Positions 1 to 39,999 of a DNA stretch of 39,999 nucleotides are shown in pieces (position 1 is the first letter of the stretch; the number at the start of each line of letters is the position of its first letter). Both the position numbers and the translations under genes were made by a program. Origin of the DNA: Macrostomum lignano. Its lineage: Eukaryota. The stretch lies in the NCBI GenBank assembly GCA_002269645.1, contig NIVC01004637.1, positions 1 to 39,999 of the forward strand, read 5' to 3'. Below the pieces are notes generated by a model. That model was not told the DNA's origin. It did not search any database and saw only the letters and a program-made list of their open reading frames with translations.

Positions 1-167
1 GATGCGGAGCGAGAGGACCAGGAGAGGCGGGTGGCGGTGCTGGAGCGAGAGATCGATACGGCCTCCAGGCGGTTGGCCGAGGCGAGCAGCAGCTGGTTGA
101 TACTCAGGATCAGGCTGAGCTCACCGAGACTGAGCGGAACTCCAGGGAGAAGACGAGCAATGAGCAG
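1..167 (+). CDS. Tropomyosin-like coiled-coil gene, internal exon (5' end outside window)
   Basis: Reads DAEREDQERRVAVLEREIDTASRRLAEA, then after an apparent 1-nt frameshift near 85, EQQLVDTQDQAELTETERNSREKTSNEQ. It ends at a phase-0 donor CAG|GTAAGC (168). Confidence 0.65.
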
Positions 168-170
168 GTA

Positions 171-1000
171 AGCGATTCTCTGGGAGAGAGTAGGGCGATT
201 CTCTAGGGGAGATTAGGGCTATTCTTTAGGAGAGATTAGTGCGATTCTCTATGGAAGAGTAGGGCGATTCTCAATGGGAGAGTAGAGGTGATTCTCTATG
301 GAAGAGTAGGGCGCATTCTCAAATGGAGAGTAGGGTGATTCTCTAAGGAAGAGTAGGGCGATTCTCAATGGGAGAGTAGGGTGATTCTCTAAGGAAAGAG
401 TAGGGCGATTCTCAATGGGAGAGTAGGGTGATTCTCTGAGGAAGAGTAGGGCGATTCTCAATGGAGAGTTAGGGTGATTCTCTTAAGGAAGAGTAGGGCG
501 ATTCTCAATGGAGAGTAGGCGGTGATTCTCTAAGGAAGAGTAGGGCGATTCTCAATGGGAGAGTAGGGTGATTCTCTAAGGAAGAGTAGGGCGATTCTCA
601 ATGGGAGAGTAGGGTGATTCTCTAAGGAAGAGTAGGGCGATTCTCTATGGAGAGTAGGGTGATTCTCTATGGTGAGATTAGGGCAATTCTCTAGTGAAGA
701 TTAGGGCGATTATCTAGGGGAGATTAGGCGATTCTCTAGGAGAAATTATGGGTGATTCTCTAGGTGTGATTAGGGTGATTCTTTAAGAGAGATTAGCGGT
801 GATTCTCTAAGTGAGGTTAGGTCTATTCTCTAAGTGAGATTAGGGCGATTCTCTAGGTGAGATTAGGGCGATTCTCTAAGTGAGATTAGGGCGATTCTTT
901 AGGTGAGATTAGGGCGATTCTCTAAGTAAGATTAGGGCAATTATCTAGTGGAGATAAAGGCGATTATCTGGGAGATTAGGGTGATTCTTACCGGGAGTTT
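171..1000. repeat. Intronic minisatellite, ~23-bp unit
   Basis: Repeated GG(G/A)AGAGTAGGG(C/T)GATTCTC(TAA/AAT), drifting to GTGAGATTAGGGCGATTCTCTAA further right. Confidence 0.95.
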
Positions 1001-1834
1001 AGACACCGGTGGGAAAAAATGGTCGCCGCGACGGCTTCTGTTTGTTGCGTTTACGACGGCGGAAACTCCGTTCGAGTGAACGCCGAGTTTCCGTCGCCAC
1101 AACGGTCGCTGCGACGGCGGTCGGAAGACCCATTAGCGACTCTTATATGCGTACGATACTACTTGTATCGTGTAGTAGTGTAGATGGACCATGATATATC
1201 CCACGAATTTTTTTTTTTTCGGAATAAAAAGAAACGAAATATAGATGCAGTCCTTTTCAACAAATAAACATTATGTTGCTATGGGAAATGCTTTTTAGCA
1301 TTATATTTATAGAATTACCTGATTATTCAGTTCCTGCTAGAGAAGAAAAAATTCACCCATAGACATACTTCAAAAAAGTACAATAATATCAAACTGTTGT
1401 TTATTAAGCATACACGAAGCGTACAAGAAAGCAATCGTTCACAATATTAAGTACAATAAAGTACAATAAGGTATAAATGGCCTATAGGGTCCATTGTACC
1501 CCACAGACAAATAAGCAGTCATCAATAGAAATATGGCGTGCATTAGCTAACTAATTTTCTGATTATGAACATTGAGCAACTACTCCAGATCAGAGCAGTA
1601 CTCGAGTTCGAGCTCTTGCTCAACTCAGAGTTTGAGGTGAAACTTGCCAGTTATTGCTCACTTTATTCATACGGCCAAATGACTAATTCAATGGGCTTTC
1701 TATGCACATAAAGTAATAACACTGTTATGTACAGAAGCTGCAATAATAGTCGATTTATGGGGTCAAAAAACTCATTATTTTTTAAACGTTTGGGGTTTAG
1801 AGTAAAAGATCAGCTGTATCATTTAACATATAAG

Positions 1835-2720
1835 GACACCTAATTTAGCGCCCCAAGGACATCTAGTTTGATCCCTAAGGACACCTAATTTATCGCCCAA
1901 GTACATCTAGTTTATCGCCCCAAGGACACCTAATTTAGCGCCCCAAGGACATCTAGTTTGATCCCCTAAGGACACCTAATTTATCGCCCCAAGTACATCT
2001 AGTTTAGCGTCCCAAGGACACCTAATTTATCGCCCCAAGGACACCTAATTTAGTGCCCCAAGGACATCTAGTTTAACGCCCCAAGGACACCTAATTTAGC
2101 GCCTCAAGGACATCTAGTTTAGCGTCCCAAGGACACCTAATTTATCGCCCAAGGACACCTAATTTAGCGCCCCAAGGACATCTAGTTTAGCGTCCCAAGG
2201 ACACCTAATTTATCGCCCCAAGGACACCTAGTTTAGCGTCCCAAGGACACCTAATTTATCGCCCCAAGGACACCTAGTTTAGCGTCCCAAGGACACCTAA
2301 TTTATCGCCCCAAGAACACCTAGTTTAGCGTCCCAAGAACATCTAGTTTGACCCCCTAAGGACACCTAATTTATCGCCCCAAGGACACCTAATTTAGCGC
2401 CCCAAGGACATCTAGTTTAGCGTCCCAAGGACACCTAATTTATCACCCCAAGGACACCTAATTTATCGCCCCAAAACATCTAGTTTGACCCCTAAGGACA
2501 CCTAATTTATCGCCCAAGGACACCTAATTTAGCGCCTCAAGGACATCTAGTTTAGCGTCCCAAGGACACCTAATTTATCGCCCCAAGGACACCTAGTTTA
2601 GCGTCCCAAGGACACCTAATTTATCGCCCCAAGGACACCTAGTTTAGCGTCCCAAGGACACCTAATTTATCGCCCCAAGAACACCTAGTTTAGCGTCCCA
2701 AGTACATCTAGTTTGACCCC
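1835..2720. repeat. Minisatellite, ~23-bp unit
   Basis: Tandem CCCCAAGGACACCTAATTTATCG / TCCCAAGGACACCTAGTTTAGCG variants. Confidence 0.95.
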
Positions 2721-3341
2721 CACAGAGAATCGCTCGCTGTGAGAAGCGCCAATTGACAACTGCTTTCAGAAATTTTTCTTTGAGACTCACTGTATGAGAA
2801 TCTCTTTCATGCGAGAATTGTCCCTTGCGAAGAACCTTGCAAAAATCGATTCGCAGAGACCCTAACCTGACGTTTTAATAACTCAAATCTCCAATCCATA
2901 GGCGCGTATGGTAATTATAAAGCTTCCTCTCTGGCTCAATGGCCTCCATAAAATTTAGAAAATGCTGTGGAAAAATTTCGGCATGCAGTTGGCTTTTGCG
3001 AATTTTCTTCTTGATGAATAGCTATTTGCATATGCCATTTTCTAACGCCCTATAAAACACATTTTACAATCGGCTTTCGCGTGGCTATATCTGAGAATAA
3101 ACATATTTTCAAGACAGCTAATTATGGAGGTGGGAACAGTAAAATGGGGCATCTTTGTGAGAAGGGCAACTGAACCACAAAAGGGAAATTCTTAGCTTAC
3201 TATATGCACCTAAAAATGAGGCATAGAAATGAGATTTTGAGATTGGGGGATTTTTGCGTCACCGATTGTCGGGGATTTTCCGGAGAATTCCCAGGGGGGC
3301 TTTGTTTTGACGGGAGGGTGATAGTTGTGCACATATGATGG

Positions 3342-5842
3342 TTAAGGCGATGGAGACTCGTCAGATAAGTCCTGCGAATCAGGATAGTGCCGCTTTCCGC
3401 TGCCCTGCTCGGGTGCACTTGGGCGCTTCTTCGCCTTCTTGCGCAGGTTGTCCCCCGCATGCTTAAGAGCCGAGATGACGTGTTTTTCTACATCTCGCTC
3501 AGATGGCCTCTCATGAGGCTTGTCGTCTTTGTACATCGTGGAAACGGCTCCTGGAATTGGATTGGTGGTTTTATTCTGTCAAATTTATTCTACTCTATGC
3601 TCCATAGTCCCTACTTTAAGTAGACATTATTCACTTGAATTTGTCTAAATGTTTCATTCTGAACCAGTTTCATTGAAGAAACTATACTATAAAATTAGGC
3701 AAAATGATTCTGATTCTAGATTTACAATTACACACTTTCGGATTTCTGTAAACTTACGCTTCAGAAGAGGAAGCAGTGTTGTCTGGAAGCCAAGGCTGTC
3801 ATCTGTTCCCGCGCCGCCGGACCTCTCGGCCAAGCCTCGACCGCAATAGTTTAGCTGGGCCATCATTTCAGGGGTGATACACTTTAGCAGCATCCGTCGG
3901 ATGGTGCTCGCAACACTGTCACCCGGCAGCGTGCCAGTTGCGTGCGCAGAACTTTCTGTGCCTCCTTATCTGATGCCAGCTTTAGATAGCCCGCCCACGA
4001 AGCAGCTGGTTGCCATTCAGCTTCGGGCAGCTCGATGATAGTGCCGCCAACAGTCGAGTTGCCCTGCCTGTTGAGGGCCGCCAGAATCTCCCGCTGCTGC
4101 TGTTGTATTGTTGCGTCTCGCTGCTCTTGGAGCTGCTGGCCGCGCAACACCAGCAACATCAGCTGCGAGATACCCTTCAGACTCGCCAAGTCACCGAACT
4201 TGGCTGTTAAGTCCATCATCAGCCTGCGAGCGGCTTGGTTCTCCAGTTGTAGGCCCACGCTTTCCCTGTTGCGGCTCTGGGTGCTTGAGCTAGCAGCTGT
4301 GATAGCAGCAGCAGCAGCAGCAGCAGTGAAACTCTGGTCATGTTGAGGCCCTGGTGTCGATGTAGCCGTAGCGGTATCTGTTGGCTGAATAGAATAGGGG
4401 TGGGGGACAAATCATTACACTCATTACTCCGGATCTGCGAATACATTTATGTCATTTTCTTGTATAAAGCATATACACCTTATACTTTCATAGTCTCGAA
4501 TTCGTACTTAAAATTTAATGCGAACATAGCATAGCATTTATCAATCACAATTACTAATCTTGCACACTCATTTATTTATTACTTTGAAGTTGCTGCTGTC
4601 GAGACTATAGTGACTAAAATGATGTGCAAAGATGACCAGGGGACCGGATTAACCTTTCCCAAGAATTAAACATGTCAATGTCAAGGCGCTCACTATAGTA
4701 TAAATATACCGTACCCACGGCCAAGCGCCTGAGCGTTATAAATATTTTGTTGTACTTTTTATTTGCGACTCAGTTGTCATGATTTACCATAGAAAATTTC
4801 CTTTTACAGTTCTTTCTCGCAGTTAAGTTTCTCGCTTCATATCTTCTCATCGTTTAACTCATAATATATATACTTGAATTCAGCCCAAGTTGACCTATAA
4901 TTTCACTACAGCGTAAATCTAAAAATTGGTCTGCCATGACATTTTCATCGTCAGGTAGTGAGACACAAGGTGTGCTATGCTTACCCGCACCGAACGATGC
5001 AAATCCGACGGAGAAGCGGCTGCTGCTGAAGGTGAAGCTCGGTTCTGCATGGGTAGTAGTTGAGCCGCCTCCATACTCGGCTTAGGTACCACAGAAGCTC
5101 CATGTGGATGGCTCGCGGATGCTGCTGGCTGCCCGGAACCGACATCAGCCTCTGAATCCATCGTGCCATGATCCGATTGGAGTGCCTGCACAGATAGATC
5201 GCATAGTATGGGAATGGATTATATAGTTTATCCAGGTGTATGATTATTTCAAAGCCCGAAATTATCTCACGTTATGCTTAGACTATAACGACGCAACAGT
5301 GAAGGGAAAGGCCCGAATTATACTCATTTTTCTAAGCTAGCAGAATTATATTTTACCTGATGGCTTGTGGATAACTCCGTTAAAGCAGCCCTTGGCCTTA
5401 GCTTAGAGTTTATTCTTAGAAACGTACAACAAAAATAGGAGTAAAATCATTCTCCTTCCCTGTCCGCAACCGTTGTTTTTACCCATAATCCGCTCATTCC
5501 TTTCCACTCTGCCCTCCGACCACTCCCACACTTCCATTTGTATTTCTAAGAACGAATTCTTTCTACTGCACTGCAAAAAGACAGTCAAAAAGCTTTTTCG
5601 ACGGCGTGATTTTTGGCTCCTGTTCTGATCGATAGACACCTGGTTTCTTAATAATTTAGTTTGGTAAATTATCTTTTACATACCTGCACGGGCTTCAGCA
5701 GCAGCCGCTTCTTCACTCCGGGACAAATAACGCGTGGCGAAACCTGAAGGAACATTCGCTTCGGGCGAAAGTCTTTTTCAAGCCGGCACCTGCGGCAGTA
5801 CTGTATGACTCTTGTAAGATCATACCCGTCATCAAGCGATAC
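3342..5842 (-). CDS. Spliced DUF4806/BEN-like transposon accessory gene with one frameshift near 3920; exons 4985-5184, 3758-4384, 3342-3550 and possibly 5684-5842
   Basis: GT-AG junctions join in phase (VR|PTDT, LKR|AVSTMYKDD). The C-terminus G-DSVASTIRRMLLKCITPEMMAQLNYCGRG...GFQ...ERDVEKHVISALKHAGD resembles DUF4806. Confidence 0.6.
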
Positions 5843-6873
5843 CTGAGAAGTAAGGATTGGGTGTAAATCTAAATTGTATGGTATAAGTCGTCCCCGACTC
5901 CATTTTATTTGTATGCATTATATAGATGAAGGTAGCAGGCTGCAGGTCTTGATAAAGTGCGGACGGTTTTTATATTTTACGGAATACCTGCGGAATGGTG
6001 TAAAATATTTATGATGCGGACATTGTTTTGGCTCCAATGGCTTCCTCATCAAACGATGCAATATTTCCCCGCATTCAGCTACATGCTATACCATCGTGGC
6101 CCTTGTTATATGCACTTTTCAATTTCCGAAAAATGTGCACTGCTCTATTTCCAGTAGTGTAGTCGGGCATAGGAATCATAACAATCAAAGTGGAAAAACT
6201 GGTAGAAATTTCTGCTTCTTGACACGGTACGGTGGACTCAATTTAAACATTGTTATTGCCTAAAGAGTCTGTTGTGGCAGTAACAGGCTTTGAAAGCCCA
6301 GGAAAAGCAATTATATTAAGGAATTTATTCTATTCCGCATTCCGGTTCCGCAGTTTATAAAGAGCCGCAGGCTGCAGCTGACCAAACAATAGAAATAAGA
6401 TAAAAAAGTCCATATCATTTGCTTACCAATATAACTGTTGCTTCGTAGAAGGCGTCTCCGTAGATGGCGCTGCAACGGATCCGCTCCGTCTCATGATCAT
6501 CACTTTGAGCAAAGCCTATCCAGTCATTGTGACTGTCAAACGTAGCGAATCGCCCTTGAAGCCTTATTTGTTCAAAGGTACTTCAACTACTTCCAGGTCG
6601 CAACTAAAAATTACTACGAAGCGCATTGCCATATACGAGCGTACTAGAGCTGAGAGATAACTACAGAAACGATCAGATAGATATGTCAGATGCTCATAGG
6701 AATTGTTCTACGAAGTGAATAGTATCTGACTCAGAAAGTCGTAGTCTGTTCTTAAATGCCACTTAATTCTTTTGTGAACCAATGAGAAAGCTACTGCTCT
6801 TTTTATCCTCTCTCTCGTTTGCATTCTTTTAGTCCTCATGTTCAGCGACAGCCAATGGGAGATCTTAGTGCAT

Positions 6874-6880
<7 letters not shown>

Positions 6881-6918
<38 letters not shown>

Positions 6919-7247
6919 TCTGTCTTCGTCTGTTTGATTAGACTTCAGGTTTCTATATTATTGCCTATATTTTAGAGAAGGGGACAGAATATAGAATTTT
7001 GCACCCAGTTTATAATTGTGTCTCTGTCTCTCTGTGGGGCTCTGGGGGCTTCCCCTACTTTTCCTCTCCTCTCCTTTACCCCTTTCTCTCCCTGTCTCTC
7101 TCTCCCTCCCTCTCTCACCCTCTCACAGTCTTCCTCTCAGTCTCACTCACTTTATCTCCTCCTCTCCGTCTCTCCCTCATCCCTATCTCTCTCTCCCTCT
7201 GTATGTGTCTCTGTCTCTTCTCTCTGTCCCCTCTCTTTTCTCTCTCC

Positions 7248-7289
<42 letters not shown>

Positions 7290-7328
7290 TGTATGTGTCT
7301 CTGTCTCTTCTCTCTGTCCCCTCTCTTT

Positions 7329-7419
<91 letters not shown>

Positions 7420-7490
7420 ATCCCTCATCCTCTCTCTCCCTCTGTGTGTCTGTCTCTCTCTTCCCACCTCTCTCTCTCTTTCTCTCTGTT
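6881..7490. repeat. (CT)n microsatellites and CT-rich low-complexity tract with an internal duplication
   Basis: (CT)n at ~6881-6915 and ~7330-7415. The block CTCTGTATGTGTCTCTGTCTCTTCTCTCTGTCCCCTCTCTTTTCTCTCTCC occurs twice (~7197 and ~7287). Confidence 0.95.
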
Positions 7491-8179
7491 ATCTTGCCTA
7501 TGAGATACATTGTGATGGTGGGTAGGAGGGTATGCTGTGCTATGTGGCGCCACTCTGTCTGTAACGATGAGACTTTATCGGTACACCCACATTCCGGCTG
7601 GCCATGAATATGGAACTGAGTGTTCGCAAAAAGGCCCTCAAACCCCCACTACCCCTATCTTTTACATTTCTAAGTTTGAAAATCGGAAATGAAGAGCGTG
7701 GGAAAATTACTTGAATTGGCTTAGAATGTTAAGATTTAGTATATTTGGATTGCTCTTTGTTTGCCGGGGCTTCAGCCATAGAATTCTAGATAACTAACTG
7801 GAAGCGAAGGCTTTTTTGGGGGGCGGACACAACCGGGCCGAGTGGGAGCCTGCATGTTTTCTGGCTGCCTTATTCAACACTAATGTTTTCACTAATAATT
7901 GGCTGCTGTTATTAAGAGTAACATTTAATTCTTTAAGTTTATTTTTTTAATTAACAAGTCAGTGCTTATTAAGAGTCACTAAAGGTATTTGTGACATATC
8001 TTAACAAAACTAATATTTTTGCAAAGCCGCAAAGTAAACACATAGGATCAGTAAAAAATCATAGTATGAACATAAATTAGCTGCTTAATCTAATCTATGA
8101 AGAAGATGCATCGCGGTACCATCGCCACTGCATCGCGGTACTTTCCGGCGATCGATTTCACCTGATGCATCGCGGTCAA

Positions 8180-9010
8180 ACTCGACGATTTCGTCGAGTC
8201 TCTTCCTGCCGACCGTCGAACGCGCCCAGCGCCAGCTGGACCAGCTTGTGAGCGTTGCTGCAAGCGTCGGCCTGGGGGTCAACACGCAGAAGACCGTCGT
8301 GCTTCGAATACCGAGACGCTGACAGGCAGGTGTCGAAGCTTCCGCACTGTCAGCAGTTCGTCTGCCTCGGCGGTCTGCAGACCATGGTGCTTGATGTTCC
8401 AGAGGACCTAGCACGTCGCCGTGGACTTGCTTGGGTTGCCTTCCGTTTCGTGAGGGCTGTCCTGCAGTCCGAGGCCCTGCCTGACGGCCAGAGGGCGGCG
8501 TTGTTCAAGGCGGTGATCGAGACCGTCCTGTTGTACAACACCGAGACCTGGACACTGACGGATTCGCTCGAACAGCAGGTCAATGCGGCGCACGCTGGCC
8601 TGTCTTTAAGATCGGCTGCGAGCACGTCACCAATGCGGGCTCTATCGCCGCACTGGCCTGTCCCTTCCCAGCAAACTTTTGCGCCGTCCACGACTCCAGC
8701 TGGCAGGCCACATCATCCGAGCCGAGTCCTAAAGTCCACAGCCGGTGCAGGAAGTGCTGCTGCTGTCGCTGCAGGCACCCTACCGGCGGGGACAGGCGCG
8801 CAGTCTGTGTTTCGTCGACTTGCCGGCTAATGCCGGCGCCCCGGACTCTGCCGGCGGTGCGGCCGGCGGTTCGCGCCCAGGCCCTGAAACGTGTGACGTT
8901 GTCCTTGTCTCTCATGACCATGACTCGCTGGAATGGCTGACAGCGCATTTTGTTGTTGTATGGAGGGCACACCGGCACACCATCATTCCTTATTCAGAGT
9001 GTCGCTGTTT
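8180..9010 (+). mobile_element. Decayed non-LTR retrotransposon fragment (RTE-like RT C-terminal region), 5'-truncated
   Basis: ALFKAVIETVLLYNTETWTLTDSLEQQVNAAH matches the LLY(G)xETWTL motif found downstream of LINE RT domains. The region is frameshifted. Confidence 0.7.
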
Positions 9011-9029
9011 CTCCTGCGCTCACTAAGAA

Positions 9030-9275
9030 TCCTTGTGACGTTGTGTGAAAATCGGTGGCAATAAAGTGCAACAGTTGAGATTCTGTCCTGGGTTGGTAGT
9101 TTACCCTTCGAATTCGTTGCGACCACTCTTCAAATAGTTGAAAATCATGCAAAGGAAGCACATGAGAAAATATTCTGCTTTCTGCTCCTGAAGATTGAAC
9201 CGCTGGATTTTTATTTGTAGTTGCATATCCAGATCCAGACCTGTAGTTGTAAGCTGCGTATTTATAAACAATTCT
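9030..9275 (-). pseudogene. Degenerate THAP zinc-finger domain
   Basis: VYKYAAYNYRSG...FSHVLPLHD..LFEEWSQRIRRVNYQPRTESQLLHFIATDF has THAP spacing (C-x4-C ... P ... W ... HF). The N-terminal Cys positions read Tyr and the CS before HF is missing. Confidence 0.55.
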
Positions 9276-9997
9276 TTTTCTCTGACTCTGATATAGCATG
9301 CATCATATCGAATCTTTATAAATTTTTCATTTAGGGTGAAGTGGAGAAGGCATCCTCAAAAGCATGCGAGCAAATGTACACCCAATGTGCATGCGTTCAG
9401 CTTTCAAGTGGGGGGCCTGTTACCCCGTGTGCATCACAGACAAAAAAACAGCACTGATTTACCGGGGATCTTCCTTCCCCTCCGAAGGGTTTTTCTCCTG
9501 TCTAGGACAAAAAAACTTCCAAGCCTTGTGAAGAGCCTGCCCACCTCAAACCCCGCTTAGTCAGTGGGACTGAGATAGGGCAGGGAATACTCTACATACT
9601 CTCATACTCTATGTAGAGTATTCCCTGGATAGGGAAAGGCAGGCCGTTTAAACAAGCTAAAATGACTCGGCCCGGTTGTGTCCGCTTTCGACCACGAAAA
9701 AGTGAGCCTTCTCTTCCAGTTAGTTATCTAGAATTCTATGCTTCAGCACACACCCTCCATCTTGCACCCTGCCTTTTCCGGATCCACCAAAATACGCAAC
9801 AGACTGAGTGTTGTGATCTGTACCCTGGCCCCTCCCCTTCCTTTGATGCAGGCTCCTGCTTGATTTCCCTGCTTGATTAGTTGCTAAAATGCTATTGCTA
9901 AAATTTGTGATTCAAAGGTAACGATAAAAATAAATTCTAAAAAAAACATTTGTATTTGTATTTACTAATACAGCTTTACAGCTATTTGTATTCATTT

Positions 9998-10924
9998 CTC
10001 CGCCTTCGAGTATCTGGAAAGCTGATTAGGCTAGAGATCCGATTCTTTCTGCAAAAGACACCGACTGGGGTGCTCTAATTATCTGTAGAGTCTCATATCT
10101 GAATCTACAGATACAGCTTGGCAGTTGCTGATTGATTTTTTTGGCTTTCCCTATTAAAATACATTAGAATTTCTAGGAATCTCCGCTTTTGAATATCTGG
10201 AAAGCTGATTAGGCTAGAGATCCGATTCTTTCTGCAAAAGACACCGACTGGGGTGCTCTAATTATCTGTAGAGTCTCATATCTGAATCTACAGATACAGC
10301 TTGGCAGTTGCTGATTGATTTTTTTGGCTTTCCCTATTAAAATACATTAGAATTTCTAGGAATCTCCGCTTTTGAATATCTGGAAAGCTGATTAGGCTAG
10401 AGATCCGATTCTTTCTGCAAAAGACACCGACTGGGGTGCTCTAATTATCTGTAGAGTCTCATATCTGAATCTACAGATACAGCTTGGCAGTTGCTGATTG
10501 ATTTTTTTGGCTTTCCCTATTAAAATACATTAGAATTTCTAGGAATCTCCGCTTTTGAATATCTGGAAAGCTGATTAGGCTAGAGATCCGATTCCTTCTG
10601 CAAAAGACACCGACTGGGGTGCTCTAATTATCTGTAGAGTCTCATATCTGAATCTACAGATACAGCTTGGCAGTTGCTGATTGATTTTTTTGGCTTTCCC
10701 TATTAAAATACATTAGAATTTCTAGGAATCTCCGCTTTTGAATATCTGGAAAGCTGATTAGGCTAGAGATCCGATTCTTTCTGCAAAAGACACCGACTGG
10801 GGTGCTCTAATTATCTGTAGAGTCTCATATCTGAATCTACAGATACAGCTTGGCAGTTGCTGATTGATTTTTTTGGCTTTCCCTATTAAAATACATTAGA
10901 ATTTCTAGGAATCTCCGCTTTTGA
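9998..10924. repeat. Tandem array, five near-identical 183-bp units
   Basis: TATCTGGAAAGCTGATTAGG recurs at 10011, 10194, 10377, 10560 and 10743, an exact 183-bp period. Confidence 0.97.
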
Positions 10925-12556
10925 TCTATGACATCGACAATTAGAGCGCGCCATTGAATTTCTCGTAAAATTGTGATTGAATGCTAATGCAAATAAAGTA
11001 ATTTTAATTCAGCTCATATTTAATTTAAATAACTTAATTTCAAAGCAAACGTTCTTCCTATTTGTCGTGTAATTTGCGGCCGCTTTGAGGCTTTGTCATT
11101 GGAGGATTCATCATGCGGCGGGGATGAGGTGGGGAACAGTTAAGGGGTGTGGGGAACGAATAAAATTAATGAGCTATGTTAGACTGTGTTAGATTTCCCG
11201 CGGGGGATCTAATCAGACCAATAAGTCGACATCACAGACCAATGAGTGTTCTGTAAATCTAAAAGATTGCTTGCTTCTTCCCGTGGCCCCAAGTGTTACT
11301 TGCATACATTCGTATTGGTGCAGTGAAGTAAAGGTCTTACAAAGCTGTTTGCTCATAGAGTAGTGTCCTATGCCCTACTTATAGTAGGCACAAGACAACA
11401 CGTTTAAACTTCGGAAGACTAATAATGCATTATAATGTACAACAAAATTCCAAGTCTGATTTTTACACGATGAAGAAGTCGATATTTCAACACCCTTGAT
11501 TAAACCAGGACTCAAATTTCCCTATTTGCATCCCAGCTGCATAGCAACATATTTTCCCTTGGATACCATTGTTTCTATCACCTCAGCTGTTCCCATTAAG
11601 GATTATGATGTCCCAGATTGCACATTAAAGCGAACTGACTACATTTTAAGCAAAGAAACGTATTCGTTATGCCATAATCGGCAAAATGCAATCAATAGAT
11701 TTATCCATGACAAAGATCAATATCCTTAGTCAAGCATTTGATTAACGAGTTCAAAATTTTAACAGCAGACAAGACGTTAAATTTCTATGCAACACTTTAA
11801 AATTTGCACTTTAAACAGCCAGTGCAGAAATAGTCGTATACAAGAAAAAATAATTTGTTACTATGCGGTTGGACTGCTAGGGTAACAAATTCACAAGGAG
11901 TCTGTTCGCCTGCAAGCCAAAATTAAATAAGGTTGGGGACTTTAGAGGTTTAATTTGGCCTAGACCGTTGTATTAAGAAGATACCTATTAGTAGGTAAAA
12001 CATCATGAAATGAAATGACATAAAATGACCATTTATCTAAAAAGTACCGATTCCAAAGCTCTATAAGTCTTTGAAGGCGACTCAAGTTACGCTTTTATAA
12101 GCCATATAAAATTTATTTGCCTGAGAAAGGCTAATGCGCAGTTCATACTACTGAGTAGTATTCTGCATACATGTGGGTCGCCAATTAGGCTAACAGTCGA
12201 GTGCTTGGCGACCCGGAGGTTAGCCGACCCATTTTAGTACGCGGGCGCGACCAGGCGCATAACCTCTGATCAAGCGACCCTTTGGCGACCATGTCAAATT
12301 ATTGATATTTCACTTCCTTAACCCCGAACTAACCTCAAACAGCCCGTTTTGAGTCATTTGGAGTACATTAGTAGCAGAAAAAAAATTCGACCCGAAATAC
12401 GACGGACAGCCGTCGCAACTCCGTCGCCGCGACCATTTTTTTTCCCATCGGGCAATTCTTTTAGTTTAGGTTTTAGTTTATTTTAGGTTGCGATTTTCGT
12501 AAAGGAATGATATATAAATCGACGAGTTGCCACCCCCATCCACAACAATCGACAAG

Positions 12557-12832
12557 GAAGCAACGGTAGACGAACTGGAGATCAAGCTCAAGGAAGCCAA
12601 GAATCGCCTGGACGAGTCTAGTCGTCTTCTAGAAGAAGAATCTCGACGATTAAAAGCCACGGAAGCAGAAGCGGACAGAGTGGAAGCGAAGGCTGACGCG
12701 GCGGAGGCCACCCTGGCTGAGCTGACCAGAACCCTGGCCGATGAGCAGGAGCAGGTCAAGGAGTTTGAGCAGCGTTGCTCAAAAGCTTCGGAGGCTGAGG
12801 ATGAGCAGGACACAGCTGCTGCTCAGCTGAAG
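12557..12832 (+). CDS. Tropomyosin-like gene, penultimate exon (92 codons)
   Basis: AG|EATVDELEIKLKEAKNRLDESSRLLEEESRRLKATEAEADRVEAKADAAEATLAEL...QLK|GTGAAG is in register with tropomyosin (LExQLKEA...EEAARKL...ERAE). Both junctions are phase 0. Confidence 0.75.
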
Positions 12833-12899
12833 GTGAAGTTTGAGATTAGATAGGGCCAGTAATTTGGGGAGTTTTTAAAGAGAAAAAAGGATGAGTAAT

Positions 12900-13400
12900 C
12901 CTAGGAAAATTGGAGCCGCAGTTTCTTAGAAAAAGAATTGGAGACAGATTCTTAGAAAAGAGTCAAAGGCAACTTCTCAGAAACGAAGCGGTAGACTCCT
13001 AGAAAGTACTCAGAGGCGGATTCTTAGAAACGTAGCGGGGAGGCAGATTCTTAGAAACAAAACGGCAGATTCTCAGAAAGGAATCGGAGGCGGATTCTTA
13101 GAAAACAACCGCAGAGGAAGATTCTAAAAAATTAGCGGAGAAGCAGATTCTTAGAAACGTATCAGAGAGGCAGATTCTTAGAAACGTATCAGAGAAACGA
13201 ATTCTTAGAAACTAAGAAAGGCAGATTCTTAAAAATGAATCAGGGGGAGGTTTTTAAAATCGGCATTTAAGCTGTTTAGAAACGGAGCGGGGAGGCAGGT
13301 TTCTCAGAAAATTTGGACAGTTTCTTAGAAATACAGATTTGTCTCAGGCCTTCTGTGAAAGCAAGACGGATTCTCAGAAAGTCAGTCAGATTCCTAGAAA
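12900..13400. repeat. Degenerate intronic minisatellite (GCAGATTCTTAGAAA core)
   Basis: Many dispersed copies of GATTCTTAGAAA / TTCTCAGAAA fill the intron 12833-13452. Confidence 0.8.
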
Positions 13401-13452
13401 AGCCAGATTCAAATCAAAGCCAATTTTCCAAATTTCCAAACCTGCCTCTCAG

Positions 13453-13623
13453 ACCCGCTTTGCGGAAGCCCTGGAGCGGGCGGAGGCAGCTGAGACGGAA
13501 TTGGCCAGGCGAGATCGCGAGCTCGAACGCCTGCAAGAGGACTGCCGCAAGCAGGACGCGATGGCAGCTGATATTGAGTCAGAGCTGCAGGCGGGGCTGC
13601 AGGTGCTGGAGGAGATTAAGTGA
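13453..13623 (+). CDS. Tropomyosin-like gene, last exon
   Basis: CTCTCAG|TRFAEALERAEAAETELARRDRELERLQED...ELQAGLQVLEEIK* parallels the tropomyosin C-terminus (AERAE.AER...L..EVD.LED...ELD.T..EL). Confidence 0.75.
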   Translation, partial: TRFAEALERAEAAETELARRDRELERLQEDCRKQDAMAADIESELQAGLQVLEEIK

Positions 13624-13809
13624 GCAGCTAAAAATAGCCATCTCAATTGTTCGAACATGAAAGTCACGTGACCAAACTGCAGACTCCGGACTGATTTCGA
13701 TTTCTAATTGAGACATCTTTAAAAATGCTGAGAGGAAGCACTGACTGACTCCATCAGCCTTGGGGAAATTTATTGATGAATGAAGTTATATGGATACATA
13801 AATACCTTT

Positions 13810-14310
13810 GAACCCAGATGTGTGGCATGTCCACCACCTGAGAACCCAATTAAATAATGTCCCTCAACTGAGAACCCAATTAAATAATGTCCCTCACCTG
13901 AGAACCCAATTCAATAATGTCCCTAACCTGTAAACCCAATTCAATAATGTCCCTCACCTGTGAACCCAATTCAATAATGTCTCTCACCTGTGAACCCAAT
14001 TCAATAATGTCCCTCACCTGGGAACCCAATTCAATAATGTCCCTCACCTGTGAACCCAATTCAATAATGCCCACCACCTGAGAACCCAATTCAATAATGC
14101 CCACCACCTGAGAACCCAATTCAATAATGTCCCTTACCTGAGAACTCAATTCAATAATGTCCACCACCTGAGAACCCAATTCAATAATGCCCACCACCTG
14201 AGAACCCAATTCAATAATGCCCACCACCTGAGAACCCAATTCAATAATGCCCACCACCTGAGAACCCAGTTCAATAATGTCCACCACCTGTAAACCCCAT
14301 GATGTCAATC
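13810..14310. repeat. Minisatellite, 30-bp unit, about 16 copies
   Basis: Tandem TGAGAACCCAATTCAATAATG(T/C)CC(CT/AC)CACC. Confidence 0.95.
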
Positions 14311-14704
14311 ACCTGCGAATCCAAGATGTCCACCATATGTGAACAATGTCCACCACTAGTAAAACAACAAAAATGTCCACAAGGGAACCAGAATGACATG
14401 CACTCTTACATCAAGTACCACCCCTAATAATGGTGCAAGCAGTTAAATTATTAATAATCCATTTGTCAGTCATTGGCGATTCGTACAAGGCAAAACACAG
14501 GTTCATCACTGCAACTAATCAGACAAATCGTTTACTCATGTAATTTCGTACACACGCAACCCTTCCGTGAATGTGCTGTGAATTCCGTATTTTTACTTGG
14601 AACTGTTTTCGACATTAACATAATATAATCAGTGACATTTATAATTAACATATAGTTGAATATTTCCTTATACAATTTGTTCATAAATATTTGCTCAATA
14701 AATC

Positions 14705-14950
14705 ATTTAATACAACCAAGAAATCAATGACATCAAAACTTATCACTAATTGGTTTTTATTTATGTACCTAATAAATAATACTATTAGTAAAATATGCCT
14801 GTAAAAAATAAGCACTATTGTGTGTATATTTAATCCGAAAACAAATAGAAGGGAAAACATGATTTATCAAATAGGATCTTCATTGCACAGATTAGGAAAT
14901 CAGGTATTAGTATTAAAAAACAATTAATAAGATTTACCAAATAATTTTAG
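14705..14950 (+). repeat. Dispersed AT-rich repeat, copy 1 (copy 2 at ~39043-39290)
   Basis: Shared blocks: AGTAAAATATGC(C/T)TGTAAA, ATAAGCAC, TATATTTAATC(C/T)GAAAAC, AAAACATGATTTAT, TTCATTGCACAGATTA. Confidence 0.8.
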
Positions 14951-15206
14951 AATATGACTGAAACGATATTTTAATGTTAATATTTGATACACAGAACTAA
15001 AAAATTTAAGCAACGATCCGTCTAAGAGAAAGCTTCGCTTGCTACTATTCCGAGTGAGTTAGTAGCACAATCGAAAATCTGCGCCTGAATTCTAAAAATA
15101 AATATTATCTTAGCAGCAGGCATCCAACGGACGGTCTGAAATACACGCGTAAAATAGAAACTAACCTTGAAGTAACCGCAAACTGAACGATTGAGACCCA
15201 GGCATT

Positions 15207-15401
15207 GGGCCGTATGCAGAAAGCTCTGTCTAGGGTAGTCCGGTCTTGAAAAGCTAGTCTTAGACTAGGATTTGGTATGCAGAAACACAAAGTTAGACCG
15301 GTCTACTATAGACAGAACTAGGGTAGCTAGACCATAGACTATAGACTGAACTACCCAAGTCCGGACTAGCTAGTCTGGACTAAGCTTTCTGCATACGGCC
15401 C
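15207..15401. mobile_element. PIF/Harbinger-like MITE, 195 bp
   Basis: TIR GGGCCGTATGCAGAAAGCT / AGCTTTCTGCATACGGCCC, with a 3-bp ATT duplication on both sides. Confidence 0.85.
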
Positions 15402-15404
15402 ATT

Positions 15405-15560
15405 GTATCTGAGTCTATTCTCAAATCACCTATTTACCAGAGTCTATTCTCAAATCTCACCTGAGATTGTATCTGAGTCTATTCTCAAATCTTACCTGAG
15501 ATTTATCTAGTCTATTCTCAAATCTCGACTGAGATTAATCTGAGTCTATATCTTAAATCT
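15405..15560. repeat. Short degenerate tandem repeat
   Basis: Repeated TGAGTCTATTCTCAAATCTCACC-like units. Confidence 0.75.
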
Positions 15561-15602
15561 CAACTGAGATTCTAATCCATCAACTACGTACAATAACAAA
15601 AC

Positions 15603-15756
15603 TGTGGTGAGGTGTGGTGTATTATATGCTGAGGTGTTCGTGTGTGGCCAAGCAATCTAAAGTTTCTCTAGGCGGTCGCGTGTATTATAAAGAGTTAAAT
15701 ACTCTATGGTACAAACATAGAGAAATGAAAATGAACAGTCAGTCTGGGGATACCAC
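15603..15756 (-). repeat. 3' LTR of the Gypsy element (left boundary approximate)
   Basis: Homologous to 18750-18874 (GGTGTTCGTG..GGCCAAGCAATCT.AAGTTTCTCT.GGCGGTCGCGTGTATT). The purine tract GGTGGAGGGA (15757-15766, minus strand) directly precedes TGTGGTATCC. Confidence 0.85.
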
Positions 15757-18734
15757 ATCCCTCCACCTTTAGTAAAATCAGTCCATTGTAGGAAAACGAA
15801 TTGGCCTCCTCAGTACAGTCTGGTCGGAGTCCACTTCTGCGCATTGTTCTTGGATCGCTCTGTGGTATTTCGGATGCGTCCCTCTTTTCTCGCTGACTGT
15901 CGCTCATTCCTCCTCCACCAGAAAACGTTACCAGAGCCTCGTCAGATTTTGAGTCTGGGAATATCTTTCTGGCCTTGTTAACGTGGCGCTTCTTGATTGT
16001 GCCACTTTTGTTCTCCAGGATCAGCAGTCCTCCGACTCGCTTCCTTACATAGTATTGCTCTGTACCAAAAAAGCTGTCGTGCTTGTTTCTTGCTTCCCTT
16101 TCAATCACTACTGAGTCACCTGTTTTGATGTCGCAGTCACGAGCGTTCCGATTAGCATAGTTGGACATTTTTCTTTTGTAGTCGGCGCCTTTATCTTTCT
16201 GCTTCACCAAAGGATACATTGTCTGGTCGTTCATTTGAGGAAGTTTTGTCCTGTTGCTCTCATTGGCGCTGTTCTGCAGGCGTGCAAGAAGATTTGCAAC
16301 TCCTGTTCAAAACTTGATCCGTTCAAAATTCTGGACCTTCTGATGACTTTGTTCAATGTTTCATTGAATCTTTCCACCTCCCCATTTGTTGCTGGGTGAC
16401 GCGGAATCCGCGAGTGAATGACGCCTTGACTGTTAAGGTATTCGTCAACGACTTTCGAACAGAAATTTGTTCCGTTGTCTGAGACGATTTCTTTCATTGG
16501 TCCAAATAGTGAAATCACTTTCTTTAGAATTCGCACTACGTCGCTCGATTCAGTGCGCTTCATGATGAACACTAGAGGAAATCTCGAGTGGTAGTCGTTT
16601 GGTTTTTTCACCGGCTGTCTGGACAAAATATCTGCCTCGTTGGTGTCGCCTGGTTCATATTTTATGTTAAAGTTGAATGGTTGCAATCTCATTGCCCAAC
16701 GCTCAACTCTTGGTGGTGGTTTTGAGTTTGATGCAAAACACCCGAGTAGAGGTTTATGATCCGTTATCACCGTGAATTCGGCTGCTCCTTTGAGAAAGTG
16801 AGAAAATTTCTCGCATCACCATTTTATTGCCAATGCTTCTCGCTCGATTTGACTGTATCGAGTCTCCACGTCTGTGAGATTTCTACTGGCATAGCAAACT
16901 GGCTGCAGATTTCCATCTTTCTGCCGCTGAACCAAGATCGCACCAAGACCGACAGGACTAGCATCTACTCGCAGCTGTGTTTCTCGCCCTGTTCCAAAGT
17001 ACGCGAGCGTTTCCGTTGAGCTGATCGCTGCTTTGATGCTGTTGAAAGAAGTTTCTTGTTCTGGGCCCCATTCCCAGGTCTTTCCTTTCTTTGTGAGGTC
17101 ATTCAAAGGCTTCGACAAGGTTGCTAGGTTTGGTACGAATCGAGCAACGAATTGTGCTAGACCAAGGAACGATTCAACTTCACTTGGATTGCAAGGTGGT
17201 TTGAACATTTGAATAGCTTCAGTTCTATTCTCTTGGATGGTTATTCCCTTCTCGGTCAGAATAAATCCCATAAAAGTGGCTTTACTCATTCCAAATTTGC
17301 ATTTTTCCTTTCCAACGGTCATGCCGTTCTCCACGAGCCTTGCTAAGACCTGCTTTGGCCTGTTGCTGTGCTCCTTGACGTCCTGTCCATACACAATTAT
17401 ATCATCCTGAATATTTAGCAGTCCTTGTAAACCAGCCAAAACTTTTGTTATGTAGGCTTGGAGATACTCGTAGAATGACGAGTTGACCCAACCCATCGGC
17501 AATCGTTTGTACCTGTATAGCGGTTGTCCAGGGATTCCTGTTGAGAACTTTGTCAGATGTCTCTAGATTCACTGTCCAGTTCAATTTGATGGAACATTTT
17601 CTTGCCATCAATGTAGCTAAAGCAGCTTGCTTCTCCCATATTTGTGAGCTGATCATCCAGAGATGGGATAGGAAATTGTAGCTTTTCCGTTGCCTCGTTG
17701 AGTTTCTTAAGTCAACGGTCAGTCGTACCTTACTAGTCTTTCCTTTTCTGATTCCTGTGATCAAACTTGCTGAGGATCTGGAGTCAATGAGCACTGTACT
17801 CTCAATACCATTGATCTTCACTTTGGTTCTTGTGCCTGCTGAGTCCTTCGATTCAGTCATAGCGACAGTGTTGATTTCTTCGCCATTCGATTCGTCGTTG
17901 CCACTTTGCTGTTCCGGTTGCTCAAACATCTGGATATTTCTGGTGTTTATTCTGTTCCCTGTCTTTAGATTTAGTCTCCATGCTTGCATTCCATGTCACG
18001 AGCGAAGCAATCCCAAGGACGGTGGCCTGTCCTGTTGCATCTGTAGCAGACTCGATCGCACTTGTTGGTGTTTGGAGTTGATGTCCGCTTGCCAGTCTGT
18101 TTGAACTGTAGATTGCTAGTTGGTCTGTTGTTTATTTTGCTGACTGTGTTGCGCGCCTCATTGGTTGGTTTTTCAATGTCTTTAGCCTGCTTTCTTCAAG
18201 GTGAGGTCAGAGCTTTCCTTTAGCAGCAAAGTCCTTAGCGGCTTTGACGTGCTCTTTAGGACTATCAGATCGCGTAGCAGACGATCCTCGAAGCTGAGCT
18301 TTATTGTGTTCTCTCATTTCCTTCAGGCTTGTACTCGACGTGTAAGTTGCAGTACTTTGCTGCACTTTTTAGACGACTGTAGAAGGTATTAAACGGTTCT
18401 CCCTCTATCTGGCTGACTGACAGCAGCTTGTAAGTCTCATGGACGCTGTTGGTTGCACCTTGGAATAGAGCTGAGCGCTTCCTTCGTTGCTTCGTAGCCT
18501 TGTTCATAGTTTACAGTTTGCAACAACTTTCAGATTTTCGGCCCTGCTAAAAGCAATAATGTGGCTTGCTTCTTTTCGTCAGCTATTCCTTGCACTTCCA
18601 TGAACAGCTCGACTTCCTGCACATAGTCGTTCCACTTATCTGAATGTTGAGCGGATCTTCGTCTGGATCGAAATGCCCAATGCTGTATAACTGTGTATAA
18701 CATTCTCTAGTTGCGAGCGTAGCTTTTCTCTTTT

Positions 18735-18748
18735 CACCGCTGCCACCA
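18735..18748 (-). promoter_or_regulatory. Primer-binding site complementary to the tRNA-Leu 3' end
   Basis: The minus strand reads TGGTGGCAGCGGTG one base after the LTR end. Eukaryotic tRNA-Leu(AAG/TAG) ends in CACCGCTGCCA+CCA. Confidence 0.8.
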
Positions 18749-18749
18749 A

Positions 18750-18874
18750 TGTGGTGTTCGTGTGGCCAAGCAATCTGAAGTTTCTCTTGGCGGTCGCGTG
18801 TATTTTAAAGAATAAAATACTCAATGGTACAAGCATACATAAACTAAACCCCCAGTCAGTCAGGGCATACCACT
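18750..18874 (-). repeat. 5' LTR of the Gypsy element (~125 bp)
   Basis: Direct-repeat homology to 15603-15756; ends in ...CACCACA next to the PBS. Confidence 0.85.
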
Positions 18875-18919
18875 GCACCTTAAAAGCAATAAAATACATA
18901 ATACATAAAATGTAAATAA

Positions 18920-19238
18920 TTAACTAGCAGAAGCCGCAACAGCATCAGCCGTATCCGGTGCTACCCTGTCAGCAGCAGTGCTTGAAGAATCTGCCGCAAT
19001 GGTGTACGGTTTCCAATCCAGTAGGAACAGCTCGTCAGACGGAGGACACGCGACCGAGACTGACATGATGAATTCACGATTGGATTTCTTTGGTTTCTCA
19101 TTCAACAGGCCGGTTACAATGGCTGAGAGGTTCTCGTTCAAGTTGTAGTCGGGCCAGTCCAGCAGACCGAAGGGCACGCGGCACTGGGCTCGGTCTGGCA
19201 GGTCCCCAGCCTGGGTCAGCTTAGCGGGTATGCCATAT
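18920..19238 (-). CDS. MRPL1: Terminal exon of mitochondrial ribosomal protein L1 (uL1m)
   Basis: The acceptor CCCGCACCGCAG| is followed by YGIPAKLTQ...QCRVPFGLLDWPDYNLNENLSAIVTGLLNEKPKKSNREFIMSVSVACPPSDELFLLDWKPY. This follows the uL1m C-terminal pattern (G.L.M...L.EN...RPK..FI..V...PPS.E). Confidence 0.7.
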
Positions 19239-19344
19239 CTGCGGTGCGGGATGAGAAAGTGCTTAAAACTTGCAGATAAATCCTCATATTAAGGATAAAT
19301 GTTCGATGTGGGGAATCGTTATGGGAATTTTGAGAGATTAAATA

Positions 19345-19640
19345 TCCTTTAATCCGATTGGGGATAGGGATTTGGGAAGATGGGGATCTGATAGGGGATG
19401 GATATTTTGGAAGATAGGGATTTGGAGAGATAAGGATTTGGAGAGATGGGGATTTGAGGGACATACTTATCTGATAGGGGATGGGGATTTGGGAACATGG
19501 GGATCTGATAGAGGATGGGGATTTGAAGAAATGAGAATATGACTTGGGTAGGGATTGTGAGAGATGGGATCTGGTAGGAAACGGGGATTTGGGGAGATGG
19601 AGATTGATTTGGGTTGCGATTGGGAGAGATGGGATCCGAT
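19345..19640. repeat. Degenerate G-rich intronic minisatellite
   Basis: Repeated GGGATTTGG(G/A)AGATGGGATCTGATAGGGGAT-like units. Confidence 0.85.
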
Positions 19641-20273
19641 AGGTAACGACGTCAAGTTTGATGACATTTTTCCAAAAAATAGTTTTAAATTTATTTAAAG
19701 TTATACTAATGAAAAATGATTTATAGCTCTGTGTAGGCATAAACTTTGTGTTTAATTTTGTTAATATTAATTCTATAATCTTTAGCATTGTTTGTTGCAT
19801 AGAGATATGCAAGCAAAATCCTGCTTATCAAAGGCTTATCTACATTTCATTCGCACTATCAGGAGTACGAGCTAATAACATCGAGAAAACATAGAGAGGA
19901 AGAGTGTTCTGTGTGCAAAGGTTGATATTCACGAAAAATCAACAGTTCGCAATCAAGCTTACATATTCCATGCATGACGAACGCGGACAAACACAGCGTT
20001 TACGTCTAGCGCATAAAAACTATTGTCAAGTACTGCCAAGTATTCTGCTATCGAGTTCAGATCTCGTGTTATTATTTGCACACGCAAATTGTGCGCGAAA
20101 CCCAAGATCTTAAAATCCAGTATTGATTCAACTGTCTGCTGTTTTGCCAATGCTGGCTTTTTGCCAACTTGGACTGGTTTGTCCATTTATATAAAACAGC
20201 TAGCACTGGCACTGTGCAGCTGGAGTTCTAATATAAACACTGCAAGGTAAAAGCTTGGTGTTTTACAAATTAT

Positions 20274-21211
20274 TATGGAATTCCTTCTAAAAATGCACCT
20301 GCGTCAATTGACAAAGAAGTATCACTACTAAGACTGGCAGCAATCAATGGAAATGTGCTAAAACTTGAACAGCTTCTGCAAAGAGGCGCTGATCCCGACT
20401 CCAAGGATGCAACTGGTCGGTCAGCGATTCACTGGGCTTCCGAACGCGGCCAGGAAGGAGCCGTAAGACTACTCATTAATTGGATGGCGCAGGTCGATTT
20501 GCAAGACAATGACGGACAAAGCCCTCTACACCTGGCCGCTTGGCACGACCATTCAATTATCGTGGAGCTGCTGACGGAAGCTCATGCTGATGTCAATATT
20601 AAGCGAACTTTTGGTGCATCCGCATTGCACATCGCGGCTGGGAAAGGCTTTGAGAAGGTAGTAAAATTGTTGCTTTCATCGAGGGCGGACAGCAACTCAA
20701 AAAGAGTTGATCATGTGACGCCCCTGCTTCTGGCAGCTCAGAAAGGATATACAATCTTGCTACGGGCCATGCTTTCGAAAGCGAATGCTGATCCTAATTT
20801 ATCAGATAATCGAGGAGTGACACCTCTTTGCGCAGCAGCTTACAGCGGCTCTTCAGACTCCATAGCTGAGCTAGTTCTCGCTGGCGCCGACCCGAAAGCA
20901 CTTCTTCACGCGAGAAAGAGTCAGTGTTGCATGCTGCTGCATGCGCCGGCAGAGAAGAAGTCATCCAGCAGTTGCTTAAAGAAGGATGCGATCCAAGTAT
21001 CAAGAATAGAGCTGGATTAACGGCTGCTGTAATGGCGTGCGTATTAGGTCAATGTGAAACTCTGGTTCAACTGATGCGACACAGCTCAACTGTCAATCAG
21101 CTACCGGATTACAGCAGTCTTGATTCTGTGGTGGCATTGCGTCAACTGCTTGATGATCAATCATCAAAGATTGATACTCAGGCTAGCTCGATTACGGATC
21201 CAGCAACAAAG
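20274..21211 (+). CDS. Ankyrin-repeat N-terminal exon of an ANK + Mab-21 gene (frameshifts near 20290 and 20920)
   Basis: Successive ankyrin repeats: GRSAIHWAS, GQSPLHLAA, GASALHIAA, HVTPLLLAA, GVTPLCAAA, MLHAAAC, GLTAAVMAC. Donor AAA|GTAAGT near 21212. Confidence 0.88.
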
Positions 21212-21349
21212 TAAGTATTCTTATGGATATTCGTTGCTTCATTGACTATTTGTGCTAATGTACAATGTAAATACGCTAATTGCAGCAGTGACAGCAACAA
21301 ATATGAAGTTTCGTTGAGCAAGAACCTTCACTCGACTTTAAACTCTGCC

Positions 21350-23214
21350 GGTTTTATTCAAGAAAGAGCCAAGATACAAAGTGCATTAGCCGAAGTCACA
21401 CAGTCCATAGTGAGAAGCAGACTAGACTTTGGCGAGTTTGTTGAGCACGACATTCACTTTGTTGGCAGCTTTCCCGAGGGCTGGTCAAGCAGTCTGGTGC
21501 GATTGGACGGCCGGACAGACCATGGCTGGACATTGATGTCACTTTATTGACAGAAACCGCGTAATTCACTTTGAGGAGACTTGCGAATGTGACAAAAGTT
21601 TGGGAATTTATGCCATTGAAGTCCAAAACGGACACGTCTACTGCCCAAACACAGGTGAGGCAAAAAAGATTGTTTCAATCGGGCAAAAAGTAACAATTTA
21701 CAGCAAACACGTCTTTTGATTAGCAAAAATTGACACTTCAATTTGGTCCAATTTCCTTTTCAGCTGAAAACCCGCCCAATCCTGGTTTGGAATGGACTGG
21801 AAACCAGCAGTGGATCTCGTGTGGGCTGTTCGCTCCTGCAGTTACCCTCCAATCGAGTTACTTCAACAGCCACTGTATGAGAAGAGCAACATCGACCCAG
21901 CTGTGCTGCAAGACTTGAAGAGCACTCTGTCGCAACCGGAATTTCCGTGTCATTTAGTGACGGCTGCCTCTCCGGGATTGGAGGGCCATCAGTTGCGAGT
22001 GAGCACCATATTTCTGGAGCGAAAACTGTTCAGAAGCCTTAATGACATTCAAGGTCAGGTGTTTGTGCTAATAAAGTTCATAGTGAAGAAGTGATCTCAC
22101 CACAAGTTCAAGGGTTGAAAACTTATCACGCTAAGAATCTCTTATTTTATCTGCTGGATGAAACACCAGCAAAAGACTGGAAGCCTGAAAGTTTGATTTA
22201 CCTAACGAGAATCGCCTTACGAAAGCTACACAGCTGCTTAGTCTGCAACTCAAATGATGAAAATAAACTGATGAATCACTTTTTTCTACGGAATGCCTGT
22301 CTGTATCTCAAGAAAGGACACAGTGGGAAGAAACGCATCGCTACTGTCGTTAATAAAGTCATTAGTGATCTTCATAACGTTATTCTCGAATTCAAGGCCA
22401 ATTTGCGGCCAGTCAGGCCAGACGGCTCTTTCCACTTTCATCCGTTCCTTATGCAGCCAGTGATGAAAGCAAGGAGCACGGAAATCCACTGGGACAACAT
22501 CCAGTACGAAGATCTTTATGACGCAGTGCGAAGTTTGCTATTGAGATTGGGCAAGAATGACTGTACTAGCGACCATGAGCTGCAGTCGTTGCTGAAAGAC
22601 GCATCGAGGATTCCCGACTATGCATTTTCTGCCCGACAGTGTCTGATAGTCATGTCTTATATGAAGTTCGGCAAGCTTGATGAGGCTCTCCACGTATTAA
22701 GTACCGGTGCATCGAAAGCACTTCTTCGTAAAGGAATTCGATTAGAGTTTAAAGCAGCAGACCAACAGATTATACAGAAGTAGTTTGGAAGCAAATAAAA
22801 CATTGCGACTCAGCTTGGAAGTTTTGTTTTGAGCATGACACGCAGCTGGCCTTAAATTTCCTGCCGCAGAGTCTGATCGAGCTCTTCCCTGTAACATGTC
22901 TGTACATAAATTGGTACTATATAAATTTTGATGCTTTCTGGAAGTCTCTGGAACTAGCAATGAATGCATTAGTTAGTTTCATTGAGTCAAGCGCTTGGTT
23001 TGAAGAAATCCTAGAAACTGATACCTCCGACGTGCAGGACTTGCTAACAGCGCTGGAGTTTTGCTCAGACGAACAACTGCTGGTGAGACTGATTCACAAA
23101 AACAAAAAGTGCGTTTTGACGCACAGACGACTGCGAACGAAAATAAGCCAGCTGGTTAGATTAAAAGTAAGTTGCCCGTCTAGTAATAGAATGTTTCTTA
23201 ATATTCTTCATTGA
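21350..23214 (+). CDS. Mab-21/cGAS-like receptor (cGLR) nucleotidyltransferase domain plus helical C-terminus; several frameshifts/stops (pseudogene or assembly error)
   Basis: FVGSFPEGW (21464) ... DID (21529-21537, next frame) ... PAVDLVWAV ... LRVSTIFLERKLFRSL...QVFVLIKFI ... GLKTYHAKNLLFY ... W...L...L..CL...MNHFF. A probable intron lies at ~21655-21763. Confidence 0.8.
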
Positions 23215-23971
23215 CAAAAGCACAAAAAATGACGACCAACTTTTCTATTTTATAAAAACAGCCACAAATCGTCTCTGTGAGCGTTGAACGAGCCGCTGCA
23301 TTGGCCGTTAAGATGCTTCGGCAAAATGGTTACTACTAACGATAACAAGACCGACCGATTAAAAGAACAATGACTTTGACCTTGACACCAAAGCGACGCG
23401 ACTTTTCAGTATTGTAATACGAGCGTAGACAATTTTTTAACCGGCGGTGATAATGTTTGTGTACCGCTTAAAGTCTAGACGATTTTAGTACACTCATGCG
23501 ACATTTTAAGATGGAGTGTAGAATTGTAAAGTCTTTCCCACTTCGATTTTTTACCAAGACATGAATAGTACGATGGCTAAGTTTAATAATACGTAATTTT
23601 ACATTAGCAGGTTTGTAAACAACCTGACGGGCCTTTGGATGACGCAGAATGTAGAAATGACACAATCGAATATATCCTTTAAAAAATAAATATGACGCGC
23701 AAAAAATCAACGTTCCAAAAGAGGATATATTCTAGATATACCCCATAACAAAAATGACGAAACTTAAACCAATAAAACAACACAAGATTTTCCCTATCCC
23801 AACAAAAATAAAGCTAAAATCATAATACTACTTTAAGGCGAAAAATATCGACACATTTTGACTTTAAAAGTCAAACAACAATCCTTCAAATAACTATTTG
23901 AAGTTATAGTTATTCAAATAACTATATAAATAATCTATTTGCACCTGCGTATATCAGCCCCATTGAGTGTC

Positions 23972-24012
23972 ATTTCAAAGCTCTCTATTTAATCCTATAT
24001 ATTGACAGCGCT
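23972..24012 (+). repeat. Left arm of a 41-bp inverted repeat (partner 33497-33537)
   Basis: ATTTCAAAGCTCTCTATTTAATCCTATATATTGACAGCGCT versus the reverse complement of 33497-33537; 39/41 identical. Confidence 0.9.
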
Positions 24013-24496
24013 GCCATAGTTTAAATCGATGTTTGAATATACGGTGCTCGTACATTTTATTGATACTTGATGATTGACAGTTTAGCTCAGAAATATTTCG
24101 CCAGCTTCTTTAGTAAGGGCTCTTATAAACAATTTAGCTTGGCTTTTACTTTTGGTTTGGTTTGGTCTCCCGTTGTGAGAGTTCCACTTTTTATCTATAT
24201 ATTGTTTTGTATTATGCACAGCGGTGTGTTTGGTGGTGTGATTCGCGCTTTTCCCGATCTTTCCACCGTAGCTAGAGTTTGAGTAATGACCGGTTTGCCT
24301 AGCCGGCTTGTACGGCGTGGGCTAACCGGCGTTTGCGATTGGCTAGGAGGGGTTGTTTGGCTCCACCCGTGGGGGGTGGGTTTGCGGCGTTGGGGTGGGT
24401 GGTCGTATTCTGTGCCTTTTAGGCCTCGCTTTGAGCTGAGATCGCTTGTTCTCGCGGCGTTGAATTTCTTGTTCTCGCGGCTACCCCTGAATAGCA

Positions 24497-25571
24497 ATGG
24501 CTGACTCAAACCACAGAGTGCATATGCCCGAGACTGTGAAAGGCCTGAAGCCGCGCTTAGACAGGCAGGCCTCTCTGCAAACGGCTGTAAGGAAGTACTC
24601 AGGGAGCGCTTGGCTGCTCATCACGAAGCAACGCAACTGGAACTCAATGCCCCGACTGATCCACGGCAAAAAGAACTAGACACGGACAACACTTCCAGAA
24701 GCAGTCAAAGCAGCGGACGTGGAGCTGCGGCCTTTGAGCCTCAAGGCGGCTGGAGCGGCGGCAGGGGCCCGACTGGCGCTGTGGGAGGCGACCTGGACAA
24801 GGAGCTGGAGCTCGCGGAGAAGAGGGTGCGCCTCCTGACTCTGCGCAAGCAAGAAACCGCTCTAGAAGCTGACGCTCGCGATTTACGGAGACGCAATGAT
24901 CCCCCCGGTGAGATGTCGTGCCTTTCTGAGAGGGTTTTGAATGAGGGCCCCAACCTTGAGTCAGAAGGGACAGTTGCCGGAGGGGCGTACAGGCCGGTGG
25001 AACACCTAAGTAGCCGTAAGCAGAAGGATGCCGGGTTGGCCACCACAGTCGATAAATCGGGCCACGTGAGTATGAGTCAAAGTCAGCGGCTGTTGAGTCG
25101 ATGTCATTCGGTGACTGGATTACTGGAAACGCGAACGCGCTGATTCACATGTTGCATGACAGCAAGCTGGTGCGTCTTTCCGAGACGGGAACCGTGGATG
25201 TTTCGGAGCTGGTTGAGTATCTTCGCATTAATGCTCGGGTTGGCGAATTGTTCGATCTTGGCTTTGATCGGCCGAAGGTGATGCGGTTCGATGACGAGTG
25301 TCGCACGCAGAAGCAGCAGAATCAGAGTTGGAATCAGCCAGCATCTGACCTTGGGCTTGTGGCAGCGTACCTGATGGCGCCAGGCAAATCGGATCAGGCG
25401 AACGCTCGTGCAACTCGAAAAGGAGGCCAGGGAATCTGTTTTGACTTCAACCGGGCTGGTGGCTGCTCCAGAGCTCAGTGCCGATTTGCTCACCGATGCC
25501 GCCGGTGCGGCCAGAGCCACTCCGAAGCCTCCTTCCACCGCGAAGGGGATCCGGAGTTTCCACGCCAATGA
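24497..25571 (+). pseudogene. Ngaro ORF1 (gag-like), frameshifted
   Basis: N-terminal coiled coil (LELAEKRVRLLTLRKQETALE) and C-terminal CFDFNRAGGCSRAQCRFAHRCRRCGQSH, the CCCH/CCHC finger typical of Ngaro ORF1. Confidence 0.75.
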
Positions 25572-25703
25572 CTCGAGGACTCAGGGGCACGGGAACATCA
25601 GGAGTCGCCCCCGTATCCCCTTAGTGAATCAGCTGTTCAGAGCGACTCCCACACCAAAAATGCTATCTCAACTCTAGAAAATCTCGTCAATACCGATAGT
25701 TTT

Positions 25704-27227
25704 ATGAAAAATCTTTGCTTATCGAGTGACATGCATCTTGAAGCCTGGAAAGAAGAATTGGAAGAAATTGATATCTCCAAAGATGAAGCCAGTTTTATAA
25801 TTTCTGGTGTAACTCATGGATTCCGCATTACTAACAAGATATGCAGTGATCCCCAGCCAAACATCGAACTGGAAAACTATTATTCCTTGAACATCAACAT
25901 TAACATGCATTATTCCGATGCACAGATCCAGAAAGAAGTTCTGCGCGGTCGGTATCGCCGCTGCCCGATGGCATCAAGCCAGATTGTCAGTGCCTTGGGG
26001 CCATTCCTAAGCCTGGATCCGCCTCAGTGCGACTCATTTACGATTGCAGCCGGCCTGAGGGACTCGCGGTTAACGACTACTACTCAATGCCTTCAAAATT
26101 CCGTCTGACATCCGCTACGAACTTCAGCAGGACTGCGTCCCGGCTCTTACATGTGTAAAGTTGACCTTAGCCAAGCCTACCGTTCGTGCGGGATCCACCC
26201 TGATGATCAGATGCTAGCCGGAATTAAGTACTTGCCTCCTGGTAGCCGCGAGCCAGTCTACCTCATAGACACCAGGCTTCCATTCGGAGCAGCGGCTTCC
26301 GTCTACTGTTTTCAAAAGCTGAGCTCTGCCATCAGACTCATGATGATCAAACGCGGTTTCAATAACACGGAGGCCTATATTGATTATTTAGCCTTCTGCG
26401 GTTCCTTGACTGAATGCAGGGACTTCTATTTGGAGCTCAAGAGTCTCGTTGTGCGCCTCGGATTTGAGATCAACGAAGAGAAATGTGTGCCACCGACTCA
26501 GTGCATGGTTTTCTTGGGAATCAGATTCGAATCTGTGGCTGGAACGATGTCGCTACCGCCCGAAAAGTTGGAAGAGCTGCAGCTGCTGCTGAAAGACTGC
26601 CTGGCGAAGCCGAGGCTTTCCAAGTGGATTCTGCGGAGGGTGATTGGCAAACTGAACTGGGCTGCGCAGGTTGTACCTCACGGGAGGCCTTTCCTGAGGG
26701 ACCTCATCGACGCTGCCGATTCACTGAAAAGCCCGAGTCATCGAGTCAAGATGAACACTCCACTGCACAGCTGCTTACTCTGGTGGCGCCTTGCGCTGGA
26801 AAGCCGTCGATCTAGACCGACCTGGCAGCCAAACAAGCCCTGCCTCGCCATGGAGACAGATGCTTGCGGTCCAGGCGGTGCTGCTATTCTCCAAGATTCG
26901 AATGGTTGCCGGGACTGGCTCTACTTCAGCTGGTCAGCTGATGCTGAGGCCGAGTACGAAAATCTTCCTATTAATTACAAGGAGGCTGTGACCGTCCTTC
27001 TCGCGATCATCTGCTGGGGTAGCCAGCTTTTTGGCTATCGTATTGGCGTTTTCTGCGACAACGGCAATAAAGGTTCGTCTAGAGAACCCATCATTCTCCG
27101 GCTGCTGCAACAGCTGGCTCTGCTCTGTGTTCAAAATGAACTCGATCTGAAGGTGCTGCACGTCCGGGAAATTTTCAGTTGTTGGCCGATCCGGGTTCCC
27201 GGTTGCATAGCCGCAGTCAGCTGGTAA
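25704..27227 (+). pseudogene. Ngaro RT-RNase H
   Basis: KVDLSQAYR, DTRLPFG, YIDY (YxDD with D>Y), FLGI, IGKLNWAA, TDACGPGGAA, INYKEA, FCDN. Confidence 0.88.
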
Positions 27228-27329
27228 ATTTTCTGTGTCGGGTTATGGGACTCTCGATGTTGATGATGAAGAGTTCAGCAGCCACTGCCTCTGCCCCGCC
27301 ACCCGTCGCTTTCTCAATTTTCAGGTCGC

Positions 27330-28300
27330 CTCCCTCCTGCAGCCGCCAGCCACGTCGGGCCCCAAGCCCGCCGCCTGCTGAGTCTCGCCTACGCTAGCAG
27401 CTCAAGGCGGTCACTGTCATCCGCCGTCGCCTCCTGGCTGCGGCATTGCCGGGCTGTCGGCACCGATCCGGTCAACTCTACCGTCGCCACGTTACTCAAC
27501 TACCTGGCGGAGCTGTGCTTCACTCGTCTTTGGTCGCCCAGTAGCCTCCGAGTACATCTCAGCGCAATCTCTGCTTTTCTAAGATCCGCCAGCGCGGTCG
27601 ACATCACGAAGCATCCCCTGTGCTCCTCCTTGTTCGAGGCTCCAGGCGCGCCCTCAGCGGCACCCCACGGCGAGCTCAGGCCCTCTCACCTGACGACCTG
27701 CTTCGCATTCGTCGCACCATTCACGATAGCGACCCACGAGGCGTTGCATGCTGGGCGGCAATCCTGTGCGGCTGGTGGGCGATGTTGCGCAAATCCAGCC
27801 TGTTCCCCGAGTCAGCAGGAGTGCAAGCGCTCCAGCGAAGGGACCTGAGAGCAGTGCCATCCGGCCTGGTTCTGAGCCTGAGGCACAGTAAAACCAACCA
27901 GTTCGGAGCCCGGGTGCACCGCGTGCTGCTGCCGAAACTGTCCGGTGGCCACCCACTCTGCCCGACTGAAGCCATGATGCGGCACCTACGTGTCAATGGC
28001 ATCTCGGCTCCGTCCACCCCGCTCTTCTCAGCGTCAAGCGGCTCAAAGCGGGTCAATCTGTCAGCTTCCTATTTCGTGCGCTTTCTCCGAAATTCCCTGC
28101 GCTGCGCTGGACTTCAGGGCCAGGGTGTGCTGTACTCTGCGCACAGTCTGCGGCGGGGCGGCGCTACGTGGTGCCTTCGAGCTGAGCTGGCAGAGGATGA
28201 GATCAAGGCTGTCGGTGACTGGCGCAGCGACGCGCGACTGGTGCACGACCTGAGAGTGACTTATCCTTCCGAGCTGCCAAGAAGATGGCTCAGGCGGTGC
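27330..28300 (+). pseudogene. Ngaro tyrosine recombinase
   Basis: SAM-like N-terminus (TLLNYLAEL...SLRVHLSAIS), then MLRKSSL, HSKTNQ, AHSLRRGGAT and GDWRSDARLVH, with His where the catalytic Tyr is expected. Confidence 0.88.
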
Positions 28301-29223
28301 AGCGGCTTTGCTAACTCAGCCATTCATGGTTTTTGTGCGTGTTGTTAACTTCTTTTTTCTTCGTCGGTTCCTTTGCTTTTACTGTCCTTGCTTGCCTTTG
28401 TAATGTTTTATTTCCTGTTGTTATGCTCGTAATCTTCGTGTTCGGTGTTTTTTCGCTTTGTACTCGTTTTCTTTCGTGTCCTTTCGTCTTTGTGTTTTGG
28501 CATTGGGCTCAATTGTGCCACCTGTGTTCTCACCAAGCGCCTTTCGTTGTCTCCCTTTCTGCCATAGAGCTAAAGATAGTAATCGCAGTTTTCACGATTG
28601 TTTAAAAGCAAATACGTGCTCTGAGTATGCTCAAGATTGCGCTATGCTCAGTGGATAAATAATCAGCGGTCCCAGTGCGTGACAACGATTGTCTGGCGAG
28701 CGCCGGTAGGCGCGAGCCATAGACAAATCGTTGTCACGTGCTGCGACCGCTGATTCTTTGCATTGTTTTTCTGTTTGACGATCCTACAGACAATGCATTG
28801 TTTGTAGTAATGGATTGTTCTGCATTAAAAATGTGAATAATGATTGTCAAATTGCTAAACAATGAAAGTGATAGGTGGTTCATGGTGGAAGATACCTATC
28901 TAAGCAAATTTGTTGCACCAAACTTATGATTGCGCCATTATTGTAAAGAATCGTGTCAAGCAGTTCCAAATATGTAAAATTATAAACTTTAATTAGTCAC
29001 CATAGTGGAGTCAAGATTGCGACCAATGAAATTTCATCTTCTCTTTGAATTATTGACGACTGACTTCATCCCCATTTTTGAGCATATTTTCTTGCATCTT
29101 TCTTGCATATTTAATCTATTTCTCGAATTTATATTTCGCATCATTCCTTCAATTCTTATTTAATTCAATTCAATTCAATTCCAATAGATAAAACATTTAT
29201 TGAAAAATTGTTGCAGTGGGAGA

Positions 29224-30801
29224 AATGGACAAAGTCGTCCATTCAGCAGCCCGCCAGCACCCAGCAGCCCGCAGCAGCACCCAGCAGCCAAAGAAAACGC
29301 GGGCCGCCAGGCAAGAATACATTTGCCCGTTCGGCAGCTGCATGCCAATTAAAGAATCCAGATTCAGCGAACACATCAAAAGGGCGCACTCAGCTGTTCA
29401 AGAAAGCACGAAAGAAAAGCTAGCAGCAACTGCACAGTAAATGCACAGTAACCAGCAGATGCTCTGCAGAGAAAAGCTCTGCAAGCGCTGCGAGCTGCAG
29501 TTGAGCTGCATACGCACCAAAGAACTGCTGGCCCGATGCCCGAGACGGCACTACAGTGTGCAGTCTGCGGCGAATGGAAGAACAACGCGAATCAGCTTAG
29601 CAGCCACAAGCGAAACAGCCACCCTAGCGTAGTCCGAGCCGAGAAAGAGCAGAAACTGATCGAAGCCAGGGCCAAAGTGCCAGCCAGAGCAGCAGTGGCT
29701 GAGCACCCATCGACAGTTGACGTGGAAGCACTTTGCGTCTTCCTGGCCAGCTCTCTCGGCGGACGGAAAAAGCCGGCTACGTTCCGCGAGATCCGCTGCT
29801 ACCTCAAACGGCTAATGCAGCGTCTAGACATTACGAGCTTCAATCAGCTGATCAGCGAAGATCTGCGCGATAAAATTAGCGAGTACCTGAACAGTTTGTC
29901 CTACTCGATTCTAAAACAAATGGTGTCCGCACTTGAGAAATTCGGTAATTTTTCAATTACCCGCCGTTTCCAGCAGATCGTAGACGGTGGGATGCACCAA
30001 CAGCTGACCTCGTACAGGCAGTCCACAAAATATTGGACTGCAAGTTCAATGGGGTCGAAGGCTGAATATTACGCGAAGCTTGTTGACCGCCGAGAGGAAG
30101 AATTGCTCACAGGCGAGCAGATTGCAGCAGTCTTTCAGATGAAAGACGCTGTGCTGGCAGAAGCGCGATCAACCAAGGACAGGTGAGTTAAATTTTTCCC
30201 AATGCTTTTTATGCCGAGGTATAAAAGTTTGATGGGGCTTAATATGACACTGGAATTCAAAATAGCACTGGTATTCAGAATGGCACTGCAAATTTTATTA
30301 GCTCAGAAATTACAGAAATCTGAGACAGCTCAGAAAATTACCTCTAAATAAATAAATACCTCTAATTCCATCCGCACAGGACGGTGACATACCTGGCCGT
30401 TGGCATGGTTATCTGTTTTGGTGATGGAAATGCCAACCGGCAAGGCGTAGCCTCTACCTGCCTAATCTCTGACGCCCGGCTCAAGGTGGCTCAAAGCACC
30501 TAACGAGCCGTTAAAGGTGCAAAGTCACAAGTCCAACGCCAAGCATGGGTCGGCCTGGGCCAGCGCTTGCGCTGAGCGTCCAAAGGACGATGACCTGGCG
30601 CTCGTATTTCCTTACGGGTCCTTTGATAGACTGTTCTATCAATATCGAGAAAGGTATTCTCCACTGCTCAAGAACGTTACCGTTTCAAATTTTCGGCAAT
30701 GGTTGGAAGTCATGGGCCTGTCGAACTGCTCTGCGGAGGAACAGCGGCTCATGGCTGACCACCAGAATCACAACGAAGGTGTGCAGCGCCAATTTTACCA
30801 G
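29224..30801 (+). CDS. Spliced C2H2 zinc-finger + tyrosine recombinase (Crypton-like) gene; one frameshift near 30490; 3' end unresolved
   Basis: Fingers CPFGSC..RFSEHIKRAH and CAVC..LSSHKRNSH. Phase-2 intron 30183-30379 (AG|GTGAGT..CACAG|G). Catalytic-like series NANRQG, SHKS, VTVSNFRQ, QNHN and QFYQ, followed by a donor at 30802. Confidence 0.72.
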
Positions 30802-32275
30802 GTAAAATTGCTAAATTTGCTAAATAATTGTCACAGAAGACTTCTGAAACTACAAAAATTACATTTTAAGCGTAAAATTGGATGCCTTAGCAACTAAATA
30901 GTCCTGAATAAGAACTAAATTCAATACACTGAATAGCTGCATATAACATAGGTTCAGTCATTAAAGCTGCGCATTTGAGCCCTTGCACCAATGTACGAAT
31001 GTAGTTTACACCATTACGAGTATTATATTGTTGTGTCTCGACCTAATGGCCGCTGGACGGGTCAGGGTTCGGGTCCTCCCGCCTAAGACACCCCGGTCCC
31101 AGCCCTCTACCCCGGCTACTCCTACGCGCCCTTCGCTCGGCTCGGCGAGAGTTCGCCGGACCGACCACCCTGAGATCAGCGAGTGTTTACCGGTCTCAGG
31201 TCCCTACCAGCTCCCGGCCCCACGCGGCAACCCAAAAGACGAAAGCACGTGCTCACCTCTGCGTTTACAGACTTATTCGCGAAGCGTTTATTGGCGAAGC
31301 GTTTATTGGCACGAAGCAGAATAATCAGCGATTGCGGGAGTCGAGTTATTAGCTTGCAGAGAGCAGGTTTGCAGAGTGACGCCGAAGAACGGGATAGAAT
31401 ACAAACAAAAAGAAAGAAACGTGGAGCGCAGCACGCTCAGGGCGGGCCCTTAAATAATATTTACACAAAAAAGGGGGGAGGGGTGGGGCAGAATGGAGAG
31501 GGCGAGCCAAACCCTGGGGCCCAGCCGGCTTCTCAGCCAGCCAAGCCAATACGAGCAGCCCCAGGGTGAGGCGGGCAAAGAGGGAGGGGGTAGGGTCAGC
31601 ACCTAGATTGGACAGAAGTTGCGCCGGGGACTGGGTGCAGAAAGGGCTAGGCCAGGGTTAAGGCTTACGCCTCTCACAAACCCTGGCCCGGGCGCGAGAC
31701 GGGGGACGGGGCGGGGTGGCATGAAAACTGAAAACACAAGCACTGGAAGGGCGCAGCCCAACAATATCGTATTTTTTTTATTAATTTTACTGATCTGACT
31801 CCATCAAACCTGCAATCCCGTCTGAAAATGCAAACAGGGCCAGACCAAGGAGAGGCGAAAGAAAGGACGTGACCTAACGAAGAAGTTGGCGTCGAGTGCG
31901 ACAGCGCTGCAAGAGGACATCCTGAGCGCCAAAGCTCCAATTCAAGGCAGCCGGCTGCAGAGGGCGGCCAACGAACTCGCCGGCGGCATCGATGGCGACA
32001 GTGAGTACAGCATGGTTGCTAGCATTTGAGGGAAATTAGAATTTGCGAATAACCCGTACGATTAAAATGCGCTATAAATGCAAAGAAATTTATTAATTTT
32101 GTCAGAAATGACCAAAAAAATTTACCTTAGCAATAAAAAAGATGGTCAGTTCTAAATTTTTTCTCCTTGTTAAAGGCTTAAAAAACTTGCTTTTCTAATT
32201 AGATTACGAATTCTGCTTAAAAACACTTGCTACTTTCTATCATTAGATTACGACCTGGACAGCATTCTGCATAGG

Positions 32276-33061
32276 ATGGAAAATCTGCCGTCTGCTGACA
32301 TGGACTCCGTGTCGGTTGCGGGCCCATCAGCGACTGCGTCCAGGGCTCCTCCGCCGTGCCGATGGCAAAAACTGCTCCCGTCCTGCTTGCCGCTGGTGGC
32401 GCTGTGCCTGGCGACGCTGTGCCTGGCGCCACCGTGTCTGGCGCCGCTGTGCCTAGCGACACCGTGGCTGGCGCCGTGCTGCTTGACACCGTCCTGTCGG
32501 ACGCCGTCCTGCTCGCCGTTTGACTCGGAGGATCTCAATGGTATAGTAAACCAGCTGTACGGCAACAGCGATAACGACATTGATGGCGCTGTTGTCTCCG
32601 CGTCCGCTGGCGATGGCGTCGCCTCAGCCTCCGCTGCCGATGCCGCCGCTGGCAACGCTTCCGCTGATGTCGCTGTCCACATAGGATCAGGACGTCGCCT
32701 AGCTAGAAAGCGACCGCCAGCTCGAGCTCCAGCCGATAGTGCAGCCAAGCGTCAGAAAATTCAACCTGGATCGCTTGTACTAGGTTACTGGCCAACAGAT
32801 GGAGAAAACTGGTGGCCGGCGATGGTTTGCCTACCCCGGCGCGGAACAAACTGCACCAAGAGCTTCTGCTCGAAGCAAATTCACGTGCAGTTTTTCGATG
32901 AGCCTCCTTCTAGCGCGTGGCTACACCAGTGGCGGTTCGCCAGCGGAGCAGAGGCGGCTCCAAAAAACGCTTCTAAACAGCTCTGCCAAGCTTATCAACG
33001 CATGACAGAAGCCAGCAAATTGTATTCATGCAAAAACTTTAACTGCACTTTTAAAATGTAA
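32276..33061 (+). CDS. PWWP-domain protein with low-complexity N-terminus
   Basis: PGSLVLGYW...NWWPAMVC...IHVQFFDEPPSSAWL...LCQAYQRM matches the PWWP pattern. The upstream part has 15-nt repeats encoding (L/P)CLAP. Confidence 0.75.
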   Translation: MENLPSADMDSVSVAGPSATASRAPPPCRWQKLLPSCLPLVALCLATLCLAPPCLAPLCLATPWLAPCCLTPSCRTPSCSPFDSEDLNGIVNQLYGNSDNDIDGAVVSASAGDGVASASAADAAAGNASADVAVHIGSGRRLARKRPPARAPADSAAKRQKIQPGSLVLGYWPTDGENWWPAMVCLPRRGTNCTKSFCSKQIHVQFFDEPPSSAWLHQWRFASGAEAAPKNASKQLCQAYQRMTEASKLYSCKNFNCTFKM

Positions 33062-33496
33062 TCTTGTAAAGCGCAATGTAAATGCTTATACTATACTACG
33101 CTCATCTATCTTATTGAAAAAACATAACAAATAAGTATATTGCTTCTTTTCCTACGCCCTTAAAAGTTTCAGTAGCTTTATTAATTTTATAATACTTTCA
33201 CCATTTAAAACTAATTGCATATTTGCACAACGATGTAAGCGTGTGATAGAATTAATATACCATTTTCAGTAAGAATATTATATGCAGTTTAAACGAACCA
33301 CTGCATGAAAACTAAAAGACATCCATATTCCTACGCTCCTACTCGTAGAAACATTCCTAATTCCCATTCTTAGCTAATTATCACACCTGTCAAATACCGA
33401 ATCAAGTATCAAATGCAGAAATTACATGTATGATGCACTATAGCCGACAACGAATGCCGTAGACAGATTGACCCGTTACACTCAGCATCTCTAACT

Positions 33497-33537
33497 AGCG
33501 CTGTCAATATATGGGATTAAATGGAGAGCTTTGAAAT
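33497..33537 (-). repeat. Right arm of the 41-bp inverted repeat
   Basis: AGCGCTGTCAATATATGGGATTAAATGGAGAGCTTTGAAAT. Confidence 0.9.
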
Positions 33538-36500
33538 TATTTTTTAATTATACGAATTTACTTTTAGTTTTTTAGTCAGTTTTCGTCCTATTTTTGTTTG
33601 CATGCTGTATCGAAGATATGAAAATTTTTGGGTAATTTTGTTTAACTCTTCGTTTGGGTCTGTGAAAAGATATATTATCATTTCTACTTGCAGTAGTGTA
33701 AAAAGACTTTTTAATTGCGTCATGGTTGCATCCTAATATCTTGGATATATTTATTAAGGTGTCATATATGCAATTTCGTTCCTAGGTTATCCCCTTCAAT
33801 TGGAGCGTCATTGCCCCTACTATAGGCAAAACCAGCAGTAAGGCAATTCTGCCAAGGACAACTAAAGCAACGTGATGAGGACGCACTTTTTCCCAAATCC
33901 CGCGCTAGCACATGGGCTCTAAACTTACTTGCCTACTAACAGTGGGCAGTGGGCATTTTATCATTTTTCTGCGAATAGTCATAGAATCTATACTAGATAT
34001 AATGTCTGGCCATACTAGTAGTCATAATAACATAGGCATTGCTTTTTGGGTCATAAATCATCGCTTTCGAAGCTGGTCTGACAGCCACCTGCGCCTCACT
34101 CAGTGTTGAAACGGGCGCCAGATGGTCTGAGAGGATGCGGGCGGTAGCTTTTTTCGCATCAGTTTGACAGGCCATCAAGATTTATGAGGTCAGAGCTTAT
34201 TGTTCGGATTCACTCAAGCGTGTGACAGCTTTGACAGCTATACGTTTTACCCCTAAAAGTACTTTGGGATTAGCGATTAGCGATTTCTCTTCATTATCTT
34301 CACTTTCTATTTAATAAGAGCTTTCTAATGTATATTTTTTCATTAATTTCTGTCAATCCTACGCGAAAAGTCATAAATCATTTTGTTGCGATTTTGAGTG
34401 ATTTATGGCCGCACCTGTCATCTCTTTACGACCCTGTGGGAACTGATAGGATCTCTCGGTCACGTGATTCTGGGTAGCGACAAGCTTAGCCAATCAGAAA
34501 ATTCGGCGCTCATTTTAACAAAACGGCTCAGCCAATCAGAATCGACGTGTTCCGTTATAACAAACTGCGGTCCAGTTGGCGGCTATTTAAACCGGAGTTT
34601 TTGGCCCACTCGGACCTCAACCTTCCGACCTTCCGGACTTGCGCTCACCTCCTGGGACCTTAGCCTAGCTTGAGGCATCCCGGAGCGCGACCGTCGTTTC
34701 TTGATCCCAGGACTGCGACTTCCCCCATCATCATCAAGGACGAGTCCCCCGGTCATCAGCAGCGAACATCAAAGTTAAGATCATCACCTGCTAGCTATCA
34801 GCGAAGATTGTGTCAGCATCATCCCGAATCTACAGCTGCGAAGCACTAAGCCGATTCGGTCACTGTGGATTTCCTGGTCTCCGGCTGTTGAGTTTCTGAT
34901 TGGTTGGGTGAGGGGCTACCTAGACTTGCTTGATTGGGTGATCCCTTATCTGTCCCCTGTTTCAGTAGCTGAATTAGGCGCACACTTTTGCTCATTTTGT
35001 TCAGTAGTGCTGTAATCGAGGCAGAAGTCATTCAATAATACTTCTAGTAGTCTGAAACTCCAATTCAATCTGAAGTGTGAAGTGATTTGAGGAGAAGGTT
35101 AAATCTAACAGTTATTTTTATCGGTTTTATTTCTTTGTTCGCCGATGGCTCAGATGAATAGCTAAGCTAGTAGGCGCCGGTCACAGTGGACCAATGGCAA
35201 AGCAGTTCTCAGTCGATCAATCAATCAAATCAGTGAGCAAAACTGCCAGAAGTGCAGAATCGGCACCAGAGATGTACTTTGTGCACTCTAGGTTCGCCAA
35301 GCGGCTCGGGTAATGAATCGTGCGAGTCTCTGAAGTTCGAGTTAGTCTATCATCAGCGCTACGAGAGGCTGGTTGGCGCGTTAAAGGCCAAAAGTACAAT
35401 TCCTCGTATTTAGCAATGTAATAGTACATGTAGCTACCCCATAGACTCGCCACTGCAAGAATCCCCTGCACAAGTCCCCTCTGTACCTGCATGGCCAATG
35501 CGATCTAGTCCCAGCAGTGTCCCTTATCATCGGCTATGACTTCGAGATTGACAGCAAAAAGACACTAGTTGGCAGGTAAATGCAAAGCCCCTCTAGTCGG
35601 AAGCCCGATTTCGAGAGCCCCGGTGTGGTGAGCCAGGACGCACGGGCTGGTGGCAGCGAGTTAGCTTAGTCTGCGGATTAGCTAATTTCTACCTTCAAAA
35701 TTCTCCCTGCTTGTCTCTCGCTATCCCTCTCTTAGCTATAGGACCTAGACTGCTCGCCACACGATCAAGCTACCATGGGGCTGACCATCTGACAGGAGTG
35801 GGGGCCAGGACTCTAATTGATTTATTTCTGAGACCTGAGGCCCGAAGGCTTGTTCAGAAAATTAGGATTCAATGTTAATTTCTTGTTCTACGTACAATTG
35901 CATATGTCTTGTGCATGAAAACCATTAAAATGGCACGGCTCAGCTCATTGGAATCTATTTTGTCATCCTTAGCTGACTGTGTAACAATATTTGTAACAGA
36001 GATGATAAAATCGATTCATAAAACAAAATATTTGAGCTGTGCCATACTTTTTATGATCTTTAGGTACAGGAAATGTAGGTAGAATAAAAAGTTTACATTG
36101 AATCCTAGTTTTCTGAACGAAAGCTATATATGAATATCAATAGAGCGATAAGAAAGGCACAACATATCAAAAGATGAACACTGGATCTGCCTCCTATCAA
36201 AAGCAATAACAATTTTTGTGCTGAAAAAATGTAAACTTCCGATCTCCGTAGTGTATATCTCGGCGAAAAGTAGCCTTTAAAAAGTAGCCAAGGACCCACA
36301 CGGACCCCACCTGTAGCCAAAGTGCAATAATTGGTCACTCGGTCACAGTGTGACCGAATGGCTGCCACCACTCTATGTGACCTGGATCTTACGACCAGAC
36401 CTCTCGAGGCTAGAGCCCCGTCTGGATTGGTTACCAGGAGATTTAGGCTAACAGGGGAGACGCATGCAGCCGAGTACAGGGCCTCTGCTTGGGGCATGAT

Positions 36501-37052
36501 CGGGAACTCTGGGCTCAATCTGGAGGATTTCTCAGCAGGGGATCCTTTGTGGCTGTGAATGAGGCGGACTTGAGCCTTCAATTACTAAGAGTAGTGTGAG
36601 ATGAACATGTACTAGCTATAGTTTAGATTGCTCAGGGCGAAGGGACGCGTCAGCATGGGGTTGCAACCTTCCTGCTGCCATTCTGTGCCATGACTCGCTA
36701 ATTCCCTCTACTGCACGCACACACGGACCCGCAGCACGAACACACAGGCGGGCTTTGCACGGGGAGAGGCCATTAGCTTACCCAAACTTCCTTATGCTTT
36801 GCCACCCCGGAGAAGGCTTAGCAAGCCATGGGTGAAGTGATGGTGAAGGTGTGAAAAATGAGGAGTTTAGTAATCGTTAACAATTAGGCCCTTAGGCGAA
36901 ATAATCAGGCAATTAGGCGGCTTCACTATGAGTAAAATACAGCAAAGTACGGTACACAAATGGCTCAGTTCTCTAGTCAAGCAATGGGAAATAAGCAAAC
37001 CCCGGATAAGCAAAGTCAATTAGAGTATCAGTACAGGAACTCACCGGCAGCT

Positions 37053-37057
<5 letters not shown>

Positions 37058-37108
<51 letters not shown>
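37058..37108. repeat. (GA)n microsatellite
   Basis: Uninterrupted AGAGAG run. Confidence 0.97.
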
Positions 37109-37111
<3 letters not shown>

Positions 37112-37253
37112 CGGAGTGACCGAGGACGGCTGTAGGCTTCGGACAGGCAGGCAGTGAAGCGGCGATGCGCTGAAGCGACGAGGCGCTGATGTAGCTCAGG
37201 TGATGCTGAGGATGCTGGGCGGTAACAGACCGCGGGCCGGCAGAGGTTCGTCC

Positions 37254-37626
37254 CATAGATAAAGTATACATAGATTCCACCCCTGCCCAGAATGTACACA
37301 CGCTCGTGTCCAAACTTTGACCACCATAAAACTCACCGTGCTCTCATTGGCTGGCGCGAAAGCCTTCCTTTCAACACCTTCGATTTCATTCCCTCACCCC
37401 TTCCACACAAGAAAGCTTTATAACTTTAATGCGCGAACGAAAGGATGTCTTACCAGTTTCAACAGTTAAAGCGGAGATAATAGAAAAGCGGAGTTGGGGG
37501 AATGTACACACGTGGACTCAATGTGCATAGCGTGGCCCAGCCAATAGGAGCGCAGTGAATAAAGTGATGGTCACAATTTAGACACTCCGCGGGGTAGGGG
37601 TGGAATCTATGTATACTTTATCTATG
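37254..37626. mobile_element. MITE with 8-bp TSD (hAT- or P-like), 373 bp
   Basis: Perfect TIR CATAGATAAAGTATACATAGATTCCACCCCT. TSD GTTCGTCC at 37246-37253 and 37627-37634. Confidence 0.92.
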
Positions 37627-37879
37627 GTTCGTCCTATAGACGAATGGGTCAGATCAATGTCTGACAGCAAGTCCAAAGATAGGACGAGAAATTTTTGGTT
37701 CTCACGCCGAAAATCACTTGAGTCATCGTGTCAGGGTCAGGAACCTACCGTGCGTCACAAATTGGGATCCTAAAAGGAGATGGGGTGACGCTGAGCACAA
37801 ACAATACTCTAAGTAGGCACGGGATGAGGAGGGGAAAGCGCAAGAAAACTCGCTAATGCACGATTAAAAGATGGGGAAC

Positions 37880-38645
37880 GTGAGAAATACATCCTCGACT
37901 GTATCAAACTCCTCAACGTGTTGGGTTCCGCCAACAAAATTACCCTTAAGTGGGTTCCGGGGCATGTGGGGATCCGAGGAAATGAGTTGGCTGACACCCT
38001 TGCAAAAGTTGGTGCCTCCGGCTCCTCTCTCGGCCCCGAACCTCTTGTCCCGATTCCTGGCTGTGTCATCGACTCGCGCATCAAAGCGTGGATCAGGACT
38101 CAGCACCGCTCGACTTGGGCGAACCGCACGAACTGCAGGCAATCCAGAGGCGCTGTCCCTCAGCCCTCTCACCAGCTCCGGAAGCTTCTCTTGCGCCTCT
38201 CGCGCAGAGACATCCGGGCTGCCACCATGACCCTCTCTGGTCACGGCTGCTTCTCCAGGCACCAGTACCTGCAGGGCAACGCCACCAACGCCACCTGCAG
38301 TTTCTGCAACTCAGGTGACGAAACCGCTGAGCATTTCGTCAGCATCTGTCCCGCCTTCACGCGGGCCAGACTCACTTACCTCGGGCCACACACATCTATT
38401 ACTGAAGCGTGCAAACCCGAAAACTTTAATCAGCTCATGCGCTACCTTCGGGCCACCCGCAGGGCTGAACTCTCCTTTCCAGAGAGCACCATAGCTGCTG
38501 GCGACACTGGGGGACCTCCCTGGGCGGCGCCAACCCTCCGTCCATAGCGACGCGTCGGCCGTTCAGGGACTAGCGGAATGGGCGCTCGCGCCTTCCCACT
38601 GTGTCCCCTCCGGGACAGCCCTGCAGCTAAGTCAAAGTAAGTCAA
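37880..38645 (+). mobile_element. 5'-truncated non-LTR retrotransposon 3' end (RNase H + CCHC finger; I/R1/Loa group)
   Basis: ITLKWVPGHVGIRGNELADTLAK (RNase H C-terminus) and LSGHGCFSRH...CSFCNSGDETAEHFVSICPAF. Short AAGTCAA-like tail near 38630. Confidence 0.9.
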
Positions 38646-39042
38646 GAGAAATACATGATAAATGGGGTGGGGAACATGAGAAACGGGAAGGCAGGCGGAG
38701 TTGCACAAAAAGGGCTCCGGAAAGGCAAGTGTGGCTGAGTCAGGAGTCAGTCGGTCTGGTCAGGCAGGGACCCGGCCCAGTCCGACAGCTCTGCCCAGTG
38801 GGTCAAAGGGGATCTGGGACATTTCGAAAAATTCCCACATGATCCCGCGACCAAAACGTGGTTACATCCTGGTAGTAACTACAGCTCTGGCATATAGTTT
38901 GGTAACTATTGTATTGTAACTTTTGTATAGTTTTCAATAGTTTCCTAGCTTTCAACAGACTGGGCCAAAAGTCTGGATGACAGATGACGTAATCAAAGTT
39001 CTCCTGAATGTAGACACCAGTCTCTAGTAACAAATTTGCTCA

Positions 39043-39290
39043 ATTAATACAATCGGTAAATCAAAAGACACTAAAACTGTTTAGCTTGTTGGTTTCATTC
39101 ATCTACTCAATAATAAATAATATTATCAGTAAAATATGCTTGTAAAGATAAGCACAATTGTATATATTTAATCTGAAAACGAAAATAGAAGAATATAAAA
39201 CATGATTTATTAAAAAATATTCATTGCACAGATTAAAAAATCAGGATAGTATTTAAGACAATTTGTATTAAAATATTTGTAAAATTGTGT
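39043..39290 (+). repeat. Dispersed AT-rich repeat, copy 2
   Basis: Homologous to ~14705-14950 in the same orientation. Confidence 0.8.
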
Positions 39291-39491
39291 AAAACAAATC
39301 ATATTAATTGGAAGGCAACAAAGGCAGGATCAAGTAGATTGTTGAGCTTTTTGAGAATCAATGCTAAATTGTCTCACACAACTCAATTATTCTCGTGTGC
39401 AAATATCAGAGAAATGAAAAATCGATTCACTAGAAAAAAGATCAGCGCATCACAAGTAGAGATTGGTCTCACAAGTAGCTACCAGTAAATT

Positions 39492-39769
39492 TTATTCAGT
39501 CATTTCGCCCCAAGATTCTGTTTCAGCATCGGGAGCCGTCAGGTCCAGCAGCTCCTGCAACTGTTGTAACTTTTTAGCGTCCACAAGCCCCGATGCTATG
39601 GATGGATCCTTGCCGACTGACTGCAGCAGGTCTAGAGCATCGCTTGAGTCCAGCTTTGAGTTCAGCGATTCGATTATTGAGTTCCTGGCAGCGACTCTCG
39701 GCAGCTTCCCGCAGCTCGACTGCCTGACCAGGGCCTTCTTGCCCTGCAGCCGGATGGAGAGGGCGATGC
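39492..39769 (-). CDS. Probable terminal exon of an unidentified gene
   Basis: Acceptor CCCGCAG| followed by an open frame IALSIRLQGKKALVRQ...KKLQQLQELLDLTAPDAETESWGEMTE*. An overlapping frame gives coiled-coil-like ELREAAESRCQELNNRIAELK, so the frame is uncertain. Confidence 0.45.
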
Positions 39770-39787
39770 CTGCGGGTGCGCAAGGGT

Positions 39788-39999
39788 TGGGGCGATTCTT
39801 TTCAGGGGCGATTCTTTAAAGGGCGATTCTTTGAGGGGCGATTTTTTTGAGGGCGATTCTTTTGTGGGGCGATTCTTTGAGGGGCGATTCTTTTGCGGAG
39901 CAATTCTTTTGCGAGCAATTCTTTTGTGGGCGATTCTTTTGAAGCGCGATTCTTTTGAGGGGCGATTCTTTGAGGGCGATTCTTTTGATGGCGATTCTT
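39788..39999. repeat. Minisatellite, GGGGCGATTCTTT(T)GA-like unit, running off the window
   Basis: Directly visible tandem units of about 16-18 bp. Confidence 0.95.

Follow-up and report, generated by a model that had tools for sequence, protein, structure and literature searches.

Genes and repeats at the locus

The window (the whole stretch of DNA analyzed here, 39,999 nt) contains an inverted repeat of 41 nt with 39 of 41 positions matching (95% complementary), whose arms at 23972-24012 and 33497-33537 are separated by a gap of 9,484 nt. Our repeat search returned the same coordinates as a first-pass annotation of this DNA, which had read the arms as the ends of a mobile unit of about 9.6 kb that combines a YR recombinase gene with a PWWP gene. 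ORF and domain searches likewise recovered the gene content listed there, namely an Ngaro element, a ZnF-YR gene, and a PWWP ORF, with the genes on the + strand. The recognizable genes between the arms consist of YR-type mobile DNA and the PWWP ORF, all on that strand. The features are as follows.

23651-23810, unstranded: outer left flank, similar in inverted and degenerate form to 33538-33687
23972-24012, unstranded: left arm, inner tip (24007-24012) AGCGCT
24013-28656 (candidate bounds), + strand: decayed Ngaro/DIRS-type YR retrotransposon with gag-like, RT/RNase H, and YR ORFs
28657-28809, unstranded: 153-bp hairpin repeat with 34-nt arms, 88% complementary
29225-30897, + strand: ZnF-YR gene, encoding two zinc fingers plus a helical N-terminal domain of DNA-binding type and the YR catalytic domain
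30898-32275, unstranded: 1.4-kb spacer, G+C-rich, A-skewed, without recognizable coding content
32276-33061, + strand: intact PWWP ORF of 261 aa, with the PWWP domain in its C-terminal half
33062-33496, unstranded: AT-rich 3' stretch reaching the right arm
33497-33537, unstranded: right arm, inner tip (33497-33502) AGCGCT
33538-33687, unstranded: outer right flank, adjoining the right arm directly, with degenerate inverted similarity to 23651-23810

The Ngaro-like unit

In the left-hand unit, gag-like ORFs with a CCCH knuckle (24497-25571) are followed by fragments of RT/RNase H across 25704-27227 and by a YR ORF (27620-28348) with the motif AHSLRRGGAT...GDWRSDA. The RT matched RVT_1 at E 2.9e-6 with 27.6 bits, slightly below the cut-off of 29.6, and the RNase H match is weak. 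Split direct repeats of the Ngaro kind (A1...B1A2B2) did not rise above shuffles, whether 24013-24500 was compared with 28349-29215 or the 3' region with itself (p ~0.5). The RT lies 2 kb upstream of the ZnF-YR gene, within this separate unit with its own YR, and it is this unit, not the ZnF-YR gene, that adjoins the inner junction of the left arm. The retroelement previously described as nested in the larger unit is indeed present; its position is beside or inside the ZnF-YR unit. A TGCGCT at 28640-28645 was considered as a third "core" between the Ngaro-like unit and the remainder and was not significant. The hairpin repeat that follows is 94 to 95% identical to positions 4903-5045 of a Macrostomum lignano locus, L001, where no Ngaro is associated with it.

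It is very unlikely that the whole interval is one DIRS-type retroelement, with the 41-nt arms as its ITRs and the ZnF-YR and PWWP genes as extra or inserted cargo. The RT/RNase H and YR ORFs do begin just inside the left arm and in the expected order, and DIRS elements bear ITRs (PMC13465315). Against this reading, neither the DIRS combination of ITR and internal complementary region nor any internal copy of the arm ends was found, the only self-matches in 23000-34500 being the arms and local hairpins; the RNase H and YR ORFs are only some 390 nt apart, which leaves no space for a methyltransferase domain; and the similarity between the arms continues outward. The interval would also contain a second, unrelated YR gene, since the ZnF-YR family profile shows no profile similarity to the YR of the Ngaro-like unit, and to our knowledge such a gene within a DIRS-type element would be unprecedented.

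The ZnF-YR gene belongs to a small family of mobile DNA elements

The ZnF-YR gene of the window is a decayed copy, with one GT-AG intron (30183-30379), about 14 aa deleted relative to its family, and frameshifts near 29438-29480 and at about 30486-30516. For the latter, a 31-nt GT-AG mini-intron was considered and rejected in favor of a frameshift because these 31 nt encode the conserved E-x-L-x-V strand directly before HK[TS].

Relatives were recovered only by an exhaustive HMMER search, which found 8 among 1.84 billion representative proteins. When the ZnF-YR protein, the PWWP ORF, and the family profile served as queries, word-indexed protein searches returned nothing, or P0007 alone; exact look-up found neither the 216-aa ZnF ORF nor the PWWP ORF on record; and neither protein searches nor exact look-ups yielded another copy of the window's own YR family. 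The family profile had a single match in metagenomes, on the 2.5-kb contig L006, and none in viral and prokaryotic genome collections. The family is small and eukaryotic. It also lacks Pfam coverage: DUF3504, Phage_integrase, and DUF3435 gave no match to it even at E up to 10. PDB sequence searches matched no YR.

The motifs GNAxRPD, HK[TS], [TS]xxR, H, and Y, to be compared with the YR catalytic set R, K, H/x-x-R, H/W, and Y, are conserved in nine sequences. The window protein is 21 to 26% identical to its relatives, so that any analogy between the window copy and these relatives spans a distant family; an HMM built solely from the relatives matched the three exon segments of the window at E 2.5e-10, 6e-5, and 3.7e-11. 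A model of the core of one relative (pLDDT 79) had XerA (5hxy) as its top PDB match (E 8e-3, prob 1.0), and XerA, Tn1549 integrase, integron integrase (IntI), and poxvirus topoisomerase IB account for four of its top six PDB matches. For the window copy, modeling gave a poorer result, whose best match was lambda Int at E 0.5. The window gene belongs to a family of mobile YR-encoding DNA elements, and its earlier designation as the recombinase of a DNA element agrees with the family motifs, the structural model, and the mobile copies found in M. lignano.

Mobile copies in Macrostomum lignano

In M. lignano, a ZnF-YR element of 7.5 to 8.4 kb is present in three copies at unrelated loci, 99.2 to 99.8% identical to each other.

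L001, 8481-16903: M. lignano element copy
L002, 7692-15640: M. lignano element copy
L003, 4399-11902: M. lignano element copy

The element has a single long ORF and is without RT. All three copies have identical sharp ends, 5'-CCAT(A/C)CTTTCC...GGAAAAGCC-3' and then CCAT, so that each is bounded by a 4-bp direct repeat (CCAT...GCC-CCAT); TIRs were found in none of the three. The first-pass annotation had proposed collecting homologues of the YR gene with their flanks as a check on its model, and these CCAT-bounded ends without TIRs speak against it. Subterminal repeats of TTACAG(G) occur in five copies at the left end and in two reverse-complement copies at the right end; no equivalent motif repeats were found in the window. 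Judged from the sequences of the copies, the element looks recently active in M. lignano. Two of the three insertion sites are not palindromic.

The copy at L001 is itself surrounded by an inverted repeat (54 nt, 96%; 8432-8485 and 17743-17796, 9,257 nt apart), the arms of which lie outside the unit common to the three copies, and a Tc1-like fragment with 87-nt TIRs is a second element between these arms. The arms differ at 2 of 54 positions, which exceeds the divergence between the element copies and suggests that the arms are older than the insertion. A motif common to the left junction in the window and the 87-nt TIRs of the Tc1-like fragment, CAGCGCNGCCATAG, was dropped as a link: judged post hoc, it is compatible with chance, about 0.3 such matches being expected from the number of comparisons, and the two sites share nothing beyond it.

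The two ZnF-YR loci with bracketing repeats are alike in repeat length (41 and 54 nt) and spacing (9.3 to 9.5 kb), as would fit inverted repeats made by the insertion itself, e.g., by hairpin or foldback repair that duplicates flanking DNA in inverted orientation. We consider such an origin highly improbable: the L001 arms are more diverged than the >99% identical element copies, the insertions at L002 and L003 are without such repeats, and we know of no YR mechanism that duplicates flanking DNA inverted.

The PWWP ORF

The N-terminal half of the PWWP ORF is of low complexity, with a 15-bp tandem repeat at 32378-32505. The PWWP domain called in the first-pass annotation is genuine, scoring 28.5 to 29.4 bits against Pfam PF00855 (gathering cut-off, 25.6). 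Its best PDB match is the PWWP domain of MSH6 (2gfu, E 4.2e-7), followed by NSD3 and NSD2; PWWP domains of this type belong to a class known for reading H3K36 methylation. The ORF lies 1.4 kb downstream of the ZnF-YR gene, both on the + strand, and no recognizable PWWP ORF or domain was found in the retrievable ZnF-YR relatives. That the YR gene is joined to the PWWP ORF by splicing was rejected, there being no family-like C-terminal exon downstream of 30894. An N-terminal exon of the M. lignano protein looks Tudor/PWWP-like by eye, a resemblance unsupported by Pfam or PDB.

The association of YR and PWWP is at present one of adjacency and is unproven. That the two genes form a Crypton-like transposon, with the PWWP protein tethering the recombinase to chromatin and the recombinase preferring palindrome centers, is in our judgment doubtful. 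If true, a YR DNA transposon would here carry a chromatin-targeting subunit of its own, in a lineage with no described family signature, and a real link to PWWP would represent a new way of chromatin reading by a DNA transposon.

The arms are probably halves of a split palindrome

The arms are the sole long inverted repeat of the window outside low-complexity sequence. Allowing up to 3 mismatches, the 41-mer has only two sites in the 40-kb window, which are the arms themselves, and two matches were seen in 0 of 100 dinucleotide shuffles. Both inner tips consist of the palindromic hexamer AGCGCT, and when the arms are joined over a single AGCGCT, 19 of 20 dyad positions around the hexamer match. 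The weaker similarity noted earlier farther out is also real. Blocks of the form AATATATCC...ATGACGC occur on both sides, and an independent local alignment of 23651-23810 with the reverse complement of 33538-33687 scored 28; the highest of 644 control scores, obtained with real AT-rich segments, was 27. On the left, an extra 161 nt (23811-23971), locally palindromic, keep the arm and the outer flank apart. Inward inverted similarity (24013-24200 versus 33297-33496) is weak, with p 0.015 to 0.09 depending on scoring (about 0.07 in the control comparison). Similarity that extends outward but is not significant inward is the opposite of the pattern expected for the terminal repeats of an insert.

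These results bear directly on the proposal that the 41-nt repeats are the TIRs of an element of ~9.6 kb (about 5 kb without the Ngaro) in which ZnF-YR and PWWP move as a unit. In its favor, both genes lie on one strand within a genuine inverted repeat, and the weak inward similarity could represent decayed subterminal repeats. Inverted ends are known in some YR elements, such as the ITRs of DIRS elements and the TIRs of some Starships (PMC13465315). This reading nevertheless appears unlikely. No TSD or direct repeat of at least 5 bp was found within 8 nt on either side of the outer arm ends, similarity goes on beyond the supposed termini, and the relatives are mobile without TIRs and lack a PWWP ORF. 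The L001 arms, moreover, lie outside the mobile unit. If the window arms were TIRs, the Ngaro must also have inserted precisely at the inner edge of one of them or no more than ~200 nt away.

We regard as similarly improbable an origin of the arms as two independent copies of an unrelated MITE- or SINE-like repeat ending ...TTGACAGCGCT, in opposite orientation and ~9.5 kb apart, with the bracketing coincidental. A sharp inner boundary and outward similarity are what facing copies with the same terminus should show, and the region is dense in repeats. The first-pass annotation had named an abundant MITE occurring twice by chance as the scenario that would overturn its model, but neither arms nor flanks recurred in ~110 kb (the rest of the window plus 70 kb of M. 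lignano loci), and the arm sequence had 0 matches in the JGI metagenomes. The L001 gene is also bracketed, by a different sequence, so the same chance event would be needed twice, and the perfect palindromic hexamer at the inner tip would be an added coincidence of ~1 in 64.

On balance we favor, with some reserve, the explanation that a preexisting palindrome was split by one or more YR-mediated insertions and that the arms are not the ends of a recombinase-plus-PWWP element. The two 41-nt arms would be halves of a palindrome already present in the genome, and we infer that they were once contiguous. The palindrome would have lain at the center of a longer inverted repeat, degenerate and set in AT-rich DNA, perhaps of foldback or MITE-like nature. 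Some 9.5 kb of mobile DNA would then have entered its exact center, within or beside the AGCGCT now seen at both junctions; the right-hand limit of the inserted DNA is 33496, or 33502 when AGCGCT is assigned to it. This insert would have four parts: the decayed Ngaro/DIRS-type retrotransposon, the 153-bp hairpin repeat, a decayed Crypton-like transposon, and the PWWP ORF. The Crypton-like part would encode a single protein that combines two zinc fingers at the N terminus with a helical domain of core-binding type and the YR catalytic domain. Cryptons and the M. lignano copies suggest, by analogy, that the element leaves as a circle and that the recombinase would pair the circle junction with a genomic site sharing a few bases, CCAT in the M. 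lignano family and possibly AGCGCT or part of it at the window site. The AGCGCT found at each inner junction would fit Crypton-like short direct repeats, where the M. lignano copies show CCAT. Strand exchange would proceed through a phosphotyrosine intermediate without target duplication. A twofold-symmetric site would fit a YR dimer, which would explain why two of the four insertions examined lie at a palindrome center. A preference of the YR element for palindromes, which we infer from these two of four cases, is to be read alongside the two nonpalindromic sites among the three in M. lignano. An uninterrupted ("empty") copy of the palindrome was not found in the window, the M. lignano loci, or the JGI metagenomes.

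Significance

Cryptons are rare and poorly characterized in animals, and we know of none whose movement has been demonstrated in the laboratory. Here, a Pfam-invisible family is present in a model flatworm in three >99% identical copies with nucleotide-sharp ends, so that excision, the predicted circular junction (GGAAAAGCC-CCAT-ACTTTCC), and target choice are directly testable. The recurrent insertions at palindrome centers suggest either a target preference arising from the twofold symmetry of the YR synapse or a general fragility of palindromes. The locus also carries a caution for annotation: an inverted repeat around a recombinase gene can be the target and not the ends of a transposon.

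Comparison with known systems

Cryptons are class II DNA transposons encoding a YR (Goodwin et al. 2003; Kojima and Jurka 2011, PMC3212892), are defined by the absence of TIRs and by direct repeats of 4 to 6 bp reflecting microhomology between element and target (PMC3212892, PMC13465315), and are stated to be polyphyletic (PMC13465315). The ZnF-YR family resembles them in its single large YR protein with a DNA-binding module, in the introns of its gene, and in a presumed circle-and-integrate mechanism; the M. lignano element also lacks reverse transcriptase, TIRs, and long direct repeats and has 4-bp end repeats matching the target (CCAT in all three copies). It differs in showing, by Pfam profiles, no detectable similarity to Phage_integrase, DUF3504, or DUF3435; in having two N-terminal zinc fingers (CHHC-like and C2H2) as accessory domain instead of GCR1_C, HTH, or C48 peptidase; in a Thr or Ser in place of the first His of the HxxR box; in two of four insertions at palindrome centers; and in a possible PWWP partner ORF.

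The left 4.6 kb of the interval resemble Ngaro elements, with gag-like, RT/RNase H, and YR ORFs in Ngaro order on one strand and no room for a methyltransferase, but have broken ORFs and no split direct repeats or ITR/ICR; this unit is distinct from the ZnF-YR gene, the two YRs having no profile similarity. Unlike TIR cut-and-paste transposons, the interval has neither a TSD at the arm ends nor a DDE domain in the ORFs they enclose. It differs from Starships, which are fungal and carry cargo genes and, at one end, a DUF3435 "captain" YR, in that DUF3435 is not matched and the host is an animal, with relatives in M. lignano.

Mobile elements are known to use chromatin readers for targeting, as in the chromodomains of chromoviral integrases and the PWWP domain of LEDGF/p75, which tethers HIV integrase. 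In the window, a PWWP domain (closest to MSH6 and NSD2/3) follows a recombinase gene of the same strand at a distance of 1.4 kb, but the link between the two is so far one of adjacency, and the relatives have no such ORF. YR enzymes also integrate at dyad-symmetric core sites, as in Cre/loxP, XerCD/dif, and the lambda Int core. Target specificity in M. lignano is loose by comparison, only CCAT being common to the three sites, and the flanking palindromes greatly exceed a recombinase core site in length. The predicted M. lignano circle junction, GGAAAAG-CC-CCAT-A-CTTTCC, nevertheless has inverted half-sites around the crossover tetranucleotide, and the two ZnF-YR insertions at palindrome centers are a second likeness to these systems.

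Genes between the arms of the inverted repeat

The arms of the inverted repeat, at 23972-24012 and 33497-33537, enclose a decayed retroelement, the two-zinc-finger tyrosine recombinase (ZnF-YR) gene and an open reading frame (ORF) with a PWWP domain. All of this gene content lies on the + strand. The first-pass annotation was right in calling a tyrosine recombinase (YR) gene, a PWWP gene and an Ngaro-like unit between the arms.

Features between the arms in the window
24497-25571, +, gag-like ORFs with CCCH knuckle
25704-27227, +, RT/RNase H fragments (RVT_1, E 2.9e-6)
27620-28348, +, YR ORF of the retroelement
28657-28759, 103-nt hairpin within the 153-bp repeat 28657-28809
29225-30897, +, ZnF-YR gene
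Between the ZnF-YR gene and the PWWP ORF, 1.4-kb stretch with no recognizable coding content
32276-33061, +, PWWP ORF (Pfam PWWP, exceeding the gathering score)

The left arm adjoins the retroelement (24013-28656), not the ZnF-YR gene, and the stretch just inside this arm, from 24013 to about 24190, is AT rich. This stretch may be part of the ZnF-YR element, in which case the retroelement would be nested within it. For the retroelement we found neither the split direct repeats of Ngaro nor the internal complementary region of DIRS, and the unit is truncated or too decayed; a DIRS-type element, the reading to which the position of the retroelement at the left arm would lend itself, is very unlikely. 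The hairpin-forming repeat, which has 34-nt arms, is present at 28657-28809 and again at 4903-5045 of L001, one of three M. lignano contig loci carrying ZnF-YR relatives (L001 to L003). The two copies are 94 to 95% identical with equal boundaries, no Ngaro adjoins the copy in L001, and the repeat is probably a small MITE-like family. It is the only match between the window and L001, L002 and L003, and it makes M. lignano or a close relative the probable source of the window.

The ZnF-YR protein belongs to a small family of recombinases

As read from the DNA, the ZnF-YR gene has a GT-AG intron at 30183-30379, and its frame changes twice, near 29438-29480 and near 30486-30516. Word-indexed searches with the protein gave no matches; HMMER, run exhaustively against 1.84 billion cluster representatives, gave eight relatives (E 5e-19 to 7e-8, 23 to 31% identity). 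In the alignment, two zinc fingers are conserved, C-P...H-x4-H and C-x2-C...H-x4-H, ahead of a helical region. After it come GNAxR(P)D, (E)F-x-V-x2-HK[TS], [TS]-x-x-R, H and (Q)xY, the motif order that a tyrosine recombinase should have. An HMM built from four relatives, with the window protein excluded, matched the window at 29452-30183 (E 2.5e-10), 30366-30500 (E 6e-5) and 30466-30894 (E 3.7e-11), with no further match downstream. These motifs and matches bear out the first-pass label “ZnF-YR,” and the window copy is a decayed member of the family, with two apparent frameshifts and about 14 amino acids deleted.

None of the family proteins is recognized as an integrase by Pfam, and a profile search of PDB sequences with the family returned zinc fingers only. 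Modeling of the window protein gave a mediocre structure (pLDDT 69, falling below 50 in the catalytic part), for which the best match in the PDB, lambda integrase, is not significant. An intact M. lignano core gave a better model (pLDDT 79), for which the top PDB match is XerA (5hxy, E 8e-3, probability 1.0), followed by Tn1549 integrase and an integron integrase, with poxvirus topoisomerase IB at rank 6. No relatives were found in viral and prokaryotic genome collections, and the family is eukaryotic, because relatives on Logan and ENA contigs carry introns.

One relative, P0007, is M. lignano PAA91811, and its 90% cluster has two additional members on other contigs. In proteins of the P0007 type, the Arg of GNAxRPD and the Tyr of QSYQA are putative catalytic residues. 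The three loci, L001 (NIVC01000073.1), L002 (NIVC01000217.1) and L003 (NIVC01000033.1), share a block that is 99.2 to 99.8% identical (L001 8481-16903, L002 7692-15640 and L003 4399-11902), and no similarity among them extends beyond it. The element thus delimited measures 7.5 to 8.4 kb in its three copies (>99% identical), which differ in length solely by how many 447-bp coding tandem repeats they contain. The L002 copy lies inside the span of a ubiquitin-conjugating-enzyme gene and the L003 copy inside that of a TRAM/LAG1/CLN8 gene. The element looks to have been active recently.

Inverted repeats in the window and in L001

The left arm of the window, ATTTCAAAGCTCTCTATTTAATCCTATATATTGACAGCGCT at 23972-24012, matches the reverse complement of 33497-33537 at 39 of 41 positions across a spacing of 9,484 nt, exactly where the first-pass annotation had placed it. 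Within the 40-kb window the 41-mer occurs nowhere beyond the two arms at up to three mismatches, and none of the dinucleotide-shuffle controls contained two matches. That the arms are two chance copies of a repeat is improbable. The remaining long inverted repeats of the window are all microsatellite artifacts, and a long (CT)n at 7335-7415 and (AG)n at 37057-37126, about 29.6 kb apart, explain every top-ranked one. The G+C content is 0.45 to 0.60 between the arms, compared with 0.34 to 0.36 in the 1 kb to each side.

The same annotation had noted weaker similarity outside the arms, near 23669 and 33716-33751, and this is present. The outer flanks 23651-23810 and 33538-33687 show inverted similarity with a score of 28, exceeding all 644 real AT-rich control comparisons, and inward inverted similarity is not significant (p ~0.07 with real-sequence controls, 0.015 to 0.09 with other scorings). 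The repeat is thus sharply bounded on its inner side, a pattern that insertion midway in an old, longer inverted repeat should leave and that the terminal repeats of an insert should not show. The palindromic hexamer AGCGCT stands at the inner tip of both arms, and rejoining the arms over a single AGCGCT gives 19 of 20 dyad matches; by analogy, AGCGCT at both junctions would be the kind of short repeat left by a Crypton-type exchange at microhomology.

The ZnF-YR copy in L001 is likewise bracketed by an inverted repeat, at 8432-8485 and 17743-17796 (54 nt, 96%, 9,257 nt apart). Homology with L002 and L003 begins at the inner tip of its left arm (...TTTCGT|CCATA...), and this comparison shows that the L001 arms lie outside the mobile unit. 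Joining the arms again gives a palindrome about 108 nt long, in which 18 of 20 dyad positions at the junction match; neither the L002 nor the L003 target is a palindrome. With mismatches at 2 of 54 positions, the L001 arms are more diverged than the element copies are from each other, and the palindrome therefore probably predates the insertion. Inverted repeats generated at insertion are most improbable.

The right end of the L001 element is separated from the right arm by another insertion (16904-17742), of 839 bp with 87-nt terminal inverted repeats (TIRs), encoding a Tc1/mariner-like DDE C terminus (LPPYSSFLNAAEQ; DDE_3 at 18.5 bits, below the cutoff). This Tc1-like element occupies the same palindrome, directly after the Crypton-like copy. 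The motif CAGCGCNGCCATAG is present at the left junction of the window (24006-24019) and, in L001, at 16932-16945 and 17721-17734, near both TIR tips of the Tc1-like fragment; considering the number of comparisons, we judge this sharing compatible with chance.

We lean, with modest confidence, toward the window arms being a palindrome split by YR-mediated insertion; either YR element of the window may have been the first to enter it. The first-pass architecture, in which the inverted repeats were the ends of a YR and PWWP element, found no support: no target-site duplication is present at the outer ends of the window arms, similarity extends outward rather than inward, and in L001 the arms fall outside the unit. 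A true TIR-bounded composite element is unlikely.

The PWWP ORF

The PWWP domain is genuine, and its closest match is the MSH6 PWWP domain (2gfu, E 4.2e-7), followed by those of NSD3 and NSD2. The ORF is intact, whereas both neighboring elements are broken. A word-indexed search detected no homologue, and no PWWP ORF or domain is recognizable near the relatives in the 8-kb M. lignano element or on the further contigs L004, L005 and L006 (the last a 2.5-kb metagenome contig). On visual inspection, exon 1 of the M. lignano gene is similar to a small beta-barrel, without Pfam or PDB support. The pairing of recombinase and chromatin reader is therefore adjacency only, in a single locus, and the ORF could alternatively be a captured or duplicated piece of a host MSH6/NSD-like gene. 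Its N-terminal half contains seven overlapping copies of a 15-bp tandem repeat (32378-32505), a region that also opens a 166-amino-acid antisense ORF (32248-32748).

Other features of the window

An ankyrin-repeat ORF (20355-21020, +; Ank_2, E 6e-42) precedes one that carries a Mab-21 C-terminal domain (22091-22783, +; E 1e-7). The pair, which may be a single cGAS/Mab-21-type host gene containing ankyrin repeats, stops about 1.2 kb short of the left arm. Broken ORFs at 15704-17989 on the - strand hold a Ty3/gypsy-type pol (RVT_1, RT_RNaseH_2 and rve), around which lie 89-nt direct repeats (15642-15730 and 18760-18848, 88% identical) that may be LTR remnants. Two + strand ORFs resemble non-LTR retrotransposon tails: 37918-38547 matches RNase H (E 7.6e-6), and 8255-8830 has no match in Pfam. 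Satellites occupy 146-993, 1781-2805, 9997-11028, 13737-14390 and 39773-39987; they comprise two 23-bp arrays, a 183-bp repeat in five copies (four of them 99% identical), a 30-bp array readable as a - strand ORF and a 15/16-bp array at the end of the window.

A Crypton-like lineage

The novelty here lies in the family, a lineage of Crypton-like YR transposons that has zinc fingers at the N terminus and no Pfam signature, apparently with recent activity in a model flatworm. Its members lie at palindrome centers in two cases, the palindrome of the window being one that we infer from the rejoined arms. The ends of the M. lignano element are identical to the nucleotide across the three copies, 5'-CCAT(A/C)CTTTCCAAATCG...CCTGTAATGGAAAAGCC-3', with CCAT directly after the 3' end in L002 and L003, and the subterminal TTACAG(G) motifs of one end are inverted relative to those of the other. 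The predicted circle junction would read GGAAAAG-CC-CCAT-A-CTTTCC (GGAAAAGCC-CCAT-ACTTTCC), with short inverted half-sites flanking the tetranucleotide. Cryptons are defined by a lack of TIRs and by short direct repeats (PMC3212892, PMC13465315), and the M. lignano element shares these features, having no TIRs at its ends and being bounded by a 4-bp direct repeat.

Follow-up and report, generated by a model that had tools for sequence, protein, structure and literature searches.

Results

Organization of the window gene

The 39,999-nt stretch of DNA analysed here (the window) carries a forward-strand gene in which two zinc fingers and a helical domain are followed by an intron and by a region with the candidate catalytic residues of a tyrosine recombinase (Table 1). 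The two fingers, the helical middle region, the GT-AG intron and the R, K, xxxR, H and Y described in an earlier note on this DNA are all present, with the catalytic positions retained. A family HMM built from eight relatives, with the window sequence left out, was run on the six-frame translation of the window and matched four colinear pieces (29204-29437, E 1.8e-6; 29452-30183, E 6e-28; 30366-30500, E 3.7e-4; 30466-30894, E 3.2e-11) and nothing else in that translation. Because a model without the window sequence finds these pieces in order, the anatomy of the gene is far above chance expectation. The intron is genuine, and the residues of the spliced linker that flank it (7 + 4) equal exactly the 11 family HMM positions left unmatched. 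The GT at 30802 is only a possible splice donor; no exon further downstream came up when the window was scanned with the HMM. In the predicted structure of the window protein, the helical bundle is similar to the N-terminal domain of the prophage integrase 3lys (Foldseek PDB, TM 0.47, not significant), and the modelled domain resembles the core-binding domain of integrases.

Table 1. Features of the gene and its lesions, in window coordinates.
Feature	Position	Strand	Basis or detail
Window gene overall	29225-30897	+	two zinc fingers, helical domain, intron, R/K/S-x-x-R/H/Y
Start codon ATG	29225	+	sequence
Basic N-terminal stretch and zinc finger 1	29225..29437	+	frame 29201+3n; family HMM positions 2-32, E 1.8e-6
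Finger 1 ligands	C29324, C29339, H29372, H29387	+	C-x4-C-x10-H-x4-H
11-nt tandem duplication TGCACAGTAAA/TGCACAGTAAC	about 29431-29452	+	sequence; flanking HMM pieces in different frames
Zinc finger 2 and helical domain, to end of exon 1	29452..30182	+	family HMM positions 28-267, E 6e-28
Finger 2 ligands	C29557, C29566, H29605, H29620	+	classical C-x2-C-x12-H-x4-H
Intron, 197 nt, phase 2	30183..30379	+	AG/GTGAGT ... CACAG/G; AT-rich; unique within window
Exon 2, first part: helix, then GDGNANRQG	30380..30486	+	family HMM positions 279-303, E 3.7e-4
Candidate catalytic Arg-I	30438-30440	+	in GDGNANRQG
Remaining catalytic domain, shifted frame	30487..30801	+	family HMM positions 308-427, E 3.2e-11
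Candidate catalytic residues, shifted frame	K 30529, S 30685 (His-II position), R 30694 (Arg-II), H 30769 (His-III), Y 30796	+	
Read-through tail to TAA 30895-30897	30802..30897	+	family homology (C-terminal helix) gone

The window copy is decayed and non-functional, with two frameshifts, at least one premature stop and a 13-codon deletion. With the 11-nt duplication come in-frame TAA stops, at 29438-29440 and at the duplicated position, and a change of reading frame from finger 1 to finger 2; the other frameshift lies in exon 2 between about 30474 and 30486, and the unshifted frame reaches a TAA at 30501. The deletion follows the HKS hairpin, family homology stops after 30801, and 20 of the 49 family-invariant positions are changed, the other 29 being kept. 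The earlier note recorded the exon 2 frameshift only, and the copy is more damaged than described there. Reading the lesions as tiny introns was rejected because the gaps are too short (11-33 nt); frameshifts fit better.

Within its 40 kb the window holds this one broken copy, and neither a second copy nor element ends, direct repeats or an empty site were found there. A 41-nt inverted repeat (23972 and 33537) was rejected as an element boundary because it shows no target duplication and encloses a separate Ngaro-like element as well as what is probably a host PWWP exon. Considered as Crypton-type flanks, a 14-nt direct repeat (28846 and 30802) has a frequency at chance level in this AT-rich DNA, and the downstream PWWP ORF was dismissed as a partner of the gene, none of the relatives having a PWWP domain nearby. 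The reverse transcriptase close to the window gene belongs to the separate Ngaro-like element, which has its own recombinase.

Relatives and conserved residues

A full HMMER scan among 1.84 billion representatives returned eight relatives only, 22-30% identical, one of them annotated (Macrostomum lignano) and the others lying on short metagenome or Logan contigs. Word-indexed protein searches gave no matches with the spliced window protein and recovered P0006 alone with the family profile, and no relative occurs in 2.9 million IMG/VR viral contigs. Each metagenomic cluster of the family has one member on one contig, unlike what a high-copy repeat would show. Two conserved paralogous clades co-occur within samples (P0002 and P0008 in ERZ23491819; P0003 and P0004 in ERZ27271215).

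Finger 1 of the relatives has the form C-x5-H-x9-H-x3/4-C/H, two members matching the Pfam CHHC finger model zf-U11-48K at 6.5e-5, and all four ligands of finger 2 are invariant across the family. The M. lignano protein has long additional N- and C-terminal regions; a Tudor-like character of its N-terminus is an impression only, to which Pfam gives no support. Introns lie at different positions in different members, one of which (L004) has about six, and inheritance at the DNA level is therefore indicated and retrocopies are excluded. Judged by the genes called on their loci, the relatives stand alone with no reverse transcriptase beside them, which together with the genuine intron bears out the earlier description of a spliced recombinase gene without reverse transcriptase.

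Every member that covers the residues R, K, R, H and Y has them unchanged, as does the window copy (Arg-I in 9/9 sequences), and the full set is kept at 22-45% identity across the family. Spacings in intact members are 29-30 for R-K, 64-68 for K-TxxR, 25 for R-H and 9 for H-Y; the K-SxxR spacing of 52 in the window copy results from its 13-codon deletion. The His-II of HxxR is absent, with Thr in its place in the five relatives of full length and Ser in the window gene. His-II is not universal in the tyrosine recombinase superfamily, and the intact-member spacings are close to those of XerD, Cre and lambda Int, in which 9 is likewise the H/W-Y distance. With this invariance and these integrase-like spacings, the earlier reading of the residue order as the tyrosine recombinase set holds up. 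The conserved R-K-(T/S)xxR-H-Y set and the predicted fold described below support the view that they are those of a tyrosine recombinase.

Fold predictions and sequence profiles

Sequence profiles and predicted structures gave different answers. Searches of Pfam (including PF00589), PHROGs, NCBIfam and PDB sequences returned no recombinase match, and Pfam DUF3504 and GCR1_C were not matched either. By hhalign, the family reached a non-significant probability of 3% against a profile of 45 DIRS/Ngaro recombinases, and its catalytic domain a likewise non-significant 0.1-7.8% against Crypton A/I/F/S profiles built from Additional file 4 of Kojima and Jurka 2011 (PMC3212892), a machine-read text with some errors; in a control, the DIRS/Ngaro profile scored 97.1-99.5% against Crypton A/I/F/S. 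The best alignment, to CryptonA+I and also non-significant, is colinear and pairs R/R, K/K, VTNTsYR/YTNHsxR, H/H and Y/Y. Against PDB sequences, the sole near-significant match of the catalytic-domain profile is RRM1 of the La protein (E 0.002, 21 bits), which we judge to be analogous or due to chance; it covers only a beta-hairpin/helix segment that is also colinear with Crypton.

The AlphaFold model of the M. lignano core (pLDDT 84.4, pTM 0.62) follows the secondary-structure order of an integrase catalytic domain, with low confidence in the tyrosine segment (pLDDT about 46). Ten of its best 18 Foldseek matches in BFVD are named phage integrases, VLF-1 or hytrosavirus Tyr recombinase. Alignments span 221-398 columns over these 18 and at least 347 for the named recombinases, which align with the entire model; the probability is 0.8-1.0 for the best 8, the best E is a marginal 2e-3, and the three best matches carry no functional name. 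In PDB, with all E values above 1, SSV1 integrase, integron integrase, variola topoisomerase IB and Cre were among the best 27 matches of the M. lignano model, and lambda integrase was among those of the window model (E above 1), so that recombinase-fold proteins come up in both independent searches. We consider this moderate, not decisive, evidence for a predicted two-domain tyrosine recombinase fold with a helical core-binding and a catalytic domain. The earlier note had looked to profile or structure searches for this fold: AlphaFold and Foldseek against BFVD brought it out, but no sequence profile did and the PDB Foldseek matches stayed at E above 1.

An element carrying the intact M. lignano homologue

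In M. lignano, three unrelated loci carry a segment of 7.5-8.4 kb in which the homologous gene is the sole large ORF. The three copies, the only ones seen, are 99.2-99.8% identical and have unrelated flanks; the segment has no capsid or polymerase-sized ORFs and no other mobilising enzyme. Two copies sit in host-gene introns, one in UQ_con and the other in TRAM_LAG1_CLN8. The segment ends sharply, with direct repeats of 4-7 bp (CCAT, CCCAT or GCCCCAT) at both junctions, and subterminal motif arrays run in inverted orientation, with TTACAG(G) in the left-hand and CCTGTAA in the right-hand array. The end motifs TTACAG and CTTTCC were not found around the window gene or in the other loci. Such a dispersed single-ORF element, more than 99% identical between copies and flanked by 4-7 bp repeats, appears from its sequence to follow the Crypton pattern, a conclusion that we regard as supported.

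Discussion

We propose that 29225-30897 of the window is a decayed copy of the sole gene of a Crypton-like DNA transposon that uses only a tyrosine recombinase, and that its recombinase lineage has a sequence link neither to Crypton A/I/F/S nor to DIRS/Ngaro; we put the probability of this reading at about 65%. That the gene encodes the mobilising enzyme of a DNA element, as was suggested earlier, gains from the homologue in a dispersed M. lignano element, but the window copy itself is not near-intact.

Crypton DNA transposons (Goodwin et al., 2003; Kojima and Jurka, 2011, PMC3212892; overview in PMC13465315) have a tyrosine recombinase as their sole enzyme, no reverse transcriptase and, possibly, introns, and their ends show 4-6 bp direct repeats from target microhomology instead of classical terminal inverted repeats or true target-site duplications (PMC3212892, PMC13465315). 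The window family is similar in its lone recombinase, its intron-bearing genes and the absence of reverse transcriptase, in the repeats from CCAT to GCCCCAT that flank the M. lignano relative, and in a best, if weak, profile alignment to CryptonA+I that pairs all catalytic positions. It differs in that its recombinase is not linked to clades A, I, F and S (hhalign at most 8%), in having no DUF3504/GCR1_C match, in its two N-terminal zinc fingers and its Thr or Ser for His-II, and in the inverted subterminal TTACAG/CCTGTAA arrays of the M. lignano element. The unclassified Crypton lineage put forward in the earlier note is hence borne out as to organization but not as to placement within clades A/I/F/S by hhalign, and the name Crypton fits the window family in an operational sense only. 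The family seems to be a Crypton-like transposon lineage that has so far not been classified and that goes unnoticed in standard annotation.

Domestication offers another source for such a gene: the window copy could descend, as a pseudogene or as a decayed duplicate, from a host gene that goes back to a domesticated recombinase, and the family would then consist of cellular proteins that bind or rearrange DNA. The very small number of copies in public data, with one-member, one-contig clusters, would fit this, as would the two conserved paralogous clades in the same samples, the roughly six introns of L004, like those of an old resident gene, and the long terminal additions of the M. lignano protein. 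The domesticated DUF3504 genes (ZMYM2/3/4, QRICH1, KCTD1, KIAA1958, WOC) encode eukaryotic proteins that likewise combine zinc fingers with a recombinase-derived domain. These Crypton-derived genes are, however, conserved single-copy host genes that have lost most of their catalytic residues (PMC3212892), whereas the window family keeps R-K-R-H-Y at 22-45% identity, has C2H2/CHHC-like instead of MYM-type fingers and has no Pfam DUF3504 match. Three dispersed M. lignano copies with more than 99% identity, sharp ends and short direct repeats also speak against a host gene, and a member in one annotated genome only, among billions of proteins, is a patchiness atypical of a conserved one. We therefore consider this origin unlikely.

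We hold it to be quite unlikely that the protein is no recombinase at all, i.e. a DNA-binding protein with zinc fingers whose helical and alpha/beta domain is unrelated to recombinases, for which the R/K/R/H/Y set and the Foldseek matches would be coincidental. It is true that every sequence-profile search was negative, that the only near-significant match was to La RRM1 (E 0.002, 21 bits) and that Foldseek E values in PDB exceed 1. Yet integrases dominate the BFVD matches with both domains aligned at probabilities of 0.8-1.0, recombinase-fold proteins recur in the two PDB searches, and five invariant residues stand in integrase-like order and spacing; the La match is limited to the segment shared with Crypton, and the M. 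lignano element has no other enzyme able to move it.

The predicted two-domain structure, the best Foldseek matches and the order R, K, xxR, H, Y are shared with phage and archaeal integrases, XerC/D, Cre and baculovirus/nudivirus VLF-1. These show no detectable sequence similarity to the window family, which differs from them as an intron-bearing eukaryotic gene with N-terminal zinc fingers and Thr/Ser at His-II. The best structural matches are viral, among them an uncharacterised Pyramimonas orientalis virus protein, nudivirus VLF-1 and hytrosavirus recombinase, and would fit a gene for the integrase not of a small transposon but of an endogenised virus or a similar element, be it a giant virus, a virophage or a polinton-like element. 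Viral names are to be expected there, because BFVD contains viral proteins only, and with zero relatives in the IMG/VR contigs, spliceosomal introns in the family genes and a single large ORF, without capsid or polymerase-sized ORFs, in the M. lignano element of about 8 kb, we find a viral source very unlikely.

DIRS/Ngaro elements, too, are eukaryotic mobile elements using a tyrosine recombinase, with a similar hairpin Lys motif (HKTxxxYG against SKTNQFG), but the window family has an intron and its relatives' loci lack reverse transcriptase and RNase H; the recombinase of the neighbouring Ngaro (24.4-28.35 kb) moreover has His in place of the catalytic Tyr that the window gene keeps. Least probable of all is that the window gene is an accessory gene of this retroelement, located between its recombinase gene and its 3' terminal repeats: it shares the strand of the Ngaro recombinase ORF and lies 0.9 kb downstream of it, and Ngaro ends were looked for in the window and not found, but it is intron-bearing, an AT-rich gap of background composition parts it from the Ngaro, relatives elsewhere have no reverse transcriptase nearby, and the Ngaro has its own, quite different recombinase (hhalign 3%).

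The gene once coded for a basic N-terminus followed by two zinc fingers, a helical domain similar to an integrase core-binding domain and a catalytic domain with R...K...(T/S)xxR...H...Y, and one spliceosomal intron interrupted it. If the preferred reading of a Crypton-like transposon is correct, the fingers and helical domain of intact members may bind the element ends (TTACAG(G) and CCTGTAA in M. lignano), and the catalytic tyrosine would cut and rejoin DNA inside a short core (CCAT). The element would leave as a circle with the joined ends GGAAAAG-CCCCATA-CTTTCC, the predicted circular junction in M. lignano being ...GGAAAAGCCCCATACTTTCC..., and could re-enter at targets with CCAT microhomology, which would give rise to direct repeats of 4-7 bp but would neither make a true target-site duplication nor pass through RNA.

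More tentatively, and with somewhat less than even odds in our view, the family could constitute a new superfamily of eukaryotic tyrosine recombinase DNA transposons, independent of Crypton A/I/F/S and DIRS/Ngaro and maybe separately acquired from a viral or prokaryotic integrase, in which the enzyme would recognise ends or targets with its two N-terminal zinc fingers and which would have been recently active in M. lignano and would be invisible to Pfam-based repeat annotation.

Taken alone, the window locus is a modest practical result, a dead transposon relic amid repeat-rich DNA. M. lignano, a flatworm laboratory model, provides an experimental system with three near-identical copies, defined ends and a predicted joined-end site, and a recombinase naturally fused to zinc fingers may prove to be a tool for site-specific genome engineering. 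To our knowledge, no class of eukaryotic DNA transposons is rarer or less well understood than the elements moved by tyrosine recombinases, and the known diversity of this class rests on recombinases that are all recognisably interrelated. A lineage that retains both the fold and the catalytic set yet goes undetected by all profile libraries would broaden the class, and if so, current repeat annotation misses such elements.

Anatomy and decay of the window gene

The window gene lies on the + strand between 29225 and 30897, as an island of higher G+C between AT-rich spacers, and no notable ORF was found on its opposite strand. Three-frame translation confirmed the two fingers, the helical region, the GT-AG intron and the R, K, R, H and Y residues where the earlier note had placed them (see the table). 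An HMM built from eight relatives, with the window sequence left out, was scanned against the six-frame translation of the 40 kb; it matched the gene in four colinear pieces and nothing elsewhere in the window. The 7 + 4 residues flanking the intron account exactly for the 11 HMM positions left unmatched, so the 197 nt represent a precise intron and not a random insertion. In composition the intron resembles its AT-rich flanks, and no second copy of it lies within the window.

The HMM pieces differ in frame for causes besides the intron. An 11-nt tandem duplication between the fingers (TGCACAGTAAA/TGCACAGTAAC) bears in-frame TAA stops, a second frameshift falls between about 30474 and 30486, thirteen codons are deleted after the HKS hairpin, and family homology ends at 30801, where the relatives go on with a C-terminal helix. 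The window copy keeps 29 of the 49 family-invariant positions, while in a leave-one-out control each relative keeps 82–93% of them. Judged by its sequence it is a pseudogene, more decayed than the single frameshift described previously would imply, and the locus itself is an ordinary dead relic. A 14-nt direct repeat (28846-28859 and 30802-30815; GTCAAATTGCTAAA/GTAAAATTGCTAAA), whose second copy begins exactly at the end of family homology, after YQ, is probably a chance occurrence, since repeats of similar length are common in the AT-rich DNA here.

Coordinates of features in the window and in related loci (bare coordinates refer to the window; L numbers denote contigs with relatives)
Feature	Position	Strand	Basis or remark
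Start ATG and basic stretch	29225	+	three-frame translation
Finger 1	C29324, C29339, H29372, H29387	+	three-frame translation
Finger 2	C29557, C29566, H29605, H29620	+	three-frame translation
Predicted helices, ~190 residues	between finger 2 and intron	+	three-frame translation
GT-AG intron, 197 nt, phase 2	30183-30379	+	translation and family HMM
GDGNANRQG	R at 30438	+	translation
SHKS	K at 30529	+	translation
VSNFRQ	S at 30685, R at 30694	+	translation
H and Y, spaced nine residues	H 30769, Y 30796	+	translation
HMM piece 1	29204-29437	+	E 1.8e-6
HMM piece 2	29452-30183	+	E 6e-28
HMM piece 3	30366-30500	+	E 3.7e-4
HMM piece 4	30466-30894	+	E 3.2e-11
Ngaro/DIRS-like retroelement	24400-28348	+	upstream of window gene
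Gag-like ORF with CCCH knuckle	25101-25571	+	in Ngaro/DIRS-like element
RT/RNase H	26151-27227	+	in Ngaro/DIRS-like element
Ngaro recombinase ORF	27620-28348	+	in Ngaro/DIRS-like element
PWWP ORF	32276-33061	+	Pfam 28.5 bits, above cutoff; closest PDB MSH6 PWWP domain, E 1.4e-6
Gypsy-type protease/RT/RNase H/integrase-like ORFs	15704-17989	-	by eye only
ORF with RNase H end and zf-RVT match, typical non-LTR element tail	37918-38547	+	
Ankyrin-repeat ORF	20355-21020	+	Ank_2, E 6e-42
ORF with Mab-21 C-terminal domain	22091-22783	+	E 1e-7
Tandem array, ~183 nt units, near-identical ORF pieces at 10108-10806	10108-10983	-	
Tandem arrays	13880-14308 (-); 6999-7607 (+)		
Element copy	L001 8481-16903		BLASTN, M. 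lignano GCA_002269645.1
Element copy	L010 7692-15640		BLASTN, M. lignano GCA_002269645.1
Element copy	L011 4399-11902		BLASTN, M. lignano GCA_002269645.1
Intron-bearing family members	L002:372-3455; L008:1431-3242; L004:3-2494		introns placed elsewhere than window's

Surroundings of the window copy

The window's eukaryotic DNA is rich in repeats; besides a Ngaro/DIRS-like element and fragments of Gypsy-like and non-LTR type, it carries ankyrin, Mab-21 and PWWP ORFs. The Ngaro/DIRS-like element, for which no terminal repeats were found, carries a recombinase of its own that is very different from the window gene. R, K and HSLRRGGAT are preserved in this recombinase, but His stands at the column where 45 relatives have the catalytic Tyr, and it was therefore rightly called dead before.

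The PWWP ORF is a probable host exon, and a 15-nt tandem repeat (32378-32505) codes for its N-terminal half; no PWWP domain occurs near the relatives of the recombinase gene. The ankyrin and Mab-21 ORFs are possibly exons of one host gene, and an ORF at 8255-8830 (+), listed with the retroelement fragments, has no Pfam match. Downstream of the window gene, a GC-rich block (31000-32000, 55–60% G+C) between AT-rich spacers contains a 15-nt tandem repeat at 31273-31310 and no Pfam-recognisable ORF in the segment tested, 31183-31569. The tandem arrays include a ~30-nt repeat encoding GSQVVGIIEL units and a CT-rich microsatellite-like tract.

A 41-nt inverted repeat with 2 mismatches (23972-24012 and 33497-33537, 9.5 kb apart; none expected from shuffles) encloses the Ngaro-like element, the recombinase pseudogene and the PWWP ORF. 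It shows no target-site duplication, and G+C climbs within ~200–450 bp inward of each arm; the pair may derive from a small inverted-repeat element that subsequent insertions have broken apart.

A family of probable zinc-finger recombinases

When 1.84 billion representative proteins were scanned in full with HMMER, eight relatives of the window protein emerged (E 5e-19 to 7e-8, 22–30% identity). The sole relative from an annotated genome is PAA91811 of Macrostomum lignano, a 'hypothetical protein' that has two sister entries; the remainder are lone ORFs on short contigs from ENA or Logan, of ~32–33% G+C in the two measured (L002 and L003). The family splits into two clades, the one closest to the window copy comprising the proteins P0001, P0002, P0003 and P0007, and two ENA samples, ERZ23491819 and ERZ27271215, each contain both clades as a pair of diverged paralogues. 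Introns are absent from the M. lignano core and from four metagenomic genes. One intron, directly ahead of the HKT hairpin, is common to L002 and L008; L002 carries another besides, and the L004 gene (JGI Ga0193947_1003596) is in about seven colinear pieces. No intron of these three matches the position of the window's; the family is therefore passed on as DNA and not via retrocopies.

Searches by sequence in Pfam, PHROGs, NCBIfam and PDB sequences gave no recombinase match, only zinc-finger noise. With hhalign, the family scored 3% probability against a profile of 45 DIRS/Ngaro recombinases and at most 7.8% against Crypton A, I, F and S profiles made from Additional file 4 of PMC3212892; in the control comparison, each of these four is picked up by the DIRS/Ngaro profile at 97–99.5%. 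The top alignment to CryptonA+I, which is non-significant, paired all catalytic positions, VTNTsYR with YTNHsxR included. The His-II position, the first of the HxxR motif, is Thr or Ser across the whole family.

The model of the window protein has a pLDDT of 74 and matches lambda integrase weakly. In that of the M. lignano core (pLDDT 84.4, pTM 0.62), secondary-structure elements follow one another as in an integrase catalytic domain, and a Foldseek search of BFVD with this model placed named phage integrases, VLF-1 or a hytrosavirus Tyr recombinase at 10 of the top 18 positions, each aligned across at least 347 columns (probability 0.8–1.0 for the best 8; lowest E 2e-3). In the PDB, SSV1 integrase, integron integrase, variola topoisomerase IB and Cre appeared in the top 27, at E >1. 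All members have R, K, R, H and Y at the positions they cover, and the spacings in intact members (R-K 29–30, K-TxxR 64–68, R-H 25, H-Y 9) are near those of XerD, Cre and lambda Int. A weak match to La RRM1 (E 0.002), limited to the hairpin/helix segment, was taken as analogy or chance. The tyrosine recombinase identity proposed earlier is supported by AlphaFold/Foldseek, motif order and spacing, but by none of the sequence-profile searches; we hold with moderate confidence that the family protein is a tyrosine recombinase by structure, and put the probability of a recombinase fold at roughly 0.8–0.85.

An apparently mobile element in M. lignano

Each of the three M. lignano entries is on a large contig of its own, and their surroundings are unrelated: one is ~8 kb upstream of a Miff gene, one inside a UQ_con gene and one inside a TRAM_LAG1_CLN8 gene. 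Common to these loci is a discrete segment of 7.5–8.4 kb (99.2–99.8% identity), in which similarity stops sharply at both ends and length differences are solely the copy number of an internal ~444 bp tandem repeat. With junctions marked by a slash, the left end reads flank/CCAT(A/C)CTTTCCAAATCGTTACAG... and the right end ...CCTGTAATGGAAAAG(CC)/CCAT flank, and each copy has CCAT, CCCAT or GCCCCAT at both junctions. The joined ends, GGAAAAG-CCCCATA-CTTTCC, form short inverted arms flanking a 7-nt spacer, a layout like a recombinase core site. The 235 nt next to the left end contain five TTACAG(G) motifs, and the right end carries three of CCTGTAA/CCTGCAA, in inverted orientation. The one large ORF is the zinc-finger recombinase. 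From these sequence comparisons the family appears to have been recently mobile in this flatworm.

A large imperfect palindrome is present in the element as well, ~430 nt in from the left end (L001 8912-9175). In the window, a hairpin (28657-28690/28726-28759; 34-nt arms, 88% complementary, 35-nt loop) lies past the Ngaro recombinase ORF and ahead of the zinc-finger gene; the resemblance may be coincidental.

In intact elements, the fingers and helical domain would bind the ends, the tyrosine would form a covalent DNA link inside the CCAT core, and the element would leave as a circle that integrates at CCAT-like microhomology, generating short direct repeats. None of these steps is open to the window copy. 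No ends, flanking repeats or M. lignano end motifs were found at it, and any past movement of this copy in its genome is therefore inferred from the family.

Cryptons are described operationally as elements with a recombinase only, no classical terminal inverted repeats and 4–6 bp direct repeats from target microhomology (PMC13465315; PMC3212892), a description that the M. lignano element fits. The suggestion of an unclassified Crypton lineage holds for how the element works, but its recombinase falls outside the published A/I/F/S clades: by hhalign, membership failed for Crypton A/I/F/S and DIRS/Ngaro, the groups compared, and the family is without a DUF3504 or GCR1_C domain. Our literature search found no description of such an element, nor of Cryptons in M. 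lignano. What this dead locus reveals is an unannotated family with the structure of a recombinase, which seems to have moved recently in a laboratory flatworm.
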